Shown: positions 1 to 64,000 of the stretch, piece by piece
How the letters are laid out: each line of letters begins with the position of its first letter
Position numbering within the stretch: position 1 is the first letter of the stretch
Assembly: GCA_021791545.1 (NCBI GenBank)
Contig: JAJYWL010000016.1
Location: 219,704 to 283,703 of the forward strand
Direction: 5' to 3'
Length of the DNA: 64,000 bases
DNA from: a bacterium
GTDB lineage: Bacteria > Patescibacteriota > Microgenomatia > Levybacterales > UBA12049
The notes under the pieces: generated by a model
What the model saw: only the letters and a program-made list of their open reading frames with translations
What the model was told of the DNA's origin: nothing
Database searches by the model: none
Translations under genes and position numbers: made by a program

Positions 1-1
1 A

Positions 2-85
2 ACAAGAATCTTTGGACCTGTCGCAAGAGAGGTAAGAGACGCGGGATTTACTAAAATCGCCAGCATGGCAGTGGAGGTAGTTTAA
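2..85 (+). CDS. rplN: 50S ribosomal protein L14, 3' partial (..TRIFGPVAREVRDAGFTKIASMAVEVV*)
   Basis: Frame-2 translation matches the conserved uL14 C-terminus. It lies immediately upstream of rplX. Confidence 0.75.
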   Translation, partial: TRIFGPVAREVRDAGFTKIASMAVEVV

Positions 86-86
86 T

Positions 87-392
87 ATGAAATTAATAAA
101 AGGAGATAACGTAAAAGTAGTTAAAGGAAAAGACAAAGGTAAAGACGGAAAAATAGATAAAGTTTTTCCTAAAGAAAATAAAGTATTAATTGAAGGAATA
201 AATACATTCAAAAGACATCTTAAGGCAAGGTCACAGAATGAGCCTTCACAAATTGTTACTTTAACAAAACCTTTGGCAGTAGCAAATGTAGCTTTGGTTT
301 GTCCTAAATGCCACAAGACAACAAGAGTTGCGTACAAAGAAGTAAAAGGTGTAAAATCTAGAATTTGTGCGAAGTGTGAGGAAAAAATATAA
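87..392 (+). CDS. rplX: 50S ribosomal protein L24 (KOW) with C-terminal CxxC..CxxC zinc ribbon
   Basis: N-terminus MKLIKGDNVKVVKGKDKGK is a KOW motif. Position follows rplN. C-terminus reads CPKC..(17 aa)..CAKC. Confidence 0.9.
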   Translation: MKLIKGDNVKVVKGKDKGKDGKIDKVFPKENKVLIEGINTFKRHLKARSQNEPSQIVTLTKPLAVANVALVCPKCHKTTRVAYKEVKGVKSRICAKCEEKI

Positions 393-931
393 TGAATCAA
401 TTACAGGAAAAATACAATAAAGAGCTAGCAAAAGATTTAAAAGAAAAGCTTGGAATTAAAAATGCAAATGCAGTTCCAAAACTTTCAAAGATAGTCCTTA
501 ATATGGGAGTAAGAGATGTTCTTTCGGACAAGAAAAATCTTGAGAAAGCAAGAGAAATACTTACTCAGATTGCAGGACAAAAGCCAAGAACAGTAAAAGC
601 TAAAAAATCTATTGCTACATTTAAATTAAGAGAGGGAGACGAGATTGCATTAATGGCAACATTAAGAGGAAAAAGAATGTACGATTTCTATCAAAGATTA
701 ACATCCATAGTTTTCCCAAGAATCAGAGATTTCAGGGGAGTAAGTAATAAAAGTTTTGACGGAAAAGGAAACTATACTTTGGGATTTGCAGAAAGCACTG
801 TTTTTCCTGAGATAGATGCAAGTAAAGTCGATAGGGTTCAGGGACTTGAAATAAGCTTTGTAACAACAGCAAAAAATAATGAGGAGGGAATCGCATTGCT
901 CACAGCTTTGGGCATGCCTTTTGTTAAATAA
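392..931 (+). CDS. rplE: 50S ribosomal protein L5
   Basis: Conserved uL5 N-terminus; operon order. SD GAGGAAAA lies upstream. Confidence 0.92.
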
Positions 932-932
932 T

Positions 933-1118
933 ATGGCAAAAAAATCTAACGTAGTTAAATTTAATAAGAAACAGAAATTCTCAACAAGAGAAAAGAATAT
1001 CTGCAGAATATGCGGAAGATCAAGTGCATATATGAGAAAATTTGGTATTTGCAGAATTTGCTTTAGGGATCTTGCACAGAAAGGAGAACTTCCAGGGGTA
1101 ATAAAAGCCAGCTGGTAA
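933..1118 (+). CDS. rpsZ: 30S ribosomal protein S14 type Z (zinc-binding, 61 aa)
   Basis: MAKKS..CRICGRS..CRICFR zinc-ribbon pattern. Start chosen at an internal ATG of the tracked ORF. Confidence 0.88.
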
Positions 1119-1124
1119 CTTTAT

Positions 1125-1517
1125 ATGAATTATAGAATTGCAGATTTTATAGTAAGAATTAAAAACTCGGCATTGGCCAGAAGAAAAGAAGTTGTTCTTC
1201 CTTTCTCTAACTTAAATAAAGAAGTAGGACAGGTATTGGTAAAACAAGGATTCTTGGAATCCATAAAAGAAGAAAAAGATGGAGCAAACAAAATATTAAA
1301 GGCAGTCATAAAATACGAAAACAGAATTCCTGTTTTGACAGACGTAATGGTAATTTCAAAACCTTCCCTTAGAGTCTATGAAGATGCAAAAGGAATTAGA
1401 GAAATTGAAAAACACGGAAAGAAAACTGTAATTGTTTCGACAAGCCAAGGAGTAATGACAGGAAAACAGGCAATCAAAAAAGGTGTAGGAGGAGAAATAA
1501 TCTTTGCCATTTGGTAA
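1125..1517 (+). CDS. rpsH: 30S ribosomal protein S8
   Basis: IADFIVRIKNS motif; operon order. Confidence 0.92.
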   Translation: MNYRIADFIVRIKNSALARRKEVVLPFSNLNKEVGQVLVKQGFLESIKEEKDGANKILKAVIKYENRIPVLTDVMVISKPSLRVYEDAKGIREIEKHGKKTVIVSTSQGVMTGKQAIKKGVGGEIIFAIW

Positions 1518-1529
1518 AGAAAAACTAAT

Positions 1530-2078
1530 ATGTCAAAAATTGCAAAAATACCGGTTGTCATACAAGACGGAGTTACAGTAAATCTTAATGGAAACGAAGT
1601 TAATGTAAGTGGAACAAAAGGAAATATGAATTTCAAAATTCCATCAGGAATAGAAGTAAAGATGGAAGAAGGAAAACTTTTGGTAACACAAAAAGCATCT
1701 GGAAAAGAAGCAGACGCTTTGTCAGGTCTTGTAAGAGCAACTTTGGCAAATATGGTAAAGGGAGTTTCCCAAGGATTTGAAAAAAAGCTTGAACTTTCCG
1801 GAGTAGGATATAGAGCACAAGCAGGAGGAAATACATTGACATTAAATCTTGGATTTTCCCATCCGGTAAATATCAAGAATGATCAGGGAGTAACATTTAG
1901 CGTTGCCGAAAACATAATTACAGTCATGGGAATAGATAAAGCATTGGTAGGGGATGTTGCTTCTAAGATAAGAGCAATAAGACCACCTGAGCCATACAAG
2001 GGAAAAGGTATCAAATATGTAGGAGAAAGAATAAGAAGAAAAGCAGGAAAAGCTGCAAAAGCAGTAGGAGCAAAATAA
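1530..2078 (+). CDS. rplF: 50S ribosomal protein L6
   Basis: [17 protein letters not shown] motif; length 182 aa. Confidence 0.92.
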
Positions 2079-2416
2079 TGAAAAAGACAAGAGAAGAATC
2101 AAGAAAATCTAGAGTAAGAGCAAAAATATTTGGAACAAAAGACAGACCAAGACTTTCTGTCTATAGATCCAATAAATATATTTATGCTCAGGTCATAAAT
2201 GATGATAAGGGTGAAACATTATCAAGTGTTTATGAAAAAGAAATAACAGCAAAAGGAAACAAAACGGAAAGAGCAAAAGAATTGGGACTTCTTTTGGCAA
2301 AAAAGTCCTTGGAGAAAAAAATAAAATCTGTTATTTTTGATAGAGGCGGATACAAATATCACGGAAGAGTAAAAGCTTTTGCAGAAGGTGCAAGAGAGGG
2401 AGGATTAACTTTCTAA
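2078..2416 (+). CDS. rplR: 50S ribosomal protein L18
   Basis: [28 protein letters not shown] pattern. Confidence 0.92.
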
Positions 2417-2417
2417 T

Positions 2418-2930
2418 ATGGCATACCAAGATAGAAGATTTGAAGAAAAACCAAGAGACGGATTCGAAGAACAGATTGTTCAGGTAAATAGAGTTTCCAA
2501 AAAGACAAAGGGAGGAAACAAAATCGGATTTTCAGTTCTCGCAGTCGTCGGAAATAAGAGTGGAAAAGTCGGAGTAGGACTCGGAAAAGCTCCTGATGTT
2601 TCTTCTGCAATCAAAAAGGGAGTAACACTTGCAAAGAAACACGCAATTGATGTCCCTATTATCGACGGAACAATTCCTTTTGAATTTAATATCAAATTAG
2701 GAGCTGCAAAAGTACTTCTTAAGCCCGCTCCTACAGGAAGTGGTATTATTGCAGGAGGAGCAGTAAGAAGCGTAGTAGCTTTGGCCGGAATTACAAATAT
2801 TTCTTCAAAGGTACTTGGAACAGATAATAAGGCAAGTAACGTTTACGCGACAATTGAGGCCCTTAGAAGACTATCTGAGAGACACAAGAGAGAAAATTTA
2901 AAGAAGGGAAAAGCAAATGAAACTAAATAA
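2418..2930 (+). CDS. rpsE: 30S ribosomal protein S5
   Basis: VNRVSKKTKGGNKIGFSVLAVVGN S5 motif. Confidence 0.92.
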   Translation: MAYQDRRFEEKPRDGFEEQIVQVNRVSKKTKGGNKIGFSVLAVVGNKSGKVGVGLGKAPDVSSAIKKGVTLAKKHAIDVPIIDGTIPFEFNIKLGAAKVLLKPAPTGSGIIAGGAVRSVVALAGITNISSKVLGTDNKASNVYATIEALRRLSERHKRENLKKGKANETK

Positions 2931-3360
2931 CTTGGCAAAGACAGCAGGAAAAAAGAAAAGAAGACTTGGTGAGGGTCACGGAACCGGAAGAGTTAAGACT
3001 TCGGGAAGAGGAACAAAAGGTCAGAAAGCAAGAGGTAAGATATCATTATCTTTTGAAGGTGGAGCACTTCCTCTTATAAAAAGACTTCCTTTTCAAAGAG
3101 GCAAAGGAAAGAACAAAGCTTTCAAAAATAAACCAATAGTAATCAATGTAAAAGTACTTAATCTTTTGAAAAAGGATTCAACGGTTGATGTTGTAAGCCT
3201 TGTAGAAAGAAAAATAGTTGATGCCAAGCAAGCAAAAGAATATGGTGTTAAAATATTAGGTGACGGTGAAATTAGTATTCCATTAACCGTTAAACTTCCC
3301 GTTTCGAAAGGTGCTGCCAAAAAGATAGAAAAAGCAGGCGGGAAGATTGAGAATGGATAG
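2917..3360 (+). CDS. rplO: 50S ribosomal protein L15 (directly overlaps rpsE; no rpmD/L30 gene)
   Basis: [21 protein letters not shown] motif. It overlaps rpsE by 14 nt, so there is no room for L30. Confidence 0.9.
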
Positions 3361-4639
3361 AGTATTAGCGATTTTTAAAAACAGTTACAGGTCGCCAGAA
3401 GTAAGAAAAAAGATTTTATTTACCCTAGCTATCTTCGTTGTCGCAAGAATCTTCGCCCACATACCCGTTGCAGGAGTTAACGTTTCCGAACTAAAAGCAT
3501 TATTTTCCCAGAATCAATTCTTAGGTCTTTTAGATATATTTTCAGGAGGAACTCTTGCTAACTTCTCTGTTATGGGATTGGGTTTAAACCCTTACATCAA
3601 CGCTTCCATTATTTTCCAGCTTTTGGGAATGGTATTTCCAAAGATTGAAGAACTTCAAAAAGAGGGAGAAGCGGGAAGACAAAAGATCAATCAATATACA
3701 AGAATGCTTACTGTTCCGCTTGCTGCTTTACAGGCAGTCGGAATGTATGCACTTTTGAGAAACCAGAATTTAATCGGTACTCTTAATCCTTTGGGACTTT
3801 TATCTTTCCTTTTGACAATGACGGCAGGAACAATGTTTCTTGTCTGGCTCGGAGAGCTTATTACGGAAAGAGGAATCGGAAACGGAATCTCTCTTTTAAT
3901 ATTTGCAGGAATAGTTTCAAGACTTCCCGTCACTTTCGGACAGACGGCTTCTACTGTTAATGCACAGAACTTCTTCAATTTGGGGATATTTGCTGCAATG
4001 GGAATTGCTGTAATAGGGTCAATAGTCATCATTAACGAAGCAACAAGACAGATAACCGTTTATTATGCAAAAAGAGTAAGGGGAAATAAAATGTACGGAG
4101 GAGAATCTACTCATCTTCCTTTAAGACTTAACCAGGCGGGAGTCATTCCAATCATCTTTGCGGTTTCATTAGTACTTCTTCCATCACTTATCGCAAATTA
4201 TCTTTCTGTTTCAAAGATTCCTGTTCTACATAATATTGCAAGCTTTATAACTGTATGGCTTAATCCTTCCGGATTTGTTTATAACGCATTATATTTTCTT
4301 CTCGTAGTAGCATTTACATATTTCTATACTGCTGTAGTCTTCAATCCGAAAAAGATCGCAGAGGAGATACAAAAATACGGTGGTTTTATTCCCGGAATTA
4401 GACCCGGCACTCCAACAGCACATTATCTTAATTACATTCTTACAAGAATAACTTTGGCCGGTGCTATATTCTTAGGTATCATTGCCATATTTCCTACAAT
4501 CGCAAAAGAGATTACAGGAATACAGACTCTTATTATCGGAGGAACAGGAATATTAATCGTTGTTTCCGTAGTTTTGGAAACAATAAAAGCAATTGAAGCT
4601 CAACTTGTAATGAGAAATTACGAAGGATTTGCAAAATAA
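3347..4639 (+). CDS. secY: preprotein translocase SecY
   Basis: 430-aa polytopic membrane protein in the conserved position after rplO, with SecY motifs. Confidence 0.9.
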
Positions 4640-5172
4640 TGAAATTTATTTTAATAGGCATTCAAGGAGCGGGAAAATCAACTCAGGGAAATCTTCTAAG
4701 AGATAAACTTCAAATACCATATCTTTCCACGGGACACATATTCAGGGAAATGTCTAAAGAAAAAACTCCCGAAGGAAGATACATAAAAGAAACAATCAAT
4801 GCGGGATATCTTATCCCGGACGGAAAAACTTTAGAGATAGTAACCAATTACCTTCATAAACCTTATTACAAAAACGGATATATACTCGACGGTTTTCCAA
4901 GGACAAGCAAACAAGCAGAAGAGTTTGAAAATGGAGTAGACAAAGTTATATATCTTAGGGTATCCGATAAGGAAGCTTTGTGGAGACTTTCGGGAAGAGA
5001 CGATAATAGAGACGACGATACCTTAAAAGCGATAAGAAGAAGAATTGAAATATTCCATGAGATTACGGAACCGGTTTTAGATTTTTACAGAAAGAAAGGC
5101 CTCCTTTTGGAAATAGACGGTGAACAATCCATCGAAGATATACATAAAGAAATCCTGTCCAAAATCAAATAA
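4639..5172 (+). CDS. adk: adenylate kinase
   Basis: GIQGAGKSTQG P-loop; position after secY. Confidence 0.88.
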   Translation: MKFILIGIQGAGKSTQGNLLRDKLQIPYLSTGHIFREMSKEKTPEGRYIKETINAGYLIPDGKTLEIVTNYLHKPYYKNGYILDGFPRTSKQAEEFENGVDKVIYLRVSDKEALWRLSGRDDNRDDDTLKAIRRRIEIFHEITEPVLDFYRKKGLLLEIDGEQSIEDIHKEILSKIK

Positions 5173-5194
5173 TTATGGTGGAGTTAGTCCTCAA

Positions 5195-5893
5195 ATGAAA
5201 GGTTTTTCAATAGCAATAGATGGACCCGTTGCATCGGGTAAGGGAACACTAGCTCTTGCCTTGGCAAAAAGATTAGACGGTTTCTTTTTGAATACGGGGG
5301 CAATGTATAGATCTTTGGCTCTACTTGCTTTTGAAAAGGGAGTAGATTTCAATGATGAAGAAGAAGTTCTGAAACTATTACCTTTAGTAAATGTTGATCT
5401 TAGAGACGGAAAAGTATTTTTAAATGGAAAAGATGTCACAGATGAAATAAAAAAACCTGATCCAGATAAGGGAAGTTCAATAGTGGCGGTATATAAAAAA
5501 GTAAGGGAAGTTATGGTTTCAAAGCAACAAGAACTGGCTAGTAAATACATTGAGATGGGAAAAGTAGTAATAGGTGAAGGAAGAGATGCGGGAACAAGAG
5601 TTCTTCCCGATGCTTCTTTAAAAATATTTTTGACAGCAGATGTTCAAATAAGGGCAAAAAGAAGACAGCAGCTTTATAAATCAAAGGGAGTGGAAAAAAG
5701 CTTTGAGGAAGTATTGGAAGAAGCAAAAATTAGAGATGAGAGAGATAGCTCAAGAGAAATAGATCCGTTACCAACCGATCCCGAAAAATTAGGATACTGG
5801 ATATTAGATAATTCAATGCAGACTGAAGAAGAATCCATAAATGTTATAATGGATGAGTTAAAGAGGAGAGGTTTATTAAATGATAAAAATTAA
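5195..5893 (+). CDS. cmk: cytidylate kinase
   Basis: IAIDGPVASGKGT, NTGAMYR, GRDAGTRVLPDA, IFLTADVQIRAKRR motifs. Start chosen at an internal ATG. Confidence 0.85.
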   Translation: MKGFSIAIDGPVASGKGTLALALAKRLDGFFLNTGAMYRSLALLAFEKGVDFNDEEEVLKLLPLVNVDLRDGKVFLNGKDVTDEIKKPDPDKGSSIVAVYKKVREVMVSKQQELASKYIEMGKVVIGEGRDAGTRVLPDASLKIFLTADVQIRAKRRQQLYKSKGVEKSFEEVLEEAKIRDERDSSREIDPLPTDPEKLGYWILDNSMQTEEESINVIMDELKRRGLLNDKN

Positions 5894-6635
5894 AACACCA
5901 GAAGAAATAAAAATAATGGAAGAGGGAGGAAAAATCCTTGCAGACACTCTTTTTGCCGTGATGGATGCAGTAAAAGTGGGAGTATCCGAACTTGAGATAG
6001 ACGCATTGGCAGAAAAAATGATAAGAGAAAGAGGCGGAGAACCCGGATTCAAGTTAGTTGAGGGATATCATCATACGATTTGTATTTCAACTAATGACGT
6101 AGTTGTCCACGGAATTCCTACAAATTACAGATTTAAAGAAGGGGACGTCGTCGGAGTAGACTGCGGAGTATTCTATAAAGGGTTCCATACAGATATGTCC
6201 GAGACAAAAATTGTGGGAAAAGCTTCAGAGGAAGTTAAAAGATTCGTTTCCGTAGGAAAGAAAGCTTTGGAAGCAGGTATGGAGAAAGCAATTGAGGGAA
6301 ATAGAGTCGGAGATATCTCAAAGGCAATTCAGGATATAGTTGAGGGTAAAAACGGATATTCGATAGTATTAAGCCTTGTAGGACACGGAGTAGGAAGAGA
6401 ACTCCATGAAGAACCAGAGATTCCAGGCTATTTAACTAAATCCATTGCTAAAACCCCACTTCTTAAAAAGGGAATGGTTATTGCTGTAGAAGTTATATAT
6501 AACATGGGTGGAGCCGATGTCGTATATACGGAAGATGACGATTGGACTATAAAAACAGCAGATGGTAGCCTTGCTGGTCTTTTTGAGAGGACCGTTGCCA
6601 TCACCGGAAATAAACTTCATATTATTACAAAATAA
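5880..6635 (+). CDS. map: type I methionine aminopeptidase
   Basis: MAP pita-bread fold motifs (HGIP, DxGV.Y.GFH, GHGVGRELHEEP). Confidence 0.88.
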   Translation: MIKIKTPEEIKIMEEGGKILADTLFAVMDAVKVGVSELEIDALAEKMIRERGGEPGFKLVEGYHHTICISTNDVVVHGIPTNYRFKEGDVVGVDCGVFYKGFHTDMSETKIVGKASEEVKRFVSVGKKALEAGMEKAIEGNRVGDISKAIQDIVEGKNGYSIVLSLVGHGVGRELHEEPEIPGYLTKSIAKTPLLKKGMVIAVEVIYNMGGADVVYTEDDDWTIKTADGSLAGLFERTVAITGNKLHIITK

Positions 6636-6647
6636 GCTGAGGCTATA

Positions 6648-6676
6648 TTGCTCTTTTTGAGATTGTTTGGTATAAT
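6648..6676 (+). promoter_or_regulatory. sigma70-like promoter TTGCTC-N17-TGgTATAAT upstream of infA
   Basis: Hexamers read directly: -35 at 6648-6653 and -10 at 6671-6676, with an extended -10 TG. Confidence 0.45.
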
Positions 6677-6720
6677 TATTGAAATTCTAAATTCGTTAAG
6701 AGTTTAGGATTTGTATTTTT

Positions 6721-6936
6721 ATGGCTCATCAGGGCTCATTTGAGGAAGAGGGAAAAGTTCTGGAAGCATTACCTAATACCCTTTTTCGAGTAGAACTGGG
6801 AAACGGTGATGTAATTTTATGCCATCTCTCAGGTAAGATGCGAATGCATTTCATAAAGATACTACCGGGCGATAGGGTAAGGGTTGAAATGACTCCTTAC
6901 GACAAGACAAAAGGAAGGATTACATACAGGAAATAA
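6721..6936 (+). CDS. infA: translation initiation factor IF-1
   Basis: 71 aa, S1-like, with [16 protein letters not shown] motif. Confidence 0.9.
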
Positions 6937-6937
6937 T

Positions 6938-7051
6938 ATGAAAGTACAAGCAAGCGTAAAACCAAGATGCATGAAGTGCAGAATAATTAGAAGAAAGGGA
7001 GTTGTCAGGATTGTCTGCGATAATCCAAGACACAACCAGAGACAAGGTTAA
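6938..7051 (+). CDS. rpmJ: 50S ribosomal protein L36 (37 aa; not in ORF track)
   Basis: Manual translation [37 protein letters not shown] with CxxC..C..H pattern. Lies between infA and rpsM. Confidence 0.85.
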
Positions 7052-7053
7052 TT

Positions 7054-7446
7054 ATGAGAATTTCAGGAGTAAATGTACCAGACGAAAAAAGAGTTGATAT
7101 AGGTTTAACCTATCTTTACGGTATTGGAAGAGGAAATGTAGATAAGGTATTGGCTGCAGCAAAGGTAGAAGCATCAAAAAGAATAAAGGATTTGACCGAA
7201 GACGAACAGAAAAGACTTCAGAGAGCTTTGGAAACATACAAACTCGAGGGAGATCTAAGAGTAGAAATCCAAAACAACATAAAAAGACTTAAGGAAATCA
7301 GTGCATATAGAGGAGTAAGGCATAGCAGAAATCTTCCAGTAAGAGGACAGAGAACAAAATCAAATGCAAGAACAAAGAGAGGAAAGAGAGTTACCATCGG
7401 TGCTATCAAGAAAGAAGTAGCAGCAAAGATGGGAATAACAGCATAA
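7054..7446 (+). CDS. rpsM: 30S ribosomal protein S13
   Basis: [25 protein letters not shown] motif. Confidence 0.92.
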
Positions 7447-7447
7447 T

Positions 7448-7849
7448 ATGGCAAAAGATACTAAACAAGTAAAGACAAAAGCAAAAAAGAAAACACTTTC
7501 GGTTTCCGAAAGAGGTAAAGTGTTTGTATCCGCAACTTTCAACAACACTCTGGTAACAATAACAAACGAAAAGGGTGACACCGTCGCCTGGAGCTCTGCC
7601 GGAGCAGCAGGATTCAAGGGAACAAGAAAGTCTACTCCTTTTGCCGCAACAACAGCAGTAGAAAACGTAGCAAAAAAAGCAGTAGAAAGAGGAATAAAAA
7701 CAGTAGAAGTTTATGTTAAGGGACCCGGATCCGGAAGAGACGCAGCGTTAAGAGCTGTAAAATCCGCAGGACTTTCTATCTCATTGATTGCAGATCTAAC
7801 ACCTATCCCACACAACGGACCTAGAGCAGAGAAAAGGAGAAGAATTTAA
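7448..7849 (+). CDS. rpsK: 30S ribosomal protein S11
   Basis: S11 motifs (VTITNEKGD.., [12 protein letters not shown]). Confidence 0.92.
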
Positions 7850-8457
7850 TGGCAAGATATACAGGACCAAAACATAGAACAGTAAGAAAAGAAGGAGTAA
7901 ACCTTTTAGATAAAGCATCAAACAGCCTTCAGAGAAGATTAAACGTTCCTCCAGGAATGCATGGGAAGAAAAGAAAAAGAAGACTTTCAGAATATGGACT
8001 TCAGTTGAGAGAAAAACAGAAAGCAAAGACAACATACGGTCTTTTGGAAAAACAATTCAAAAACTTGGTACAGACAGTACAGAAGAAAAAAGGACAAACA
8101 GACGAATTAATATTATCCATGCTTGAAACAAGACTTGATAACCTTGTATATAGATTGGGTTTTGCAAAGACAAGATTTATGTCAAGACAAATGGTTTCCC
8201 ATGGACATGTTTTGGTAAACGGAAAGAAAGTAACAATCCCATCCTATCAGGTAAAAGTAGAGGATGTTATCTCTCTTTCTCCTAAAATGCAGACAAATTC
8301 AAAAGTTTTGGAATTGGTAAATGAAGAAACGGAAGCAGAGATACTTCCTTTCCTTCAGAAAAAAGCATTTACAGGAAAGCTCGTAAGAGCACCAAAAAAG
8401 GATGATGTTCAGGTTCCATTCGACATGCAGTTGATTATTGAATATTATTCCAGATAG
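7849..8457 (+). CDS. rpsD: 30S ribosomal protein S4
   Basis: MARYTGPK start and S4 domain. Confidence 0.92.
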   Translation: MARYTGPKHRTVRKEGVNLLDKASNSLQRRLNVPPGMHGKKRKRRLSEYGLQLREKQKAKTTYGLLEKQFKNLVQTVQKKKGQTDELILSMLETRLDNLVYRLGFAKTRFMSRQMVSHGHVLVNGKKVTIPSYQVKVEDVISLSPKMQTNSKVLELVNEETEAEILPFLQKKAFTGKLVRAPKKDDVQVPFDMQLIIEYYSR

Positions 8458-8474
8458 TGATAAAATATTAAACT

Positions 8475-9395
8475 ATGGTTGAGCCGACATTTAAAGTTAA
8501 AGAAGAAAATTTAAGAGACGACTACGGTGAGTTCGTATTCGAACCACTAGAGCCGGGATACGGTCATACAATGGGAGAAGCTTTAAGAAGAGTTCTTTTG
8601 GTTTCTATCCCAGGTGTTGCAGTAACCTCTGTAAAGATCTCTGGAGTAAAGCACAAATTTACAACAGTTCCTGGACTTAAGGAAAACGTTGTAGATCTTC
8701 TTTTGAATATCAAGGGATTAAACATGAGACTCTTAGATTCAAAGAATTCCTCAACAGTAAGACTTTCAGTTAAAGGTCCTAAAGAAATAACAGCAAAAGA
8801 TTTGGAACTTCCAGAAGACGTAGAAATCGTAAACAAAGACCACTACATTGGATATCTCTCAGAAAAAGGTAAATTGGAAATGGAACTCACAGTCGAAAAA
8901 GGATTGGGATATTCATTGGCAGAAGAGAGAAAAGTTTCAACACTCGGAGTATTAACAACAGACGCAGTATTTACCCCAGTAAGAAGAGTTTTAGTAGAAG
9001 TTAGTGCAACCAGGGTTGGAAGACAAACAAACCTTGACAGATTGGTATTGAAAGTTTGGACCAACGGAGTTGTAAAACCAAAAGATGCTTTGGATGAAGC
9101 AGCAAAGATTCTTGCAAGTTATTTCTTCCAGGTATACGAACCAAAAGCAAATCTTCCTGAAGCATCAGTTTCTGCACACCCTGCAGTTTCTGAGAACTTG
9201 ATGAAGATGACAATCGATGAATTGGATCTTCCTACAAGAATCTATAACAGCCTCAGAAACGGTGGAATTGAGACATTGGGACAGCTTCTTGAAACACCAA
9301 GGAAAGAGTTGATTTCCATGAGAAACATGGGCGGGAAATCAATTGTAGTAATTGAAGAGAAGCTTAGAGAAAAAGGTATAAGCTTGTCTGTCTAA
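8475..9395 (+). CDS. rpoA: DNA-directed RNA polymerase alpha subunit
   Basis: 306 aa with N-terminal dimerisation and C-terminal DNA-binding domains. Position between rpsD and rplQ. Confidence 0.9.
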   Translation: MVEPTFKVKEENLRDDYGEFVFEPLEPGYGHTMGEALRRVLLVSIPGVAVTSVKISGVKHKFTTVPGLKENVVDLLLNIKGLNMRLLDSKNSSTVRLSVKGPKEITAKDLELPEDVEIVNKDHYIGYLSEKGKLEMELTVEKGLGYSLAEERKVSTLGVLTTDAVFTPVRRVLVEVSATRVGRQTNLDRLVLKVWTNGVVKPKDALDEAAKILASYFFQVYEPKANLPEASVSAHPAVSENLMKMTIDELDLPTRIYNSLRNGGIETLGQLLETPRKELISMRNMGGKSIVVIEEKLREKGISLSV

Positions 9396-9443
9396 CCCTA
9401 ACCTTGTATTGTACCTCGTGAAGACCTGTTCCAATTTTTTAAT

Positions 9444-9923
9444 ATGAAAAAAAGCGTATTCGGCAGAAAATTTAAAAGGGATGTAGACGAGAGGAAAGCT
9501 CTTTTTAAGAACTTGGTTTCGTCTCTTATTTTAGAGGAAAGAATTGAAACTACAGAACAAAAAGCAAAAGCTATAAAAGCTGATGTTGAAAAGTTAGTAA
9601 CAAAAGCAAAGAAAAACACACTTAAAGAAGGAGAGAATATAACTCCCAAAGCCCTTAAGAAAATGATTGAAAGTGTAGCTCCAAGATTTAAAGACAGAAA
9701 CGGCGGATACACAAGAATAACAAGAGTAGGAAAAAGATTCGGCGACGATGCATTCATGGTAGTTTTGGAATGGGTTGAAAAAGCACCGGTAGTTTTGGTA
9801 AATACAGAAAAAGGAACAGCTAAAAAAGCTGCACCGGAAAAGAAAGAAATAAAAAAAGAAACCCCTAAAAAGACAGCAAAACCAGCGCCAAAGAAAAAAG
9901 AAGTGAAGGAGAAAAAGAAATAA
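9444..9923 (+). CDS. rplQ: 50S ribosomal protein L17 with about 50-aa Lys/Glu-rich C-terminal extension
   Basis: L17 core (RKFKRDVDERKALFKNL..) followed by a KKAAPEKKEIKKETPKK tail. Confidence 0.88.
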   Translation: MKKSVFGRKFKRDVDERKALFKNLVSSLILEERIETTEQKAKAIKADVEKLVTKAKKNTLKEGENITPKALKKMIESVAPRFKDRNGGYTRITRVGKRFGDDAFMVVLEWVEKAPVVLVNTEKGTAKKAAPEKKEIKKETPKKTAKPAPKKKEVKEKKK

Positions 9924-9924
9924 T

Positions 9925-10353
9925 ATGAAATCGTCTTCTGCAACAAAGTTAAGTGAAATTAAAAGAGAGTGGCATTTAGTAGATGTTAATGAAAAGATAT
10001 TGGGAAGAGTTGCAACAGAAATTGCACTTCTTTTAATGGGAAAATCAAAAGCTAATTTTGTTAAAAACCTTGATTGCGGAGATTATGTTGTAGTTGTAAA
10101 TGCAAAAAAGATTAAAGTAACAGGAAACAAAGAAACACAGAAAAAATATTTCAGACATTCAGGATATCCCGGAGGATTTAAGGCAGAAGCATTTGATAAA
10201 CTATTAGAGAGGAAACCTGAAGAAATAATAATACATGCAGTTTCAGGTATGCTTCCTCAGACAAGATTAAAAGCACAGATGCTTAAAAGATTACATGTAT
10301 TTGCAGGAGAAGAACATAAATTTGCAGACAAATTTAAAGTAGAGGCTAAATAA
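9925..10353 (+). CDS. rplM: 50S ribosomal protein L13
   Basis: WHLVDVNEKILGRVAT motif. Confidence 0.9.
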   Translation: MKSSSATKLSEIKREWHLVDVNEKILGRVATEIALLLMGKSKANFVKNLDCGDYVVVVNAKKIKVTGNKETQKKYFRHSGYPGGFKAEAFDKLLERKPEEIIIHAVSGMLPQTRLKAQMLKRLHVFAGEEHKFADKFKVEAK

Positions 10354-10354
10354 A

Positions 10355-10798
10355 ATGGCAGAAAAGAAAAAAGGAGATTACATTTTTGCATCGGGAAAAA
10401 GAAAAGCGGCAGTCGCAAGATTGAGGCTTTATAGTGCTCTTTCTGGAGTAGTTATCGGAACAAACATAGTTAAAAAAGGTGATATTTTTGTAAACGGTAA
10501 GAAAGCGGAAGAATACTTCTCAGACAAAGTTTCTCAAATGAAAATCAACGAACCTTTAAAGATCACAAATACTACTGATAAATATGCTATATCTGTAAAA
10601 CTCGAAGGTGGAGGAGTTCAAAGCCAACTCGATGCATTTGTTCATGCTATATCAAGAGCATTATCTAGTATAGACGATAAAAATAAAGCAATCCTCAGGA
10701 AAAAAGGTTTCCTTACAAGAGATGCAAGAGTAAGGGAAAGAAGAAAAGTAGGAATGGGTGGAAAAGCCAGAAGACAGAAACAATCTCCAAAGAGGTAA
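10355..10798 (+). CDS. rpsI: 30S ribosomal protein S9
   Basis: C-terminus ARRQKQSPKR is typical of uS9. Confidence 0.9.
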   Translation: MAEKKKGDYIFASGKRKAAVARLRLYSALSGVVIGTNIVKKGDIFVNGKKAEEYFSDKVSQMKINEPLKITNTTDKYAISVKLEGGGVQSQLDAFVHAISRALSSIDDKNKAILRKKGFLTRDARVRERRKVGMGGKARRQKQSPKR

Positions 10799-10801
10799 TA
10801 C

Positions 10802-11149
10802 TTAGCCTACTTCCTCAAGATATTCTTTTAAAGCAACAGCATTATTATGTTCTTCATTTTTTGCTGAAAAAAGGAGTGTTATATCCTCCTCACCTTTAAG
10901 TTCTATTAATTGTTTTATCTCTTCCTTCCTTTCTTTTAATTCCAAGAAATATTTTTTCCTGAATTCTTGCCATTTAGGATCTTCATGATTAAACCATTTT
11001 CTTAAATCTGTGCTAGGAGCCACCTCATTGATCCATAAATCTACTTTTGCGTCTTTTTTAGATATCCCTCTTGGCCACAGTCTATCTACAAGTATTCTTA
11101 GTCCATCTTCTTCTAAAGGTTCGTCATACACTCTTTTTACTTTTATCAT
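10802..11149 (-). CDS. DUF488 (YeaO-like) family protein
   Basis: [31 protein letters not shown] signature. Confidence 0.7.
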
Positions 11150-11194
11150 GGATAAATTTTACTAAGGGTTTGTAAGTAGAGTGTTAGAGGATGT

Positions 11195-12229
11195 TTAGCT
11201 TTTTCTTTCGCCGATTATATTTATTAAGGCAGAGAATTTTTCTTTTCCTTCTATTGAAATTTCACCTTCATCAACAATTTTTTGTGCTTTACTCAAGTTT
11301 TCTTCTATCAATTTTTTGCCTTCTTCAAAAGCTCCGGATTGAGTAAAGACATTTCGAAGGGTTTCATAATCATTAGATGAAACTTCCTTTCCGAAATATT
11401 CCCTTAGTTTTTCTTTCTGTTCATCCGTTCCATTATGGAAAACAAAATTTGTGAAGAATGTGGGTTGGTTTGCAGCAATATCTGTAAATACACTTTTATG
11501 TAACACTTTAGGATCTCCCGTTAAATCAAGCATATCGTCCTGCATCTGAAATGCAAAGCCTAATTTTTCCCCCAGGTTTCTGCAGAAATCAAAGAAGTCT
11601 TTATCTGCCAAAGATGCTCCTACTTGTAAAGGTTTAATGAATGAATATCCAGAGGATTTTAGAAGAATCTTTTCATTTATTTCTTCATCATTTACAGACT
11701 CTTTGGTAGTTAAATCAATATCTACCATTTGCCCCATGATTACCTCGTCTGTCATTTGATAGAAAAGTTCTTTTGTCTTAGGATTTGTTTTATCAAATAA
11801 TTGCATTGCCCAAACAACTAGTACGTCTCCTACGAGAACTGCTTGTGAATATGCTACGTGCTTTAAATCTCCTGTTCTTTGTTCTTCTTTTAGTTTTTCT
11901 AAAACAAAAGAATTTATTGTACTTACGTTATGTCTTGTGGAAGCCTTATCCATAAAATCGTCATGAACAAGAAGGGAATTATGTAAGACTTCTAGGGCAA
12001 TAAGGTAATCCCAAATTTCATCTAAATTGTTTCCTTCTAAAGAGGAGTACATAAGGTAGGCAAGATATGGTCTCAATCTTTTTCCTCCAGCAAGTATTTC
12101 TTTTGTGTGGTTTGAGAAATCTGTTATGAAAGGATTTGATGTCTGAGAGGTAAATACTGAGAATTTTTTATTGAGAAACTCCTGTAGTTTTGGATCAAAA
12201 ACCTCTTTAAATTCTTTAAGGGAAAACAT
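11195..12229 (-). CDS. polyprenyl (isoprenyl diphosphate) synthase, trans-IPPS family
   Basis: Two Asp-rich motifs: LLVHDDFMD and FQMQDDMLD. Start trimmed to an internal ATG (MFSLKEF). Confidence 0.75.
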   Translation of the reverse strand: MFSLKEFKEVFDPKLQEFLNKKFSVFTSQTSNPFITDFSNHTKEILAGGKRLRPYLAYLMYSSLEGNNLDEIWDYLIALEVLHNSLLVHDDFMDKASTRHNVSTINSFVLEKLKEEQRTGDLKHVAYSQAVLVGDVLVVWAMQLFDKTNPKTKELFYQMTDEVIMGQMVDIDLTTKESVNDEEINEKILLKSSGYSFIKPLQVGASLADKDFFDFCRNLGEKLGFAFQMQDDMLDLTGDPKVLHKSVFTDIAANQPTFFTNFVFHNGTDEQKEKLREYFGKEVSSNDYETLRNVFTQSGAFEEGKKLIEENLSKAQKIVDEGEISIEGKEKFSALINIIGERKS

Positions 12230-12394
12230 AATAAAGTGAGTCGGCCTGAGGGACTTTCTTTTGAACACTTTCTGCCTTGGATAGATAAGATTATGAATGC
12301 TTATCAAATCAAAGAAGAAAATTCAATAGATTTTATAAATCCAACAGGGCATTCTGACGAATATTATAGGAGAAAAATAAACTAAAAGAAAGAG

Positions 12395-12604
12395 TTATAG
12401 AGGAAATGTTAATTTTATTCCTAATGCTTTGGCAATATTATTTATAATGTTCCATCTGGGGGTTGGTTCTCCTCTTTCAATTCTTGCGTAGTAATTAACA
12501 TGTATACCGGCTTTTTTTGCCACCTGTAATTGTGTTAAATTTTGTTCTTCCCGTGCAGATCTAAATTTTTCTCCTAGTTTTTTTATATCTACAGAACTAT
12601 CCAT
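12395..12604 (-). CDS. XRE-family HTH transcriptional regulator (69 aa)
   Basis: QNLTQLQVAKKAGIHVNYYARIERGE helix-turn-helix motif. Confidence 0.75.
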   Translation of the reverse strand: MDSSVDIKKLGEKFRSAREEQNLTQLQVAKKAGIHVNYYARIERGEPTPRWNIINNIAKALGIKLTFPL

Positions 12605-12766
12605 ATCGATTGTATTATATCATGTAATGTAAAAATTTGAGATTTAAGATGATTTCGACTTCAGCTTTTTATATCAAAATATTTTAATAACTTGACTTTG
12701 TGTTTTAATATCGGTTAGGATATAATCATTGATGCGGGTGTGGGTTTCTTGTCCATGACCCGCATT

Positions 12767-13588
12767 TTATTTACTCAGTTCCCACACAGAAAAATAGCTC
12801 GGTTTGTGATAAGTTTTATTTTGAGCTAAGCTACTAGTCTCCAATTTTTGTTTTAAATTATCAACTACTATTTCTTGTTTCTCAGAAAGTTTATCGGATA
12901 TTAATCCTGTTGATTTTTTGAAATCGTACATTACACAACCCAATAAAATATCTACTACCTGTAATAATAAAGACGAATGTGATTCTAGTCTACTTACGCC
13001 AAATACCGAATCAGGCATTTTATTTTTTGTTAATCTGTATTTAATTGCATCTGTCAATGACCGCTCAAATGATTTTTTAATATTTGTTGGCCTGGTTAGG
13101 TCATCAGCAAGTACGCAAATTCCACAAGGAGAAATATTTTTTATGTTATTTGCAATCAACATAGAAGCTTGGAGAATGTATGTTTCCCAAGGATTAATTA
13201 CTGGTTGCCATTTAGATTTATTATCTGCATGTTTTTGTCTATCAATAACAAGCGCACAAAATCTGACATTTGAAAATTTAAAATAATTATCTAATAAAGA
13301 GCTATAAATTGTATTATTAGTTGAATTAATATACTTAAATTTTAATTCGAAATTTCTTGTACTTTTGGCAATTTCAGCAATTTGTTCGTATTCCGCATTT
13401 TTTGTTAAATCCGCAATTCTTGCTGTTTTCTGTGCACGGGCAATATCTTTTGCTTTATCATAAAATGGCTTCATAGAATCATAGAAATCACCAATTTCAT
13501 CATCAACCAAAAGAAGTCCCAATCCAAAATATCTTTCTTGAGAAGAATTTCCACTTTCATCAATAAATGCAAAATAGTTTTTCGACAT
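12767..13588 (-). CDS. DUF3800-like protein (RNase H-like fold predicted)
   Basis: N-terminal FAFIDESGN motif characteristic of DUF3800. Start set at the internal ATG downstream of a TTGACC-N18-TATAAT promoter. Confidence 0.55.
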   Translation of the reverse strand: MSKNYFAFIDESGNSSQERYFGLGLLLVDDEIGDFYDSMKPFYDKAKDIARAQKTARIADLTKNAEYEQIAEIAKSTRNFELKFKYINSTNNTIYSSLLDNYFKFSNVRFCALVIDRQKHADNKSKWQPVINPWETYILQASMLIANNIKNISPCGICVLADDLTRPTNIKKSFERSLTDAIKYRLTKNKMPDSVFGVSRLESHSSLLLQVVDILLGCVMYDFKKSTGLISDKLSEKQEIVVDNLKQKLETSSLAQNKTYHKPSYFSVWELSK

Positions 13589-13606
13589 AAATTCTAGAAT
13601 AGCCAA

Positions 13607-13636
13607 ATTATACGCTCGGTTAAGCTTTAAGGTCAA
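13607..13636 (-). promoter_or_regulatory. promoter TTGACC-N18-TATAAT for DUF3800 gene
   Basis: Hexamers read on the minus strand, 18 nt upstream of the ATG at 13588. Confidence 0.45.
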
Positions 13637-13694
13637 GTTAAGCAGAGATTAATTAAGCTTGACAGTATTAAATAAATACTGATAATCTAAATAT

Positions 13695-14498
13695 ATGGAT
13701 CCAAGACCACCATCAGAGCCAGGACAAAGTCCAACGGAGGGGCAAGGCGGAGTACCGCCAGTAGAACAACCAACATCAGAAACCGTAGGAACATTTAAAC
13801 CGGGATTAGTTGAGAGACTAGACTCTGCAAGGAATCAATTAGGTGCGTTAGAGCAAGAGGCTGAACGAAGCATGCAGGAGTTAACGCATGGTCTTCGTAG
13901 TGTTGCTAAGAAGGCAGTTAGCGAATTGCCTGTTACAGCTATCACTATAGCAAGAGAACCTGAAAAGATGCGGGTAGAGGAGGTAAGCGATAAGCCTTCC
14001 GTGATAAGACAAGATCGGGAAGAAGTTCGTGATGGTGTTTTTGTATCAGGTGATGGAAAAAGTGTAAAATTACATGTAAAAAATACAGGCACATTTTATC
14101 AGCCAATTGACGAAACTGATACAAAAAGTGTTGAATTTCTTACTAGTTATTATGGTAAAGACATGGCGAGCATACGTAGACGCTATATGGAGCTTCATGT
14201 TCCAGATGATCCCGAATTAATAGTTTCAATAGATTCTTTATGGAACCCTAACAGTTTTATTATTCGTAGGGGTACATCAAAAGATGAAGACGATCAAATA
14301 AAAGTAGGTAGGCGTAATGATGGTAGGGTGGGTGTAGAGGTTGGTTTGTTTGCCTCCGATATTGGTGATCCATTTGATATAGTAAGAAGAACTTTGGATT
14401 TTACTAAATCCGCAACCCTGAAACCCGTGGAAAATCAAGCGCAAACTCCACCACCTACGCCACCGGCTCAACCAGCAGAAGGTATGCCGCAGAGTTAA
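13695..14498 (+). CDS. hypothetical protein, Pro/Glu-rich termini, GC-rich codon usage
   Basis: 267-aa ORF. Composition is clearly GC-richer than its surroundings. No recognisable domain. Confidence 0.5.
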   Translation: MDPRPPSEPGQSPTEGQGGVPPVEQPTSETVGTFKPGLVERLDSARNQLGALEQEAERSMQELTHGLRSVAKKAVSELPVTAITIAREPEKMRVEEVSDKPSVIRQDREEVRDGVFVSGDGKSVKLHVKNTGTFYQPIDETDTKSVEFLTSYYGKDMASIRRRYMELHVPDDPELIVSIDSLWNPNSFIIRRGTSKDEDDQIKVGRRNDGRVGVEVGLFASDIGDPFDIVRRTLDFTKSATLKPVENQAQTPPPTPPAQPAEGMPQS

Positions 14499-14652
14499 TG
14501 ATTTATCCATTAGCTTGAAAATAGCCACGAACAGGTTTAACTTGATATAAATTACGTTGCAACAATAGGTCTTCTTGATGCTTTTTATATAGTTAGGATT
14601 CTATTATTATAATTATCTTGTAAAAATACGCACATTCTTATAAACTCTACTC

Positions 14653-15567
14653 ATGGATCCGACTAAAGAACATTCTCTGCCTCCTAATCCCATTGAGCAA
14701 AAAGTTAAGGATGCGTTTGCAGATTATCCAAGTACTACACAAAGAGGAATTACTTCGGTATTAGAAATGCAACGAAAGGCGTGGCAAAGACTAAGAAGTA
14801 ATCCAGGAGACATGATAACAGGAGTAGTAGTTTCGGAGGGACTTGCTTATCAAACTTCAATTACCAGTGTAGAGATTCCTAAGCGGGAACTCTCTCCCGA
14901 AGAAAAGCTAGCTTATACAAAGTTTCAAGAATTAATCGAACCTTATAAACGTACTAAAGTTTATGGGTTTCCTTCGGGTGATGAACCAAATACACGTTTT
15001 TATCTATCGCTAAAAGATGGCTTGCAGTCAGTTGGATTAATGACTGATTTAACCACAAAGCTTTTGGATTTACATAAACAAGGAAAGCTACCTTTCTTTA
15101 TGTATAAATTTGATAGCACCGACGAAGAAGGAACAATTAGATTTGATCCTCAATATAGAGATAAGGGAGCTTCGCCAATATTATATGTTCCAAATGCAGA
15201 TGTTGAAATTACGAATCAGATATTAGAAGAATTATCAAATCAATATCCCGAAGCATTTTTGCCGCAAGATGCACCTTTTAAATATCCTTCCCACGGGCAA
15301 ATAAATGAAGGTTGGCACATTTCAATGGAGGCTTCTGATTTAAGTGAACAATTTAAAACGCCCGAACAAGGAATGAGGAAAGCTTCTAGTGATTTTCTTA
15401 TGTCTCTTGGTCTTACAAAAGAGTGGATTCCTGTACAATCTTTAGATGCTATGAATCTCAGAAAATCTTGGGAAAAATCAGTACTTAAAGTTCATAGGCA
15501 ACCTCAAACGCCCTGGATCACATTAAACAGTGGATTAATCCCACCAATCTTGACAAACTCTAGTTAA
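14653..15567 (+). CDS. hypothetical protein (304 aa), GC-rich
   Basis: Long ORF starting ATGGATCC like its neighbour. No recognisable domain. Confidence 0.5.
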   Translation: MDPTKEHSLPPNPIEQKVKDAFADYPSTTQRGITSVLEMQRKAWQRLRSNPGDMITGVVVSEGLAYQTSITSVEIPKRELSPEEKLAYTKFQELIEPYKRTKVYGFPSGDEPNTRFYLSLKDGLQSVGLMTDLTTKLLDLHKQGKLPFFMYKFDSTDEEGTIRFDPQYRDKGASPILYVPNADVEITNQILEELSNQYPEAFLPQDAPFKYPSHGQINEGWHISMEASDLSEQFKTPEQGMRKASSDFLMSLGLTKEWIPVQSLDAMNLRKSWEKSVLKVHRQPQTPWITLNSGLIPPILTNSS

Positions 15568-15596
15568 ATATATTGTATCAATTGCTTTAAACACAA

Positions 15597-15938
15597 TCAC
15601 TTTGAATACTCTGCAAACAGCTTTTCTTTTTCTTCCAAAATATGGTGCAGTTGTTTTTCCATGTTTCTAATAGCCTCCCATACTTCCGGTTTGTTTCTTA
15701 AATCCAAAACATTGTGAAGTTCTGCATATTGGGCTAATAATTGGTGATGTCTATTTTCTAATGCCTTTTTAATATATTGAAACTGGATGTGTCTACTAAG
15801 TGTATGCCACTCTGGAAAATTTGCCAAAAAATTTGGATCATATTCTCCCATTTCAATTGTCTTTTCCAAGGTCATATTCGGGCTTTGAGATGGTGTCCCT
15901 CCGCCTATGCTCTGTTCGCTTTCTCCTTGTTCTTCCAT
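15597..15938 (-). CDS. hypothetical protein (start at internal MEEQGE)
   Basis: ORF only. Confidence 0.35.
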   Translation of the reverse strand: MEEQGESEQSIGGGTPSQSPNMTLEKTIEMGEYDPNFLANFPEWHTLSRHIQFQYIKKALENRHHQLLAQYAELHNVLDLRNKPEVWEAIRNMEKQLHHILEEKEKLFAEYSK

Positions 15939-16091
15939 AATGAAATTATATACTATTTTATAGTATAGGCTTGATATTAAAATTACAATGTAATTACAGA
16001 TTAAAGCCAAATTAAAAACAGATTTAATCTAATTTTGACAAAGAATACGAACAGGAATTAACTAATAATTGTTTTATAATATAATTACTTT

Positions 16092-16478
16092 ATGGACAAA
16101 AGAATCGGAACAGTCTGCTTTATAATTCAGGATAATAATATACTTCTTGCTTTAATTGAGTACGGACCAAACGACAGAAAATGGAATGGAATTGGAGGAC
16201 ATGTTGATTCTAATGAATCCCCTGAAGATGCAGTAGTTAGGGAGTTTTCAGAAGAAACATATATTAAAGTTAATAAAAATGATCTTATTAAGGTATTGGA
16301 AATAAATAGCGATATTAAATTATTGGTATATAAGACAAATCATTGGCAGGGAGAAATAAAAGCAAAAGAAATATCGCTTAAAGAATTTAGGTGGTTTGAT
16401 AAAGACGAAATACCTTTCGATCAAATGTATCCCGACAATAAGGAGTGGTTACCAAAGCTATTTGTAAATGAACCTTAA
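16092..16478 (+). CDS. NUDIX hydrolase
   Basis: Nudix box GGHVDSNESPEDAVVREFSEETYI. TATAAT lies 6 nt upstream of the ATG. Confidence 0.8.
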   Translation: MDKRIGTVCFIIQDNNILLALIEYGPNDRKWNGIGGHVDSNESPEDAVVREFSEETYIKVNKNDLIKVLEINSDIKLLVYKTNHWQGEIKAKEISLKEFRWFDKDEIPFDQMYPDNKEWLPKLFVNEP

Positions 16479-17511
16479 TGATTTTAAATCATATTTAGAA
16501 GAACAAACTAGGAAGGATTTATTTTCTGGGTCCGTTTTAATTACAAAAGACGATAATACGTTTCTTGAATACGCATCCGGTTTTGCTAATAAAGAAAAGC
16601 AAATTAAAAATAATATAAACACAAAGTTTAATTTAGGTTCTATGAATAAAATGTTCACTGGGGTTGCTATTGTCCAACTAGCACAAGACGGAAAATTATC
16701 TTTTCAAGATATAGTCGGAAAGTTTATTCCCAATTACCCTAATAAAGAGGTTTTAGAAAAAGTTACGATCCATCAATTACTGACACATACTTCGGGGTTG
16801 GGACATTACCTAAATGAAAAGTATATGGAAAAAAGAACCCAACTTAAAACAATAGATGATTTTATTGCTCTTTTTGCTGAAGAACCTCTTTTGTTTGAAC
16901 CCGGAACAAAATGCATTTACAGCGCAAACGGATACACCTTACTTGGAAAAATAATTGAAGTTATTTCTGAAATCAGCTATTACGATTATGTTAAACAAAA
17001 TATTTTTCTTAAAGCGAATATGTTAAATACTGATTCCTACGAAATTGACTCCAATAACATACCTGAAGATATTGCAATCGGATATACACGAAGAATTGAT
17101 ATCCAGGGTAATATGAATGAAGAAGGGGAACGCAAGGATAATCTTTGGATTAACCTTATCAAAGGAGATTCCGGAGGTGGTGGTTATTCTACTTGTCCAG
17201 ATTTACTTAATTTTTCAAACACTTTGTTAAATAATAAATTATTAAATCCGGAAATGACTAAAATAGTTTTAACCCCATATGTAAACGAAGGCACTAAAAA
17301 CGGTCAGACTAAAAATGAAGGTTATGGATTCCAGGTTTGGGATATTAATGGCATTAAAAGAATCGGTCATCCGGGAAGATTTGCCGGAGTTAATACCCGT
17401 TTTGATGTGTATCCTGATTTAGGGATAACAGTTGTAGTTTTGGCAAATTATGATCCACCAGCTGCGTTTGATATTGCAGAGAACGCTACAAAACTAATTA
17501 CAACCAGTTAA
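16468..17511 (+). CDS. serine hydrolase, beta-lactamase/PBP-like family
   Basis: SMNK (SxxK) active-site motif, plus YSANG and HPG elements. Length 347 aa. Confidence 0.7.
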   Translation: MNLNDFKSYLEEQTRKDLFSGSVLITKDDNTFLEYASGFANKEKQIKNNINTKFNLGSMNKMFTGVAIVQLAQDGKLSFQDIVGKFIPNYPNKEVLEKVTIHQLLTHTSGLGHYLNEKYMEKRTQLKTIDDFIALFAEEPLLFEPGTKCIYSANGYTLLGKIIEVISEISYYDYVKQNIFLKANMLNTDSYEIDSNNIPEDIAIGYTRRIDIQGNMNEEGERKDNLWINLIKGDSGGGGYSTCPDLLNFSNTLLNNKLLNPEMTKIVLTPYVNEGTKNGQTKNEGYGFQVWDINGIKRIGHPGRFAGVNTRFDVYPDLGITVVVLANYDPPAAFDIAENATKLITTS

Positions 17512-17570
17512 TTTTCTATAATATTTTATCTCCTAATGTTTACTCTCTAACAGATGCATCTAAAAATACA

Positions 17571-18032
17571 TTATTTTGTTAACTCTATTGGGGGTCTTTG
17601 GGGAATTTCCTCATTTGTATTTGGTATTTCAAAAATCACATACAACCCGCTACCAGTCATTTGAGTAGGAATATGTATTGGTATATATTTTTCTTTAGTA
17701 AAATTTTCTCCAAATTTTTTCTTTACTTCTTCGTGTACGCTTGCACCCATTACGCTGCCAACGGATATTGTGCCTTTTGGAATCAGCTGATCCACGCTAT
17801 GAATATTTAATTCTTTCATTTTAGGATAAATTTCCTGAATTTGTTCAAAACACAAAAGGATTATGTTTAAAATTTCATAGCCAGCTCTAATATAGTCATC
17901 TTCCGTTGGTTTTTCTTCCGTTCCCTCGATGCTAAAGTCTTGAATCTTTTTTAATGCGGGTAACGAGCTGATATTCGTATTCGAAAAGTTAAACCCTTGA
18001 GGAAAATAATTTTTAATATAATATTCCGCCAT
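17571..18032 (-). CDS. hypothetical protein
   Basis: ORF only; start at internal ATG (MAEYYIKNYF). Confidence 0.35.
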   Translation of the reverse strand: MAEYYIKNYFPQGFNFSNTNISSLPALKKIQDFSIEGTEEKPTEDDYIRAGYEILNIILLCFEQIQEIYPKMKELNIHSVDQLIPKGTISVGSVMGASVHEEVKKKFGENFTKEKYIPIHIPTQMTGSGLYVIFEIPNTNEEIPQRPPIELTK

Positions 18033-18106
18033 AATTAATACACTATTACAATTTCTAAGAAATAGCAATGTCCGAATAGGATTTAAGCATAGTTCTAACT
18101 AATTAG

Positions 18107-18160
18107 AATACGTCAGCTGCCTTTGACATTGCAGTAAAAGTATTTAGCTTTCTTTTCTAA
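18107..18160 (+). pseudogene. 3' remnant of a second beta-lactamase-family gene (encodes ..SAAFDIAVKVF..)
   Basis: 19/22 nt identity to 17463-17484 (the 3' end of the intact gene), in the same frame and encoding AAFDIA. Confidence 0.4.
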
Positions 18161-18187
18161 TAATAATTTAAATAAAATTTTTATGTT

Positions 18188-19579
18188 CTAATATTCAATC
18201 GCCTTGGGAAACTGTCTTATTTGGGGTGTTGGTTGAACAAAGGTACTTCTATAATTTCTGTAATCAAGAGTTGCCAGTTCTGTTGCTCTTTTTCTTCTTA
18301 TATTGGTTTCGCCGTTCTCACCTACCATTCCCGGAAATAGTGCTTTAAAATATCTGTCGGGGAATAATGGATCTTGTGAAACTGCTGTATCCAACTTTCT
18401 TGCAATATCTGGCGGGACTGCGACAGATAGACGAACCTGCACCCCTCCACGAGTATCATAAGGCGTTTCTGTATACATGTAATAATCGTAGGATGACCAG
18501 TCTTTTTCTCCATGTTTTCCTTGAAAAGTTTTCGCTTCCTCTCCGCTTCCCGTATAACTAGTTGCCTGAAAATTACTCGCAACCCACATTTGCCTATTTA
18601 CATGGTCATATGGAGACCAAACATTATGGTTGGGAGAACTATAATCATAATCAAATTGATATCTGGGTAAAAATTTTTGTAATGCCCGATAGTCCGCTTC
18701 ATTACCGACAATATTGCTTCCCATAGAAAAACCTTGTCCTGGATATTGACCTAACCCATTGGTCTTATCTACAGGATATAGAAAGCCCCAAAGCTGACCA
18801 AAACCATTATCATGAGTTGCCTTAGCAAGCTCATTAGCTATTTGTTCCTGTTGTTCTTCGGCAGATTTTGTTTCTGAAGTTCTTGAGCTTACATTTGCAT
18901 CAGACTGTTGCTCTGTTGATCGTGGCACTTCATTCTCTTCACGTATTAGTCTATCTTCTAAATTTCTAGCTGCCGCAATACGGAATTTTAATTCAGCCGC
19001 GTCACCAGGTGACAATTCATCATTATCTAATATTCCATGCCATTCATAAATTAATCCTTGTAAAATATCAGTTGCTTCCGAAGCTTGCATTTTTTTTGCT
19101 TCTGGAAGAAAATCTTCCATCTCAGTACTGAGAATGTCTCCGCCTGAAGCAATTAGCTCCTGAGTTTTTTCATCCATTAAATCAATTGCTTTCATACCAG
19201 CTATCATATCTGCTACTTCAATTTCCTTTTCAGTTAATTGAGCTTGTTTAATCGCATGCATATGTTCAGGACTATTTCTATACCCAGGATTATTTCTTGT
19301 ATTTTTTAATAAACTGGCATTTTGTTTTTTAAGAGTATCCTCAAGACGCAAGGTAACATTAGTCAAAGAGCCTGGTATTGGAGTTGTTTCTGAAGAATCG
19401 CCACCTTCAGCAAGTCTTTTAATAACATCGTCGGGATTTGCTCCTTGGTTAACTTCATTACCAATACTTTCCCCCGTTGCCTTAGCAGTTGCATCTACTC
19501 TTGGAACTTCAGGTCGAATATTCGGCTTTGTAGTTTCTTGTCTGACAATAGGTTGTTCTGGTGTTGGTAAATCAGGCAT
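18188..19579 (-). CDS. hypothetical protein, 463 aa, Pro/Glu-rich N-terminus, Tyr/Trp/Asp-rich C-terminal domain
   Basis: Long ORF translationally coupled to the upstream small ORF (8-nt overlap). Confidence 0.55.
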   Translation of the reverse strand: MPDLPTPEQPIVRQETTKPNIRPEVPRVDATAKATGESIGNEVNQGANPDDVIKRLAEGGDSSETTPIPGSLTNVTLRLEDTLKKQNASLLKNTRNNPGYRNSPEHMHAIKQAQLTEKEIEVADMIAGMKAIDLMDEKTQELIASGGDILSTEMEDFLPEAKKMQASEATDILQGLIYEWHGILDNDELSPGDAAELKFRIAAARNLEDRLIREENEVPRSTEQQSDANVSSRTSETKSAEEQQEQIANELAKATHDNGFGQLWGFLYPVDKTNGLGQYPGQGFSMGSNIVGNEADYRALQKFLPRYQFDYDYSSPNHNVWSPYDHVNRQMWVASNFQATSYTGSGEEAKTFQGKHGEKDWSSYDYYMYTETPYDTRGGVQVRLSVAVPPDIARKLDTAVSQDPLFPDRYFKALFPGMVGENGETNIRRKRATELATLDYRNYRSTFVQPTPQIRQFPKAIEY

Positions 19580-19922
19580 TTTTATCCTCCTTTTGCAGGC
19601 TTTGTTTTAAAAGCTTTTCTGCTTCGTCAAATTTTCCCGATTTTATCATCATTTCTGCATGTTTGGCAACCAATTTATCTACTTCTGATTCGTGTTCTGA
19701 TAATAAGGGAAGTATGGCTTGAGAAAGTTCTGTAAAATGGTCATCTAAAGTTGGAGCAATTTCGTATATTTGTTCTAATGTTAACGGTGGATGAAGTTTC
19801 TCCAATAGCAATTTTGCAATTTGTTGTGCCCGGTCTAAATCCATTTGCCCGTTTTGTAATTTCTGGGCAATAATTTCCAGAATATCCTTTTCCAGTTGTT
19901 TTCTTTTTTCTTCAGCATCCAT
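19572..19922 (-). CDS. small acidic all-helical protein (116 aa)
   Basis: ORF lying 2 nt after the kinase-like gene and overlapping the next start. Confidence 0.45.
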   Translation of the reverse strand: MDAEEKRKQLEKDILEIIAQKLQNGQMDLDRAQQIAKLLLEKLHPPLTLEQIYEIAPTLDDHFTELSQAILPLLSEHESEVDKLVAKHAEMMIKSGKFDEAEKLLKQSLQKEDKNA

Positions 19923-19924
19923 AA

Positions 19925-20440
19925 TTATTGTATATTTTTCTTTATTTCATTAATACATTCTTCTAAGGCGTCCTCTTCAGTATTTAGAAAAATTGCATTT
20001 TCTATTGGATTATTAATTACTTTATTTAGTAGACTTTCAATTACATTTCTGTCCATTGGTGGTCTAATACCATTTGTCTGGTCAGATCTTTCTTTATCAC
20101 GCTTGATTAATGTTTCAATTGAACAATCAAGCTGATAAACAAAATATTTAATATTTCTTTTCTTAGCAATTTCAATTGCATTATTTGCATACTCAGATTT
20201 TTTAAATATTCCTTCGTAAACAACTGTATAACCTCTGTCCAACAGGTTTTCTAAAACTGCATAACATGTTTTAAAAACCTCATCTAAAGCCCTATCGTCG
20301 CTTGGGTTATCGAAAAACTCTTTTAAGTTATCTGTTTTAAACCAAACAACTTTGTTGTCAAAATCCCTTAATTGTTTTGCAATGGTTGTTTTGCCACTTG
20401 CAGGAGCACCCCGTAAGACTATTAAAGTTTGCATCATCAA
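19925..20440 (-). CDS. P-loop kinase-like ATPase (AAA_33/zeta-toxin-like fold)
   Basis: Walker A GAPASGKTT at the N-terminus; 171 aa. Confidence 0.6.
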   Translation of the reverse strand: MMMQTLIVLRGAPASGKTTIAKQLRDFDNKVVWFKTDNLKEFFDNPSDDRALDEVFKTCYAVLENLLDRGYTVVYEGIFKKSEYANNAIEIAKKRNIKYFVYQLDCSIETLIKRDKERSDQTNGIRPPMDRNVIESLLNKVINNPIENAIFLNTEEDALEECINEIKKNIQ

Positions 20441-20503
20441 AATTATATCATTTTTAGGAGTATTTGCTTTCTTTTATTAAAGGGCAGTTTAATTAGAAAT
20501 ATC

Positions 20504-21403
20504 TTATTCTTCCTTAATTATTTTCCAAACCTTTTCTCCTCCTAAGATTGTATCTGTCATAATCTTTTGATATGTAGTTAATAAAAAGGTAATTTTTGGT
20601 TCTTCATAGCTATACATAAGTTCGTCATTTATAAATTTTATGTAAAAGTTCATAATATGAAAATTAGGAAAGATAAGTATTATTTTAGGAAACTCTCCAT
20701 GCATGTTTTCGTAAAGAGCTAATTCGTTCTTTTCTTCTTTAAGTCTTATGTATTGTTTAATCCTATGTTTAATTGCATATTTTGGCATTTTTGGATCAAA
20801 GACTTCAATCATAAAACAATTATCTTCTATGGTTTCATTCCCTTTATATTTAAATTTTTCTACATATAGATCCGGGATAAACTGCTTAATGTTATTAAAT
20901 TCTTCAGTTGAACTTACTTGATTTAATTTCTCAATCCAGTTTTCAGTTTTACTAGAAATTTCATATTCAATCTCCGATTCTTTTTTACCTTTATTTTTAA
21001 GGTATTCAAAGATTTTAAATTGGGTATAAATCTCAGAGATTAGGATGCAGTGATTTATAAAAGTTTTAGAAGCATTTTTATCTTCATAGAACTTTTTAAG
21101 ATGTTTAATTTCAACTTCCCCTTCATTATTAGAGAATGATTGATAATTATATCTTGCCCAGATAATACCGTTGTTATTTAAGTAATATATTGCAGGTTTA
21201 GTATTTTCTAATAGCTTATGCGAATATATTCTTCCTAAATATTCTTTAGTAACTAAATCCTTAAGCCATACATTAATTCTTTTAGCATCTTTATGTCTTA
21301 ACAGCCTTTGTATTTGATGTCTATTAACAAATCTTAATTTAATTATTATTTCAAGTATTTCTTTTTGTTTATTTGTTATTTCAGGAAGTATTTTGTAGTT
21401 CAT
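20504..21403 (-). CDS. replication-relaxation (Replic_Relax) family protein
   Basis: N-terminal wHTH pattern ITNKQKEILEIIIKLRFVNRHQIQRLL; about 300 aa; very AT-rich. Confidence 0.55.
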   Translation of the reverse strand: MNYKILPEITNKQKEILEIIIKLRFVNRHQIQRLLRHKDAKRINVWLKDLVTKEYLGRIYSHKLLENTKPAIYYLNNNGIIWARYNYQSFSNNEGEVEIKHLKKFYEDKNASKTFINHCILISEIYTQFKIFEYLKNKGKKESEIEYEISSKTENWIEKLNQVSSTEEFNNIKQFIPDLYVEKFKYKGNETIEDNCFMIEVFDPKMPKYAIKHRIKQYIRLKEEKNELALYENMHGEFPKIILIFPNFHIMNFYIKFINDELMYSYEEPKITFLLTTYQKIMTDTILGGEKVWKIIKEE

Positions 21404-21642
21404 ATTGTATATTGTTTTTATGAGGCAGTTTATTAGAGGCAGTATTATTTACTTTAAGGGGATTATATCACTTTTGATTATCTTTTTATCTTTACTTACT
21501 TATTTTCTTTATTCTATATTTATATAGAAAAGGAAGGAATTATAATTTACTAATTTACCCTCAAAAATAGTATCATTCGTAGCTTCAGGCTTGTCCTAGC
21601 CGGAGGGGACAGAAATTAAGCGAACCACAAGATTATTGCCTC

Positions 21643-21672
21643 TTGACAACTATCTCGATTGAGATATATACT
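21643..21672 (+). promoter_or_regulatory. promoter TTGACA-N18-TATACT overlapped by nested TATCTC/GAGATA palindromes (operator-like)
   Basis: Hexamers and inverted repeats read directly (AACTATCTCgattGAGATAtatacTATCTCcaatGAGATAGTT). Confidence 0.45.
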
Positions 21673-21693
21673 ATCTCCAATGAGATAGTTAAT

Positions 21694-22017
21694 ATGCAAG
21701 CCTTAGAATTACCAATAACTCAAACTACGCACTACGAAGACAATATTTCTACTAATGAATTTACTTCTCAAGCCCTGACCACAAACCCCTTCAATGTACT
21801 AGATAATTCTTTCAATCGAATTTTTAACCAAAACTTTGAGGAAAAGATAGTTCTTCAAATGAGAAAAATGCTAGGAGAAAAAGCAAATACGCTTACTGAT
21901 GAGAAAGTCGAATGCTTGGCAACAGAATTTCAATTTCTTATTAATACCTGGCTTGATGAATATGAAAGAGATGTTTTTGGGGGAATGACTTTAAAAGAGG
22001 TTTTAAACGAAAAATAA
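21694..22017 (+). CDS. small hypothetical protein co-transcribed with the serine recombinase
   Basis: ORF ends 2 nt before the recombinase ATG; start at the first ATG after the promoter. Confidence 0.4.
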   Translation: MQALELPITQTTHYEDNISTNEFTSQALTTNPFNVLDNSFNRIFNQNFEEKIVLQMRKMLGEKANTLTDEKVECLATEFQFLINTWLDEYERDVFGGMTLKEVLNEK

Positions 22018-22019
22018 AC

Positions 22020-23549
22020 ATGAGAAATATTATTAATAATGATACAAAACGGGCAATTATCTATATTCGTGTTTCAACTGATGAACAGGTTGATAATTTC
22101 TCCTTGGAAACCCAACAAAAAATATGCATTCAGGAGGCAGAAAGACGTGGGATGGAGATTGTCAAAACTTTTAGAGAAGAAGGGAAATCTGCAAAGACAA
22201 TAATGGGAAGACCGGTTTTGATGGAACTTTTGGAGTTTTGTCGAAAAAATAAAAGAAATATTGATGCCGTAATTGTTTATAGATTAGATAGGGTTTCTCG
22301 TCAATTGCAAGATTATTTAGCTATTCGAAAAAGACTTGCAGAATATCAAATTACAATTATTTCCGCATCTGAACCCACCGGCAATAGTCCTACCGAAAGA
22401 TTTATTGAATCAATGCTTGCAAGTTTTGCTCAAATGGACAACGATGTTAGAGGCGAAAGAGCCAAGAATGGCTTAAAAGCAAGATTTTTAGCAGGACTTT
22501 CAAGCGGCACTCTTCCTCTTGGTTATATATACGAAAACGGATATGCGGTAAAAGATCCAAACACTTGGGATAAAATAAAAAACGCTTGGGAGCTTATGGC
22601 AACCGGCACAAAAACTCTTCAGGAAATGGCTACGCTTATGAATGAATGGGGTTTAAGACAAAGATATAATATTGGCGAACAAATTATTCGGGCGCAAGCT
22701 TTAAGCCGGATGTTTAGGAATAAATACTACATTGGTATTTTAGTTTCAAGTAAATATCCCGAACAGGTTCGCGCACAACATTTACCGATGATTTCCGAAG
22801 CCATTTTTTATAGAGTCCAGGCAGCAATTGACGGAAGAAGTAATATTGTTAAAACACAAGTTTCTAGGAGAAATAAAGATAATAAAGAGTTTCCTTTAAG
22901 AAGAATTTTAGTTTGTGATCATTGTGGAAATCCTGTAACAGGAGGATGGAGTAAGGGTAAACTTACTAGATACGCATATTATCGTTGCCAAAAAGGTTGT
23001 CGTGTTCCTTCTATTTCTGCAGATAAAGTACACGAGGCAACGACTCATTTTCTATCAGGTATAACACCAACAAAAGAAGGATTAGATGCTTTCATTGCGC
23101 TTTTAAGAAGAACATATTACGAGCGAGTCACACAATTACAAAAAAGAAGAGATGAAGCAGATAACGAACTGAAAAAATTATATGAACTTCGCCAGTCTTT
23201 AATTCAGAAAAATTTAGATGGTATTTATTCCGATGAAATATTCAAAGAACAGAACAAGCTTATTGAAGAGCAAATTGCAAATGTCCAAATTACTAAAGAT
23301 GATGCATTACTTGCAAAATACAATCTTGAGGCAATTATTAAATTTATGAAAGAAAAATTTTCAAATTTAGGAAAAACTTATCAGATGTCAAACTTAAGTC
23401 AACTCCGAGTGCTCTTGTGTTCAATTTTCCCCGCTGGTATGCGTTGGAGCTATCCGGGCTACTACAACACCGAAATTAGCCCGATATATCAATCTATTCG
23501 TATGTTTGATTGTAATCAGATCTCCTCTTGTCGGGGTGCCGAGAATTGA
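22020..23549 (+). CDS. large serine recombinase (integrase)
   Basis: N-terminus AIIYIRVSTDEQ resolvase catalytic motif, a recombinase domain, and a zinc ribbon CDHC..C..C; 509 aa. Confidence 0.85.
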   Translation: MRNIINNDTKRAIIYIRVSTDEQVDNFSLETQQKICIQEAERRGMEIVKTFREEGKSAKTIMGRPVLMELLEFCRKNKRNIDAVIVYRLDRVSRQLQDYLAIRKRLAEYQITIISASEPTGNSPTERFIESMLASFAQMDNDVRGERAKNGLKARFLAGLSSGTLPLGYIYENGYAVKDPNTWDKIKNAWELMATGTKTLQEMATLMNEWGLRQRYNIGEQIIRAQALSRMFRNKYYIGILVSSKYPEQVRAQHLPMISEAIFYRVQAAIDGRSNIVKTQVSRRNKDNKEFPLRRILVCDHCGNPVTGGWSKGKLTRYAYYRCQKGCRVPSISADKVHEATTHFLSGITPTKEGLDAFIALLRRTYYERVTQLQKRRDEADNELKKLYELRQSLIQKNLDGIYSDEIFKEQNKLIEEQIANVQITKDDALLAKYNLEAIIKFMKEKFSNLGKTYQMSNLSQLRVLLCSIFPAGMRWSYPGYYNTEISPIYQSIRMFDCNQISSCRGAEN

Positions 23550-23601
23550 ACTCGGCCCACACGCACCCCATGCGCGCATTCTACCGATAAACTACACCCC
23601 G
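23531..23601 (-). tRNA. tRNA-Pro (anticodon GGG)
   Basis: Manual cloverleaf: 7-bp acceptor CGGGGTG/CACCCCG, anticodon stem CGCGC/GCGTG, loop AUGGGGU, T-arm CCGAG-UUCAAUU-CUCGG. No encoded CCA. Confidence 0.75.
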
Positions 23602-23663
23602 AAATACCATAGTATTATATAACATTGAACTTATTTATTCATTAACTCTGATATACTTTTCTT

Positions 23664-24152
23664 ATGGAATTTACTATTTGTCCCGGATGTGGAGTAAGAC
23701 TTCTTAAATCCGATTCTTTGCCTGAGAAAAAATTTAATTCTTCCAAAGAATGCTGGGAGTTATTCTGCCAGTTATCAGCTCTCACTCCAAATTATGATGA
23801 AGAATTTATTCATCAAATGGCAATAGATACATATGAAGCGCAGCATGGAGGAGGGGATACAAAAAATATTGCAGTAGTTTTTGGACTAGCAGGATTATAT
23901 CTCTCCTTAGAGAACAATTATTCAGGAAGACAAGTTCAAAAAGCTCATATGGTTCTAGGAGAGAAAAATAAAGAATGGCCAAAATTAGAACCTCCAACTT
24001 TTAATTGGGAATATACAGTTAAAGATGTTTTGGATTCTTCTTTAGAGAAAGGTTTAAAAGAAGAGATAAGGAAATGGGCAGAAGTTACATGGAAAGGTTG
24101 GGGAGAGCAGCAAAAGACAATTGAAGATATCTGTAACTACTATTTATCTTAG
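23664..24152 (+). CDS. hypothetical protein (162 aa)
   Basis: ORF; TATACT lies 6 nt upstream of the ATG. Confidence 0.45.
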   Translation: MEFTICPGCGVRLLKSDSLPEKKFNSSKECWELFCQLSALTPNYDEEFIHQMAIDTYEAQHGGGDTKNIAVVFGLAGLYLSLENNYSGRQVQKAHMVLGEKNKEWPKLEPPTFNWEYTVKDVLDSSLEKGLKEEIRKWAEVTWKGWGEQQKTIEDICNYYLS

Positions 24153-24514
24153 TTTTTCTTAAGAAGTTTTCTTGAATAGTTTCCGATTATTCCCAAAACT
24201 ATTCCGCAGGCTCCTCCGAAGACTCCCAAAGCCCCAAAGGGAATAAATCTTGTAACTACTGGAGTAGTTCCTGTATATCCATGAACCATGAAGAAGAAAG
24301 AAACAAAAAATCCGAATAGGAAACCGTTTAAAAGAGCATTTCTTATTGTTTTAGAGAAATATCCAATTGTTACACCTGCCACTGTCCAGATTATTAGGTT
24401 ATATACTGAGCCTGCAAGAATATATTTTGCTAAAAGTCCTAATACAATTCCGGCAACTATGGAATAGACCATTACTCTTTGTTCTTGCTTCATTAAATTA
24501 GGATAGCTCTCCAA
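24149..24514 (-). CDS. small integral membrane protein
   Basis: Four predicted hydrophobic helices. Confidence 0.45.
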   Translation of the reverse strand: MESYPNLMKQEQRVMVYSIVAGIVLGLLAKYILAGSVYNLIIWTVAGVTIGYFSKTIRNALLNGFLFGFFVSFFFMVHGYTGTTPVVTRFIPFGALGVFGGACGIVLGIIGNYSRKLLKKN

Positions 24515-24585
24515 GATTAATAAGTCAATAAATTGATAGCTTTTGACCTCTTGATATTGTTCGTAAATTTTTCTATTATATCGTT

Positions 24586-25671
24586 ATGCCAAAAGCACAA
24601 GCTACAAAACAAATGCCTAACGGACACACAGAATCCTCTCAAAAACTTGAAGCAGTAAAGCTTGCAATGGAGCAAATCGAAAAACAATACGGAAGGGGAT
24701 CCATTATGATGATGGGTCAGGCAGGAAACAGATTCGACGTTTCAGTTATCTCCACAGGCTGTCTTCCCCTCGATTTAGCACTCGGTATGGGTGGAGTGCC
24801 AAGAGGGAGAATCATCGAAATTTATGGTCCTGAAGCTTCAGGAAAAACAACGATTTGTCTTTCCGTAATTGCACAAGCACAAAAACACGGAGGCGTTGCA
24901 GCATTTATAGATGCTGAACATGCCTTGGATCCGATCTGGGCCGAACGAATCGGAGTCAAACTTGAAGATCTTCTTATCTCTCAACCTGATACGGGAGAAC
25001 AAGCTTTGGAAATTGCAGAAAGCTTAATAAGATCGGGAGGAATTGACGTATTGGTAATTGATTCGGTTGCCGCATTAACACCAAGAGCAGAAATTGAAGG
25101 TGATATGGGAGATTCTTCAATGGGACTTCAGGCAAGACTTATGTCCCAGGCATTAAGAAAATTAACAGCAGTCATTTCTAAATCTAAAACAGTGGTAATC
25201 TTTACAAACCAATTAAGACAAAAAATAGGAGTAATGTTTGGAAATCCCGAAACAACAACGGGAGGACTTGCTCTTAAATTCTATGCGTCAGTCAGAATGG
25301 ATGTTAGAAAGATAGAGACATTAAAAGACGGAGATAAAGTTGTTGGCTCAAGACATAGAGTAAAGATTGTAAAGAACAAAGTATCTGCGCCATTTAGAAT
25401 TGCAGAATTTGATGTAACAGGAGAAACAGGAATCTCAAGAGAAGGCGGAATAATGGATGTAGGGGTAGACATGGGAATAGTCCAAAAATCAGGAGCATTC
25501 TTCAGATACGGAGAAACAATGCTTGGACAAGGAAAACAGGCCGCAATGATGTTTCTTAAAGAAAAACCAGATTTGGCAAAGAAAATAGTAGACGAGATAA
25601 TGACTAAATCAAAAACATCAGGAACTCCTGTTGAAGTAGGAGTAGAAGCACCTAAAGAAGAATCTCTTTAA
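24586..25671 (+). CDS. recA: recombinase RecA
   Basis: GPEASGKTT Walker A and RecA L1/L2 regions. Confidence 0.92.
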
Positions 25672-26159
25672 TGGATTTTGAAATCTATTACAACAAGTGT
25701 CTCCATTTTTTATCTTTCAGACCAAGAAGCGAAAAAGAATTAAGAGAGTATCTTCATAAACCTATCTTTATAAAGAAAGCTAATGAAGAGGAAAAGCGAG
25801 AAATAGAAAATACGATCCAAGCAATAATAAAAAAATTAAAAGAATATAGATTCTTGGATGATAATGATTTCGCAAGATGGTGGGTGGAACAACGAAGTAA
25901 ATATAAACCAAGGGCAAGAAGAGTTATTGCCATGGAATTAAAACAAAAAGGAATAGCAGTAGATGTTATAGAAGAAGTTTTGGAATCGGAAGAACTTCCA
26001 AGCGAGAAAGAAAAAGTAAGAAAGCTTGCAGAAAAAAGGATATTAAAATACAAAGATTTACCAAGACAAAAAATCTACGAAAAAATGGGAAGATATCTTG
26101 CTTCAAAAGGTTTTGACTGGGAAATTATAAGAGAAAGCATTGACGATTTAATTAAGTAA
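25671..26159 (+). CDS. recX: regulatory protein RecX
   Basis: Position after recA and a helical-repeat RecX-like sequence. Confidence 0.65.
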   Translation: MDFEIYYNKCLHFLSFRPRSEKELREYLHKPIFIKKANEEEKREIENTIQAIIKKLKEYRFLDDNDFARWWVEQRSKYKPRARRVIAMELKQKGIAVDVIEEVLESEELPSEKEKVRKLAEKRILKYKDLPRQKIYEKMGRYLASKGFDWEIIRESIDDLIK

Positions 26160-26255
26160 AGAGTATAATATATAAGACAAAAGGTGGATTATGAAAAGCT
26201 TAAGAATTTTTTCATTCCTTAAACTTCAAGCCTAAGAGATTAGGTTCTCCTTCTT

Positions 26256-27536
26256 TTGTCTTCAATTATTAATATGGCAGATAACGATTTAGCAATACTA
26301 GAAAAGAAACTTCTTGAAAGAGAAGAAAAATTAGATGCCGAGAAAGAAAAACTCGAAAAAGAAAAAGCTCATTTGCAACAGCTTAAGGATGAATATTCAG
26401 ATAAGCTTGCTCATGTCTCGGGCTTAACAAAAGATGAGGCAAGAGAAGAGCTTTTAAGACAAACTGAAGAAAGAGAAGCACAGACTGTTGCAAAAATAAT
26501 TAGGGAAAGACAGGAAGAAGCAAAAAGAACTGCAGATAAAGAAGGACAAGAAATCCTCGTAGATTCTATGCGCCACGGCGCCATCAACTTTATTCCAGAA
26601 TACACTGTCTCTGTGGTCAGAATTCCTGACGAAGAATTAAAAGGAAGAATAATCGGAAAAGAAGGAAGAAACATAAGAGCATTTGAACAGGCAACAGGAG
26701 TAGATGTTGATTTGGATGAAGAAGGAGTAATAAGACTTTCTTCTTTTGATCAGATAAGAAGGGAAGTTGCAAGAAGATCACTCGAAAAACTTATCAAAGA
26801 TACAAGGATCCAGCCTTTTAGGATTGAAGAAATTGTAGACCAGACAAAGAAAGAAGTAGAAAAAATAATGTTTGAGGAGGGAGAAAGACTTTCTCATGAA
26901 GCAGGAGTATTCAATCTTCCAGCAGAATTGATAGCAATCCTCGGAAGATTCAAATTCAGAACATCATATGGACAAAACTTGGTAGTTCATACCTTGGAAG
27001 ACGTTAAAATTGGAGTTCATATTGCACAAGAAATTGGAGCAGATGCTAATATTGTGCGACTCGGATGTCTCTTCCATGATATAGGAAAAGTAATGGAAGG
27101 TGAAGGAAGCCACGTAAAATTAGGAGTAGACCTTCTTAAAAGATTTAATATCCCCGACCAGATAGTAAATTGTGTCTGGGAACATCATGAAGACAAACCT
27201 TTTTCATCTGTTGAATCGGTAATAGTTCATATTGCAGATCAGATATCCGGAGCAAGACCTGGAGCAAGATATGAGGATGTAGAAGAATATGCAAATAGAC
27301 TTTCAGATATGGAAGAAATCGCAAAGAAATATGACGGAGTTGAAGACGCGTATGCATTTGAAGCAGGAAGAGAATTAAGAGTCATAATAAATCCGGGAAA
27401 ACTTGATGATGCACAGACGACAATAATAGCAGATAAGATAAGAGATGAGGTTGCTAAAGCATTGGCAGTTCCCGGAGAAATTAAAGTAACGGCAATAAGA
27501 GAATTTAGGGCAGTATCTACAGAGTTTTCTTCTTAA
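26256..27536 (+). CDS. rny: ribonuclease Y (KH + HD domains; no N-terminal TM helix)
   Basis: KH motif IIGKEGRNIR and HD motif LFHDIGK. Confidence 0.82.
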   Translation: MSSIINMADNDLAILEKKLLEREEKLDAEKEKLEKEKAHLQQLKDEYSDKLAHVSGLTKDEAREELLRQTEEREAQTVAKIIRERQEEAKRTADKEGQEILVDSMRHGAINFIPEYTVSVVRIPDEELKGRIIGKEGRNIRAFEQATGVDVDLDEEGVIRLSSFDQIRREVARRSLEKLIKDTRIQPFRIEEIVDQTKKEVEKIMFEEGERLSHEAGVFNLPAELIAILGRFKFRTSYGQNLVVHTLEDVKIGVHIAQEIGADANIVRLGCLFHDIGKVMEGEGSHVKLGVDLLKRFNIPDQIVNCVWEHHEDKPFSSVESVIVHIADQISGARPGARYEDVEEYANRLSDMEEIAKKYDGVEDAYAFEAGRELRVIINPGKLDDAQTTIIADKIRDEVAKALAVPGEIKVTAIREFRAVSTEFSS

Positions 27537-28198
27537 GGTTTATTTCCTTCTACTTCGTTAAGTAATTCAGCAATTTGTTTATATGCTAGTCTTCCTTCTT
27601 GAGTATCTCCTTGGGGAAAAGCTCCCCTAAGAATTCTTCCAACTGGAGCTCCGTCTAGTTTTGCAAGTTTAACTCTATCATTTTGAGTAATCAGTCTTGC
27701 TCTAAGCTCATTAAATCTTTTGGCAAGTTCATTATAGGCGTGTGGATCTATTGGTTTTTGAAGGTCAATTGAAGAGGGCTGTAAATCTTCTTTTCTTACT
27801 GCATTTATTCCTAACGTCTGTAAATGTTCACCTATTTTATCTCTTGAAACTCCAGTGGTAATTGCGGCATTAATTATTTCTTGTATATTTTTATTCATCA
27901 CATCTTGCGGAAGTTCTTTTTTTGCGTAAGCTCTTGAGATAGCATTTAGCCAACCTCTTTCCTCTGAAGGTTTTCTATTCCAACTTCCGTCAGGATTTTG
28001 TTCCTCCGGGCGCATGGCAGAAGGTCTAATAATTTCATCTCCTATTATTGGTGGTTCTTTTCCGGGGTTTGCTTCTTGGAAATCGAAAGGTTTTCGTGTA
28101 ACACCAAGCTCTACATCACTTGGTCCATTATCTATACCCATTAAAAAGAGAATAACATAATCTAAATATTGTTGCAAAATTCTTAGGGTATTTGGCAT
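27533..28198 (-). CDS. hypothetical protein (221 aa)
   Basis: ORF only. Confidence 0.4.
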   Translation of the reverse strand: MPNTLRILQQYLDYVILFLMGIDNGPSDVELGVTRKPFDFQEANPGKEPPIIGDEIIRPSAMRPEEQNPDGSWNRKPSEERGWLNAISRAYAKKELPQDVMNKNIQEIINAAITTGVSRDKIGEHLQTLGINAVRKEDLQPSSIDLQKPIDPHAYNELAKRFNELRARLITQNDRVKLAKLDGAPVGRILRGAFPQGDTQEGRLAYKQIAELLNEVEGNKP

Positions 28199-28217
28199 GA
28201 TATACTAAACAAATAAA

Positions 28218-28949
28218 ATGTATTACCACACCCATGTTTACTATTCAAGAAGGATAGATAAGAATTTGGATCCGCTAAAAATTGTAGGAAGTTTTCTTCC
28301 CGATCTTGCTCTTACTTCGGTAATTAATTTCAACGACCTACATAAAAAGAAAAGTACTTTAGATTTTTTTGATTATGTTAAAAATAATGAACCTTCATTT
28401 GAACCGCTTCTTACGGGAATAAAATATCATAATAATCTTGATTATACTTCCCATGTAGAATATAAAAATATAACTCCTGGATATGCATATTCTAGTATCA
28501 CTCCCCAACTTTATGATGCAGTTTCAAAGACCAATGTTTCCGAAGAACGTATAAAAGCTTCGTGCCATAATTACATAGAAAACGGAGTAGAATTTCATAT
28601 CTTATGTGAAGAGCCTTTTTTAGAATCATTGGTCAAAGACTCAATCGAGAATACAGATACAGAAAAACTTATAAAGTTATTATCCGGATTTTTTGGAAAA
28701 TCTGAAAATGAATTTAGAGAATCACTTAGAGTGTTTTTCTCTTTTGTAACCGGTTATGATTTCAGGGACATAAGTGGATGGGTAGATTTTACTGTAGATT
28801 TGAATAAGTATTATCTTAAAGTCGATATAGATAAAGAATTGACTAAAGAAGCTTTAAATATCGCACTTGATATAACTAAACCTACTTATAAAGAATATTT
28901 GGATTTTTCCATTGCTTTAGAGGATAAGGAAGTTAAAGACGCTAACTAA
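28218..28949 (+). CDS. hypothetical protein (243 aa)
   Basis: ORF only; divergent from the previous gene with a 19-nt gap. Confidence 0.4.
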   Translation: MYYHTHVYYSRRIDKNLDPLKIVGSFLPDLALTSVINFNDLHKKKSTLDFFDYVKNNEPSFEPLLTGIKYHNNLDYTSHVEYKNITPGYAYSSITPQLYDAVSKTNVSEERIKASCHNYIENGVEFHILCEEPFLESLVKDSIENTDTEKLIKLLSGFFGKSENEFRESLRVFFSFVTGYDFRDISGWVDFTVDLNKYYLKVDIDKELTKEALNIALDITKPTYKEYLDFSIALEDKEVKDAN

Positions 28950-29174
28950 CTATTTTTTTCTGTAAATCTCCCGCCAGTAGAAAAGAGCAGCAACAATATT
29001 CATGAATACAAAAGCAAACGCCCAGTCTGTCTTTGGATTTGGTACTTTTCCTATTCTGATAAAACATTCGGGAAGATCCTGATTATTTGTCATATCTAAA
29101 AACATCCACAGCCAAAATATTTCAAGAAGAAATGGTATTAGAACAATAATTAAATTAAAGTAGGATGTGGTCAT
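28950..29174 (-). CDS. small membrane protein
   Basis: Two hydrophobic helices; start at internal ATG (MTTSYF). Confidence 0.3.
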   Translation of the reverse strand: MTTSYFNLIIVLIPFLLEIFWLWMFLDMTNNQDLPECFIRIGKVPNPKTDWAFAFVFMNIVAALFYWREIYRKK

Positions 29175-29275
29175 ATGGAGATTATAATCTCCAAAAATCC
29201 CCTTGACAAGTTTTAGTTTAGCTTGTATTGTAAAGGATATTAACTCATCAGGGTAAGAAAGGAAGGTGAAATTTT

Positions 29276-29548
29276 TTGACAAAAAAAGACTTAGTTGAAC
29301 TAGTTGCAAAGAAATCTAATTTAACAAACAAAGCAGCAAAAGAATCAGTTTCTGCTTTTTTAAACGGTATTAGAGATTCTTTGAAAAGAGGAGAAAAAGT
29401 TGTAATTACTGGATTCGGGACTTTCTCTGTAAGAAAGAGAGCTACAAGACCCGGAAGAAACCCAAAGACAGGGGAAAGAATTACAATCAATGCAAGAAAA
29501 GCGCCGGGATTCACTCCAGGTAAAAGCTTAAAGAAAGCAATAAGGTAA
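29276..29548 (+). CDS. hup: DNA-binding protein HU
   Basis: GFGTFSVRKRATRPGRNPKTGE HU arm motif. TTG start with SD GGAAGGTGA. Confidence 0.88.
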   Translation: MTKKDLVELVAKKSNLTNKAAKESVSAFLNGIRDSLKRGEKVVITGFGTFSVRKRATRPGRNPKTGERITINARKAPGFTPGKSLKKAIR

Positions 29549-29587
29549 TTTTTAAAAAGGGCCCTTTACTGGTATAATACTCTTAGT

Positions 29588-30649
29588 ATGACTATAAGGC
29601 TTAAAACCGCCTTCTTTATAACCACAGGTATTATTCTTATGTGGTTTTTATACATTGAAAGGGCCGTTTTAACCCCTTTTATTCTCGCAGCAATTTTTGC
29701 ATACATCTTCAATCCTTTTGTAAATTTCTTCACTCATAAAATTAGACTACCCAGAACTCTTTCGGTAATTGTTATTTATGCAATATTAATTTCTTTAATT
29801 TCAGTGAGTGCTGTTGTGTTTAGCGGAAGAATAGTTGAGGAGTCATCCGAAATACAATCGGCTGCAAAAGCTTTGACTATAACTGCCAAATCACAGGTAT
29901 CAAATATTCCACAATGGTTGCAGCCAACCGTAAATGATACTTTGCAGACTTTTGAAAAATATCAAACTCTCTCTTACCCTTCTGCTTTTGAGTTTCTTCC
30001 AAAAGCCGTATCGAGGATTTTAGGTTTTATAATATTCCTCTTTGCGGCATTTTATTTTCTTAAAGAGGGAAGATCAATGTTTGATAAACTTCTTGCCTTC
30101 ATTCCTCCAAGTAATAGGGTTGAGGCGGATATCCTTATAAGAAGAATGAACGGAGTCTTAAGCGGTTACCTTAGAGGTCAGATCTTTCTTGTACTTTTTG
30201 TTGCTACCCTACTCTTCTTATGTCTTTCGATTTTAGGAGTAAAGTTTGCTCTTATTCTTGCAATATTTTCAGGTTTTGCAGAAATAGTTCCATATATAGG
30301 ACCTATTACAGCAACGGCGGTGGCAGTAATTGTTGCATACTTTACAGGTGGAAGTCATAACATTGCATTAGATCCAATACAAAGTTCAATAGCAATTATT
30401 GCTATATATTTTGTACTAAGACAATTCCAGGATTATTTTGTAACCCCTTATGTCATGGGAAGGATAACAAAACTTCATCCTCTCGTAATTCTTTTTGCAG
30501 TTGTTGCCGGAGAACATATAGCGGGAATAATGGGATTGATATTGGCAGTTCCGATTGCCGGAATTCTAAGAGTTATATTTGAATATTCTATAGATAGGAT
30601 TAACGACAGAGACCTCAAAGAAACAAAAAATGCTTCGGGAAAAAAGTAA
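29588..30649 (+). CDS. AI-2E family transporter (UPF0118)
   Basis: 353 aa, about 8 TM helices, with typical AI-2E family features. Confidence 0.65.
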   Translation: MTIRLKTAFFITTGIILMWFLYIERAVLTPFILAAIFAYIFNPFVNFFTHKIRLPRTLSVIVIYAILISLISVSAVVFSGRIVEESSEIQSAAKALTITAKSQVSNIPQWLQPTVNDTLQTFEKYQTLSYPSAFEFLPKAVSRILGFIIFLFAAFYFLKEGRSMFDKLLAFIPPSNRVEADILIRRMNGVLSGYLRGQIFLVLFVATLLFLCLSILGVKFALILAIFSGFAEIVPYIGPITATAVAVIVAYFTGGSHNIALDPIQSSIAIIAIYFVLRQFQDYFVTPYVMGRITKLHPLVILFAVVAGEHIAGIMGLILAVPIAGILRVIFEYSIDRINDRDLKETKNASGKK

Positions 30650-30667
30650 GCCAGATTCTGTTTTAGT

Positions 30668-31014
30668 TGCAATCTATCTCAATTGTGATGTTTAGTCACA
30701 CAGTCTCGTTTTACCGAGATGCCCTCATCTTTAATGCTCCCGTAAGGCCGGTGATAACGCATTATTCGGAGGTTGCAGCAGGTGGGATTGCCCGTTTCAC
30801 TCTCACTCGTCTCTGATGCTCTCGGAATCTGTTAATTCAGGTTCCGTCCTAAATTTACTTGTGAGCAAAAATTTAGGAACCAGCTGTCTCCAGTCGGAGC
30901 TTATGCCCCGTCCCTGTCCTTACATCTGTCTGGACTTTCCTCTCAGGTTTCCCTGAGTAGCAACGCTTCTTCCCGAAGCACCAGCATTCTAGCAAAAAAC
31001 ATCTGTTTTGTCCA
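30668..31014 (-). ncRNA. rnpB: RNase P RNA candidate (divergent)
   Basis: 345-nt ORF-free GC-richer block. Minus strand carries GAGAGGAAAGUCCAGAC (CR-I-like), a CUCAGG-GAAA-CCUGAG hairpin, and GAGUGAAACGGGCAAUCCCACC (CR-IV-like). Confidence 0.5.
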
Positions 31015-31030
31015 GTTTCCGAGGCTAAAA

Positions 31031-33925
31031 TTAGTTAGAGGAACAAAGCATTTTATACTCGCAGTTGTTGCAGAAAATGGAGTGGCTGCATTTAAAGTCG
31101 CTTTCAGAAATTTCTTTTACTTTTTCTTTTATAAATTCTTCTGCTTGTTCCAATTGTTCTTTTGTCCTGACAGTAGTTATTTTTTTATCTTTTTCTATAT
31201 ATAAAAGAGAAAGAATAATATCATCAGGTTTTCTGTTAAGAGGTTTATCTTTTACTTTTGTTGCTGCCAGGGCATAGAAGGTAAGCTGAAGATCGTTATC
31301 AACTTTTTTCTGTTCAGGAATATTTTCTCCTGTTTTATAATCTATGATTTCTATTTTTGTACCGTCCAGTTCATCAATCCTGTCTATCCTCCCTCCCACT
31401 TTAAGGTTTCCTAAATTAAAGTTGAAAGGAGTTTCCATAGCTATCGGAGGATTACCTTTAGAAAGATTATTTTTATAATAATCAAGAATTATTCTTTCCG
31501 CTTTCTCAAAAGATTTTTCTTCATGAAGTTTACTCGAATAACCTTCTTTTATCCAATTATTTTTCAGGATGTCTACAATTTTCTTGTTCTCTAATTTTTC
31601 TTTTTTAGTTATCTCTTCACATAAATTCCTTAATGAGGAGTGTATACTTATTCCGAAACTTTGTGCAGGACTTGGAGGCGTTGGAACTTTAAGGATATAT
31701 TTAAGTTTGTAATGCAAAGGACACATGTCAAAAGTTTGTATTTGGGAATATGATAAATAGGTGATGACTCCGTTTGAATGCCTTTCTTCTTCCTTGGGTT
31801 TTTCTCTTGGAGCATAATCTTCAAGAAAGGGAAGCGTTATCTGTTCTGCGACAGAATCGGTGTTAAGTATTTTTTTAACCTCTTCTTCCCCCAGTGATTC
31901 ATAGATAAAAGGAGAAATTTTTCTTTCTTTTTTTCCTTCACCGTAATATCCGGCAGCTGTTAAAAAAAGAAGATCCTTAGCTCTTGTCATACCTACATAA
32001 AAAAGTCTTCTTTCTTCTTGGAGGTGATAGTCTCCCGTAGACAGTATTTCTTTAATTAAAGGTTTGGGAATGGGTATTCCTTCCCGTCTTTCTCTTGTAG
32101 GAAAACGCTGGGCAACGAGATTGACCAAGAAAACAACAGGGAATTCCAAACCTTTACTTGAATGAATAGTAAGAATGTTAACAGCATTATTTTCAGACCA
32201 ATCGAGATCTCCTGCTAATGGACTCTCTCCCATTTGCATAGATAAATCTATCCAGTCCACTACGTCATAAACGCTTGATGTTTCGTGTTCTGTTTCATAA
32301 GTCTTAAGTTTATCGAAGAACTTTGCGTAGTTTTTCGCCATCTTTTCTTCTTTTTGTGTTTTTGCATTTACTAATTCCTGTATTATTCCTGTGTCGGAAA
32401 GAAAGTAATAGAGGATTTGCCCAGCTGTTTCTTTTGGCACAAGGTCCAAGTGTCTTTTTACCATTTTTACAAACTCAGTAAGTTTTTCTTTTGCTTTTGG
32501 ATTAAGAGATGTTTCATCTATTTTTTCCAGCATTTCAAAAAGATTGTAGTTATTCTTTTTTGCGTTATTAAGAAGAATAGAAATCTCTATTCCTTCAAGT
32601 TTTAAATAGGGCATATTTAAGACTCTATAAAGGGAAGGAGAGTCTTCAAAGTTATATAAAACTTTAAGGTAGGAGATAAGGTCTTTTATTTCATCTTGTT
32701 GGAAAAGTCTTCCGGGTCCTAAGAATTGGAAGGGAATTTTATGTCTTTCAAAAGCTCTTATGAATGGTTCCGAGTGGTCATTTGCTCTTACCAAAATCGC
32801 GATATCTTTGTATGAATACTTATTCTTTTTTACCAGCTGTACTATTTTTTTTGCCGTTTCGTCCGCTTCGTTTTCTACCCTGTCTTTATAAATAAATCCT
32901 ATCGATTCCCCTTTTTTATTTCTCATAGATTTTAATTTTTTATCTATTTTTTCTTTGGCTTCTAGTCTGTCAGGATTATTAAATTGAATGAGGTTATACG
33001 ATCTTTCTAATATCTCTTCTGTAGATCTGTAATTATTTACAAGGGGAATAATTTTTGCATTTTTAAAATGCTGTCTGAACTGGATCATGTTGGAAACAGA
33101 GCTACCCCTAAATCTATATATAGATTGATCATCATCACCTACTACTGTAATATTTTTATCTTTTCCGCAAAGAAGAATCGCAAGTTCGTTTTGGGCAAAA
33201 TTAGTATCTTGGAATTCATCCACCAATACGTACTCGAATTGTTCCTGATAGTTTTTTAAAATTGTTTTTCTTTCTCTAAATAGTCTTAGGGTGTTTGTGA
33301 TAAGATCGGAAAAATCCATCATACCCATTGTCGCTTTCAACTCCTGATAAGTCTTAAAAGCATTAGCAAGCTCCAGATATTTTTCCTTTTCTTCTTTTTC
33401 TTCGGATGTTGCCGCCTTTAATTTTTTTGCCCATTTAATATATTGATCCGGAGTTACGTCTTCATCGGCAAGTCTTGAGAAATGTGAGACCATTGCTTCC
33501 AAGAATTTATTAGGGTTTCCCAAAGGTCTAAAATATTTCAGATTAAATTTAAAAATGTTATTTCTAAGAAAGAGGATGCTTTCTGCTTGAGTCATTAACT
33601 TATATGAGGGATTAAGACCTATGTGTATTGATTCAGCTCTTAATATTCTGTCACAGAAAGAATGGAAAGTAGAAATCCACATTTGGGTATAGCCATATGG
33701 AAGAGTAACATCAACTCTTTCTTCCATTTCTTTGGCTGCTTTTTCTGTAAAAGTTAAAGCAAGAATTTTAGAAGGGACGACACCATCTTCAAGAATGAGT
33801 TTTTTTATTCTTTCGGTGATGACAGTTGTCTTACCTGTTCCAGCTCCCGCGACTATTAATAGAGGACCTTTTTTGTGGTTAACAGCCAAACTCTGTTGTC
33901 TGTCAAGCAAAACCTTGCTTTTCAT
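31031..33925 (-). CDS. UvrD/PcrA-like helicase fused to C-terminal PD-(D/E)xK nuclease with Cys cluster (AddA-like)
   Basis: AGAGTGKTT Walker A and helicase motifs. C-terminus reads CPLHYKLKY..IDYKTG..C..CNNCEYKMLC. Confidence 0.8.
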   Translation of the reverse strand: MKSKVLLDRQQSLAVNHKKGPLLIVAGAGTGKTTVITERIKKLILEDGVVPSKILALTFTEKAAKEMEERVDVTLPYGYTQMWISTFHSFCDRILRAESIHIGLNPSYKLMTQAESILFLRNNIFKFNLKYFRPLGNPNKFLEAMVSHFSRLADEDVTPDQYIKWAKKLKAATSEEKEEKEKYLELANAFKTYQELKATMGMMDFSDLITNTLRLFRERKTILKNYQEQFEYVLVDEFQDTNFAQNELAILLCGKDKNITVVGDDDQSIYRFRGSSVSNMIQFRQHFKNAKIIPLVNNYRSTEEILERSYNLIQFNNPDRLEAKEKIDKKLKSMRNKKGESIGFIYKDRVENEADETAKKIVQLVKKNKYSYKDIAILVRANDHSEPFIRAFERHKIPFQFLGPGRLFQQDEIKDLISYLKVLYNFEDSPSLYRVLNMPYLKLEGIEISILLNNAKKNNYNLFEMLEKIDETSLNPKAKEKLTEFVKMVKRHLDLVPKETAGQILYYFLSDTGIIQELVNAKTQKEEKMAKNYAKFFDKLKTYETEHETSSVYDVVDWIDLSMQMGESPLAGDLDWSENNAVNILTIHSSKGLEFPVVFLVNLVAQRFPTRERREGIPIPKPLIKEILSTGDYHLQEERRLFYVGMTRAKDLLFLTAAGYYGEGKKERKISPFIYESLGEEEVKKILNTDSVAEQITLPFLEDYAPREKPKEEERHSNGVITYLSYSQIQTFDMCPLHYKLKYILKVPTPPSPAQSFGISIHSSLRNLCEEITKKEKLENKKIVDILKNNWIKEGYSSKLHEEKSFEKAERIILDYYKNNLSKGNPPIAMETPFNFNLGNLKVGGRIDRIDELDGTKIEIIDYKTGENIPEQKKVDNDLQLTFYALAATKVKDKPLNRKPDDIILSLLYIEKDKKITTVRTKEQLEQAEEFIKEKVKEISESDFKCSHSIFCNNCEYKMLCSSN

Positions 33926-33961
33926 GCAGGTATTGTATCACAAAAAGCTTCTGCTTTAGCC

Positions 33962-34372
33962 TTATTTTGTAACATTAATTGTTCCGGTCTGATCAGGACT
34001 AAGCTGGTTATGGTAAGTATAAACTCCGACCTTGTCAAAGATAAGAGAAACACCACTTTTGTCTGGGAATGTTCCTAAGTTAAGGAATTTCCACATGGAA
34101 TTATATGGGTAAGGATCCGAATTTACTGTTCCATCCTTTCCGCTTTCATTTACCCATCTAACCATTGTGCCCTGTTTAACAGTAACCGTCTTTGGTTCAA
34201 ACCCTGTTGCTGTAAGTTTTATTTCTTTTGATGTTAATGTTTGAGTGGGGGTTACTGTTTTGGTAAGGTTTTGATTAAGATTTGGATTTGTACCTTTACC
34301 CATTACAAAATAAAATCCGCCTAATATTAAAATTACGACGACAATGCTTAAAGCTAAAATATTCTTATTCAT
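33962..34372 (-). CDS. membrane-anchored hypothetical protein (beta-rich, cupredoxin-like without Cu ligands)
   Basis: N-terminal TM helix; no Cys. Confidence 0.35.
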   Translation of the reverse strand: MNKNILALSIVVVILILGGFYFVMGKGTNPNLNQNLTKTVTPTQTLTSKEIKLTATGFEPKTVTVKQGTMVRWVNESGKDGTVNSDPYPYNSMWKFLNLGTFPDKSGVSLIFDKVGVYTYHNQLSPDQTGTINVTK

Positions 34373-35361
34373 TCTGCACCTCCTTTCAAAACTTGAGGTT
34401 CCTTAAGTTCTCTTGTTGAATTAATTTTCTGTCCCAAATCGCTTATCCCCGTAGATACATTGAAATATTGGGAGTAGGCATTATTTATATGTTTTCCTAA
34501 AACTGAAATGTTATCGGTTAATTTATCGTAGTCATTTTGGATTCCTCTTAAAGCAGTCATTATTTGCTTGGATCTTAATTCTATTTTCTTTCCTTCAAAT
34601 GAAAGAAGTATCGTCTGAAGATGGGCATAAAGAGTTGAAGGAGAAACAAGATAGATTCTTGATTTTCTTGCGTATTCCATAAGCTCTGTCTGATTGACTA
34701 CTTCATAATAAACCGCTTCGCTTGGAACATACATAAGGGCAAAATCCATAGTCCCTTCCATCGGTAGGATATATTTCTTGGAGATAGCGTCTATATGTTT
34801 TTTTACGTCTTTTTGAAATTCTCTTTCATATAATTTTTTCTCATTTCCTTCGGCTTTTGTCATCTTCTGGAAATTTTCCATTGGGAATTTGGAGTCTATC
34901 GGTAGAATTCCTGCATCTGTTTTTATTGCAGCGTCTACTTTATCTCCAGATTTAAATTCGTACTGAAGAAAAAAACTCTCCTTAGGAAACATTTGTGATA
35001 TTAGATCTTTTAATACCTGCTCTCCTATGTTTCCCCTAAGCTTGGGACTTTTTAGGAATTCCTGAAGTTCTCTCATGTTCCTTCCTATCTCAGACATTTG
35101 CCCTATTTCTTTATTTACTTCCTGAATTACTCTTGATGAGTATTCCAATCTTTCATTAAGTTGTTTCGAATTTTCCTGAAGTGTCTTTACCATGTTATCC
35201 GAAGTTATGTCTAAGGAACTTTGCATTGATTTGAGCCATTGGAGCAAGGATTCGTCTGTTCTGGATTTTGAGATTTCTGAAAGTTTCTTATTTATTAAAT
35301 AGAAGAGTACGGCAAAGCCTAATATTATAAGAATTGATATAGTGAGCAGTTCAGACGACAT
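34369..35361 (-). CDS. rmuC: DNA recombination protein RmuC
   Basis: N-terminal TM helix, coiled coil, and RmuC C-terminal motif PMEGTMDFALMYVPSEAVYYE. Confidence 0.75.
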   Translation of the reverse strand: MSSELLTISILIILGFAVLFYLINKKLSEISKSRTDESLLQWLKSMQSSLDITSDNMVKTLQENSKQLNERLEYSSRVIQEVNKEIGQMSEIGRNMRELQEFLKSPKLRGNIGEQVLKDLISQMFPKESFFLQYEFKSGDKVDAAIKTDAGILPIDSKFPMENFQKMTKAEGNEKKLYEREFQKDVKKHIDAISKKYILPMEGTMDFALMYVPSEAVYYEVVNQTELMEYARKSRIYLVSPSTLYAHLQTILLSFEGKKIELRSKQIMTALRGIQNDYDKLTDNISVLGKHINNAYSQYFNVSTGISDLGQKINSTRELKEPQVLKGGAE

Positions 35362-35376
35362 ATTTTTATTCTACCA

Positions 35377-36393
35377 TTAATCAAAGTAAAGTTCAGGATC
35401 GGCAATTATTTTATCCCAGGGTTCTTCTTTGTAATTGAAAAAAGCAGCCGAGGCTATCATTGCCGCATTATCTGTTGAAAGATTTCTTGCAGGAGCAAAG
35501 AATTTTATCCCTGTATCTTCTATTTCTTTTTTAAATTCTTCTCTTAACGTTTGATTTGCGGAAACTCCTCCGGATAGAAGAATTGATTTAACTTTATATT
35601 TTTCCGCGGCTTTCAGGGTTTTTTTGATGAGTACATCAATTATCGATTCCTGAACTCCTGCACATAAGTCATTTATATCTTTTTCGGAAAGAGTTCCTTG
35701 TCCTTTTAACTTATTTATTTCTCTTAATGCCGCAGTCTTTAAACCCGAAAAGGAAAAATCAAAATCGTTGGAGTCGATCAAAGGTCTGGGGAAGAAAAAC
35801 CTCTTTAGGTTTCCTTCCTTTGCCCTGGCTTCAATATGGGGTCCACCAGGATAGGGAAGTTCCAAAATTCTTCCTATCTTATCGAATGCTTCACCGGCCG
35901 CATCATCCCTTGTCCCTCCTATCCACTTTATTTCTCCGTGTTTTTTAAGTATTACCAAATCCGTATGTCCTCCTGAAACAACAAGGGCAAGAGCGGGAAA
36001 TTCTATGTCATCATTCTCGATGAAATTTGCGTAAATATGACCTATTAAATGATTGACGGGAATTATAGGTTTTTTATAAATATATGAGAGAGCTTTTGCG
36101 GTCTCTACTCCTACGAGTAAAGAGCCTATAAGTCCCGGTCCGTAGGTAACTGCGATTGCATCAACATTTTCTAATGATCCTATCGGTTTTAAGGCTTCCA
36201 ATATTGTCGGAATAATATACTTTACCTGTTCTCTTGCTGCTATTTCGGGAATGATCCCTCCTGTTTTTGCATGAAGAGATAAAGAAGAAGCAACAGCGTT
36301 AGAAAGAAGTTTTACTTTTTTGTCTCCTTTTTCTGCCTCTATTAGCGCGGCAGATGTTTCATCACAGCTTGTTTCAATTGCAAAAATCTTCAT
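35377..36393 (-). CDS. tsaD: tRNA N6-adenosine threonylcarbamoyltransferase TsaD
   Basis: ETSCDETSAAL, HLIGH and metal-binding motifs. Confidence 0.9.
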   Translation of the reverse strand: MKIFAIETSCDETSAALIEAEKGDKKVKLLSNAVASSLSLHAKTGGIIPEIAAREQVKYIIPTILEALKPIGSLENVDAIAVTYGPGLIGSLLVGVETAKALSYIYKKPIIPVNHLIGHIYANFIENDDIEFPALALVVSGGHTDLVILKKHGEIKWIGGTRDDAAGEAFDKIGRILELPYPGGPHIEARAKEGNLKRFFFPRPLIDSNDFDFSFSGLKTAALREINKLKGQGTLSEKDINDLCAGVQESIIDVLIKKTLKAAEKYKVKSILLSGGVSANQTLREEFKKEIEDTGIKFFAPARNLSTDNAAMIASAAFFNYKEEPWDKIIADPELYFD

Positions 36394-36824
36394 AATTTAA
36401 TTGTTACCAAGTCTCCTTTCTTAAATCCGTATTTGTCTGAAAGACCCGCATTTATTTCCAAAACCCTGTCTGATTTTTCCTTGGAAGAATAAGTAGGAAG
36501 ATTGTTTCCTTTTTGAACGGGAACATTTTTAAATATCTCTACAATTTTATTTTTGTCTATAAAAATTATATCTATAGGAAATTTCATGTCTTTCATCCAG
36601 AAGGTATAATAGTCTTCTTTTTCAAAAATAAAAAGCATTCCTTTGTTCTGAGGGATACTATCGAAAATTGAAAGTCCCTTTTCTCTTTCCTGTTCCGTCT
36701 GGGCAATGTATAAAGAAAAAGTTTTTCCGTTAATTTTTGCGTAAGGAGCTTTGTCTGTATTTAAAAACATAAGGCCAAGAATGACTGTGATAAAAACTAA
36801 AATAAGTGGGACTAAGATTTTCAT
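36390..36824 (-). CDS. DUF192 domain protein
   Basis: N-terminal TM helix; PIDIIFIDKNKIV motif. Confidence 0.55.
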   Translation of the reverse strand: MKILVPLILVFITVILGLMFLNTDKAPYAKINGKTFSLYIAQTEQEREKGLSIFDSIPQNKGMLFIFEKEDYYTFWMKDMKFPIDIIFIDKNKIVEIFKNVPVQKGNNLPTYSSKEKSDRVLEINAGLSDKYGFKKGDLVTIKL

Positions 36825-37315
36825 AATTGATTTTCTTTGGAGATTATATCCGCAATTTTACTTGTAGATTTATCGTTTATTCTGGCGATTACTTCTAAAA
36901 CCGTGGAGCCAATATTTTTAGCTTGTCTTTTCGCATGTTCTACCTGTCCGCTTCCTTTTGTTACCGCAATAACCGAAGGATTTATAGTTTCGATAATTTT
37001 GTCATATTCGATGTCTTCTTTTACTTCAGGCATTAGAATTACATAGTCGACAGATCTTACCGAGGAAAGAACGAAGGCTCTTTCGATTTGGTTATTTATG
37101 GGCCTTTGTTCGCCTTTTATCTTCTTTACGTTTTCATCACTTTCTAAAAGTACAAATAAAATTCCTCCGGTCTTTTTAGCTGCTTCAAGAAATTTTATAT
37201 GTCCAAAATGTAAAACGTCGAAACATCCTCCCGAGAGAATAATTTTTTTTCCGTCTTTTCTGAGTTTCCTGCTTAATTTTCCTGCCTTTTTTAAATCAAT
37301 AATTCTTTGCATCAC
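36821..37315 (-). CDS. cytidylyltransferase-like nucleotidyltransferase (RfaE domain II / TagD-like)
   Basis: GGCFDVLHFGH (HxGH) motif. Confidence 0.7.
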   Translation of the reverse strand: MMQRIIDLKKAGKLSRKLRKDGKKIILSGGCFDVLHFGHIKFLEAAKKTGGILFVLLESDENVKKIKGEQRPINNQIERAFVLSSVRSVDYVILMPEVKEDIEYDKIIETINPSVIAVTKGSGQVEHAKRQAKNIGSTVLEVIARINDKSTSKIADIISKENQL

Positions 37316-38784
37316 ATCGTTCCTTTTAAATATACAGCCTGCCAGGGGCGGTAATTGGAGACAAACTTATCGCTTATAATTACTTTCCCATCTTTCTTAA
37401 CTACTCTTGTGAAGTAAACGTCTGCTCCCCAAGCTGCAAAATCTACTTGCTTTACTTCTCCTTTTGGAAGTGTTGGGTCATCCTGATAAAGATCGGGAGG
37501 TGGTGGTGTTTCATTTGTGACAACAGGTTTACTTATGCTTACTTCTCTTCCGTCTTTTGTTCCATAAAGGAAAAAGCTTAATTGCATAGTGTTATAGTCG
37601 ATTGCTGTCTGTATTAGAATGTAGTGTCCGGTGTCGTTTTTAAACTTAAGGTCAACGGTGGGGACATAAATAGTGGCATCAAAGCCCGGTCCCATATCCT
37701 GTTCATAATATCCTACTCTATATGCATGTGCATTTCTTTCGGTGATGGGAAGGCCCGCGTTAAGAAGTGCTCTGAAAAAAGTTGTCGAAACCTGGCAAAT
37801 TCCTCCACCGTCTCCTAACACTGTTTTTCCGTTTTGTATGACATAAGCTTGTTTGTATCCCGTAAGTGAGGAGACATCTCCCAAAACTTTATCAAAAGAA
37901 AATATTTCATCGGGAGCTACAAGAATGCCATTAAATTTTGAAGTTCCTAAACTTATGTTATAAATTCTGCTGGGAATTGAATGTTGAAAAAGGGAAGTGC
38001 CTTCTCCTATCAACTCTTTAATTCCCATATTGTTGACTTTGTCGGTAGTTATTTGAGGTTCAATTGTTTTTATGGGTACGGTAATGTTTATTGTTTGTGA
38101 TCCTCCTGTTTCGGCTACCGCTTGAGCCTTATCGAGAATAATTTTATTCAAGGAGACGGTATCGATTGCCTGTCCGTTTTCTGAGGGTTGAAATGCTGTT
38201 ACTCTTCCTCCGGAGAAAGTAAAAAGTGCATTAACGGGATTTTTATTTATGCTGTCGGAAAGGGGTTTGATTTTGCTTTCCAGCTTACTTTCGCAAAAGG
38301 AGTAACTTGGAGAAAGATTAATACCTGATATATAACCTTGAAGGATTAGAGAAATGTTGGAGAAAATATCTCCACCTCTTCCTATTAAATATGCCTGATC
38401 TGCCAAGAGTTTTGAATTATAACCGAAATCCAATTCTTGGGCCGATACCGTTGCTGTCCCAAAGTCACTGGTCAGAGAAAATTTTGTATTACTAAAATTG
38501 TCATTTTTTTTGTCAAAATATTTTTGTACTTCACTTTTATCTTTTCCTCCGAAATTTACATTGTTCACCATGACTCCCGGATAGATCTTGTTTTCATACA
38601 TTTTCTGAAAAAAGAGGAAGCTGAAACTTAAAAAGAAAAATAGGGCGAGGGTGGCACCTGTTAAAAACCAAAATGTCATTTGGGAGTATTTTTTTATGTG
38701 TTTTTTATGGCGGAGGAATCTGAGCTTTATTTGATATAAAGTCATATATGGTATTATACTATAAATAAGCACGATTATGGACAA
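37312..38784 (-). CDS. VanW family protein
   Basis: GGGICQVSTTFFRA VanW signature and an N-terminal TM helix. Confidence 0.7.
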   Translation of the reverse strand: MSIIVLIYSIIPYMTLYQIKLRFLRHKKHIKKYSQMTFWFLTGATLALFFFLSFSFLFFQKMYENKIYPGVMVNNVNFGGKDKSEVQKYFDKKNDNFSNTKFSLTSDFGTATVSAQELDFGYNSKLLADQAYLIGRGGDIFSNISLILQGYISGINLSPSYSFCESKLESKIKPLSDSINKNPVNALFTFSGGRVTAFQPSENGQAIDTVSLNKIILDKAQAVAETGGSQTINITVPIKTIEPQITTDKVNNMGIKELIGEGTSLFQHSIPSRIYNISLGTSKFNGILVAPDEIFSFDKVLGDVSSLTGYKQAYVIQNGKTVLGDGGGICQVSTTFFRALLNAGLPITERNAHAYRVGYYEQDMGPGFDATIYVPTVDLKFKNDTGHYILIQTAIDYNTMQLSFFLYGTKDGREVSISKPVVTNETPPPPDLYQDDPTLPKGEVKQVDFAAWGADVYFTRVVKKDGKVIISDKFVSNYRPWQAVYLKGTM

Positions 38785-40201
38785 CGGAACAGTCTTTCAA
38801 AGCCACGAACTAGGTCATGAACCGGAAGTTTTTGTACAAACGCAACAAACGCCTCAAATGCAAGCTTCTCCCCCTGTTTCAATACCTCAAACTACCGTAA
38901 AAAATAGGCCATCTTTTCCAAAGGGAAACATCATTAAGATTATTCTTGGACTTTTGGTAATAGTTTTGGTTGCAGTAGTTATTGCTGTGGTAATACCGAA
39001 AATTCTCTCCGGTGGAAATAAGAAAGTAAACGTAGTTTATTGGGGATTATGGGAAGATAACTCAATAATGCAGGGAGTAATTAATGATTTCCAAAGAGAT
39101 AATCCTAATATTACTATTGAATACAGTAAGCAGGATAAAAAACAATATAGAGACAGAGTTCTTACAAGAATAAATAACGGAAACGGACCAGATATTTTCA
39201 CTTTTCATAATACTTGGCTTCCCATGGTTTCCGATTTTCTTCTTCCTCTTCCGAGTGATACTGTCTCAAGAAACGATTTCTCTTCCTATTATCCCGTTGT
39301 ACAAAAGGATCTTGTAAAAAACGGAGCAATCTATGGACTACCACAGAATATGGATACCTTGGGAATGTATGTTAATAAGAGTTTATTCAAGGCTGCAGGA
39401 ATTAATCCTCCTACAAATTGGAACGATTTTGTAAACGACGCAAGAATATTAACAGTAAAAGAAGCCGACGGAAAAATAAAAACTGCGGGCGCTGCCATGG
39501 GAACTTTTGATAACGTTAACAATGCTCCCGACATTCTTTCTATGCTTTTTCTTCAAAACGGGGTAAATCTTTATGACATTTCCTCTACGAGTCAAAATGC
39601 ATCCGATACATTAAATTTCTATACTTCCTTTGCTTCTCCCCAGGACGGAGTTTGGGATTCTTCCCAGGATCCTTCACTTCTTGCTTTTTCAAAGGGTAAT
39701 CTTGCAATGTATTTCGGATATTCCTGGGATTACTTTACTATAAAACAGTTTAATCCAAGTCTTGATTTTGAAATTGTTCCTGTTCCTCAACTTCCAGGCG
39801 TAACAAAAGATGTAGCCAGTTATTGGGCGAATGGAGTTTCGATAAAAAGTAAAAATCAAAAAGAGGCACTTTTGTTTATGAAATATCTTGCAAGAAAAGA
39901 CGTAGTCCAGAAACTTTATAGTGAAGAGGCGAAAACTCGTCCCTTTGGAGAGCTTTATGCGAGGGAAGATTTAGGAGATACTCTGGCAACTGATCCAATC
40001 GTTTCCACTTTTGAGCAGCAGGCAAAGTTCGCATCATCATCTTTTTTTGTTGACAATACATATGATGGAGGGATGAACCAGCAGATGAACTCATATTTAG
40101 GAACAGCAGTTAATTCGGTTCTTGCCGATACCTCTCCGGACACGGCAACAGATACTTTATCAAAAGGAGTTGCCCAGGTCCTTAGTCAGTATGGAAAGTA
40201 G
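38777..40201 (+). CDS. extracellular solute-binding protein (ABC sugar SBP family 1), membrane-anchored
   Basis: N-terminal TM helix and SBP_bac_1-like sequence. No cognate permease genes are adjacent. Confidence 0.6.
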   Translation: MDNGTVFQSHELGHEPEVFVQTQQTPQMQASPPVSIPQTTVKNRPSFPKGNIIKIILGLLVIVLVAVVIAVVIPKILSGGNKKVNVVYWGLWEDNSIMQGVINDFQRDNPNITIEYSKQDKKQYRDRVLTRINNGNGPDIFTFHNTWLPMVSDFLLPLPSDTVSRNDFSSYYPVVQKDLVKNGAIYGLPQNMDTLGMYVNKSLFKAAGINPPTNWNDFVNDARILTVKEADGKIKTAGAAMGTFDNVNNAPDILSMLFLQNGVNLYDISSTSQNASDTLNFYTSFASPQDGVWDSSQDPSLLAFSKGNLAMYFGYSWDYFTIKQFNPSLDFEIVPVPQLPGVTKDVASYWANGVSIKSKNQKEALLFMKYLARKDVVQKLYSEEAKTRPFGELYAREDLGDTLATDPIVSTFEQQAKFASSSFFVDNTYDGGMNQQMNSYLGTAVNSVLADTSPDTATDTLSKGVAQVLSQYGK

Positions 40202-41096
40202 AGAAGTACTAAAAACACTGCTCTACAGCGATATCTTCGATTTCCCTCTAAAAGAAGAAGAGATTTACTATTATCTTATTTCCTCAAAAAAAGTTTCAAA
40301 GAAGAAAGTTTTATTGGAAATAGAGGATGAGAGAAAGAAAAAAACAATAGACGAGTTTATGGGGATGTATTTTATAAGAGGAAAACGAAAGAGTGCAGAG
40401 CAAAGATTAAGAAACGAAAGAATAGTCGAAAAAAAGATTGATTTGGCAAGAAAGATTGCAGGGAGAATAGGAATTATTCCTACAATAAGCTTTATAGGGA
40501 TAAGCGGAGGGCTTTCAATGAGAAACGCAAGACCTGCCGATGACATAGATTTTTTCGTAATAACCAAGAGCAAAACACTATGGGTTACGAGAATTTTAAT
40601 GGTATTAGGCCTTTTGATTATGGGAGTCTATAGAAAAAGAAACGATAGGAATGTTAGAAATAAGATATGTCTGAACATGCTTATAGATGAAAGATCTATG
40701 GGTTTTAAAGATACTTCCAGAAATATTTATATAGCCCACGAAATATCACAAATTATTCCCTTGTTCGAAAGGAATAAAACTTATAGAAAATTCTTGTATA
40801 AAAACCTTTGGATAGGTAAATTCCTGGCCAATTTCAAGGAAAAAGAAGTACAAATTTCTAAAGACAGAGGAAACAAAATGCTAGTTTCTTTAATAAAAAA
40901 CCTGGAGGGATTAAGTCAATTTTTACAGATAATATACATGAGAAATCATGTTACTAACGAAACGTTAGACAAGGGTTATGCTGCATTTCATCCATTCGAT
41001 TACGGGGCCTACATATTGAGTGAGTACAGAAAGAGAGCTACTAGATATGGAGTTTTGGATAAAAAAAGCCCCAACTACTATACTAGAGGTTATTGA
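40194..41096 (+). CDS. nucleotidyltransferase (Pol-beta superfamily)-domain protein
   Basis: GISGGLSMRNARPADDIDFFVI motif (GS..DxD). Confidence 0.5.
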   Translation, partial: ESREVLKTLLYSDIFDFPLKEEEIYYYLISSKKVSKKKVLLEIEDERKKKTIDEFMGMYFIRGKRKSAEQRLRNERIVEKKIDLARKIAGRIGIIPTISFIGISGGLSMRNARPADDIDFFVITKSKTLWVTRILMVLGLLIMGVYRKRNDRNVRNKICLNMLIDERSMGFKDTSRNIYIAHEISQIIPLFERNKTYRKFLYKNLWIGKFLANFKEKEVQISKDRGNKMLVSLIKNLEGLSQFLQIIYMRNHVTNETLDKGYAAFHPFDYGAYILSEYRKRATRYGVLDKKSPNYYTRGY

Positions 41097-41170
41097 CATA
41101 ATTTAGTCTTTAATATATCATTTCTTGTAATAAAAGTTCCCTCCCGAGAGGGATTTTGTTTTATAAAGGT

Positions 41171-41638
41171 ATGGATTCTAAAAAAATATATTTAACAAAA
41201 GACGGTCTAGAAGAATTAAAGGAAGAATACAAACAGTTATCAACTGTTAAAAGGCCCGATGTTCTTGCAAGAGTTTCTCAGGCAAGAAGCATGGGAGATC
41301 TTTCCGAAAATGCAGAATATGTTGCGGCAAGAGAAGAGCTTTCTTTCATAGACGGTAGAATAGATGAATTGGAAGAGCTTCTCAAACAGGCAGTTTTAAT
41401 CGCCGGAACAAACGGGCATCACAAGATTGTAGAACTTGGTTCAAAAGTTATCCTTGAGGTAAAAGGTAAAAAAGAAACGTTCATGGTCGTCGGAGAATGG
41501 GAAGCAGATCCTAAAGAAAAGAAAATCTCACACGAATCTCCTCTGGGAAAAGCCTTAATAGGTAAAAAAGTCGGAGATAAGGCAGAAGTTGAAGCTCCAG
41601 CAGGAACAGTGGTTTACACAATCTCTTCTGTCAGTTAA
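41171..41638 (+). CDS. greA: transcription elongation factor GreA
   Basis: GDLSENAEY motif and a C-terminal FKBP-like domain. Confidence 0.85.
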   Translation: MDSKKIYLTKDGLEELKEEYKQLSTVKRPDVLARVSQARSMGDLSENAEYVAAREELSFIDGRIDELEELLKQAVLIAGTNGHHKIVELGSKVILEVKGKKETFMVVGEWEADPKEKKISHESPLGKALIGKKVGDKAEVEAPAGTVVYTISSVS

Positions 41639-41656
41639 AATAGAATAGCTGACTTC

Positions 41657-42853
41657 ATGAATTTAACAGCCTTTTATAAACAATTAGGAGAAGAAGTAGA
41701 AAAAGGAACACAACCCCGCGTTATTGAATCAGGCCAAGGACCATATCTTACTATAAAAGGTGTTAGGAAACTAAATCTTTGCTCCAGCCACTATTTGGGA
41801 TTCACGGAAGACCAGAGAATCAGACAGGCAACAATAGACGCAGTCAAAGACTTGGGAATAGGAACAGGTTACAGAACTCTTGCAGGAACTCACTCTCTTC
41901 ATTTAGAACTTGAAGAAGCTATAGCAAAATTTAAGGGAACGGAAGGAGCTTTAGTCTTCTCAAGTGCATATCTTGCTAATTGTTCCGCAATTCAGACAAT
42001 TATAGGGAAAGAAGATATCGTAATCTCCGATGAGTTAAATCATGCATCTATCATTGACGCTGTAAGCCTTTCAAAAGTACAGAATAAATATATATATAAA
42101 CATGGAGATGTTTCCGACCTGGAAGCAAAACTAAATGAGGCAAAGACTTTAATGGAAACCCCGAAATCTAAAGGAGAACTTCCTGTTACCTTGATAGTCA
42201 CAGACGGAGTCTTTTCTATGGACGGAGATTTGGCTCCGTTGCCACAAATCGTAGAACTTGCCAAAAAATATGGAGTTTTAACAATGGTTGACGATGCTCA
42301 CGGAGAAGGGGTATTGGGAAAAGGAGGAAGAGGAATCGTTGATCACTTCGGATTAGTAGGACAAATAGATATTGAAATAGGAAGTCTTTCAAAAGCTTTC
42401 TCTTCAACTGGAGGATTTATAGCCGGAAATAAGACAATGATAGGTTATCAAAAACTTAAATCAAGACAAAGACTTTTTTCTATTGCTCTTTCCATTCCTG
42501 ATGCTGCCGCTTCTTTAGAGGCAATAAAGATTCTTTTGGAATCAGATGCACCTGTTAAAAAACTTTGGGAAAATGTCGAGTATCTAAAGTCCGAGTTTCA
42601 AAAAATAGGTCTTGATACGGGACATAGTGAATCGGCAATCATACCTGTTATGCTTGGAGATGAAGAAGTTGCCAAGCAATTTAGCGCAAAACTTTTTGAA
42701 GAAAACGTTTTTGCAACACCAATACTTTTCCCAATGGTTGCAAAAGGAAAAGCAAGAATAAGAGTAATTCCTTCGGCATCACATTCAAAAGAAGATTTGG
42801 ATTTAGCTGTAAAAGCTTTTGAAAAAGTAGCAAAAGAACTTCAAGTAATATGA
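41657..42853 (+). CDS. kbl: glycine C-acetyltransferase / 2-amino-3-ketobutyrate CoA ligase (AONS family, PLP)
   Basis: Class-II aminotransferase fold with PLP-binding Lys region GSLSKAF. Paired with tdh. Confidence 0.75.
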   Translation: MNLTAFYKQLGEEVEKGTQPRVIESGQGPYLTIKGVRKLNLCSSHYLGFTEDQRIRQATIDAVKDLGIGTGYRTLAGTHSLHLELEEAIAKFKGTEGALVFSSAYLANCSAIQTIIGKEDIVISDELNHASIIDAVSLSKVQNKYIYKHGDVSDLEAKLNEAKTLMETPKSKGELPVTLIVTDGVFSMDGDLAPLPQIVELAKKYGVLTMVDDAHGEGVLGKGGRGIVDHFGLVGQIDIEIGSLSKAFSSTGGFIAGNKTMIGYQKLKSRQRLFSIALSIPDAAASLEAIKILLESDAPVKKLWENVEYLKSEFQKIGLDTGHSESAIIPVMLGDEEVAKQFSAKLFEENVFATPILFPMVAKGKARIRVIPSASHSKEDLDLAVKAFEKVAKELQVI

Positions 42854-43791
42854 AAAAAATCTTAGTAACAGGAGCATTTGGGTTAGTGGGTACAGAGCTC
42901 GTTTTGGAGCTTCAAAAAAGATATGGAAAAGAAAACGTCGTAGCAGCGGCTCATTCGAAAAATCCCGGAGAATTTGACGGAATTTTGGAACAGGCAGATG
43001 TAACTAATCCGGAAGAAGTCAAAGCATTGGTTAAAAAACATGGAATTGATACAATTTTCCACTTGGCAGGAATATTATCGGTAGGAAGCGAAAAAAATCC
43101 CGCTGCTGCCTGGGAAGTAAATTTCAACGGATTAAAAAATATCTTAAATGTTGCAAAAGACGAGAAATTAAAAGTATTTTGGCCTAGCTCTATTGCAGTA
43201 TTTGGTCCTACCACTCCAAAAGAGAATACCCCTCTGCATACAAGTCTTGAACCAACAACAATTTATGGTGTAGCAAAGGTAGCTGGAGAGCTTTTATGCC
43301 AATACTATTTCAATAGATATGGAGTAGATGTCAGAAGTATCCGTTATCCCGGACTGAATGGTTGGAGAGCAGATCCCGGTGATGGAACAACGGAATATGC
43401 AATCCATATTTTTTATGCCGCGATCAAAGAAGGAAAATATGTATGTCCGTTAAAACCCGGAACATATCTTCCCATGATGTATATGGATGACGCCATTAAT
43501 GGAACAATTCAGCTTATGGAAGCAGATCCTTCCAAGATAACAATAAGAACTTCATATAATTTATCGGGTATTTCATTTGCTCCTGATGAATTGGTATCAG
43601 AAATTCAGAAATTGGTACCTAATTTCCAAGTTTTTTATGAACCAAATCATACACAGGCAATCGCCGATTCTTGGCCAAAATCAATCGATGATTCTGATGC
43701 CAGAAAAGACTGGGGATGGGAACCCAAATTTGGACTGGAAGAAATGACAAAAGAGATGTTTGACAATTTAAAAAAGAAGCTTAAAATGTAA
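42850..43791 (+). CDS. tdh: L-threonine 3-dehydrogenase (NAD-dependent epimerase/dehydratase family)
   Basis: GAFGLVG Rossmann motif and YxxxK; 4-nt overlap with kbl. Confidence 0.7.
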   Translation: MKKILVTGAFGLVGTELVLELQKRYGKENVVAAAHSKNPGEFDGILEQADVTNPEEVKALVKKHGIDTIFHLAGILSVGSEKNPAAAWEVNFNGLKNILNVAKDEKLKVFWPSSIAVFGPTTPKENTPLHTSLEPTTIYGVAKVAGELLCQYYFNRYGVDVRSIRYPGLNGWRADPGDGTTEYAIHIFYAAIKEGKYVCPLKPGTYLPMMYMDDAINGTIQLMEADPSKITIRTSYNLSGISFAPDELVSEIQKLVPNFQVFYEPNHTQAIADSWPKSIDDSDARKDWGWEPKFGLEEMTKEMFDNLKKKLKM

Positions 43792-43883
43792 ATATGTTTA
43801 ATTTACTAATAGGAAAAAAATCAGTTAATTCAAAGTTAGCAAAGAAGACCTCCGACTAGGGGTTGTTTTTGCGTATCTTTAAC

Positions 43884-43907
43884 AACCCCGTTAAGCGGGG
43901 TTTTTTT
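43884..43907 (+). terminator. rho-independent terminator (CCCCG-uuaag-CGGGG + U7) after tdh
   Basis: GC hairpin plus T-tract. An alternative 9-bp upstream hairpin (43859-43889) shares the CCCC arm. Confidence 0.6.
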
Positions 43908-43942
43908 GTGGTAGATTGCATCGCGGTTGGGAGGTGATAAAT

Positions 43943-44158
43943 ATGGAGACAACTAGAAACATTGATTTTGAGGCATTATTAAGAGAAGAAAGTTTAAGAA
44001 GAGGTGATGGTTTTGGAGGCCGTTTTGAATCTTACGCTGATTCAGGAATGGTTTTGAGACATACTTCTGTAGAAATTGTTAATTTTAAAATGCCGAGTTC
44101 TGACGGTCCATTAAAATTTGCAGTAGGGGAAGGTGACGGAACAGGGGGAAGGGTTTAG
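43943..44158 (+). CDS. small Gly/Asp-rich hypothetical protein (72 aa)
   Basis: Strong SD GGGAGGTGA 6 nt upstream of the ATG. Confidence 0.45.
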   Translation: METTRNIDFEALLREESLRRGDGFGGRFESYADSGMVLRHTSVEIVNFKMPSSDGPLKFAVGEGDGTGGRV

Positions 44159-44160
44159 GC

Positions 44161-44189
44161 TTTAAAATATCGAGTTTATCCTGTAGAAT
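44161..44189 (+). promoter_or_regulatory. promoter TTTAAA-N17-TAGAAT with -10 ending 6 nt before the lysK ATG (leaderless)
   Basis: Hexamers read directly; no SD. Confidence 0.4.
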
Positions 44190-44195
44190 AGCATT

Positions 44196-45728
44196 ATGTT
44201 TTGGGCTGATAACGTTGCTAAAAATATTATTGACTCGGGAAAATTTAAACCGTATTGGGTGGACGATATGTTTACTCCTTCCGGTTTTGCTCATGTTGGT
44301 TCATTGAGGGGTCCACTTGTTCATGACATTGTTTTTAAAGCACTTAGAGACGCCGGGCAGAAAACAAAATGGACTTACGTTATAAACGATTTTGACACTA
44401 TTGATGGCTTACCCAAGGAGCTTATACAAGATTTTGAAAAATACCTGGGAGTTCCTCTAAGACTTGCGCCTTCTCCCGAAAAAGGATATGAAAGTTTTGC
44501 AGAGTTCTTTGCTGAAGATTTCAAGAATGTTTTAAGGGGTCTTGGGGTAGAAGCGGAATTTCTTTCTTCATGGGATATGTATCATGAAGGGAAATTTAAT
44601 GAAGTTATAAGGATAGCTTTGGATAATGCAGAAAAAATTCAAGACATTTATCAAAAGGTCTCCGGTAGTAGAAAAAAAGATTTAGGCTGGCTTCCTTTAC
44701 AGGTCATTTGCGAAAAATGCGGAAAGCTGGGGACAACAAGAGTTTATGAATGGGATGGGGAAACGGTAGCATATAAATGCGAACCCGAAATGGTAAAGTG
44801 GGCAAAGGGATGTGGACATGAGGGGAGAGTCAGTCCTTTTGACGGAAACGGAAAACTTCCCTGGAAAGTAGACTGGCCTGCTCATTGGAAGGTTATGGGC
44901 GTTACTATTGAGGGAGCCGGAAAAGACCATTCTTCTGCAGGAGGATCAAGAGATATTGCAAGAGAACTTTGCAAAGATGTTTTCAACTACCCCGATCCCT
45001 TCAATATTCCCTATGAGTTCTTCTTAATAGGGGGTAAGAAAATGGCATCTTCTAAAGGATTAGGTCTTAAGGCAAGAGAATTAGCAGAAGTTTTGCCTCA
45101 AAACGTAGCAAGATTTCTTTTTACAAGAACAGATTATAAAAAAGCCATAGAATTCGACCCTGTTGGAACATTGGCTATCCCTAATCTTTTTGATGAATAT
45201 CAAAGATGTGCAGATGCATATTTTGCAATAAAGGAAGGAAAAGAAGGCGATGAGGATTTGGCAAGGGCTTTTGAGTTTTCCCAAATAGGAAATGTAGAAA
45301 AACCTCCAAAAATAAGGTTTTCTGTTTTGACTCAGTGGGTACAAATGCCCAACATGGAAGAAGAAATAAAAAAAGAAGGTCTTGAAGAATGGGCAAGATA
45401 TGCAAGGACTTGGCTTGAGGAGTTTGCTCCCGAGAAGGATAAGTTTGAGATCTTAAAAACAGTCCCCGAGAATGCTAAAAACCTTTCGGATAAACAAAAA
45501 GAATTTCTTGTCTCCCTTTCTAAGGAAGTCGCCAAAGATTGGGATGCGGAAGACTTTCAGACAAGAATTTATGATCTGGGTAAAGAAACGGGATTAAACG
45601 GAAAAGATACCTTTGCTGCTATCTATATTTCTTTGACCGGTAAAGATCACGGACCAAAAGCGGCTTGGTTAATATTATCGCTTGATAAAAAATTCGTAGA
45701 AGAAAGATTTAGCGCCTTCGAGGTCTAG
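44196..45728 (+). CDS. lysK: lysine--tRNA ligase, class I
   Basis: HVGS (HIGH-type) and KMASSKG (KMSKS) motifs; 510 aa. Confidence 0.85.
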   Translation: MFWADNVAKNIIDSGKFKPYWVDDMFTPSGFAHVGSLRGPLVHDIVFKALRDAGQKTKWTYVINDFDTIDGLPKELIQDFEKYLGVPLRLAPSPEKGYESFAEFFAEDFKNVLRGLGVEAEFLSSWDMYHEGKFNEVIRIALDNAEKIQDIYQKVSGSRKKDLGWLPLQVICEKCGKLGTTRVYEWDGETVAYKCEPEMVKWAKGCGHEGRVSPFDGNGKLPWKVDWPAHWKVMGVTIEGAGKDHSSAGGSRDIARELCKDVFNYPDPFNIPYEFFLIGGKKMASSKGLGLKARELAEVLPQNVARFLFTRTDYKKAIEFDPVGTLAIPNLFDEYQRCADAYFAIKEGKEGDEDLARAFEFSQIGNVEKPPKIRFSVLTQWVQMPNMEEEIKKEGLEEWARYARTWLEEFAPEKDKFEILKTVPENAKNLSDKQKEFLVSLSKEVAKDWDAEDFQTRIYDLGKETGLNGKDTFAAIYISLTGKDHGPKAAWLILSLDKKFVEERFSAFEV

Positions 45729-45920
45729 TAGTACTCAATCCTGTTAATCTAAAACCTATTTCTCTTGTTCTTCTTCTTATTAGTCTATTTCTTTGTAGGG
45801 CCTGAGCCTCCATTTCTCCTCTTAGGGGTTCAACTTTTGGTTCTTCTTGTCCTTCGCTTTGCGGAACACTTCTTTCTGTTTCAAAATTCATCTGGATATA
45901 TTAATAAATTTTACTCTCAA

Positions 45921-45949
45921 TTGCAAGACCTAGTTGAAAAAGATATAAT
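45921..45949 (+). promoter_or_regulatory. promoter TTGCAA-N17-TATAAT with -10 ending 7 nt before the serS ATG (leaderless)
   Basis: Hexamers read directly; no SD. Confidence 0.45.
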
Positions 45950-45956
45950 CAAGAAA

Positions 45957-47189
45957 ATGCTGGACATAAAATTTATAAGGGAAAACCCCGAAGCAGTAAA
46001 AAAAGGAGCAAAGGCAAAAAACGTTGATATAGACGTTGAAGGTCTTTTAAAAAAAGACGAGGAATATAGAAAACTAGATTTGGAAGCACAAAGCCTGAGG
46101 GAAGAAAGAAATAAGGCCGCAAAAGAAAGAAACATCGAAAAAGGTAAGGAAATAAAGGAAAAGCTTGATTCCTTAGAGAAAAACCTTTCTGAAAAACAGG
46201 AAGAGGTAAAAAAACTTTTACTCCAAATTCCAAACCCACCGAAAGAAGACGTCAAGGTAGGAAAAAATGATACGGAAAATGACATAGTGAAGACTTGGGG
46301 TGAACCTCCTAAGTTTGATTTTCAGCCAAAGGATCATCTTACATTGGGTGAAGCTCTTGGGATCATAGATGTAGAGAGAGCAAGTAAAATTTCGGGAGCA
46401 AGATTTTACTTCCTAAAAAATGAAGGAGCACTTTTGGAGTTTGCGCTAAGGGAATTTGCTTTTGAGTTATTGATAAAAGAAGGTTTCACTCCCGTAATTC
46501 CTCCCGTGATGATAAAAACGGAAGTAATGAAAGGGTTGGGATATATGGAAAACGGTGGAGACGAGGATATGTACATTTTTGAAAAAGACGGTTTGGTATT
46601 GGTAGGAACTTCTGAACAGTCTATTGTTTCCATGCATAAGGATGAGGTTTTGGATGTTAAAGAACTTCCCAAGAGATATGTAGGTTTTTCCACCTGTTTT
46701 AGAAGAGAAGCGGGAAGTTACGGAAAAGATACAAGGGGAATTCTAAGAGCGCATCAGTTTGATAAAGTTGAAATGGTATCTTTTGTAAAACAAGGAGAAG
46801 ACGACAAAGAGCATGAATATCTTTTATCAATAGAAGAAAAATTGCTTCAATCTTTGGGAATTCCGTATCAGGTGGTAAAGATGTGTAGCGGAGATCTTGG
46901 CTTTCCTGCTGCAAGAAAATATGATCTGGAAGCATGGATTCCGTCTGAGGGAAAGTATAGGGAAGTAACATCCACTTCTACGACGACAGATTTCCAGGCA
47001 AGAAGGCTAAACATAAAATATAGAGAAGAAGGAAAGAACGAGTTCGTGAATATATTAAATGGAACTGCTTTTTCTACAAGACCGTTAATAGCAATAATTG
47101 AAAATTTCCAACAAGAAGACGGAAGTATCCAAGTCCCTGAGGTTCTTCAGAAATACGTAGGGAAAAAAGTAATAAAATCCTCAAAATAG
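45957..47189 (+). CDS. serS: serine--tRNA ligase
   Basis: N-terminus MLDIKFIRENPE and class II motifs. The upstream part of the tracked ORF is discarded as a spurious extension. Confidence 0.88.
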   Translation: MLDIKFIRENPEAVKKGAKAKNVDIDVEGLLKKDEEYRKLDLEAQSLREERNKAAKERNIEKGKEIKEKLDSLEKNLSEKQEEVKKLLLQIPNPPKEDVKVGKNDTENDIVKTWGEPPKFDFQPKDHLTLGEALGIIDVERASKISGARFYFLKNEGALLEFALREFAFELLIKEGFTPVIPPVMIKTEVMKGLGYMENGGDEDMYIFEKDGLVLVGTSEQSIVSMHKDEVLDVKELPKRYVGFSTCFRREAGSYGKDTRGILRAHQFDKVEMVSFVKQGEDDKEHEYLLSIEEKLLQSLGIPYQVVKMCSGDLGFPAARKYDLEAWIPSEGKYREVTSTSTTTDFQARRLNIKYREEGKNEFVNILNGTAFSTRPLIAIIENFQQEDGSIQVPEVLQKYVGKKVIKSSK

Positions 47190-47346
47190 GTAAGTAAATT
47201 ATCTTGATTTGGCAATCTATTCCTCGTACTTTGAAGCAGGTATAAAATCTTGACAAACAAAATTAATAAGATAAGAATAAAGTTAATCCTGCCCCACCTC
47301 AAAGTAAGTTTGAAGTGAGACTTAAAAAGAGGAGGTGACTGTCCAA

Positions 47347-47388
47347 ATGCCAGCAAAAAAGAAAGCAGCAAAGAAAAAGAAGAAATAA
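47347..47388 (+). CDS. micro-ORF MPAKKKAAKKKKK (13 aa) with strong SD and its own terminator
   Basis: SD AGGAGGTGA 8 nt upstream; terminator 45 nt downstream. Confidence 0.35.
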   Translation: MPAKKKAAKKKKK

Positions 47389-47432
47389 TTGGTAAGCAAT
47401 TTGGAGCATTACCAATTGATCAATTGGTACAA

Positions 47433-47457
47433 CCCCGCCGGTTTGGCGGGGTTTTTT
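47433..47457 (+). terminator. rho-independent terminator CCCCGCC-gguuu-GGCGGGG + U6
   Basis: Perfect 7-bp GC stem followed by a T-tract. Confidence 0.65.
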
Positions 47458-47483
47458 ACGCACGGATATGATAAAATAAGGCT

Positions 47484-50156
47484 ATGCTAAATATATTTGG
47501 AAAATTCTTCGATTCGAATGAAAAAGAAATAACAAAGCTTACTCCTCTAATAGAAGAAATCAATTCATTTGAACAAAAATTTAAGAAATTAAAAGACAGC
47601 GAGTTCCCTAAAAAAACAGAGGAATTTAAAAAAAGGGTTGAAAAGGGAGAATCTTTGGATCTTTTGATGCCCGAAGCTTTTGCTCTTGTCAGAGAGGCGG
47701 CATCAAGGACAATAGGACAAAGACATTATGACGTCCAGTTATTGGCTGCGGCAGTTTTGGCACAGGGTAAAATAGCAGAACAAAAAACAGGAGAAGGAAA
47801 AACATTATCTGCTGTTCCCGCATTATATCTACATGCATTAACAGGAAAGGGAGTTCACCTTGTTACCGTAAACGATTATTTGGCAAGAAGAGACGCGGGT
47901 TGGATGGGTCCTATTTTCCATTTCTTGGGAATGACGACTGCCTCAATGATAAGCGAAGAATCTTTTGTTTACGATCCCGAATTTTCAAACAACAATGCTA
48001 CCGATTTTAGGCTTGTACATTTAAAACCCGTAACAAGGAAAGACGCTTATCAAAGCGATGTCGTGTATGGAATTAATTCCGAATTTGGCTTTGATTACCT
48101 AAGAGACAACATGTCTCAAGATGTCCATTCTTTAGTGCAGAGAGGTTTCTATTATGCTGTTGTCGATGAAGTAGATTCCGTTCTTATTGATGAAGCCAGA
48201 ACTCCCCATATAATTTCTGCACCGGACGAAGAACCTACCCAAAAGTATTATGAATATGCAAAACTTGTCGAAAAATTGAGTCCTGAAACAGACTATAAAA
48301 TTGACGAGAAACTAAAGACAGCACATCTTACCGATCATGGAATAAGTAAGGTTGAAAAGCTTTTTGGAGTCCAGGATATCTACGAAAAAGATTTTGATAC
48401 CGTTTATCATTTGGAGGCAGCTCTTAAGGCAAGAACACTATTCCATAAAGAAAAAGATTACATAGTAAAAGATAACGAGGTAATTCTTGTAGATGAATTT
48501 ACGGGAAGATTAATGGTCGGAAGAAGACTTTCCGAAGGTCTTCATCAGGCAATAGAGGCAAAAGAAGGGGTTACGATTCAAAGAGAATCCAAGACTTTGG
48601 CAACCGTTTCTCTCCAGAATTATTTCAGGATGTATGAAAGACTTGCGGGTATGACAGGTACTGCTGTAACCGAAGCAGAGGAATTCCATAAAATTTATAA
48701 ATTGGATGTAGTTGTAATACCAACTCATAGAGCATTGGTAAGAAAAGATTTGCCTGACGCAATTTATAAAACAGCAAGATCGAAATACACTGCAGTTGCA
48801 AATGAAATAGAAAAAATCCACAAAACCGGACAACCAATCCTTGTTGGAACAACCTCAATAGAGAAAAACGAAATAATATCGGAACTTCTTAGAAGAAAAG
48901 GGATTAAACATGAAACGTTAAATGCAAAAAATCACGAGAGGGAAGCAGAAATTATTTCAATGGCAGGTAAAAAAGGAGCAGTAACCGTTGCAACAAATAT
49001 GGCAGGAAGAGGAGTCGATATTATTTTAGGTGGAGATACGCCAAAACAAGAAGACGGAACAGATAAAAGAGGAACAAAAGAATGGGAAGAATGGGAGAAA
49101 AATCATGACGAAGTCTTAAAGCTCGGCGGCCTTTATGTAATGGGAACAGAAAGACATGAATCAAGAAGAATTGATAACCAGTTAAGAGGAAGATCGGGAA
49201 GACAAGGTGATCCCGGAGTTTCTCAATTCTTCGTAGGTCTTGATGATGAAATAATGAGACTTTTCGGCGGAGACACGATTTCGGGACTTATGACAAGATT
49301 TAACATGCCTGAAGATGTTCCACTGCAGCATCCTTTGGTTTCAAGGGCAATTGAGCAGGCACAGGTAAAAGTTGAAGGATATAACTTTGACATAAGAAAA
49401 CATCTTGTCGAATATGACGATGTTCTAAATAAGCAAAGAGAAATAATCTACAAAAAAAGAAGAACCGTTCTTGAAGCGGGAGAAGGAAAAGAGGGTAAGT
49501 TAAGAGAAGAGATACATGAAAATGTACACGCAACAATTGCCGGCATAGTAAATTTCCAGCAAGAGGACTTTATTGACGGTAAAAGCGCTTCCGAAAAAAT
49601 AACTGAAGAGTTTTCTACTATCATTCCTTTTGACGATGCATCAAGAGAACAGATAGCAAAGCAACTTGAACAGCTACACTCTTTTGAAGAAAAGATTTCT
49701 TTCCTTAATTCGGTCTCGGACGATATCTATAAGAAAAGAGTAGAGCAAATGGGAGAAGAGCTTATGAGACAAATCGAAAGATTTGTAATGCTTTCGGTAA
49801 TAGATAATTTATGGGTAGACCACTTAGATGCTATAGAAAATTTAAGACAAGGAATAGGTCTTAGGGGATACGGTCAAAAAGATCCGTTAGTAGAATATAA
49901 AAATGAAGCTTATGCAATGTTTGAAAAGTTAATAAGTACAATTGATGATGAGATAGTTCACAGGATTTATAAAATCCAGGTAGAACAAGCTCCTCAAATG
50001 GAACAGCCAAAGACAATGGTAGCTCAGGCTGCGGGAGAAAGTGAAGTTCAAAGGACTAAGAAACCTTCTGTTAATGCCAATAAAAAATTGGGAAGAAACG
50101 ATCCATGTTGGTGCGGAAGCGGAAAAAAATATAAAAAGTGCCACTTTCCAAATTAA
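47484..50156 (+). CDS. secA: preprotein translocase ATPase SecA
   Basis: 890 aa with DEAD-like motor motifs. C-terminal zinc finger CWCGSGKKYKKCH. Confidence 0.92.
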   Translation: MLNIFGKFFDSNEKEITKLTPLIEEINSFEQKFKKLKDSEFPKKTEEFKKRVEKGESLDLLMPEAFALVREAASRTIGQRHYDVQLLAAAVLAQGKIAEQKTGEGKTLSAVPALYLHALTGKGVHLVTVNDYLARRDAGWMGPIFHFLGMTTASMISEESFVYDPEFSNNNATDFRLVHLKPVTRKDAYQSDVVYGINSEFGFDYLRDNMSQDVHSLVQRGFYYAVVDEVDSVLIDEARTPHIISAPDEEPTQKYYEYAKLVEKLSPETDYKIDEKLKTAHLTDHGISKVEKLFGVQDIYEKDFDTVYHLEAALKARTLFHKEKDYIVKDNEVILVDEFTGRLMVGRRLSEGLHQAIEAKEGVTIQRESKTLATVSLQNYFRMYERLAGMTGTAVTEAEEFHKIYKLDVVVIPTHRALVRKDLPDAIYKTARSKYTAVANEIEKIHKTGQPILVGTTSIEKNEIISELLRRKGIKHETLNAKNHEREAEIISMAGKKGAVTVATNMAGRGVDIILGGDTPKQEDGTDKRGTKEWEEWEKNHDEVLKLGGLYVMGTERHESRRIDNQLRGRSGRQGDPGVSQFFVGLDDEIMRLFGGDTISGLMTRFNMPEDVPLQHPLVSRAIEQAQVKVEGYNFDIRKHLVEYDDVLNKQREIIYKKRRTVLEAGEGKEGKLREEIHENVHATIAGIVNFQQEDFIDGKSASEKITEEFSTIIPFDDASREQIAKQLEQLHSFEEKISFLNSVSDDIYKKRVEQMGEELMRQIERFVMLSVIDNLWVDHLDAIENLRQGIGLRGYGQKDPLVEYKNEAYAMFEKLISTIDDEIVHRIYKIQVEQAPQMEQPKTMVAQAAGESEVQRTKKPSVNANKKLGRNDPCWCGSGKKYKKCHFPN

Positions 50157-50205
50157 AATAAACCTCAAATTAGCAGTAAAACGGGAAAACATGTAAAATA
50201 AAAGT

Positions 50206-51090
50206 GTGCCGAAGAAAAAGAGCTTAAATTACATAAAGCTTAGGAAGAAATGGGTAAAAAGACAGCTTGAGCTGGAAAAGTCTCTTTTTCAAAAACACAA
50301 GGAATCATTTGAATGGCTTTCTCAAAATGGTAAGCAATTCACAGTTGGAACTCTCGCTGGTATTTTTCTTCTTGCAAGTCCGGCTGTTCCTACAGTAAAC
50401 GCATTAAAAACAGAAGTGGTTGATCCGCAACAGACTCCGGGGAAAGATATAGGAAAACAAAATTTTATTGTCTACGACTTATACAATATTCTGCCTAAAG
50501 AAGTTGCCCCCCTGGATCCTGTTACTGAAGAAAGGGTTGCGGAAGTATTAACAAGAGATTATGGTATAAGTGTTAAACCTTCTATCGGAGATATCAGGCT
50601 CAATACATCATATGGATACATCGGACAAGAACAGCATCTGGCACGCTATCCTGGAGATAATATCTATTCTCATTTTGATACGCAAAACGAAGCATCGGAT
50701 TACTGGTCTTACGGAATGGCTCCGGGCCTTGGTGCTTGGGGATATTTTTCAAACTCACAAAGTGCCATGACTAAAGAGGATGTTTTAAGGGAAAAATATT
50801 ATATCGCAGTACAAACTTTTCTTGCGCCTGGTTTTGAAAAAGATCCAAAGAAATATGTCGATTTTTTTAAGTATAGAAAAATGCTTGTGGTAAATCCTCA
50901 AAACGGAAAAGCTGTAGTAGCGGTAATAGGAGATGCAGGTCCTGCTGCCTGGACGGGAAAACAGCTTGGAGGATCTCCTGAAGTTATGAAATACCTTCAA
51001 AGAGTAGACGGAAGACAGAAGGGTCCTGTTTTATATTACTTTATTGAGGATCCTGAAAATAAGATTCCATTAGGACCTGTAGGTATATAA
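50206..51090 (+). CDS. membrane-anchored protein with RlpA-like DPBB C-terminal domain (putative)
   Basis: GTG start, one TM helix, and C-terminal VVAVIGDAGPAAW..GGSPEVMKYL resembling a DPBB fold. Confidence 0.4.
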   Translation: MPKKKSLNYIKLRKKWVKRQLELEKSLFQKHKESFEWLSQNGKQFTVGTLAGIFLLASPAVPTVNALKTEVVDPQQTPGKDIGKQNFIVYDLYNILPKEVAPLDPVTEERVAEVLTRDYGISVKPSIGDIRLNTSYGYIGQEQHLARYPGDNIYSHFDTQNEASDYWSYGMAPGLGAWGYFSNSQSAMTKEDVLREKYYIAVQTFLAPGFEKDPKKYVDFFKYRKMLVVNPQNGKAVVAVIGDAGPAAWTGKQLGGSPEVMKYLQRVDGRQKGPVLYYFIEDPENKIPLGPVGI

Positions 51091-51092
51091 TT

Positions 51093-51419
51093 ATGAGTAT
51101 GAATAAAAAACATTTCTATGAGCATTTAATAGAAACCTCGGAGCTTAGTCTTTCCTTGGGAGACTTGGAGTTATCGCAGGAAGAAAGAATAGAACTTATC
51201 CATATTGTCAGAAAAAACATGCATTATATTGTCATAGATATTGTCCTCTCAGAGCTTCCCGAGAACGAGAAGAAGGTTTTTCTTAAAAATATGCATGAAG
51301 AAGATAATGAAGTTACATGGAAACATCTGAAGGAAAACATAAAAGACGTTGAAGAAAAAATAAGAGAAGCATCTCGTAAAGCTCTAAGGGAACACATCCG
51401 CGACATTAGGGAAAAATAA
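51093..51419 (+). CDS. hypothetical protein (108 aa)
   Basis: ORF only. Confidence 0.4.
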   Translation: MSMNKKHFYEHLIETSELSLSLGDLELSQEERIELIHIVRKNMHYIVIDIVLSELPENEKKVFLKNMHEEDNEVTWKHLKENIKDVEEKIREASRKALREHIRDIREK

Positions 51420-51518
51420 ACTCCTAGTTTTGTCTTTCCTAATTCTTACTCAAGTTTTATTACTCTCTGACTATTCTTGCATATTATTGGATGACTTTAA
51501 GGAAAGGGGGTGAATAAA

Positions 51519-51845
51519 ATGGCTGATAATACAAAAAACGATGATGATCAGAAAAAGGACGAAAAAGATCAGGGTTCAAAGGGAGGGCAATCTCAAAAAA
51601 GAGATGAGAATCAGGATATGAACCAAGATGATTTTTCTGATTTGTCCGACGAGGATCTGCGGAGCTCCAAAGGAGGACAAAGTCGTAAAGGCAAAAAAGG
51701 AGGACAGGGATTTGCGTCTATGAACTCTGACGAACTTAAACAAGTTGCCTCTAAAGGAGGAAAAGCCGCCCACAAAAAAGGCACCGCACATGAATTCACA
51801 AGTGAGGAAGCAAGAGCGGCAGGAAGGAAGGGAGGAAGACGTTAA
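51519..51845 (+). CDS. KGG-repeat general stress protein (YciG/Con-10-like)
   Basis: Repeated SKGGQS / KGGQG / SKGGKAAHKKG motifs. SD AAGGGGGTGA upstream. Confidence 0.7.
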   Translation: MADNTKNDDDQKKDEKDQGSKGGQSQKRDENQDMNQDDFSDLSDEDLRSSKGGQSRKGKKGGQGFASMNSDELKQVASKGGKAAHKKGTAHEFTSEEARAAGRKGGRR

Positions 51846-51852
51846 ATTCAGA

Positions 51853-52362
51853 CTATAAACTACGGGTAGCCATTACAGGTTGCCCGTTTTTATTTTGTTC
51901 AAAATCATAAATACTTAGGGAAGACTCTATTACAGAGTTAGTTAAAAGAATAGATTCTTTAAGTGCTTCAAAAAAATATGCATCGTCTTCTTTTCCGGCG
52001 TCTATAAAGATATGGAAAATCCCCGTTTCTTCTTTGTTCCAATTCCAGCTTGTTCTTCCGTTAAACTCAGCATAATCAAAACCGTTTTGAATTTTTAAGA
52101 GTGAAAGGTTTTCTATAAAGATATGCTCAAAAAGATGTCCTATTTCTGTTTTTACTACCTCTTTTTCAAATGACAAATTTTTATCATTAAAACATTTAGT
52201 CCTTAGAACGGAAGGAAGATTTGATTTTAATATGCTCAACGTTTGGGGGGCCATTTTTGTCGTTACGAAAGATGGGCTAATTGTAAAAACGATATTTGAA
52301 GTATGTTTTTTTTGGGCTATTTTTAAGGAAAAATATTGACAGTTATAAGAAAAGTTTTGCAT
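51853..52362 (-). CDS. hypothetical protein
   Basis: ORF; contains HLFEH. Confidence 0.35.
   Translation of the reverse strand: MQNFSYNCQYFSLKIAQKKHTSNIVFTISPSFVTTKMAPQTLSILKSNLPSVLRTKCFNDKNLSFEKEVVKTEIGHLFEHIFIENLSLLKIQNGFDYAEFNGRTSWNWNKEETGIFHIFIDAGKEDDAYFFEALKESILLTNSVIESSLSIYDFEQNKNGQPVMATRSL
51862..51895 (+). terminator. bidirectional rho-independent terminator between convergent genes
   Basis: 10-bp stem ACGGGUAGCC/GGUUGCCCGU followed by UUUUUAUUUU. Confidence 0.55.
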
Positions 52363-52615
52363 CTAAGATCTTACTAAGTTTTTACATTCTACTTACATGC
52401 ACCCTCAAAAGCAAGCATATTTTTGGGGTAAAATTGTATCAAAATTACTATATTCCCAAATCTTTTATTCTTTCATTTCTCTTACTTTAAATTTCTTCGA
52501 TTCTCATGAGATTTCTCTAATATTTCTGCATGAGCAATAACAATATATTCGGAATATTACATAGTTTCTTAATGTTTTTAATTTCGCCGGTTGAACTGGA
52601 GGGGAGGTGAATAAA

Positions 52616-52864
52616 ATGGACATACTTTTATGGATCGTTTTAGGAGGACTTGCCGGGTGGATCGCATCTTTAATCATGAAGAGCGACCAGGGAATAGTAA
52701 CAGACGTTGTTTTAGGAATCGTGGGAGCTATAATAGGAGGTTTTATAATGAGTTTCCTTGGTCAAGCGGGAGTGACAGGGCTTAACATCTACAGCTTAGT
52801 AGTAGCAGTAGTTGGTTCAGTAGTATTAATCGCTCTTGGCAGAATGATGTATAGAGTTAGATGA
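52616..52864 (+). CDS. GlsB/YeaQ/YmgE family stress-response membrane protein
   Basis: ILLWIVLGGLAGWIASLIM transglycosylase-associated motif. SD GGAGGTGA upstream. Confidence 0.75.
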   Translation: MDILLWIVLGGLAGWIASLIMKSDQGIVTDVVLGIVGAIIGGFIMSFLGQAGVTGLNIYSLVVAVVGSVVLIALGRMMYRVR

Positions 52865-52898
52865 TTCATAACCAAGGATACTCTTAAAAGGGGTATCC

Positions 52899-53600
52899 TT
52901 GGTTAAATGGCAAAATGAGAAAAAAGAGTCTATAATTCCAACTATGAAAGACATAGATTGGGAAAAGTTGCTGGGAGTGGCAAGTCATAAAATAAAAGGC
53001 CCACTGGCAAGTATGAAGGCAATTGTTCTTTTGGACTCGAGAAAAGTAAAAGACGTTAAGTTAAAAGAAGACCTTTTAAAAATTGAAGAAAGAATAGATA
53101 AATCAAACAAAGCGGCAGACGAGTTGTTTGCCTTACTTTCATTAAAGATGTTAAGACCGCAATTCTCGTATGAAGTATTTGATTTTGATAAATTTGTAGT
53201 TGATCTGATTTCAAACAATAAACTTGAAGAAAGAGTTGAGGTAACAGGAGAAACAGAGAAAGAGGTCATTCACGATAGAGAAAAATTGGAAGAAATAATC
53301 CTTTCAGTAATCAGAAAAGAATTAATTGTTAGTAAAAAAATTTCGATAAATATGAAAAGCGATAAAAAAATAATAACAGTAAGGATAAAAATAAACGGTA
53401 ATAAAATCGATGGCCGTGAAGAAAATAATATGTTCAAGTTAAACTCAGGTCTTGATGACGATCCGTTAGATGTAAGTCTTTATATGGCAACGGAGATAAT
53501 TAAAAAACAGGGCGGGAGGGTTTGGATAAAAATGGATGACGGAAAACTTACCAACTTTCTCTTTAACTTACCGATTAAGGCAAAGCATCCTCAGGTTTAG
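52899..53600 (+). CDS. cytoplasmic histidine kinase-like protein (HisKA H-box SHKIKGPL + degenerate HATPase)
   Basis: H-box and C-terminal G-box-like segment. The TTG start sits inside a 12-bp hairpin; an alternative ATG is at 52944. Confidence 0.5.
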   Translation: MVKWQNEKKESIIPTMKDIDWEKLLGVASHKIKGPLASMKAIVLLDSRKVKDVKLKEDLLKIEERIDKSNKAADELFALLSLKMLRPQFSYEVFDFDKFVVDLISNNKLEERVEVTGETEKEVIHDREKLEEIILSVIRKELIVSKKISINMKSDKKIITVRIKINGNKIDGREENNMFKLNSGLDDDPLDVSLYMATEIIKKQGGRVWIKMDDGKLTNFLFNLPIKAKHPQV

Positions 53601-54268
53601 TCTTTTATAGTGTAGCCGAATCCTCTTATAGAGTGAACGAGTTTCTTCTTAAATCCGGAATCGATTTTCTTTCTTAGGTATCCCATGTAGACATCTACAA
53701 TTCTACTTTCAACGTCAAGAGAATAAGACCATATTCTATTGAGTATCATTTCCCTGGTTAGAACAACGCCTTTATTATGCATGAGATATTCAAGTAGTTT
53801 AAACTCATGAGGTGTAAGACTTATTATTTTGTCTCCCCTTTTGACTTGAACCTTTTTTGTATCAAGTTCCAAATCGTCAACTACAATTTTCGATGGGCCT
53901 TCTGCCTTTTGTCTTAATCTTGCTTTTATTCTTGCCAGAAATTCATCGGGAATAAAAGGTTTAGTAATATAATCATCTGCTCCCATTGAAAGTCCCTGGA
54001 CTTTATCGTGTATTGCTGATTTTGCAGTAAGCATAATAATAGGAAGAGAAGGATGATCTTTTCTTACTTCGATACAAACTCCTTCACCGCTCATATCCGG
54101 AAGATTCAAGTCAAGTACTACCAAGTCAGGTTCGAGTTTATTAATGAGATTTATTGCGTTTATTCCCTTTGAGACCGCTTGAACAGAATATCCGTTTTTT
54201 GTCAGGATACTCTTTAAGTATTGTTGGAAATCTTTGTCATCTTCAACAATAAGAATATTGGAATTCAT
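53597..54268 (-). CDS. OmpR-family response regulator
   Basis: REC domain (ILIVEDD..DLVVLDLNLPD..MLTAK) and a winged-helix C-terminus. Confidence 0.85.
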   Translation of the reverse strand: MNSNILIVEDDKDFQQYLKSILTKNGYSVQAVSKGINAINLINKLEPDLVVLDLNLPDMSGEGVCIEVRKDHPSLPIIMLTAKSAIHDKVQGLSMGADDYITKPFIPDEFLARIKARLRQKAEGPSKIVVDDLELDTKKVQVKRGDKIISLTPHEFKLLEYLMHNKGVVLTREMILNRIWSYSLDVESRIVDVYMGYLRKKIDSGFKKKLVHSIRGFGYTIKD

Positions 54269-54325
54269 GGTCATAAGTATATACGTATATAGGCTAATAT
54301 GCAAGTTTTATAAGCCTGAGTTAAA

Positions 54326-54652
54326 TTAAAAATATTTTTTCCAAAAAGGCATTTTATATAATGAATAATCAAGATCTACAGTTTTAAGATTTATAAAAAC
54401 CACTCCCTCTTTTATTAATTTTTCGCGTTGTTTTTTTATTCCTCCAAAAGCATAACCGTTTGCTATGGTTCCATTATTTTTAACAACTCTATGGCAAGGA
54501 ATGATATCCGGAAACTTATTTGCATGTAGAGCAAATCCTACAATTCTAGGATCTGTTCCCGAGACCTGTGCAACTATCTTATATGTAAGCACTTTCCCTT
54601 TGGGTATGCTTTTAACTACACGATACACTTTTTCAAAAATTTTTCCATCCAT
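54326..54652 (-). CDS. minimal methylated-DNA-protein-cysteine methyltransferase (MGMT C-terminal domain only)
   Basis: PCHRVV active-site motif and a helix-turn-helix; about 108 aa. Confidence 0.75.
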   Translation of the reverse strand: MDGKIFEKVYRVVKSIPKGKVLTYKIVAQVSGTDPRIVGFALHANKFPDIIPCHRVVKNNGTIANGYAFGGIKKQREKLIKEGVVFINLKTVDLDYSLYKMPFWKKYF

Positions 54653-54740
54653 AAAATTAGTAGTTGTTCCGAGGAAGTTTGAGTTTCTGTTTTCCAAAAT
54701 TATTCTACCTTAAGTTTTGAAAAAAATAAAGTAGTCAAAT

Positions 54741-55844
54741 TTAAATATCTTCATTTTCTACTGTAGGAACAAGAAGCTTTCCTTCAATAGGCGAGTTTAA
54801 TGCTATAAAGCATCTGTCCGCAGGTAAGTCTAGTTTATCTCTTCTTATATATCCTAGAGCATAAGCTATGTTGTCTCGAAATACTACTTTTTCTTTTCGA
54901 CTTAAGCCTTTCTCAAGATTTTTTGATGGTAATTCTCTATACCTTTGAAGACTTGGGGTTCTTGCGACAGTAGCGATTTGGTTTTGTGCGAGACGTATTA
55001 TTGCAGAACCGGCACCTCTTCCTGCCACTTTTTTTATTACTGTTCCTTCGGGAGCATTTGCATCAAGTCCGGTAAGTTCTATGTGATATTGTCTAAGAAT
55101 TTTTAGTGCTTCCTCGTCGTTTGCCGCTCCTGCCACTTTTGTTCTAATCTCCTCTGCCTTTTTTACAACTAAAGGATGTCCTACTAAATAGAGAAAAAAT
55201 ATTTCATTATATTCTTCGGGTTGTTTTCTGGTTTGGTTAGCAAGTTTCATTAAGGTTGAAAGAGTCATGTCTTTTCCTCCTTTTTCAACAGAGCCTATTC
55301 CAGCACATTCGACAAGAAGTATTTCTTCCGGGGGTGGAATTTCTTCTAGATCTTCTTTGCGATAAAACCTATCCCTAAAATTTCTCCATTCTGCGTCTCC
55401 CCAATTTTCGGGAGGATTTTGATAAAATTCTCCCACATCTTTTAGAAGAGGACTCAAAGAAAGTCTTGAAGGTGGCATTGCATTCATAATGTCTTGGTAG
55501 AACATATCGCTAAGAGCATGCCATTCATCTTCATCTAAATCTATTGTTTTTTTCTTATCGACCTGTTTGAGAAATTTAGGTACTGTTTCCGAAATAGCGA
55601 AAACTCTTATTTTAGGAGGCTTGGGATAAATTCTTCTTATTTGGTCTTTATATTGTTCAATTACCGTTGTTTTTCCAGCACCCGTAATTCCGGAAATTAC
55701 AATACATCTTAAGTATCTTGAAACAAACGGAGCCTCAAGGAGGAGTTCTGCGATGGGTTCATCGGTTCCGAAACTTCTTAAACCATAGAGAACTTCATGA
55801 CTGTGTGTGCTTTTTTCAGGTGAAAAATTATGTTCTCTTTCCAT
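54741..55844 (-). CDS. uncharacterised P-loop NTPase (367 aa)
   Basis: Walker A ISGITGAGKTT and Walker B ILLVE. Overlaps the upstream HK gene by 17 nt. Confidence 0.55.
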   Translation of the reverse strand: MEREHNFSPEKSTHSHEVLYGLRSFGTDEPIAELLLEAPFVSRYLRCIVISGITGAGKTTVIEQYKDQIRRIYPKPPKIRVFAISETVPKFLKQVDKKKTIDLDEDEWHALSDMFYQDIMNAMPPSRLSLSPLLKDVGEFYQNPPENWGDAEWRNFRDRFYRKEDLEEIPPPEEILLVECAGIGSVEKGGKDMTLSTLMKLANQTRKQPEEYNEIFFLYLVGHPLVVKKAEEIRTKVAGAANDEEALKILRQYHIELTGLDANAPEGTVIKKVAGRGAGSAIIRLAQNQIATVARTPSLQRYRELPSKNLEKGLSRKEKVVFRDNIAYALGYIRRDKLDLPADRCFIALNSPIEGKLLVPTVENEDI

Positions 55845-56985
55845 GTTTCAAGGATGGCAGTATAAGTCGAATGGTAGTTCCCTTATCTTTTTTTGAATCT
55901 ATTATTATGTCACCCTTGTGCGTGTCAATTATTCTTTTGGAAAGATAAAGACCCAATCCCATTCCTTCTTTTGTGTTATCTTTAGCTTTATAAAATTCTT
56001 CAAAAATGTTTTGTAGGTCTTTTTTGGGAATTCCTTTTCCTTTATCACTTACTTCAAAAAGAAGTTTTTTATCCTCTTCGCGAACATTTATAATTATTTT
56101 AGATTTCATCGGAGAGTGCTTAGCGGCATTATCTAAAAGATTTGTAAAGACTTCGATAAGTTTACTCTGGTCTCCATATATTTTTAGAGGTCCATCGCAG
56201 CAATTTAGGATTACTTCTCTTTGGGGAAACTTGGATTTAAAATTGGTGATTGATTTCTCAATAATATCTTTTGGATTAAGTTCCTCAAAATGATAACTTA
56301 ATTTCCCTTTTCTTATTTGGTTTATCTCTAATAATTCATTGGTAAGAAAGGTAAGTCTATTTAATTCTTCGTTTATTGTGTCAATCCATTTGGGGTCGAA
56401 TTTTTCATTTCGTTCAATCTTTCTCTTAATAAGCTGACTGTATGTGAAAGCAGTTGTTATTGGAGTTCTCAACTCATGTGCAGCCAATGAAATAAATAAA
56501 TCTCTAACTCTTAAAGAGTCTTTAACTTCCGCATAAAGAGAAGCTTTTCTTATTGCAAGACTTGATAGAGTTCCCATAAACTGAAGCTTATCTTTATCTT
56601 CCTCTGTAAAATTTTTCTTTCTTGATATTACCGAAAGAACACCTATTGGTTTTTTCCCATACATAAGGGGAACGATTACTGAGGATTTCATTTTTAGTTT
56701 TTTAAATTCGGGATGAGCATCCAGTGCCTCTTCATGATTTACGATTAACCCCTTTTTTGTTTCGTAAACTTTCTTTATAAATCCGTCTTTTCTAGGTTTA
56801 ACTTTAAATCGGGGGTGGGTGGTGAATACTCTTTTAAAACTATTTCTTTCTTCAAGATTTATTGTGCAGAAATCGGCATTGACTAATTCCATAGCCGCAT
56901 TTGCAATCCTTTTATAGGTTTGCTTTAGGGAAAGAGGGCTAAGAAATTCAAAAGCATAATTATAGGTATCTTTTAAATAGTCCAT
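55828..56985 (-). CDS. cytoplasmic sensor histidine kinase (GAF-like + HisKA + HATPase_c)
   Basis: AAHELRTPIT H-box with N/G boxes. No TM helix. Confidence 0.8.
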   Translation of the reverse strand: MDYLKDTYNYAFEFLSPLSLKQTYKRIANAAMELVNADFCTINLEERNSFKRVFTTHPRFKVKPRKDGFIKKVYETKKGLIVNHEEALDAHPEFKKLKMKSSVIVPLMYGKKPIGVLSVISRKKNFTEEDKDKLQFMGTLSSLAIRKASLYAEVKDSLRVRDLFISLAAHELRTPITTAFTYSQLIKRKIERNEKFDPKWIDTINEELNRLTFLTNELLEINQIRKGKLSYHFEELNPKDIIEKSITNFKSKFPQREVILNCCDGPLKIYGDQSKLIEVFTNLLDNAAKHSPMKSKIIINVREEDKKLLFEVSDKGKGIPKKDLQNIFEEFYKAKDNTKEGMGLGLYLSKRIIDTHKGDIIIDSKKDKGTTIRLILPSLKHGKRT

Positions 56986-57025
56986 ATTATTTGATTTGCC
57001 CCTATTATAGTCCTATAAGGCAAAT

Positions 57026-57799
57026 TTACCTGATTATCAGGAGCCAAAAAAGAAGAGTAAGGATGATTCTGTAAATTCCAAAAGGTATAAAACTATGAGT
57101 TTGTACGAAACTCAAAAACCATTTTACAGCGATTAGAGCAAAAATAAAAGCACCAAAAAATCCTACAAGTAGAATTACAATTTCGGAAGAAGTATAGTTA
57201 AAATTGCTTTTGACTAGATCTAGACCTGAAGCTGCAAGCATTGTGGGAACTGCGAGAAGGAAAGAAAATTCAGCTGCAGCTTTTCTTTTTGTTCCAAGAA
57301 AAAGAGCAGAAACGATCGTTGCGGCAGAACGTGAAACTCCCGGAATAACTGCAAGGCTTTGAAAAACTCCGATAAGAAATGCATTTTTATATGAAATTTC
57401 GTTTATCGTTGCAGCATGGTGTTCTTTTTCTTTATAGATCAGTTCTAAAGCTATTAAAGCGATACCTCCTATAAAAAGTGCAATTAGTGTTACGTATGTA
57501 TTTCCTAAAAGAAATTCTTTTATGAATTTAAAAAGGGCAAATCCTATTATTCCGGTAGGGATAAATGCCGTGATAATTCTTTTCCAGGCTTCTGTATCTT
57601 TTAGAAATGTCTTCCAGTACAAAACAACGATTGCAAATATTGCTCCTAACTGAATTATTATTTCGAAATCTTTTACAAAACTTGTCTGTGCAATTTTGAG
57701 GATATCCGAGGCTAAAATCATGTGCCCGGTTGAGGATATCGGAAGAAATTCGGTGATACCTTCAACGGCGGAGAGAATTATTGCATGAATAATATCCAT
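57026..57799 (-). CDS. uppP: undecaprenyl-diphosphatase
   Basis: EGITEFLPISSTGH motif; about 8 TM helices. Confidence 0.88.
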   Translation of the reverse strand: MDIIHAIILSAVEGITEFLPISSTGHMILASDILKIAQTSFVKDFEIIIQLGAIFAIVVLYWKTFLKDTEAWKRIITAFIPTGIIGFALFKFIKEFLLGNTYVTLIALFIGGIALIALELIYKEKEHHAATINEISYKNAFLIGVFQSLAVIPGVSRSAATIVSALFLGTKRKAAAEFSFLLAVPTMLAASGLDLVKSNFNYTSSEIVILLVGFFGAFIFALIAVKWFLSFVQTHSFIPFGIYRIILTLLFWLLIIR

Positions 57800-57853
57800 A
57801 AAAAGATTATATCAGAGTTTGCAAAGAGAATTTGGCTGAATTAGAATAAGTTA

Positions 57854-58207
57854 GTGGAAAAAAAAGAGAAAAAAGAAGAAGTTTCCTGGAATAAAAAGAG
57901 AATTTATTTAACTCTAGTATTAATAATATTAATACTAGGAGGTCTTTTTGCTGTTTATGCAAAAAATTATAAAGAAACAGCTGTTCTTAGTTCAAGAAAA
58001 GTCGTTGCCCCTCCCAGAATTGATCTTCAATCAGGTCTTGAAGACAAGATAAATAATATTAAGGCGGAAGCGGGAAATATAAATGTAACCGATATTGCAA
58101 CCTCTTCTCCTCAGGTGCAAAAAGTAATTAACGACCTTAGAAACCTTCAAAATTATCCTAAAAATCAGGTAAGGCAGGCCTGCGAAAATATCTGCAATAA
58201 TTTGTAA
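57854..58207 (+). CDS. membrane-anchored hypothetical protein
   Basis: ORF with one TM helix, 3 nt before prfB. Confidence 0.45.
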   Translation: MEKKEKKEEVSWNKKRIYLTLVLIILILGGLFAVYAKNYKETAVLSSRKVVAPPRIDLQSGLEDKINNIKAEAGNINVTDIATSSPQVQKVINDLRNLQNYPKNQVRQACENICNNL

Positions 58208-58209
58208 AC

Positions 58210-59214
58210 ATGGAAGAATTAAAGCAAAGAGTAGAAAAATTACTTGAAAATTTAGATCTCGAAGAAAAAAGAAAAAAAATAAGGGAAATCGAGGCTGAAA
58301 GCGCTAATCCTATTTTTTGGCAAAACCATGAGGAAGCAGCCGAGAAAATGAAAGAGATGTCCGTTCTTTCCGAAGAAATCAAAAAAGCGGAAAGCCTCGA
58401 AGAACATCTTAAATCCGAAAATACGGAGGAGCTTACAAAACTTCTCGATGAACTTGAGAACGTTTTATATTTTTCAAAGCCCTATGACAAGGGTCCTGCC
58501 CTATTGTCATTGCATTCGGGTCAGGGGGGAGTAGAGGCAATGGATTGGACAGGGATGCTTTATAGAATGTATACAAGATTTTTTGAGAAAAAAGGATGGG
58601 AGTTTGAAGTAATCGAAGAAACTCCGGGAGAAGAAGCAGGTTTTAAAAGCATAACAATTTCTGTTAACGGGCCTTATGCCTACGGATATTTGAGAGGAGA
58701 AGCCGGGGTACATAGGCTTGTAAGGCAGTCGCCATTTAACGCGGATAACTTAAGACAAACCTCCTTTGCTTTGGTCGAAGTTCTTCCCGATATTCAAGGA
58801 GACGAGGGTTTAGAGATTAAAGAAGACGATCTTGAATGGGACTTTTTTAGGGCCGGAGGGCATGGAGGACAGAATGTAAATAAAGTATCTACAGCCGTAA
58901 GGCTTAAACATAAGCCTTCCGGTCTTGTTGTCACTGCGCAAAGCGAAAGGTATCAGGGAAAAAATAGGGAATATGCGTTAAGGATATTAAGAGCAAAGCT
59001 TTGGTCTTTAAAAGAAGAAGAAAGGAAAAAGGAGGAGGCAAAGCTTAAGGGTGGGTATAAAACACCTGGATGGGGAAATCAGATAAGATCATATGTTCTC
59101 CATCCATATAAAATGGTGAAAGACTTAAGAACTGATGCGGAGACCTCAAATGCGGAGTCTGTTCTGGATGGGAATATAGATTTGTTTATCGACGAAGAAT
59201 TGAGAGTCCTATAA
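58210..59214 (+). CDS. prfB: peptide chain release factor 2 (no programmed frameshift)
   Basis: SPF tripeptide and GGQ motif in a contiguous ORF. Confidence 0.85.
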   Translation: MEELKQRVEKLLENLDLEEKRKKIREIEAESANPIFWQNHEEAAEKMKEMSVLSEEIKKAESLEEHLKSENTEELTKLLDELENVLYFSKPYDKGPALLSLHSGQGGVEAMDWTGMLYRMYTRFFEKKGWEFEVIEETPGEEAGFKSITISVNGPYAYGYLRGEAGVHRLVRQSPFNADNLRQTSFALVEVLPDIQGDEGLEIKEDDLEWDFFRAGGHGGQNVNKVSTAVRLKHKPSGLVVTAQSERYQGKNREYALRILRAKLWSLKEEERKKEEAKLKGGYKTPGWGNQIRSYVLHPYKMVKDLRTDAETSNAESVLDGNIDLFIDEELRVL

Positions 59215-59225
59215 TACCTCTTGGG

Positions 59226-59729
59226 TTGCCAAAATGGCTGAAATATGTTTTACTAAGTAGTATGGACGAAAACATGCAAAAAAAAGAAAACGAGAGTCTA
59301 GTTCATAGCTTCAATCAAAATCCAAATTTCAAGTTTACTCCTAAGCTTTTAGCCTTATTTTTAGTACTTATCGTTGCAGGAATTTTAACAGGCTATCTGG
59401 TTTCAAATCAGCCTGTGGGTTCAAAAAGCTCTAATACAGGCACAACCGCAGGTTCTAATTCTTCAGTTAAAAAAGGAACAATAGAGGGTTCCAATGACAC
59501 AGGCACTTTTAAAGATACTGCAGAGGGAGTTTTAAAACAAGGCGGAATAGACGGTGAAGGAGCTTTCCACTTGGTAAGACCCGGAGGCGACAGTCAAAAT
59601 GTATACCTTACCTCATCGATTGTTGATTTATCAAAGTACGTCGATGCAAAAGTTAAAGTTTGGGGGCAGACCCAAAAAGCTCAGGTTGCCGGTTGGTTGA
59701 TGGATGTAGGCAGAATCGAAGCACTCTAA
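59226..59729 (+). CDS. secreted/membrane-anchored hypothetical protein (start uncertain: TTG 59226 or ATG 59262/59274)
   Basis: TM helix followed by a Ser/Thr/Gly-rich region. Confidence 0.45.
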   Translation: MPKWLKYVLLSSMDENMQKKENESLVHSFNQNPNFKFTPKLLALFLVLIVAGILTGYLVSNQPVGSKSSNTGTTAGSNSSVKKGTIEGSNDTGTFKDTAEGVLKQGGIDGEGAFHLVRPGGDSQNVYLTSSIVDLSKYVDAKVKVWGQTQKAQVAGWLMDVGRIEAL

Positions 59730-59736
59730 AAGGCCT

Positions 59737-60543
59737 ATGATTAAATTAGATAACGTTTCCAAAAAATTTGCTACAGGTGTATATGGTCTTTCAAGTGTAA
59801 ATCTCGATATTGATAAGGGAGAATTCGTTTTTCTTATTGGTCCCACAGGTTCAGGAAAAACAACAATTTTTCGTCTTCTTACAAGAGAAATGCTTCCGAC
59901 AGAAGGAAATATAATGGTAAACGAGATGGACGTCGTGAATCTCCCAAATAGTAAGATTCCGCATTTAAGAAAAAACATAGGAGTCATCTTTCAAGATTTG
60001 AAACTTCTTTTCGATAGAACTATTTCTGAAAATATAATGCTTCCTTTGGAAGTCGCAGGTGTAAAAACCGAAGAAGCAAAAAATAAGGTCCAGGAAGTAC
60101 TGGAGCAGGTGGGATTAAAAGATCATCAGGATAAATTTCCAATTCAGCTGTCGGGTGGAGAATTGCAAAGAGCTGCTATAGCAAGAGCATTAGTTCTTTC
60201 TCCCGACATTCTTTTAGCAGATGAGCCGACGGGAAATCTTGATCCTGCGACTTCTTGGGAGATAGTAAATCTTTTAATGGAAATAAATAAAAAAGGTACG
60301 ACCATAGTAATGGCGACGCATAACGCAGACATTGTAAAAAGCCTTTCGAGAAGAGTAGTTGAACTTGAAAAAGGAAAAGTTGCAAAAGACACAAAAAGAA
60401 AAGATAAAAAAGAAAAGGAAGAAGTTAAGGAAAAAGAAGAAGTAAAAGAAAAAGACTTAAAAGAGGAAAAGGAGCCTAAGGAAGAGAAAGAACATAAGGA
60501 AGAGAAAAAAGATAAAGATGAAAAAGGGGAGGAAAAAGAATGA
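59737..60543 (+). CDS. ftsE: cell division ATP-binding protein FtsE with about 55-aa Lys/Glu-rich C-terminal tail
   Basis: ABC ATPase motifs (GPTGSGKTT, LSGGELQR) and a KEKEEVKEK repeat tail. Confidence 0.85.
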   Translation: MIKLDNVSKKFATGVYGLSSVNLDIDKGEFVFLIGPTGSGKTTIFRLLTREMLPTEGNIMVNEMDVVNLPNSKIPHLRKNIGVIFQDLKLLFDRTISENIMLPLEVAGVKTEEAKNKVQEVLEQVGLKDHQDKFPIQLSGGELQRAAIARALVLSPDILLADEPTGNLDPATSWEIVNLLMEINKKGTTIVMATHNADIVKSLSRRVVELEKGKVAKDTKRKDKKEKEEVKEKEEVKEKDLKEEKEPKEEKEHKEEKKDKDEKGEEKE

Positions 60544-61406
60544 ATTTTTTTAAACAAGCAGGAAGAAATATCAGAAGATCTCCATACCAGGCAATAGCAG
60601 CTGTTCTTATCATGATGCTTACTTTTCTGGTAGTTTCTTTCTTTACTTTTATTTTAGTAGGATCTTCGAAAATAATTTCGTATTTTGAATCGAAACCTCA
60701 AGTTACAGCTTTTTTTAAGAATGAGGCAAAACAAAGTGATATTGATTCTCTTAAGGAAAAATTACAGGCAACAGGAGAGATTTCATCGATTAAGTTTGTT
60801 TCCAAGGAAGAGGCGTTAAAGATTTACAAAGAACAGAATAAAGACGATCCTTTACTTTTGGATTTGGTTACGGCAGATGTCTTGCCTTCATCTTTTGAGA
60901 TATCAACAAACAAGATTGAGGATCTTTCTCCCGTTTCAGATACGCTTAAAAAATCTTCAATCGTTTCGGATGTAGTATTCCAAAAGGATGTAGTTTCGAC
61001 TCTAGCTTCCTGGACTAATGCAATAAGAAAGATAGGTGTTGTTCTTATTGTTCTTCTTTCCCTTGTATCCATATTTATCATGGTCACAATCATAGGAATT
61101 AAGATTTCTCAAAGAAGAGAAGACATAGAAATAATGAGACTAATTGGTGCCGGAGGATGGTACATAAGATGGCCATTTATATTTGAAGGAATTTTCTATG
61201 GAGTAGTTGGTGCGCTTCTAGGTTGGGCAATAGCATCCGGAGTTCTTGTTTGGGCGACTCCTTTCTTGGAGTCGTTCTTGAAGGGAATTCCAATTCTTCC
61301 TGTCCCTATTGTTTTTTATCTTGCCCTCTTGGGAATAGAACTCTTGTTGGCAGTACTACTTGGAGCTTTTTCAAGTTTCCTTGCAGTACTTAGATATTTG
61401 AAATAA
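60540..61406 (+). CDS. ftsX: cell division permease FtsX
   Basis: 4-TM topology with a large periplasmic loop. Overlaps ftsE by 4 nt. Confidence 0.85.
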   Translation: MNFFKQAGRNIRRSPYQAIAAVLIMMLTFLVVSFFTFILVGSSKIISYFESKPQVTAFFKNEAKQSDIDSLKEKLQATGEISSIKFVSKEEALKIYKEQNKDDPLLLDLVTADVLPSSFEISTNKIEDLSPVSDTLKKSSIVSDVVFQKDVVSTLASWTNAIRKIGVVLIVLLSLVSIFIMVTIIGIKISQRREDIEIMRLIGAGGWYIRWPFIFEGIFYGVVGALLGWAIASGVLVWATPFLESFLKGIPILPVPIVFYLALLGIELLLAVLLGAFSSFLAVLRYLK

Positions 61407-61415
61407 ATATGCCTT

Positions 61416-62681
61416 ATGTTTTTAAAGAAAAAATATATAGCAGGAATTCTTACAATAGTTCTTCTGTTTAGCCTATTTTTAGGTAAAGTTCATTCGCAGA
61501 CTGCAACCCCTACACCAACACCTACCCCTGACAATTCTCAAGCAATTACAGATTTGCAGAATAAAATACAAGATTTACAAAACAAGATATCTGATCTTCA
61601 AGGTCAGGAAAAAACTTTATCTTCTCAAATTTCTGTAATGGATAGTCAAATTAAATTGACAGAATACAAAATTGAAGCAACTCAAGAACAAATAACAAGT
61701 ATAACTATGGATATAGATACTGCGGAAAAGAAGATATCAAGCTTACAGAGTGCTTTAAATAATTCCATTACTGTTCTTTTAAATAGGATTGTGACGACAT
61801 ATGAAGTGGGTTCCATTCAGCCTCTTCAGATTCTGCTTACTTCGGGTTCAGCTTCAGATTTTCTTACAAGACTTAACTATTTAAAGCTTGCTCAGGCTCA
61901 TGATAGAAAATTAATTTATGATACCCAACAAGCTAAAACAGATTATTCCAATCAGAAAACAATTTTTGAGGATCAGAAAAAACAGGTAGAGGCATTAAAT
62001 AAACAACTTCAGGATTACAATAATCAGCTTGATCAAGAGAAAGCAGCAAAACAAACTTTACTCACTCAAACACAAGGAAGTGAGGCTAATTATCAAACTA
62101 TGCTTGCTCAGGCAAAAGCAGAACTATCGGCATTGTCAAGTTTTGCAAACGCTAGGGTAGGAGCTGGTGGACAGACTGTTCCTCATTCGGATATGTCTGA
62201 CGGCTTTGGTAAATATTATAACCAAAGGGATTCGAATTGGGGAAATAATTTCATAGGACAATCTAGTTATCAAATTTGGCAAGTTGGTTGTCTTCTTACA
62301 TCATATGCCATGGCTGCTTCTCATTTTGGAGGAAACGTAACTCCAGCAGATGTCGCTGCGAATACTGGAAATTTTTGGTCTTCCACTGCTGAATTTAACA
62401 TTCCTGGACCTTCTGCAAATGGGCACTCTGCTCAGTATGTAGAAAATCCTTCTTTAGATGATTTAAGAAACGCCCTCAACTCGGGAGCAGTGATAGTAGC
62501 AGGACTTTCTGCAGATGGGGGTCCCTATCCAAGTCACTATTCAGACCATTGGGTTGTATTAAGATCAGTGGATGGAGGTAGTTTTAGAATAAATGATCCT
62601 TGGTATGAGGGAGCTATGAACGTTTCCCTTAACGATCATTATTCTGGCTGGACTATAATTGAAGCAAGAATTTATAGATAA
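61416..62681 (+). CDS. PcsB-like FtsEX-associated protein: signal peptide, coiled coil, C-terminal C39-like cysteine peptidase domain
   Basis: Signal peptide, TPTPTP linker, Q-rich coiled coil. Cys at QVGCLLTSYAMA and a His in the DHWVVL region. Confidence 0.6.
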   Translation: MFLKKKYIAGILTIVLLFSLFLGKVHSQTATPTPTPTPDNSQAITDLQNKIQDLQNKISDLQGQEKTLSSQISVMDSQIKLTEYKIEATQEQITSITMDIDTAEKKISSLQSALNNSITVLLNRIVTTYEVGSIQPLQILLTSGSASDFLTRLNYLKLAQAHDRKLIYDTQQAKTDYSNQKTIFEDQKKQVEALNKQLQDYNNQLDQEKAAKQTLLTQTQGSEANYQTMLAQAKAELSALSSFANARVGAGGQTVPHSDMSDGFGKYYNQRDSNWGNNFIGQSSYQIWQVGCLLTSYAMAASHFGGNVTPADVAANTGNFWSSTAEFNIPGPSANGHSAQYVENPSLDDLRNALNSGAVIVAGLSADGGPYPSHYSDHWVVLRSVDGGSFRINDPWYEGAMNVSLNDHYSGWTIIEARIYR

Positions 62682-62686
62682 ATAAG

Positions 62687-63493
62687 ATAAAAAGAATAGC
62701 CCTTACTATTTGTCTTGTTTTTCTTAGCCTCTTTTTTTGGGGAACTAAAGCTTTTGCCGCAAGAAGTATATCTATCATCTCCCTAGATAAAGACACTGTA
62801 AAAGGAGAAGAAGAAATAACAGTAAATGCATCTCCCTCAGGATTTTTAACAGGGGAAGAATGTTATGTAAAAGGAGCTTTTTATCAGGATGGTTCAAGTA
62901 CAAATTATTTTGGGTATACAAAAAATGGTGATTCTTGGATAAAAAATAGCGAGTCAACAACTAATCAAAAAAAGGTAAGTCTAGATAGTTGGGATGGAAA
63001 GATTACGGTTAAAAGTGATTTTTCCGATAGCGGATATAAAGGAGAAGGAAGTTATAAATTTAAGCTTGGTTTTTATTACATAAAATCTACAGGTGATCCA
63101 TCATCGGTAAACTGGTCTTCAAATACTTCGGATATTACAATAAATGAAAACGATCCAACACCTACTTTTACAATTACTCCTGAAAAAACTCCTACACCGA
63201 CTACAACTCCTACCTTAACTCCAACTCCAGGTATAACTCCCTTGGCAACTTTAGTGTCTCCTTCTCAAATCGAACAAGAAGTTCTTGCTACCGAAAGCTC
63301 TTTCAATCTTCTTACTTTTTCTACTCCCTCTGCTACTCCTAAACAAAAAATCAAAGCTTTTGCCTCTTCTAAAACAAACCTTCTTCTTCCAATATTTATG
63401 TTAGTAGGCTTTGTCTTTCTCCTTACTTGTGGTATATTAATTTCTCGAAATATAATAAAGGGAAGAAATGAAATATTTAACAAAAAATTATGA
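62687..63493 (+). CDS. secreted protein with TP-rich linker and C-terminal TM anchor; no canonical start codon before the signal peptide
   Basis: Continuous frame from the TAG at 62675-62677. Begins (I)KRIALTICLVFLSLFFWGTKAFA. Only ATA/AAG codons are available at the start. Confidence 0.4.
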   Translation: MKRIALTICLVFLSLFFWGTKAFAARSISIISLDKDTVKGEEEITVNASPSGFLTGEECYVKGAFYQDGSSTNYFGYTKNGDSWIKNSESTTNQKKVSLDSWDGKITVKSDFSDSGYKGEGSYKFKLGFYYIKSTGDPSSVNWSSNTSDITINENDPTPTFTITPEKTPTPTTTPTLTPTPGITPLATLVSPSQIEQEVLATESSFNLLTFSTPSATPKQKIKAFASSKTNLLLPIFMLVGFVFLLTCGILISRNIIKGRNEIFNKKL

Positions 63494-63899
63494 AGAAACC
63501 CAAAAACTCGGAGAAGAGTTTTCAAAGCGTTTAAAAGGGGGAGACGTAATACTTCTTTATGGAGACTTGGGTGGGGGAAAGACTACTTTTGTTCAGGGGT
63601 TGGCAAAGGGATTAGGGGTTAAAAGAAGAATAATTTCTCCTACTTTCATAATAATGAGAAGCCATAAAATTGATAAAGGAGAAGTTAAAGATTTCTATCA
63701 TCTTGATTTATACAGAATAAAATCTAAAGACGATGTCGACGGTTTAGGTCTTGATGAGATTATAGGAAACAAGGAATCGATAGTGGCTATAGAATGGCCG
63801 GAAAGACTTTATGATGTTAGGGACGATGCCATCAGGATATATTTTGAAAACGAGGATGAAAATGAAAGGAGCATAGAAATTAATGGAAGAGATTTCTAA
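63468..63899 (+). CDS. tsaE: tRNA threonylcarbamoyladenosine biosynthesis protein TsaE
   Basis: GDLGGGKTTFVQG P-loop; about 143 aa. Confidence 0.85.
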   Translation: MKYLTKNYEETQKLGEEFSKRLKGGDVILLYGDLGGGKTTFVQGLAKGLGVKRRIISPTFIIMRSHKIDKGEVKDFYHLDLYRIKSKDDVDGLGLDEIIGNKESIVAIEWPERLYDVRDDAIRIYFENEDENERSIEINGRDF

Positions 63900-64000
63900 A
63901 GCAATTGAAATACTTAATCAGGGTGGAATAGTAATTTTCCCTACAGATACAGCTTATGGAATTGGTTGTAGGATAGATAAGGAAGACTCAGTAAAAAGAT
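63883..64000 (+). CDS. tsaC: L-threonylcarbamoyladenylate synthase TsaC/YrdC, 5' partial
   Basis: FPTDTAYGIGC motif; truncated by the window end. Confidence 0.7.
   Translation, partial: MEEISKAIEILNQGGIVIFPTDTAYGIGCRIDKEDSVKR

Follow-up and report, generated by a model that had tools for sequence, protein, structure and literature searches.

The segment from 12245 to 23534 of the window (the whole 64-kb stretch of DNA that was analysed) is very likely an 11,290-bp integrative mobilizable element (IME) of a tiny-celled (CPR) bacterium, inserted by a large serine integrase directly behind the 3' end of the mature tRNA-Pro(GGG). The original prediction of an integrated plasmid-like element at tRNA-Pro was supported by the empty site of two relatives (L171 and L172) and by profile matches of the recombinase and the Replic_Relax protein. 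The integrase belongs to a large family, apparently not described so far, with members at the ends of many different tRNA genes. The targeting of tRNA ends has so far been ascribed almost only to tyrosine integrases, whereas here it is found in a family of serine integrases. The features of the island and its flanks are listed in Table 1.

Table 1. Features of the island and of the adjacent host DNA (coordinates in the window)
Feature	Coordinates	Strand	Evidence or remarks
Polyprenyl synthetase, host flank	11195..12229	-	Pfam PF00348
attL core GTCGG, left repeat copy	12240..12244	+	sequence; aligns with empty sites
P' half-site of attP (inferred), left end of element	12245..12270	+	T-loop-like TTGAAC at 12261-12266
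XRE-family HTH regulator	12395..12604	-	Pfam HTH_3, E 7e-14
DUF3800 protein, cargo	12767..13636	-	Pfam, E 3e-10
Two orphan ORFs, Pro/Glu-rich (267 and 304 aa)	13695-14498, 14653-15567	+	both begin ATGGATCC
Orphan ORF (113-137 aa)	15597..16010	-	without family match
NUDIX hydrolase, cargo	16092-16478	+	Pfam, E 9e-16
Beta-lactamase/PBP-family serine hydrolase, cargo	16468-17511	+	Pfam, E 1e-50
Three orphan ORFs	17571-18068 (165 aa), 18188-19579 (463 aa), 19572-19922 (116 aa)	-	
P-loop kinase, Zeta_toxin/AAA_33/polynucleotide-kinase type	19925..20440	-	Pfam; PHROG polynucleotide kinase/ATPase
Replic_Relax (PF13814) protein	20504..21403	-	Pfam, 37 bits (cut-off 25.3)
AT-rich intergenic region, relaxase to integrase operon	21404..21642	.	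~25% GC; short direct and inverted repeats
Integrase operon promoter	21643..21690	+	TTGACA -35 (21643-21648) and two tandem 21-nt palindromic operators (21649-21669, 21670-21690)
Small helical protein (107 aa)	21694..22017	+	translationally coupled to integrase
Large serine integrase (509 aa)	22020..23549	+	Pfam Resolvase, Recombinase and Zn_ribbon_recom
P half-site of attP (inferred)	23500..23529	+	within int 3' end, now tRNA 3' trailer
attR core GTCGG, right repeat copy	23530..23534	+	
Host tRNA-Pro(GGG), intact	23531..23601 (start 23530/31)	-	ARAGORN and Rfam, 50.7 bits

Boundaries of the island and the empty site

In L171 and L172, the nearest of the relatives available, whose RecA proteins are 84-86% identical to that of the window, the rplQ-rplM-rpsI-LytB-polyprenyl synthetase genes, tRNA-Pro(GGG) and recA-recX-rny are contiguous and the island genes are absent. 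The polyprenyl synthetase orthologues of these genomes (P0158 and P0159) adjoin tRNA-Pro and recA, and the distance from the ATG of the synthetase gene to the 3' end of the tRNA is 5 nt, compared with 11,290 bp in the window. None of the window genes between 12.4 and 24.5 kb was found in L171, L172 or six other relatives. In 8 relatives, recA is also preceded by this tRNA-Pro(GGG), which is the sole tRNA in the window. The block originally delimited as 12767-23601 is therefore real, but its left end lies at 12240-12245, with the XRE gene inside the island, and the tRNA is host DNA.

A search for attL and attR repeats identified the 5-bp direct repeat GTCGG at both ends of the island (12240 and 23530), which corresponds to nucleotides 70-74 of the tRNA and would be expected by chance alone about once per 3 kb. 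Aligned to the corresponding empty sequences of L172 ('cat aatct TGTCGGGG') and L171 ('cat aatat TGGTCGGGG'), the attL copy can be recognised as the native 3' end of tRNA-Pro (nt 70-74, tRNA strand), which has been displaced.

The same island genes were found in independent assemblies from four samples. The left junction, from the polyprenyl synthetase to the XRE gene, is spanned by L087, L088 and L089 and is also covered by L004, which starts within the polyprenyl synthetase gene and ends within the tRNA. Neither an excised circle nor an empty-site allele from the same species was found, and all contigs with identical flanking proteins carry the island. The polyprenyl synthetase of the empty-site relatives is only 46% identical, indicating that these relatives are not close, and the 11.3 kb could thus have accumulated in more than one step.

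Gene content and base composition

Pfam profiles confirmed the predicted XRE, DUF3800, NUDIX, beta-lactamase-family, zeta/AAA_33 kinase, Replic_Relax and large serine integrase genes. The putative cargo consists of the XRE/DUF3800 genes, the NUDIX gene, the beta-lactamase-family hydrolase, the P-loop kinase and six orphan ORFs. Homologues of the XRE regulator are present inside other elements of the family (L162, L163 and L094), and the L091 element also contains a DUF3800 gene. The DUF3800 protein resembles the PADLOC candidate defence family PDC-M04A (E 1e-12) and the NUDIX protein matches PADLOC PDC-S07 (E 7e-15); these weak matches to candidate families at most hint at the defence or host-interaction cargo proposed earlier. 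The NUDIX ORF overlaps the beta-lactamase-family ORF, of which a truncated second copy had been reported; this copy was not confirmed, the best additional tblastn match being 15 aa long (E = 7.4). Both Pro/Glu-rich ORFs do share the start described for them, but they are not paralogues of each other and, like the 165-, 463- and 116-aa orphan ORFs, matched no Pfam, PHROG or PADLOC family. The 463- and 116-aa ORFs are part of the relaxase operon.

The compositional mosaic described in the original prediction was only partly reproduced. The tetranucleotide deviation is elevated over 12-24 kb (z 1.2-2.2), but the GC3 of the 'GC-rich' Pro/Glu ORFs is 0.25-0.26 and equals that of the host, so that the GC mosaic reflects the amino-acid composition of the proteins. 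Within the region called extremely AT-rich (16-21.4 kb), the GC content is 0.25-0.28 at 20-21.5 kb, whereas it is 0.37-0.39 at 18-19.6 kb, above the window mean of 0.355.

The integrase module

The integrase gene, the small ORF upstream and the operator-bearing promoter form a module of ~2 kb. S19 and R17 of the integrase are invariant, as are C299, C302 and C323 of the zinc ribbon, and C327 is found in at least 90% of the sequences. Integrases in phage and plasmid records share no more than 27% identity with this protein. As predicted, its gene overlaps the 3' end of the minus-strand tRNA-Pro, the final 7 codons and the stop lying within the tRNA gene (overlap of 19-20 nt).

In 76 of 81 loci, the small ORF directly precedes int, and the C-terminal 60 amino acids of its product are conserved across the family. 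The AF2 model of this protein has 4 helices (pLDDT 70.7), with no fold match in the PDB and no sequence match. It is the obligate partner of the integrase, and the position of its gene makes this co-transcribed protein the best candidate for the recombination directionality (excision) factor. The TTGACA promoter overlapped by the two palindromic operators would drive the int operon; its architecture is kept across the family and the palindromes covary. As an XRE gene divergently adjoins the integrase promoter in L173 and L175, this position suggests that the XRE regulator of the element likely binds these operators, probably as a repressor.

It is possible, but rather doubtful, that the island is a fixed and decayed remnant, which was inserted once by the integrase, lost excision and transfer, and is now ordinary chromosome. 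This reading is favoured by the lack of the coupling protein and DUF2958 present in most family members, by the occurrence of the island, with no empty allele, in all samples that carry the identical flanking proteins, and by a GC3 that is entirely host-like. Against it, the integrase, the small ORF, the relaxase and the promoter with its operators remain intact and are evidently conserved, both att half-sites have kept the expected motifs, and other members with a relaxase only are known (L094, L096, L162 and L163).

The integrase family and its tRNA sites

More than 1100 relatives of the integrase were found, the best 120 of which are 57-90% identical; the 'CPR-wide' taxonomic range of the family is taken from a few named records. 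Of 58 informative metagenome loci (non-redundant and with sufficient downstream DNA), 52 have a convergent tRNA that abuts int at its 3' end, the 3' end of the tRNA lying 10-18 nt ahead of the projected int end. Among these tRNAs, 17 anticodons for 10 amino acids are represented. Modules that are near-identical (84-90% at the DNA level) are located at tRNAs for Leu, Arg and Phe, or for Ala and Glu, and diverge directly after the CCA, the discriminator and 1-2 nt; for L148/L149 compared to L150, and for L153 compared to L155, the divergence begins after the CCA, the discriminator and 3 nt. The element ends at a tRNA, which had been considered a 'classic' signature, but insertion at tRNAs is classic for tyrosine integrases and unusual for serine integrases (PMC7192596). 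According to Mageeney et al. (2020, PMC7192596), serine integrases had not previously been reported to use a t(m)RNA gene (14 of 297 predicted cases).

Homologues of Replic_Relax were detected by tblastn in 33 of 81 loci, and in 26 of the 32 loci with at least 5 kb of upstream DNA. A VirD4-like coupling protein (T4CP) is encoded in 23 of the latter, and VirB4 in a few family members. The window element is thus a reduced member of a large family, the fuller members of which contain DUF2958, a MobC relaxase, a VirD4-like coupling protein and, in a few cases, a VirB4 T4SS block.

Attachment sites and integration

Of the attP site, the P arm would now lie at the 3' end of int and the P' arm at 12245-12270. 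The P' arm matches the attP arm of L131 at 17 of 18 nt, and its TTGAAC motif is separated from the core by 5 bp more than the TTGAAC of the tRNA arm. L091, which has the most closely related module, showed no P'-like arm. Within the P arm, GTTTGA (23504-23509) is a T-loop-like motif in inverted orientation, and TGATT-gt-AATCA (23507-23518) forms a small hairpin. Hairpins with stems of 5 bp or longer were found in 22 of 59 loci, compared to 13% of the controls, and the mirror motif TT[TC][GA]A starts at -22, anchored on the tRNA, in the P arm of 31 of 58 loci. As this motif lies within coding sequence, its conservation could be protein-driven.

The B' half-site may consist of the 3' acceptor strand and the T arm of the host tRNA-Pro, in which TTGAAC lies at 23546-23551. 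A T[CT][GA]AAC-like motif is located at positions 19-24 in 60 tRNA arms and at 24-29 in the reconstructed attP of the window and in 5 other attP-type junctions. For the LI/A118 integrase, a 5-bp shift of the ZD motif has been shown, the attB motif being nearer the crossover than that of attP (PMC3783163), and the TCGAAC motif 5 bp farther out in the attP-type arms matches this attP/attB rule of the large serine integrases.

The crossover dinucleotide is probably GT (A73-C74 of the tRNA), whereas a 21-nt tRNA fragment at the far end of L162 would suggest a deeper crossover. The integrase would have cut at this GT, leaving the tRNA wholly host-encoded, with only its 3' trailer swapped for element DNA. 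Its zinc-ribbon domain may read the near-universal T-loop of tRNAs (TCGAAC-like) as the attB motif and a TCGAAC-like copy 5 bp farther out in attP. Reading of the T-loop would explain the presence of near-identical integrases at many different tRNAs.

Alternatively, the mobile unit might be only the ~2-kb integrase module (promoter, small ORF, int and sometimes XRE), the other 9 kb being unrelated DNA or older elements that had collected at this tRNA, which we consider unlikely. Similarity between loci at the DNA level does break off at the promoter, ~400-500 nt ahead of int, the 86.5% identity between the window and L091 is confined to 21636-23554, and the entire L173 element, between two tRNA genes, apparently consists of XRE, the small ORF and int (~2.3 kb). 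[quoted passage not shown] Furthermore, the direct repeat encloses the full 11.3 kb, all of which is absent in the relatives, and the relaxase and T4CP accompany the module in most loci.

Mobilization and class of the element

PF13814 (Replic_Relax) is the MobC relaxase family (PMC5357655), and the Replic_Relax protein is the mobilization gene product of the element. No T4CP, VirB4 or other T4SS homologues were found in the whole 64-kb window, the island ORFs showed no match to phage structural, packaging or lysis families (PHROGs, Pfam), and no replication gene of the element's own was recognisable. The presence of a relaxase with no coupling protein, VirB4 or phage gene defines an IME. No oriT was identified in the element, the candidate being the AT-rich region that separates the relaxase gene from the integrase operon. 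After excision, the MobC-type relaxase would nick oriT, probably within this region, and, as neither a coupling protein nor a T4SS is encoded, the DNA would have to use the conjugation apparatus of a helper.

A prophage or phage remnant with a serine integrase is highly improbable: large serine integrases are frequent in temperate phages and the family member L090 is on a contig called viral by IMG/VR, with ERF and replisome-organiser genes past the tRNA, but these genes are on the host side of the tRNA, the recurrent partners of the module are the relaxase, T4CP, DUF2958 and VirB4, and the phage families searched are lacking among the island ORFs. There is just as little reason to expect a self-transmissible integrative conjugative element (ICE), for which VirB4, several T4SS-associated genes, T4CP and relaxase beside the same module in L156, L137, L141 and L164 would speak, as the window contains none of the T4SS homologues.

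Comparison with known systems

The Ccr recombinases of SCCmec, likewise large serine recombinases, direct their element to the very 3' end of a conserved housekeeping gene, rlmH, which remains active; their target is a protein gene, they act as two-subunit CcrAB or as CcrC, and they are not associated with a relaxase module. The streptococcal IME_Class_8 elements combine a serine integrase, a MobC/PF13814 relaxase and a VirD4 coupling protein (Coluzzi et al. 2017, PMC5357655), a three-part architecture shared with the fuller members of the present family. However, they are inserted within, and disrupt, the protein genes rumA, traG, maff2 and snf2, never tRNA genes, and their hosts are Firmicutes. 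The copy in the window is without a coupling protein.

The large serine integrases of phages (Listeria A118/LI, phiC31 and Bxb1) share the Resolvase, Recombinase and zinc-ribbon architecture, short att sites with little identity between attP and attB, and the distal DNA motif 5 bp nearer the crossover in attB than in attP (PMC3783163). Each of them is specific for a single site, which is usually within a protein gene, whereas the attB motif of the present family would coincide with the T-loop common to all tRNAs, and its members occupy at least 17 different tRNA genes. Also in contrast to the phage integrases, its constant partner is a small helical protein without known fold match.

Islands and AICEs at tRNA genes (pSAM2 and Islander-type elements) similarly integrate at the tRNA 3' end, keep the function of the tRNA and have int adjoining it; pSAM2 also carries a NUDIX gene (pif). 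However, these elements use tyrosine integrases, regenerate 20-60 nt of the tRNA and are flanked by a long direct repeat, whereas the element described here has a serine integrase and a repeat of only 5 bp, and the trailer alone is replaced.

Boundaries of the island and its empty site

The first relatives, retrieved through RecA (loci L006, L028, L010 and L011), retained the order rplQ-rplM-rpsI ... tRNA-Pro-recA-recX-rny, and the unrelated housekeeping genes that they carry between rpsI and the tRNA, none of which occurs in the window, gave no boundary. Homologues of the polyprenyl synthetase gene, which flanks the island on the left, led to the loci L171 and L172, the closest relatives seen, with RecA 84-86% identical to the window RecA. 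Both are arranged rplQ-rplM-rpsI-LytB-polyprenyl(-), tRNA-Pro(GGG)(-), recA-recX-rny, and the polyprenyl ATG lies just 5 nt away from the end of the tRNA gene (3' side), the empty site reading '...gtacat aatct TGTCGGGGAGCC...' in L172 and '...taacat aatat TGGTCGGGGTGC...' in L171. In the window, the left junction reads '...aaacat aataaagtga GTCGG cctgagggac...' and the right junction '...gatctcctctt GTCGG ggtgccgag...'. Comparison of the empty sites with these junctions places the island at 12245-23534 (11,290 bp), with ends exact to the base. The reconstructed sites are ...GGGAAAACATAATAAAGTGA-GTCGG-GGTGCCGAGAATTGAACTCGG... for attB and ...GTTTGATTGTAATCAGATCTCCTCTT-GTCGG-CCTGAGGGACTTTCTTTTGAACACTTTCTG... 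for attP. The 5-bp direct repeat at the island ends corresponds to tRNA nucleotides 70-74 (CCG, discriminator A, C). The body of the tRNA belongs to the host, and the element DNA now supplies the 3' trailer only. The original prediction of an integrated, plasmid-like element at tRNA-Pro was largely right as an observation, and its interpretation is supported and sharpened.

The island genes recur in independent assemblies from four samples, and the island is therefore not an assembly chimera; three contigs (L087, L088 and L089) cross the left junction, and a fourth (L004) runs from within the polyprenyl gene to within the tRNA. Exact-protein look-ups of the flank genes recovered nothing but the same strain carrying the island, and no empty allele of the same species, and no circular junction of the element was found in the contigs. 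Since the empty-site relatives are distant, the 11,290 bp could have been assembled by stepwise accretion. The reading retained here is that of a discrete insertion with defined ends, missing at the same site in L171 and L172.

A long copy of the tRNA 3' end, in direct orientation, was considered as the left boundary. None is present in the window, and across the family such repeats reached p <= 0.05 at 2 of 36 loci, which is the chance level; matches in L137 and L141 were dropped as homologous positions within a conserved coding gene. No inverted repeat between the island ends was found in the window.

On the other side of the tRNA, the gap from the tRNA-Pro 5' side to recA holds a DUF5946 gene and, convergent to it, a 121-aa membrane ORF. 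As this gap is ~50-160 nt long and gene-free in L006, L008, L011, L028, L171 and L172, the stretch represents a second small insertion. The rpsI-to-tRNA-Pro stretch differs in each relative, with DUF488 in the window, LytB in L171/L172 and GcpE/UppS/SurA_N/mevalonate genes in L006/L028, and, quite apart from the island, is a hot spot of rearrangement.

Gene content and composition

The mean GC content of the window is 35.5%. To judge from its RecA, which shares 80-86% identity with that of Levybacteria / Patescibacteria MAGs, the host belongs to the CPR. The tRNA-Pro(GGG) is the sole tRNA gene in the window, and its 3' end contains the final 19-20 nt of the recombinase gene. Most of the genes originally predicted on the island were recovered by Pfam, the exception being a truncated second beta-lactamase gene, which is absent from the window. 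Six more island ORFs could be assigned to no Pfam, PHROG or PADLOC family; one of the six, of 116 aa, gave weak sub-threshold matches only.

Features of the island and its surroundings (window coordinates)
Feature	Position	Strand	Source
rpsI-to-tRNA-Pro stretch	10802-12229		
GTCGG, left junction	12240-12244		
XRE HTH	12395-12604	-	Pfam
DUF3800	12767-13636	-	Pfam
NUDIX	16092-16478	+	Pfam
Beta-lactamase family	16468-17511	+	Pfam
Zeta_toxin/AAA_33 P-loop kinase	19925-20440	-	Pfam
Replic_Relax	20504-21403	-	Pfam
Tandem repeat in AT-rich spacer	21414-21441		
Spaced repeat in AT-rich spacer	21437-21551		
Module promoter with operators	21643-21690		
Large serine recombinase, 509 aa (Resolvase + Recombinase + Zn_ribbon_recom)	22020-23549	+	Pfam
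Hairpin	23507-23518		
GTCGG, right junction	23530-23534		
tRNA-Pro(GGG)	23530/31-23601	-	ARAGORN + Rfam
DUF5946 gene and convergent 121-aa membrane ORF	23664-24514		

The compositional mosaic that had been described was confirmed in part. Tetranucleotide usage is deviant throughout 12-24 kb (z 1.2-2.2) and falls back to baseline beyond, but the GC3 of the supposedly GC-rich ORFs equals that of host genes (0.25-0.26) and the 18-19.6 kb stretch is not AT-rich, so that the GC mosaic is largely an amino-acid effect. The DUF3800 protein resembles PADLOC candidate PDC-M04A (1e-12) and the NUDIX protein PDC-S07 (7e-15), both of them candidate families only, with partner components not identified, and these matches hint faintly at the proposed defence cargo.

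A putative integrative mobilizable element

The island carries both an integrase and a PF13814 relaxase. The Replic_Relax match scored 37.0 bits against a cut-off of 25.3 and covers profile positions 1-179 of 191; PF13814 belongs to the MobC relaxase superfamily (PMC5357655). No coupling protein (T4CP), VirB4 or T4SS-associated homologue was detected within the window, either with family proteins as queries or with Pfam, and no capsid, portal, terminase, tail, lysis or packaging gene was found among the island ORFs with PHROGs and Pfam. A search of viral contigs for the relaxase gave no match. With a relaxase, no conjugation apparatus and no phage genes, the island is therefore classed, from its gene content, as a putative integrative mobilizable element (IME) and not as an ICE, a prophage or an autonomous plasmid. 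A prophage is dismissed by the lack of any structural, packaging or lysis match in PHROGs or Pfam, and an ICE by the presence of the relaxase alone among VirB4, coupling protein and relaxase. Streptococcal IMEs with a serine integrase, MobC and VirD4 are a described class (PMC5357655).

The AT-rich spacer between the relaxase and integrase genes contains GTTT(T/A)T(A/T)(T/A)GAGGCA in two tandem copies and AGGnAnTATnATTTACT in two copies 98 nt apart. These direct repeats could be a candidate oriT or binding-site repeats, the position in this spacer being what points to an oriT.

A serine-integrase family at tRNA genes

The integrase has a resolvase domain (PF00239, E 1.8e-32) with the nucleophilic serine in a Y-x-R-V-S-T motif, of which Y15, R17, V18 and S19 do not vary among 41 family members, and PF07508 (Recombinase) and PF13408 (zinc ribbon) both score over their cut-offs. 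The zinc-ribbon cysteines C299, C302 and C323 are invariant, and C327 is present in at least 90% of the sequences. More than 1100 relatives were found at E < 1e-30, the best 120 being 57-90% identical; among 50,697 phage and 72,556 plasmid records, no integrase exceeded 27% identity. No description of this family was found in the open-access literature, the range searched; an earlier one elsewhere is possible.

Eighty metagenome loci and one from IMG/VR were fetched, of which 58 are non-redundant with at least 95 nt past the integrase gene. In 52 of these 58, a convergent tRNA gene is present, with its 3' end 10-18 nt before the projected end of int. The target tRNAs comprise 17 anticodons and 10 identities (Leu, Glu, Pro, Phe, Lys, Arg, Ala, Met, Gly and Ser). 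In the IMG/VR locus (L090, UViG_3300022555_000211), ERF recombinase, replisome-organiser/SLT, Fic and glycosyltransferase genes occupy 2823-12824, past tRNA-Phe; this phage-like block sits on the host side of the tRNA-Phe abutting the integrase and probably explains the "viral" label of the contig.

Probable crossover point and attachment-site motifs

Near-identical modules occupy tRNA genes of differing identity: Leu (L126), Arg (L132) and Phe (L134); Ala (L119) and Glu (L120); Phe (L090/L106) and Leu (L110). All of these diverge directly past CCA (or CAA), the discriminator and 1-2 nt, and two further comparisons (L148/L149 with L150, L153 with L155) diverge past CCA, the discriminator and 3 nt. 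Both patterns agree with the 5-bp core of the window. A crossover in the T-loop with a ~20-nt repeat, taken from locus L162, was rejected as a general rule in view of the 5-bp repeat and these divergence points. The L162 sequence in question (1878-1897) is an intergenic 21-nt copy of a tRNA-Arg 3' end with 2 mismatches and 1 gap, 8.1 kb upstream of int, and could be an older tyrosine-integrase scar or the trace of tandem elements.

With positions counted from the first nucleotide of the CCA-equivalent, the T-loop T[CT][GA]AAC occupies 19-24 in 60 tRNA arms. A motif of this type, TNNNAC, is found at 24-29 in the attP reconstructed for the window and also in five loci in which int runs into non-tRNA DNA (L131, L118, L161, L150 and L166); in a sixth, L153, it occupies 23-28. 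The P' arms of the window and L131 attP are identical at 17 of 18 nt. In the P arm, which is coding sequence, a mirror motif TT[TC][GA]A begins at -22 in 31 of 58 loci. This puts the symmetry axis at position 3, so that GT (tRNA A73-C74) is the sole dinucleotide near the axis and inside the repeat. The attP and attB sequences share the 5-bp core GTCGG only, and the distal motif is shifted by 5 bp between them. The same shift is known from a Listeria integrase, whose distal (ZD) motif in attB is nearer the crossover by 5 bp than it is in attP (PMC3783163). A zinc-ribbon domain reading the near-universal T-loop would make many tRNAs usable and leave the tRNA intact.

In L118, L131, L150, L153, L161 and L166, int is followed by a 7-11 nt tRNA-like tip and then by non-tRNA DNA, and these loci, among them a 43-kb contig with a VirB4 block (L150), may be excised or episomal forms with an intact attP. 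In L158 and L175, the latter on a 1.23-Mb contig, int is followed by only ~24 nt of tRNA 3' end with the attB-spaced motif and then by unrelated genes, which suggests that a tRNA 3' fragment may be a sufficient target.

Within the 32 nt that precede the tRNA end, 22 of 59 loci have a short hairpin (stem of 5 bp or more) placed 3-11 nt from that end, compared with 13% of control segments. Across loci the sequences differ and the palindromy is retained; the hairpin may be an element-supplied tRNA trailer or terminator.

The conserved integrase module and its neighbours

DNA similarity between loci is limited to a ~2-kb module that begins at the promoter. The window and L091, its closest relative in this module, are 86.5% identical across 21636-23554, and in a comparison of short conserved blocks between the two the promoter block alone matched. 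The window gave no support to a "minimal element" of 2 kb bounded on the left by an att site at the promoter. The promoter consists of a TTGACA -35 box followed by two tandem 21-nt palindromic operators, found at the same position in most of L090-L170. The operator sequence covaries by subfamily (TATCTC..GAGATA, TAGGCATATATGCCTA or ACTATA..TATAGT) with the two-palindrome layout kept, and since the sequence changes while the layout stays, a co-evolving dimeric repressor would be implied.

The module encodes a helical protein of 107 aa. Found in 76 of 81 loci and conserved over its C-terminal 60 aa, this protein had no match in fold and sequence searches. An XRE gene is divergently adjacent to the integrase promoter in L173 and L175, and XRE homologues lie within the L162, L163 and L094 elements; the island XRE is therefore a likely repressor of the integrase promoter. 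Roles for the small protein and the XRE protein are read here from gene position. In L173 (OZ246394.1, a 1.61-Mb chromosome), XRE, the small ORF and the integrase occupy 9198-11597 (~2.3 kb) between tRNA-Asn(+) and tRNA-Leu(gag)(-), and these three genes seem to be the whole element, a minimal or stripped-down version.

Among the 32 loci with at least 5 kb upstream of the module, 26 encode a MobC relaxase and 23 a ~850-aa VirD4/TrwB-like coupling protein. DUF2958 was found upstream at 14 loci and a VirB4-containing T4SS block at 5. By this gene content the window copy, with the relaxase only, is a reduced member of the family.

Comparison with known systems

The locus reveals a new, testable variant of serine-integrase targeting, and for this genome it fixes the island ends to the base and tells the accessory genes apart. 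The data give a recognition model open to test, whereby the T-loop supplies the motif whose spacing differs by 5 bp between attB and attP. Knowledge of mobile elements in CPR/Patescibacteria is very limited, and an integrase accompanied by a MobC relaxase and a coupling protein bears on whether the T4SS of CPR bacteria conjugates DNA. A 2025 survey found Patescibacteria T4SS almost devoid of relaxases, with MOBC the commonest of the few and 39 near a t4cp gene, and it covered neither integrases nor tRNAs (PMC12102498).

With arguments for and against about evenly balanced, we propose that the family, possibly Patescibacteria-wide (few records are named), would read the universal tRNA acceptor/T-arm as an attB half-site, with the T-loop as zinc-ribbon motif, and cut just past the discriminator, and would hence be a generalist that could settle behind nearly any tRNA gene or leftover 3' fragment without damage. 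The elements carried by these integrases, with MobC, a VirD4-like coupling protein and sometimes VirB4, would then be the relaxase-bearing conjugative and mobilizable elements that have been "missing" from CPR bacteria. In genome engineering, serine integrases are the integrases of choice, and one that lands behind a conserved tRNA feature with the gene undisrupted could become a broad-host landing tool.

Textbooks give tRNA genes as the targets of tyrosine integrases. In a systematic study, Mageeney et al. regarded a serine integrase at a tRNA gene as not reported and in need of proof (PMC7192596); here a whole family is found at tRNA genes (52/58 loci, 17 anticodons). The gene set of the window element is that of IMEs and the set of its fuller relatives that of ICEs. 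The window integrase shares its domain architecture and att logic with the large serine integrases, but its target differs: tRNA 3' ends here, as against those of every described case found.

Follow-up and report, generated by a model that had tools for sequence, protein, structure and literature searches.

A conserved small-protein gene and a leader-bearing partner gene of exchangeable body form a recurrent pair in Microgenomates-type bacteria

The minus strand of the window analysed here (a stretch of 64,000 nucleotides from a Levybacterales bacterium) carries two overlapping genes, encoding a small and a large protein, which constitute a widespread and previously undescribed pair in Microgenomates-type ultra-small bacteria. 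The pair recurs in at least 28 loci with a conserved leader on the large protein and exchangeable bodies behind it, and the logic of an effector with a small partner, which the first-pass annotation had assigned to the locus, fits these two genes. A full-text search of the literature found no description of the pair, of the leader or of the C-terminal domain of the large protein (Y). We read the two genes as an adaptor plus a leader-tagged, exchangeable cargo, i.e. as a recurrent two-gene module of the Microgenomates group, and regard the chances for and against this reading as evenly balanced. It is built on what was observed: the order and coupling of the genes, a small protein that is conserved, a leader shared among the large proteins and correlated with the small gene, the replacement of cassettes, and the diversity of the bodies.

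The small-protein gene (19572–19922, minus strand; 116 aa, ATG at 19922) is preceded by a P-loop kinase gene (19925–20440, minus strand; 171 aa, TTG start) and followed by the large-protein gene (18188–19579, minus strand; 463 aa, ATG at 19579). The kinase stop codon ends at 19925, leaving a 2-nt gap to the small-gene ATG, and the stop codon of the small gene ends at 19572, giving an overlap of 8 nt with the large gene; the tight coupling claimed previously is exact to the nucleotide. Direct reading of the sequence places a Shine–Dalgarno sequence of the large gene, AAGGAGG (19586–19592, minus strand), 6 nt ahead of its ATG, within the 3′ end of the small gene. No terminator-like sites that would break up the trio were found on the minus strand, and the three genes probably share a transcript. 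The same three-gene arrangement is present in contigs of three other samples. Since homologues of every one of them occur elsewhere, all three open reading frames (ORFs) are regarded as genuine genes.

The trio lies downstream of a Replic_Relax gene (20504–21403, minus strand; Pfam PF13814, E = 4.9e-9), which belongs to the backbone of a mobile element and is located 63 nt upstream of the kinase on the same strand, as the first-pass annotation had placed it. Relatives of this gene at 32% identity flank small–large pairs in loci L044 and L061. Further upstream, a gene for a large serine recombinase (22020–23549, plus strand; Resolvase, 1.8e-32, with Recombinase and Zn_ribbon_recom domains) overlaps by the last 20 nt of its ORF a tRNA-Pro(GGG) gene (23530–23601, minus strand) identified by ARAGORN. 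A three-domain recombinase beside a tRNA gene agrees with a large-serine-recombinase integrative element, and the proposed mobile-element setting is supported. The tRNA-Pro(GGG) gene is likely the integration site. In a search for the ends of the element, no second copy of the 3′ part of the tRNA gene with up to 3 mismatches and no meaningful exact repeat with a length of at least 11 nt that might represent att sites were found.

Genomes were scanned with stringent peptide patterns, and the scan is thus no census. In 22 of 22 Microgenomates-type loci (L012–L033), and in 6 other contigs as well, the small gene was found directly ahead of a gene for a soluble large protein. The Microgenomates assignment is based on named homologues from Daviesbacteria, Levybacteria, Curtissbacteria and Roizmanbacteria. 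In one of the 22 loci the two genes are 116 nt apart, and in the other 21 the distance lies between −14 and +7 nt. The same adjacency is seen in L006, L008, L044, L059 and L061. Most pairs of partner proteins resemble one another over the first 55–70 residues alone, and about 16 unrelated bodies were counted from the BLAST table among 24 partners, including bodies with a Zeta_toxin domain (L008), a HopA1-family domain (L010/L021; E = 1.2e-9), a NUDIX domain, and PP2C plus FHA domains, as well as others without assignment.

The leader of the large protein in the window (19379–19579, minus strand; residues 1–67) is rich in Pro and Glu and ends in the motif NPDDVIKRL. The disordered, Pro-rich N-terminus described earlier is confirmed by 10 Pro within residues 1–75 and can now be recognized as this leader. 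A hidden Markov model (HMM) of the leader from 23 other loci aligns residues 5–67 in register (p = 1.6e-6), and the large protein is its sole match among the 268 ORFs of the window, with a score of just 14.8 bits; the other Pro-rich proteins of the window (13695–14498 and 14653–15567) are not matched. Among 1371 ORFs, the HMM matches solely genes placed after the small gene. In a held-out test, all four partners encoded behind a small gene, including the one in the window, were matched N-terminally and in register (p between 4e-9 and 1e-5), and a relative of the large protein in L043 that has no small gene was not matched. The leader is of low complexity and weakly conserved. Host interaction is poorly understood in CPR/Patescibacteria at large and hardly at all in Microgenomates, a group of which, to our knowledge, there is no cultured representative; the leader and the small gene together provide a sequence handle with which candidate proteins for host interaction or regulation could be listed in hundreds of genomes.

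The small protein has 154 homologues, of which the best 120 are 56–93% identical to it, and the motif KLHPPLTLEQIY.IAPTLDDHF.EL varies little or not at all among them. In a syntenic pair of loci (L006/L010), the small proteins share 81% identity, as compared with 80% for AdoHcyase and 72% for PfkB. The protein is acidic (pI 4.98), and AlphaFold2 predicts an all-helical structure of five helices with low confidence (pLDDT 58.9), which is expected of the lone protein if folding takes place on a partner; the model is too uncertain at this value to serve as a query in structure searches. A Pfam scan of 34 family members yielded scattered and inconsistent matches to helical repeats and no consistent family, and a profile search of the PDB returned designed TPR proteins alone (E = 0.025). 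The small protein is the conserved partner and is proposed to be a leader-specific adaptor.

Behind the leader, the large protein contains an acidic middle region (18869–19354, minus strand; residues ~76–237), which is common to the relatives in L043, L061 and L044, and a C-terminal alpha/beta domain, Y (18191–18868, minus strand; residues 238–463), which belongs to an unannotated family. According to BLASTP, a 471-aa protein in L043 is 40.6% identical over residues 58–463, whereas the alignments to the L061 and L044 proteins begin at residue 160. The large protein has no Cys and no hydrophobic segment, and its last 226 residues contain 33 Trp, Tyr and Phe in total; with no Pfam or NCBIfam match, the earlier description of an aromatic-rich C-terminus lacking a known motif is accurate. 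An exhaustive HMMER search for the Y domain yielded 58 cluster representatives, 13 of them at E ≤ 1e-30, in which Y occurs as a standalone protein of ~237–290 aa, as a C-terminal domain or as an internal part of giant proteins. The AlphaFold2 model of Y is confident (pLDDT 91.4, pTM 0.90), and Foldseek found nothing significant for it in the PDB (best E = 0.025, TM ≤ 0.29) and only noise when PDB and BFVD were searched (E ≥ 0.016; weak PAS-, GAF- and IclR-like matches); a profile search of PDB sequences also returned nothing. Y is a new domain family, its model being without a PDB neighbour, and one that is repeatedly fused to PP2C phosphatase domains (three architectures). Standalone Y proteins reside in ordinary chromosomal or housekeeping neighbourhoods with no conserved neighbour, so that Y need not be an effector, and this occurrence argues against Y being a toxin. 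A defence or phage origin of the small and large proteins was also considered and rejected: PADLOC and PHROGs gave no meaningful match to either protein, and neither the small protein nor Y was found in IMG/VR contigs.

Comparison with the sister strain (L059) revealed that the body of the large protein has been exchanged as a cassette. The window and L059 align by blastn with 95.5% identity over 21700–19551 and with 95.8% identity over 17486–13600, and no alignment was obtained for 19550–17487. The replaced cassette (17487–19550, minus strand) comprises the large gene from approximately codon 10 onwards, a 119-nt spacer and an ORF of 165 aa (17571–18068, minus strand; 153 aa in some assemblies). 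Upstream of it, the small protein, the kinase and Replic_Relax are 93, 93.5 and 99.7% identical, respectively. Replacement was also seen in a second, independent syntenic pair, L006/L010, where the leaders alone match among the partners, at 55% identity.

These replacements bear on the possibility that the locus is a toxin–antitoxin or polymorphic toxin–immunity module, with the large protein as toxin and either the small protein as a general, epsilon-like antitoxin or the 165-aa ORF as immunity gene. Such a module, which we consider highly improbable, would be in keeping with the location on a mobile element, with the swapping of the 165-aa ORF along with the body, and with a small protein that is acidic, helical, of about epsilon size and encoded upstream of the Zeta_toxin-domain protein in L008. 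However, the small protein remains 56–93% identical beside unrelated bodies and therefore cannot recognize a toxic domain. Moreover, the toxin–immunity interpretation of the first-pass annotation does not suit a small protein as conserved as AdoHcyase next to a body that is replaced, because immunity proteins behave in just the opposite manner. The 165-aa ORF matches nothing in any library and was rejected as a conserved immunity gene, since no homologue of it was found at other Y-domain-bearing loci; no ORF intervenes between the large gene and a β-lactamase gene in L059, and the gene downstream of the pair in L044 and L061 is a convergent Replic_Relax gene. The lack of a conserved neighbour of standalone Y proteins and the absence of meaningful PADLOC matches also speak against a toxin–antitoxin module.

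The kinase is treated here as an accessory gene of the mobile element and not as a core part of the adaptor–cargo pair. It shows the hallmarks of P-loop kinases, i.e. a Walker A motif (G11-APASGKT18), the catalytic Asp after strand 2 (Asp37) and an RxxxR lid (R114-x3-R118, reading R114-DKE-R118). It matches the Pfam families Zeta_toxin (E = 1.9e-9; 37.7 bits, with a cut-off of 22.3), AAA_33 (7e-9; 36.6 bits), KTI12 (1.7e-8; 34.7 bits) and CPT (8.7e-8; 32.6 bits). Among solved structures, it is closest to the kinase domain of L-seryl-tRNA(Sec) kinase (PSTK; E = 2e-6), to whose RRNIER the lid aligns. Remote homology searches, proposed earlier for all three proteins, placed the kinase among P-loop families, whereas Foldseek for the Y domain and profiles for the small protein gave no assignment. 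The kinase has 72 homologues of ~170 aa in Levybacteria, Roizmanbacteria and relatives, and on the adaptor–cargo reading is an independently mobile member of the PSTK/KTI12–AAA_33–CPT–Zeta assemblage that travels with the Replic_Relax backbone. It was also compared with the fused Zeta domain of L008 as a possible split version of the latter; Walker A alone matches, and this candidate was rejected.

The first-pass annotation had treated the three genes as one unit. That they make up a system, with the large protein acted on, activated or neutralised by the kinase and with the small protein as chaperone or immunity protein, strikes us as improbable. Retention of the trio in L059, on the same element backbone, as well as the 2-nt gap with no intervening terminator would agree with such a system; L059 has, however, kept its kinase although the Y domain was swapped out, and the trio recurs nowhere else among the small-gene loci examined, the kinase being missing from 38 scanned small-gene loci and from L044 and L061, whose large proteins belong to the same body family. 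What stands of the expected co-occurrence is the joint recurrence of the small and large genes. In L043, a kinase homologue (40% identity) is encoded 5 nt upstream of the full-length relative of the 463-aa protein, the two having diverged alike (40 and 40.6%), and in L001 the P0002 gene is bordered by two further P-loop kinases; a functional link between kinase and body is therefore conceivable. The closest kinases (64–71% identity), on the other hand, lie beside a GNAT acetyltransferase gene or a BrnT/BrnA pair, in neighbourhoods that lack both the small and the large gene. A phosphorylation theme is suggested by the link between Y and PP2C, but we know of no protein substrates for this kinase clade. 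The GC content of the kinase gene (0.30) groups with that of Replic_Relax (0.251) and not with that of the small and large genes (0.35–0.39; window, 0.355).

The kinase and its neighbour also invite comparison with epsilon/zeta (PezA/PezT) systems, in which a kinase above the Pfam Zeta_toxin threshold is likewise adjacent to a small acidic helical protein. The kinase here, of only 171 aa, nevertheless scores alike on AAA_33, KTI12 and CPT and is nearest to PSTK, the kinase gene precedes the small gene, in reverse of the epsilon/zeta order, and the small protein is not consistently accompanied by the kinase, L059 being the only case beyond the window's strain. For annotation, this means that a Zeta_toxin match beside a small acidic protein need not indicate a toxin–antitoxin system.

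For the pair itself, the small protein would be a leader-specific adaptor or chaperone that captures the leader of the protein made right after it and links this cargo to a conserved machine of the cell, by which it would be exported or localized. The bodies would be lineage-specific effector enzymes or binding modules, the present one consisting of the acidic middle region and the new domain Y. What we infer beyond the sequence observations is that the two proteins bind physically, that the cargo is handed over and exported, and that it may act on a host. An envelope link is hinted at by synteny with yidC in other CPR lineages: yidC is located just downstream of the small-protein homologue in seven of seven Dojkabacteria-type loci and divergently adjacent to it in one Saccharibacteria contig, and it also occurs ~840 nt past the large gene in L018. 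Tentatively, and with considerable doubt about the whole, these elements can be joined into an undescribed Microgenomates targeting or export route, in which an adaptor of ~115 aa reads a leader of ~60 residues for delivery to the envelope or host, possibly through a YidC-linked machine, and in which the adaptor gene might also provide the homology arm on the upstream side when cassettes are exchanged.

No Sec, Tat or lipoprotein signal, for which a search had been proposed, was found in the partners, hydrophobic segments are absent from 22 of 24, and no secretion-system genes were seen beside any pair locus. Because no secretion signal or apparatus was found, the action on the host cell that had been suggested for the module stays speculation. 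The same features would suit an arrangement in which nothing is exported and the small protein is a conserved housekeeping factor on a core machine such as YidC or the ribosome, to which the leader, as a docking peptide, recruits lineage-specific regulatory enzymes, Y-domain proteins among them. This alternative, which we judge unlikely, draws further on the AdoHcyase-like conservation of the small protein, on the solubility of the partners, on signalling-type payloads and the fusions of Y with PP2C, and on the small-protein homologue of Dojkabacteria, which sits in a yidC–jag cluster without a leader-bearing partner. It accounts less well for the body swap between strains that are ~95% identical in the flanks and for its counterpart at the second locus, a pattern of conflict or host interaction, or for the HopA1-like payload, the HopA1 family being known as a secreted effector of plant pathogens. 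The PP2C–FHA, NUDIX and kinase payloads suit intracellular signalling equally well.

Viewed as adaptor and cargo, the pair resembles several known systems in part. LXG toxins of the type VII secretion system (T7SSb) of Firmicutes are likewise encoded directly downstream of one or more small helical proteins, and share with the large protein a conserved N-terminal region, a polymorphic C-terminal part and exchange from strain to strain. The LXG domain is, however, a helical domain of ~200 aa, whereas the leader is a disordered, Pro-rich peptide of ~60 aa; no LXG domain was detected in the large protein, which has no Pfam match at all, and direct reading shows that the small protein contains no Trp and hence no WXG motif of the WXG100 type. 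There is also no consistent downstream immunity gene, and no EssC-type apparatus was seen near the pair loci. Mycobacterial PE/PPE pairs, which are substrates of ESX-5, similarly combine a small (~100 aa), conserved helical protein encoded just upstream with a partner whose N-terminus is rich in Pro and Glu and whose C-terminal part varies greatly and can carry enzymes. They come from another phylum. Neither protein here has a PE or PPE match in Pfam, the YxxxD/E motif is missing from the conserved block of the small protein, which reads Y-E-I-A-P, and we know of no ESX system in CPR.

Class I chaperone–effector pairs of type III secretion (T3SS), such as ShcA–HopA1, also consist of a small acidic protein adjoining an effector, here of 116 aa and with overlapping genes; one partner (L010/L021) carries a HopA1-family domain, and the chaperone-binding region of T3SS effectors comprises their first ~50–100 residues. 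T3SS chaperones are, however, effector-specific alpha/beta dimers of poorly conserved sequence, whereas the small protein is predicted, with low confidence, to be all-helical and is far more conserved than its cargo; it has no Pfam chaperone match, and no T3SS is known to us in CPR. Polymorphic toxins in general (CDI, Rhs, MAFB), reportedly treated by Zhang, Aravind and colleagues in 2012, differ in that not just a C-terminal tip but almost the whole protein is replaced here, and in that the pair has no cognate downstream immunity gene and no known trafficking domain, its bodies being putative effectors. They nevertheless share with the pair a conserved N-terminal module, cassette-like replaceable parts at syntenic loci, and sharp recombination breakpoints between near-identical backbones.

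In the window, three minus-strand genes encode a kinase of 171 aa (19925–20440), a small protein of 116 aa (19572–19922) and a large protein of 463 aa (18188–19579), and the ORF listing returned exactly the positions given in the first-pass annotation. The kinase and small genes are separated by 2 nt, whereas the small and large genes overlap by 8 nt (ATGCCTGA), with a Shine-Dalgarno sequence (AAGGAGG, minus strand, 19586–19592) lying within the end of the small gene, 6 nt ahead of the ATG of the large gene. No terminator-like sites were found on the minus strand within the trio, and promoter-like matches occurred no more often than in shuffled sequence. The same arrangement is present in contigs from three other samples, and because homologues of the kinase, small and large genes occur elsewhere, all three are real genes. 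Homologues with assigned names, from Daviesbacteria, Levybacteria, Curtissbacteria and Roizmanbacteria, suggest that the source of the window belongs to the Microgenomates.

The small and large genes form a recurrent pair, the second member of which is highly variable. In four loci containing distant homologues of the small protein, a large gene follows within 2–5 nt and is different each time, encoding proteins of 1019 aa (L005) and 432 aa (L006) with no Pfam match, 547 aa with a Zeta_toxin domain (L008) and 420 aa with a HopA1 domain (L010). Further payload domains include NUDIX (L020) and PP2C plus FHA (L022). A genome scan using one genome per species and strict peptide patterns returned 31 loci, a sample rather than a census. 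The small gene is followed by a gene for a protein of 218–1630 aa in all 22 Microgenomates-type loci; in 21 loci the distance is −14 to +7 nt, and in the remaining one it is 116 nt. Many of the contigs concerned (L014–L019, L024, L027–L029 and L031–L033) are titled ‘uncultured Gammaproteobacteria bacterium’, and L016 is titled ‘Rikenellaceae’; the ORFs of L016 agree in both length and leader sequence with those of L017, a Daviesbacteria contig, and these titles therefore look wrong.

In an all-against-all BLAST comparison, most pairs of these partner proteins were alike only in their first 55–70 residues, and approximately 16 unrelated bodies were counted from the BLAST table among 24 partners. 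The shared leader is of low complexity and consists of a Pro-rich stretch followed by K-P-(L/I/V)-G and then, after a short amphipathic segment, by [N/D/S]PD..[A/V][L/I]..[I/L]. A leader HMM built without the window aligned in register to residues 5–67 of the 463-aa protein (p = 1.6e-6), which was its sole match among the 268 ORFs of the window. Among 1371 ORFs (38 loci plus the window), the HMM matched no gene other than that following the small gene, although this holds by construction for the training loci. In a held-out test, it matched all four partners of small genes (L061, L059, the window and L044; p = 4e-9 to 1e-5) but not the relative in L043, which has no small gene.

Comparison with the sister lineage (L059) revealed that the body is exchanged as a cassette. 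L059 has the same backbone as the window (recombinase, 99-aa gene, Replic_Relax, kinase and small protein), with amino acid identities of 99.7% for Replic_Relax, 93.5% for the kinase and 93% for the small protein, whereas its large protein (485 aa) shares only residues 1–60 with that of the window (33% identity) and is unrelated in the C-terminal part. At the DNA level, the identity is 95.5% at 21700–19551 and 95.8% at 17486–13600, with no detectable identity at 19550–17487; thus, a 2.06-kb cassette in the window replaces a 1.48-kb one. The window cassette comprises the large gene from approximately codon 10 onwards and a 165-aa ORF (17571–18068; 153 aa in some assemblies), which has no library match and no homologue in any fetched locus or beside other Y-domain genes. 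A second, independent syntenic pair, L006 and L010, shows the same pattern: AdoHcyase, PfkB and the small protein are 80, 72 and 81% identical, respectively, whereas the large proteins match in the leader only (55%).

The C-terminal part of the 463-aa protein (residues 238–463) is a new, mobile domain, here called the Y domain. The protein has no match in Pfam, NCBIfam or PADLOC, as the first-pass annotation had anticipated for this domain, and its PHROG match (E = 0.094) is meaningless. A word-indexed search yielded one relative, matching residues 241–463, and an exhaustive HMMER search with a two-sequence profile identified 58 cluster representatives, including 13 at E ≤ 1e-30. Many of these are standalone proteins of approximately 237–290 aa (one named from Curtissbacteria); in others, 346–683 aa long, the domain forms the C-terminus, and in a few it is internal to a giant protein. 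The domain is joined to a PP2C phosphatase in three different architectures (P0160, P0168 and P0177), and fusion proteins of giant size (1462 and 2659 aa) are among them; P0175 (3188 aa) also bears a Y domain. An AlphaFold2 model from a 32-sequence alignment is of the alpha/beta type (pLDDT 91.4, pTM 0.90), and Foldseek detected no significant neighbour of it in PDB (best E = 0.025, TM ≤ 0.29) or BFVD. The conserved positions are mainly Gly, Pro and aromatic residues; the almost invariant polar positions, R140, D171, R192 and D202 (alignment numbering), do not form an obvious catalytic set. Standalone Y genes reside in ordinary chromosomal settings (after rmuC, after metG, and near AdoHcyase and PfkB genes), and those examined have neither a conserved neighbour nor a kinase nearby. 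These contexts argue against the toxin proposed in the first-pass annotation, and we regard a toxin–antitoxin or toxin–immunity module as very unlikely.

The kinase carries a Walker A motif, Asp37 and an R114-x3-R118 lid. Its Pfam scores are nearly equal for Zeta_toxin, AAA_33, KTI12 and CPT (E = 1.9e-9 to 8.7e-8), all NCBIfam matches are far below their cut-offs, and among solved structures L-seryl-tRNA(Sec) kinase is the closest, through its kinase domain (E = 2e-6). Neither gene order nor co-occurrence fits membership of the epsilon/zeta systems. The family consists of approximately 170-aa proteins of Levybacteria, Roizmanbacteria and their relatives. The first-pass annotation treated the trio as one functional unit, but the kinase is separable from the small and large genes: jackhmmer found no match to it across 38 small-gene loci, no kinase gene is present in L044 and L061, which contain the small gene, the body family of the window and, in convergent orientation, a Replic_Relax gene, and kinase homologues of 71 and 64% identity have no small or large gene nearby. 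At a GC content of 0.30, the kinase gene groups with Replic_Relax (0.25) rather than with the small gene (0.35) or the large gene (0.39). On the other hand, L043 encodes P0124, which is related over its full length to the 463-aa protein (40.6% identity), and a kinase homologue (40% identity) precedes the P0124 gene by 5 nt, without an intervening small gene; moreover, the P0002 gene (L001) is flanked by two other P-loop kinases. These arrangements argue against complete independence of the kinase and, together with the PP2C fusions, raise a possible phosphorylation theme; a three-gene system nevertheless appears improbable. Close kinase homologues (64–71% identity; L062–L064 and L065–L067) sit in variable islands, where one, with DUF3800 and an MmeI-type restriction-modification system next to it, precedes a GNAT acetyltransferase gene by 8 nt and another is found near a BrnT/BrnA toxin–antitoxin pair.

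The small protein is acidic (pI 4.98) and predicted to be all-helical, although AlphaFold2 gives only a low-confidence model of the isolated protein (pLDDT 58.9), and no relative was consistently identified in Pfam or PDB. The best 120 of its 154 homologues are 56–93% identical, and the block KLHPPLTLEQIY.IAPTLDDHF.EL is invariant or almost so. Because this conservation cannot stem from contact with variable bodies, the contacts of the protein are most likely with the leader and with a conserved machine of some kind. Its homologue in the Dojkabacteria-type loci (L034–L040; 35–42% identity) lies just upstream of yidC-jag in 7/7 cases, sometimes with a tandem paralogue between, and lacks a leader-bearing partner in all seven; in a Saccharibacteria contig (L042), it is divergently adjacent to yidC, and in the Microgenomates-type locus L018, yidC is located approximately 840 nt past the large gene. 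These observations are of synteny only, but they point towards the envelope and the membrane-insertion machinery. The best-supported reading, which we consider about evenly balanced, is that the small protein would serve as an adaptor or chaperone specific to the leader of an exchangeable cargo protein, which it would bind and hand over for export. A hydrophobic segment is absent from 22 of the 24 partners, and an intracellular docking hub is an alternative that we consider rather unlikely.

A leader-specific adaptor would follow a logic similar to that of several known systems. However, the LXG and WXG signatures of T7SS LXG/Lap pairs and the PE and PPE signatures of PE/PPE pairs were not found here, T3SS chaperones are alpha/beta proteins whereas the small protein is predicted to be all-helical, and no immunity gene co-varies with the large gene as in polymorphic toxin systems. 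Literature searches turned up no account of the pair, its leader or the Y domain. The pair may represent an adaptor and a polymorphic protein tagged by a leader, with parts that have not been described before, and we know of no such system in this phylum.

The trio lies directly downstream of a Replic_Relax gene (20504–21403, minus strand), as initially annotated, with a spacing of 63 nt. The last 20 nt of a large serine recombinase ORF (22020–23549) overlap a tRNA-Pro(GGG) gene (23530–23601) on the opposite strand, which suggests that the element is integrated at this tRNA gene; no att direct repeat was found for it. The recombinase region shares only 72.9% identity with the sister lineage, compared with approximately 95.5% for the neighbouring DNA. 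The GC content of the Replic_Relax gene (0.251) is strikingly low relative to that of the window (0.355) and, with the similarly low value for the kinase gene, suggests that these backbone genes were acquired recently. In two other lineages, represented by L044 (5393–7276) and L061 (8895–10791), the pair is followed by the convergent Replic_Relax gene and an IS1-like transposase gene. The two Replic_Relax proteins are 81% identical to each other and 32% identical to that of the window; this subfamily of the pair has thus moved together with Replic_Relax more than once. Two adjacent plus-strand genes (13695–14498 and 14653–15567) encode proteins of 267 and 304 aa with Pro-rich N-termini, which have no match in Pfam, NCBIfam or the leader HMM, and the similarity to the sister lineage stops just left of them, at approximately 13600. 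A NUDIX hydrolase gene and a beta-lactamase-fold (PF00144) gene, overlapping by 11 nt (16092–17511), are kept beside the cassette in both lineages.

Follow-up and report, generated by a model that had tools for sequence, protein, structure and literature searches.

A probable serine-integrase element at the 3′ tip of a patescibacterial tRNA-Pro gene, with attP inside the integrase reading frame

Main finding

Positions 12245-23534 of the window, the whole 64-kb stretch of DNA that we analyzed, are very probably an 11.3-kb integrative plasmid-like element that was inserted at the 3′ tip of tRNA-Pro(GGG) by its large serine recombinase (LSR), through conservative site-specific recombination. In the mechanism that we propose, the LSR would recombine an attP lying inside the 3′ end of its own ORF with an attB at the tRNA tip, exchange taking place within the sequence GTCGG. 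A T-loop motif in the tRNA may serve as the host half-site signal for the zinc-ribbon domain. Integration would detach about 46 C-terminal residues, and the tail of the ORF would then be read from antisense tRNA as far as a TGA codon. A wider reading, possible and offered here tentatively, is that LSR clades of the Patescibacteria read the T-loop and acceptor end of tRNAs, retarget easily, and sense their own integration state through a C-terminal helix.

The recombinase and its overlap with tRNA-Pro

The ORF at 22020..23549 on the plus strand (509 aa; ORF list, Pfam and homologue alignment) is an LSR by the criteria of its catalytic, Recombinase and zinc-ribbon domains, here in its integrated, truncated form. 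The Pfam matches are Resolvase (1.8e-32, residues 12-157), Recombinase (184-273) and Zn_ribbon_recom (292-342). Residues Y15, R17, V18 and S19 of the YxRVST motif, including the nucleophilic serine, are invariant across 37 homologues, and the zinc-ribbon cysteines C299, C302 and C323 are invariant in the homologue alignment. An AF2 model of the homologue P0073 predicts long helices at 352-400 and 405-426, after the ribbon. The only recombinase encoded in the element is of the serine type; Pfam and PHROG gave no tyrosine recombinase there.

The window has a single tRNA. ARAGORN accepts it as tRNA-Pro(GGG), at 23530..23601 on the minus strand; the mature tRNA has 71 nt (23531-23601), and the 72nd base of the prediction is a trailing C. 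As the earlier note had reported, the LSR ORF runs convergently into the 3′ 19 nt of the tRNA (20 nt if the trailing C is counted) and its stop lies inside the tRNA, on which ARAGORN and the ORF list agree. The stop is TGA at 23547-23549, which can be read off the sequence as the antisense of T-loop positions 57-56-55. The last codons of the ORF, GGT GCC GAG AAT TGA (GAEN and the stop), are antisense of the host tRNA.

Junctions of the element

In four loci (L086, L087, L088 and L092) the polyprenyl synthase gene, tRNA-Pro(GGG) and the DUF5946 gene are adjacent with no element, and BLAST finds the element DNA absent from these empty-site contigs. L086 is from a closely related genome and fixes the junctions to the base. 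Its positions 1-9872 align with window 2370-12244, and 9868-10483 with window 23530-24146 (BLAST). The two segments overlap by 5 nt, GTCGG, and L086 9868-9872 matches both copies in the window. The element is the 11,290 bp between the copies at 12240-12244 and 23530-23534. The core corresponds to tRNA positions 70-73 plus one trailer base. This alignment with a related tRNA-Pro, the comparison that the earlier note had recommended, places the crossover within GTCGG at the extreme 3′ tip of the tRNA, not in the T-arm, and limits the duplication on insertion to 5 bp. The candidate crossover dinucleotides are G0T1 or T1S2, within the 4-nt intersection of the cores.

On the plus strand, attL begins with the B arm (12215..12239), host DNA that lies 3′ of the tRNA in the empty site and aligns with L086 through the core. 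There follow the attL copy of GTCGG (12240..12244), identified by its match to L086 9868-9872 and containing the crossover, and the P′ arm of attP (12245..12270), with TTTGAAC at 12260-12266. The P′ arm is conserved in nine loci, and in the window its nhmmer match covers 12241-12318 (E = 1.2e-12). attR begins with the P arm of attP (23505..23529, plus strand), located by junction alignment, with TTTGAT at 23505-23510 and a position that is fixed relative to the tRNA in 59/64 loci. It lies inside the LSR ORF, where it is read as the codons F-D-C-N-Q-I-S-S-C. The attR copy of the core (23530..23534, plus strand) consists, by the empty-site comparison, of the trailer base and tRNA positions 73-70. 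Beyond it is the tRNA itself (23531..23601, minus strand; ARAGORN and identity to the empty site), which is intact and whose 3′ part forms the B′ half-site, with TTGAAC (T-loop and G53) at 23546-23551. attB is made up of the downstream flank, GTCGG, and the acceptor and T-arm of the tRNA.

Some other signals were set aside. k-mer matches to TGTCGGGG at 18355 and TCTCCTCTT at 12468 are due to chance. A left end at 12308-12394 is excluded, as the empty site gives 12240-12244. The regular expression TGGTG-N-GTGGAACC, applied upstream of LSRs, was too narrow a pattern and gave nothing useful. The plus strand shows no excess of exact junction-spanning repeats of at least 9 nt over the minus-strand control (totals of 9 and 10), and such repeats are mostly chance; those of L080 (14 nt) and L020 (11 nt) were confirmed afterwards by way of the P′ arm.

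The arrangement is shared by related recombinases

In 68 loci, the window and 67 of the 80 homologue loci that were fetched, the 3′ end of the LSR ORF overlaps a convergent tRNA. Spacing and frame could be scored in 64 of the 68. In 59 of them the conserved I-S-P codon and the discriminator base are exactly 56 nt apart, the reading frame relative to the tRNA is common to 63, and position 0 is G in all 64. Such uniform spacing and frame bear out the idea that the overlap is no accident. Ten or more tRNA species serve as targets, as does one tmRNA (in L038). In dozens of genomes the integrated copies, 55-90% identical, have kept their ORF open at about 500 aa. Among more distant LSRs, at least two (35% and 31% identity) likewise use a tRNA tip, as does one that is too divergent for tblastn. 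In homologues that have no adjacent tRNA the tail is not tRNA-like, and it is not conserved with the integrated tail.

Besides the window, attL was located in eight other loci, giving 9 to 11 of about 70 loci in all. The number is low because most elements are longer than the 10-kb flank or have P′ arms that have diverged. The common core measures 5 bp in the window; in the eight other loci it is 5-14 bp long, and the intersection is 4 nt. A scan of viral contigs gave three loci only, so that the LSR family has no prominent place among called viruses. Against the phage and plasmid records searched, tblastn identity did not exceed 27%.

The reading frame continues across attP

Given that attP lies within the 3′ end of the LSR gene, integration cuts the ORF. 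The detached 3′ segment is found at 12245..12385 on the plus strand and has 46 codons plus a stop, encoding PEGLSFEHFLPWIDKIMNAYQIKEENSIDFINPTGHSDEYYRRKIN. Only in the excised circle, which we reconstructed and which has an ORF of 551 aa, does this segment share the frame of the LSR. The reconstructed attP thus carries the ORF in frame into 12245-12385, which agrees with the earlier placing of attP within the 3′ end of the integrase gene. Reconstruction gave an in-frame attP in 9/9 loci, with excised forms of 514-552 aa. Unrecombined attP is present in four contigs (L084/P0073, L085/P0027, L035 and L097), and these depart from tRNA sequence directly after the core. In the attP-form contigs, that of the close relative L097 among them, CTCTTGTCGG is followed by the non-tRNA sequence GCTGAGGGAC.

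Peptides homologous to the extension are encoded in eight other integrated loci, and in L084/P0073 the peptide is contiguous with the LSR. The element provides no separate start codon for the extension peptide. Past the att site the divergence at codon positions 1/2/3 is 0.54/0.35/0.62, an order (position 2 < 1 < 3) that is protein-like. Within the P′ arm the corresponding values are 0.41/0.30/0.32, and the first ~26 nt past the core are under constraint at the DNA level, third codon positions being no less conserved than second ones. The DNA and peptide constraints are separable because GAAC and the FE-peptide lie 21 nt apart in L084. In the AF2 model of P0073 residues 504-510 are disordered and a helix is predicted at 513-531, with pLDDT 71-87 over 511-530 from an alignment that is shallow over the extension.

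In sequence terms, the 551-aa product of the excised circle includes a flexible linker and an amphipathic helix that is conserved. In the integrated form 504 residues are coded by the element; reading then runs on into antisense tRNA, which adds a short tail that is not under selection. The integrated-state tails are random read-through of 5-75 aa. The extension is not universal, being absent or short in some attP forms; in L085 and L035 a short unrelated tail follows the core. A profile search with the extension returned short ORFs only, namely attL-side fragments and LSR-less scars, and no further full-length enzymes. The state-specific C-terminus may modulate activity, stability or directionality. 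Its conservation provides a testable idea on directionality control, and if the enzyme does sense its integration state, the position of attP would encode a built-in switch for directionality or stability.

A T-loop motif and the offset between half-sites

The sequence TTYGAAC is found at +15..21 in B′ (the tRNA) and at +20..26 in P′ in 9/9 loci. Counting from the discriminator base, GAAC is at +18..21 in B′ and at +23..26 in P′. The P′-type spacing (GAAC at +23..26) is also seen in L084, L085, L035 and L057. The distance from motif to core is 5 bp shorter in the host half-site than in that of the element, an offset that is seen in right half-sites only. The ZD motif of the LI integrase is shifted by 5 bp in attB compared with attP (PMC3783163). 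By analogy, the offset in TTYGAAC probably corresponds to the displacement of the zinc-ribbon-domain motif by which attB and attP of LSRs differ, and B′ would be recognized via the near-universal T-loop motif. Reading of B′ through TTYGAAC would explain how the clade moves among at least 10 tRNA species and tmRNA.

The B arms show no conserved motif across the loci, and the definition of attB is therefore one-sided. TTTGAT of the P arm mirrors the P′ motif in part only, with the center of symmetry on a base and not between two. If the T-loop is the motif of the zinc-ribbon domain, rapid target switching among tRNAs is explained. It would also yield a rule by which genome-island finders could detect elements with hardly any repeat, and integrases with a host half-site in every genome would be of practical interest as integrase tools.

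Content of the element and its flanks

The left flank is collinear with L086 up to window 12244, at 94.9% identity, and holds the host polyprenyl synthetase gene (11195..12229, minus strand; Pfam polyprenyl_synt 1.9e-47), whose ATG is 11 nt past the tRNA 3′ end in the empty site. On the right is the host DUF5946 gene (23664..24152, plus strand; Pfam DUF5946 9.8e-29). Its homologue P0121 (96% identical) marks the empty-site contigs; a metagenome scan with the DUF5946 protein gave no matches.

At the left end of the element is an XRE-type HTH regulator (12395..12604, minus strand; Pfam HTH_3 6.5e-14, PHROG transcriptional repressor or regulator), homologues of which adjoin attL or attP in L080, L020, L084 and L097. 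The cargo comprises a DUF3800 protein (12767..13636, minus strand; Pfam DUF3800 3.1e-10), three ORFs at 13695-14498 (plus), 14653-15567 (plus) and 15597-16010 (minus) that are absent from the empty-site contigs and match nothing in Pfam or PHROG, a NUDIX hydrolase (16092-16478, plus strand; Pfam NUDIX 8.6e-16) and a beta-lactamase-fold protein (16468-17511, plus strand; Pfam Beta-lactamase 1.3e-50). Two ORFs of 165 aa and 463 aa on the minus strand (17571..19579) have no Pfam or PHROG match. They are followed on the same strand by a P-loop kinase resembling zeta-toxin and AAA_33 (19925..20440; Pfam Zeta_toxin 1.9e-09, AAA_33 7e-09) and a protein of the Replication-relaxation family (20504..21403; Pfam Replic_Relax 4.9e-09), of plasmid-type maintenance or transfer, homologues of which are upstream of the LSR in 42/80 loci. 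Directly upstream of the LSR is a conserved ORF of 124 aa (21643..22017, plus strand) with no family match in Pfam or PHROG. Using tblastn we found homologues in the same position in 79/80 loci, and it may be a candidate accessory or directionality factor. The element has the LSR module and the Replic_Relax protein; it has no phage structural genes and no coupling ATPase, and no relaxase or oriT was identified in it. Elements of relatives have a TrwB/TraD-like coupling protein beside the LSR.

Alternative explanations

The earlier note saw in the overlap a sign that the element itself supplies the 3′ segment of the tRNA. The crossover would then lie inside the T-arm and acceptor, and the element's own tRNA 3′ 19 nt would replace those of the host, as in tyrosine-integrase islands. 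The ORF does overlap exactly these 19 nt, and while the tRNA-Pro of the window is identical (71/71) to those of the empty sites L086, L088 and L092, identity between occupied and empty sites cannot alone show the origin of the 3′ part. The left junction speaks against an element-borne end, as attL retains just TCGG (4 nt of the tRNA) and then passes into element DNA. The partial tRNA-Pro fragment expected at the far end of the island was not found there: the window has no second copy of the tRNA 3′ 25-mer with up to 3 mismatches allowed, and blastn-short of each tRNA against up to 10 kb gave no tRNA-fragment repeats upstream in ~60 loci, so that no displaced fragment is seen in the window or upstream in at least 60 other loci. 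Moreover, the attP-form contigs carry non-tRNA sequence after the core, not GGTGCCGAGAATTGAAC. We regard replacement of the tRNA end as very improbable. This part of the earlier interpretation falls, whereas the LSR as integrase of an element at tRNA-Pro, with attP in the 3′ end of its gene, stands. To judge from the junctions, the T-arm and most of the acceptor strand under the ORF are host DNA, and the body of the tRNA is intact. That LSR and tRNA have nothing to do with each other, the overlap being a chance by-product of a compact genome, is scarcely credible. Gene overlaps are common in small genomes, and nothing further favors it; spacing and frame are kept (59/64 and 63/64) across 10 tRNA species, and the insertion boundary is exactly at the tRNA tip.

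Continuity of the ORF across attP could be incidental, with the extension reflecting constraint on the DNA (the P′ arm and signals of the HTH gene) and the C-terminal swap having no effect. DNA-like conservation of the first ~26 nt after the core fits this, as do the short unrelated tails of the L085 and L035 attP forms and the random tails of integrated copies. It accounts poorly for the protein-like divergence past the att site, for the nine in-frame reconstructions out of nine of an extension without its own start codon, and for the defined helix predicted by AF2, and we consider it rather unlikely. It is more doubtful still that truncation has disabled the integrated LSR, in the manner of the 'suicidal' SSV-type enzymes, leaving the element of the window as a fixed and immobile remnant. 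attP does lie inside the ORF as in the SSV-type integrases (PMC7253208), and the coupling ATPase that relatives carry is missing, but the catalytic and DNA-binding domains are all intact in the integrated ORF, which is kept open at ~500 aa in the integrated copies of dozens of genomes. Occupied and empty sites also coexist among strains with 92-98% identical flanks. Several contigs of the empty-site run set (SRR340186xx-SRR340187xx) break inside the tRNA, which fits a polymorphic site and is not proof of one.

Comparison with known integration systems

Tyrosine-integrase elements at tRNA 3′ ends were reportedly described by Williams in 2002. Insertion by an LSR at the tRNA tip, the reading that we prefer, shares with the islands, ICEs and IMEs of tyrosine integrases a target at the 3′ end of a tRNA or tmRNA gene, an adjacent int and a preserved tRNA (PMC5704250, PMC5357655). 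Those islands carry a tRNA 3′ segment and have a direct repeat of tens of nt, whereas here 4-14 nt are shared. Every tRNA-targeting case in the same two reviews is a tyrosine integrase; the reviews consulted assign tRNA 3′-end integration to tyrosine integrases and protein genes to serine integrases. In the literature that we searched, which did not extend to TIGER/Islander frequencies, we found no description of LSRs that target tRNA. The present loci form a large and coherent serine-integrase clade that uses the tRNA tip and neither duplicates nor damages the tRNA itself.

The phage-type LSRs (A118/LI, Bxb1 and phiC31) have the same Resolvase/Recombinase/zinc-ribbon organization with a long coiled-coil insertion, and similarly short att sites with a tiny common core and no long direct repeats. 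In these too the distal motif is 5 bp nearer the center in attB than in attP (PMC3783163). They differ in targeting a protein gene or an intergenic site and not the 3′ tip of a tRNA or tmRNA, and here attP is inside the integrase ORF and the element resembles a plasmid or ICE and is not a phage. Exchange of 3′ ends by a serine integrase has already been reported for streptococcal rumA ICEs. In these ICEs and IMEs, which have a single serine integrase, a repeat is present in both the target gene and the integrase gene and the 3′ parts are exchanged (Ambroset et al. 2016, PMC4701971). As here, the att repeat lies inside the serine-integrase gene and the C-terminus is changed on integration (PMC4701971). 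There, however, integration takes place in a protein gene, the 3′ end of this gene is altered as well, and there is a change of frame (PMC4701971), whereas here an RNA gene is left intact, the frame across attP is kept and the segment that is detached encodes a conserved peptide. The hosts are Patescibacteria and the target is a tRNA; the two groups are set apart by description, not by sequence relatedness.

The SSV1-type 'suicidal' tyrosine integrases of archaea also have attP in the int ORF, and integration into a tRNA gene partitions int (PMC7253208, PMC8371274). The SSV1-type enzymes belong to the tyrosine recombinases, their identity segments are long, and integration leaves int as two inactive parts (PMC7253208, PMC8371274), whereas in the present case ~46 C-terminal residues are detached and the recognized serine-recombinase domains all remain in one ORF. 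In the cluster G/P mycobacteriophages attP again lies in a coding sequence, and integration changes the C-terminus of a protein and its behavior (PMC4557955). There it is the repressor that is cut, by a tyrosine integrase and with a demonstrated functional effect (PMC4557955), whereas here the protein is the integrase itself and an effect is inferred.

Integration at the tip of a tRNA gene

The ORF at 22020..23549 on the plus strand encodes a 509-aa protein identified as a large serine recombinase (LSR) by its matches to the Pfam families Resolvase, Recombinase and Zn_ribbon_recom. The sole tRNA of the window, tRNA-Pro(GGG), is called by ARAGORN at 23530..23601 on the minus strand; its mature 71 nt (23531-23601) are followed by CAA, not CCA. 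The LSR stop codon TGA (23547-23549) lies within the antisense of the T-loop, and the two genes overlap by 19 nt, or 20 nt if the trailing C is counted. TRNA prediction and ORF coordinates thus confirm the overlap with the 3' 19 nt of the tRNA seen in the earlier note. T-loop bases 57-56-55 form a single codon in the LSR frame. Where position 57 = A, as here and throughout the 20-nt overlap class, the codon is TGA, and so the stop falls within the tRNA; where it is G, the codon CGA is read through, giving tails with RT.

The right flank encodes a DUF5946 protein (23664-24152). In contigs carrying a 96%-identical homologue, P0121 (L086, L087, L088 and L092), the genes for polyprenyl synthase, tRNA-Pro(GGG) and DUF5946 adjoin one another without the element. 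BLAST aligned positions 1-9872 of L086, from a closely related genome, with 2370-12244 of the window (94.9%), and 9868-10483 with 23530-24146. These alignments share 5 nt, GTCGG, so that this sequence occurs at both 12240-12244 and 23530-23534. No part of the intervening 11.3 kb was found by BLAST in the empty-site contigs, and this comparison bounds the element at 12245-23534.

The empty host site (attB) reads ...AATAAATTGAG TCGG GGTGCCGAGAATTGAAC..., the left junction (attL) ...AATAAAGTGAG TCGG CCTGAGGGACTTTCTTTTGAACAC... and the right junction (attR) ...GATCTCCTCTTG TCGG GGTGCCGAGAATTGAAC.... This places the exchange inside GTCGG, which comprises tRNA positions 73-70 and a single trailer base. 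Host DNA makes up the T-arm and most of the acceptor strand under the LSR ORF, and the last codons of the integrated LSR, GGT GCC GAG AAT TGA, arise by reading through into the host. The earlier note had suggested that the element supplies the tRNA 3' segment. It does not, since the empty-site and window tRNAs are identical over all 71 nt and the exchange is confined to GTCGG. Nor was the partial tRNA-Pro fragment it envisaged at the other island end found in the window; none was found upstream in about 60 other loci, and junction-spanning repeats of at least 9 nt were equally frequent on the control strand. Its placing of attP, the site of the excised circle, within the 3' end of the integrase gene is upheld by the junctions and by the in-frame continuation over attP described below.

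In the empty site (L086 9855-9872; window 12227-12244) a gap of 11 nt separates the tRNA-Pro 3' end from the ATG of polyprenyl synthase, which has the same orientation, and the two may share a transcript there. Insertion parts them by 11.3 kb, and an element HTH gene on the same strand now lies upstream of the synthase. Four Logan contigs of a relative (L089, L090, L091 and L093) have their first bases within the tRNA-Pro gene; a mixture of occupied and empty sites in those samples would be expected to break assemblies in this way. A further ~680 nt of the window, at 27536-28218, have no counterpart in L086; they hold an ORF (27533-28198, minus strand, 221 aa) without a Pfam match. Conversely, the window lacks beside DUF5946 (24146-24159) a stretch of ~475 nt (L086 10483-10958) with a 156-aa ORF.

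The arrangement is shared by a family of recombinases

The LSR has more than 1,000 homologues, the best 120 of which are 57-90% identical. Their C-terminal tails resemble translated antisense tRNA, e.g. G.RT, LYQLSY and DHLGYLG. In 67 of 80 genome loci, mostly labelled as Patescibacteria lineages, the LSR ORF enters a convergent tRNA; most of the remaining 13 are cut by contig ends, with tRNA-like sequence still visible. One member (L038, 11491-11919) lies at a tmRNA gene in place of a tRNA. Spacing was analyzed in 68 loci including the window, 64 of them scorable. Exactly 56 nt separate the I-S-P codon and the discriminator base in 59/64, and the reading frame is common to 63/64. The base preceding the discriminator complement is G in every case (64/64), and that complement is T in 55/64. 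The targets are tRNAs for Leu (20), Glu (12), Pro (10), Gly (6), Phe (5), Ser, Arg and Ala (3 each), Asp and Lys (1 each). The nearest relative (L001, 90% identity) is at tRNA-Pro(CGG). More distant LSRs also end in a convergent tRNA: that of L082 (35% identity), the second LSR of L057 (31%), and the 617-aa LSR of L037, which is too divergent for tblastn. The element of the window has inserted at the tip of its tRNA gene by exchange within a 5-bp core, leaving the host tRNA intact.

The 1.61-Mb chromosome OZ246394.1 carries two family elements (L004 and L023, 75% and 59% identical to the window LSR), at Leu-GAG and Glu-CTC tRNAs. In L019 (11482-11575) ARAGORN found no tRNA after the LSR, which is followed by a ~25-nt tRNA-Glu-like 3' fragment (TGGTGACCCATCCGATTCTCGAAC) and then unrelated sequence; the target may have decayed here, or the LSR may have used a secondary site. 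The database records of many family contigs (L001, L002, L004, L005 and others) name 'uncultured Gammaproteobacteria', 'Pseudomonadales' or 'Flavobacteriales' as the source. The nearest relatives of these contigs bear labels of Patescibacteria lineages, and the deposited labels may be unreliable.

Architecture of the att sites

We located attL in eight other loci through the element arm P' and the peptide encoded there. Including the window, the common cores are 5-14 nt long, and in L021 the spacing favors GTGCC. They intersect in 4 nt (G0, T1, S2, S3), the complement of C74, the discriminator and positions 72-71, so that the crossover dinucleotide should be G0T1 or T1S2. The palindromic pair S2S3 is unlikely on general principles of LSR function. 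Crossover is probably at G0T1.

Counting from the discriminator base, TTYGAAC is found at +20..26 in every P' arm and at +15..21 in every tRNA, where it comprises T54-Psi55-C56, G53 and neighbors. In the unrecombined-site contigs L084/P0073, L085/P0027 and L035, and in the chimeric site of L057, the sequence departs from tRNA directly after the core, with GAAC at +23..26 irrespective of coding register. In the published LSR model the zinc-ribbon-domain (ZD) motif is 5 bp further inward in attB than in attP (Rutherford et al. 2013, PMC3783163). We infer that the ZD contacts the T-loop motif. The P arm has TTYGA(W) at -25..-20, encoding F-D/E of a conserved RMF(D/E), and the B arms share no motif. 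Together with the TTYGAAC offset this suggests that the host site is recognized mainly through the universal tRNA end, which would explain why so many tRNA species are used. The enzyme would then read the host half-site through the T-loop motif, 5 bp nearer the core than in P'.

An inverted repeat of locus-dependent sequence is often present in the 8-codon linker before the tRNA (window 23509-23520; -22..-6 elsewhere), e.g. TGATT..AATCA in the window and GTGACCTAG..CTAGGGTCAC in L021. The linker folding z-score is < -1.5 in 28% (29-nt windows), against 3-9% in two control windows inside the LSR gene.

Excision would extend the LSR reading frame

Joining the left side of attR to the right side of attL reconstructs attP. 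The LSR frame continues across it in 9/9 loci, giving excised forms of 514-552 aa; that of the window has 551 aa, ending ...SSCR PEGLSFEHFLPWIDKIMNAYQIKEENSIDFINPTGHSDEYYRRKIN. The added peptide (encoded by 12245-12385 in the integrated state) has a motif common to these loci, (L/F)xFEH(F/L)LxW(I/L)xx(I/L)MxAY, which in P0073 runs on from the LSR without a break. Inside the element the peptide lacks a start codon of its own. Since attP lies inside the ORF, integration remodels the LSR C-terminus. The AlphaFold2 model of P0073 (mean pLDDT 82) has a disordered linker at 504-510 (<50) and then a helix at 513-531, in a region of shallow alignment.

Pairwise divergence past the att site is 0.54/0.35/0.62 at codon positions 1/2/3, as expected of coding sequence. 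The values within the P' arm are 0.41/0.30/0.32, which indicates that the arm is under added constraint at the DNA level. The extension could merely ride on the att site. That full-length and truncated LSR differ in function is the most tentative of our suggestions.

Tandem elements and sites lacking an LSR

Tandem arrays at a single tRNA occur in several loci. In L057 (10001-19407) and L037 (3533-9314) a family LSR is followed by a chimeric P-core-P' site and a second element with its own divergent LSR, reading into tRNA-Ala and tRNA-Pro respectively. L080 has two P' arms (1934-2001 and 5148-5234). The short ORFs P0159-P0168 and the loci L094-L097 comprise the last ~60 nt of the LSR gene, core, P' arm and extension, with no LSR body upstream. 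Their LSR match begins at the ISPIYQ codons (L094 10001-10231; L095; L096; L097 68-301), and L097 is nearly identical to the P arm of the window. By analogy with streptococcal elements, for which accretion with chimeric attI sites has been described (PMC5704250), they look like scars of an older element that may have been reused as attB, with accretion at one tRNA. They could instead be satellites that borrow an LSR.

Element content and relation to known systems

The element encodes an XRE-type HTH regulator, a DUF3800 protein, a NUDIX hydrolase, a beta-lactamase-fold protein, a P-loop kinase, a Replic_Relax protein, a conserved 124-aa ORF, the LSR, and several ORFs without a family match. 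It contains no phage structural genes, and reads as an integrative, plasmid-like or mobilizable element. In many relatives a TrwB/TraD-like coupling ATPase, absent from the element of the window, adjoins the small ORF and the LSR. This small ORF of 124 aa, upstream of the LSR, is a candidate accessory factor. The G+C content falls to 0.28 near 20-22 kb.

These elements form a Patescibacteria clade that uses serine integrases at tRNA or tmRNA tips with almost no repeat, and that remodels the C-terminus of its own integrase on integration. In the ICE and IME reviews consulted, tyrosine integrases account for every target at a tRNA 3' end, and the genes disrupted by serine integrases are dispensable protein genes (PMC4701971, PMC5704250, PMC5357655). 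No description of such a system was found in the literature on serine recombinases, tRNA and Patescibacteria/CPR, within incomplete coverage, and no LSR in phage and plasmid collections exceeds 27% identity. As a principle the C-terminal swap is already known, because in rumA-targeting streptococcal ICEs integration exchanges the 3' part of rumA with that of the integrase gene (PMC4701971); in mechanism these ICEs are the nearest precedent for an attP within the gene of a serine integrase. The SSV-type archaeal tyrosine integrases similarly have attP in the ORF and tRNA targets, but integration leaves them in two inactive halves (PMC7253208). The gene cut in integration-dependent immunity encodes a repressor (PMC4557955), whereas here it is that of the integrase.
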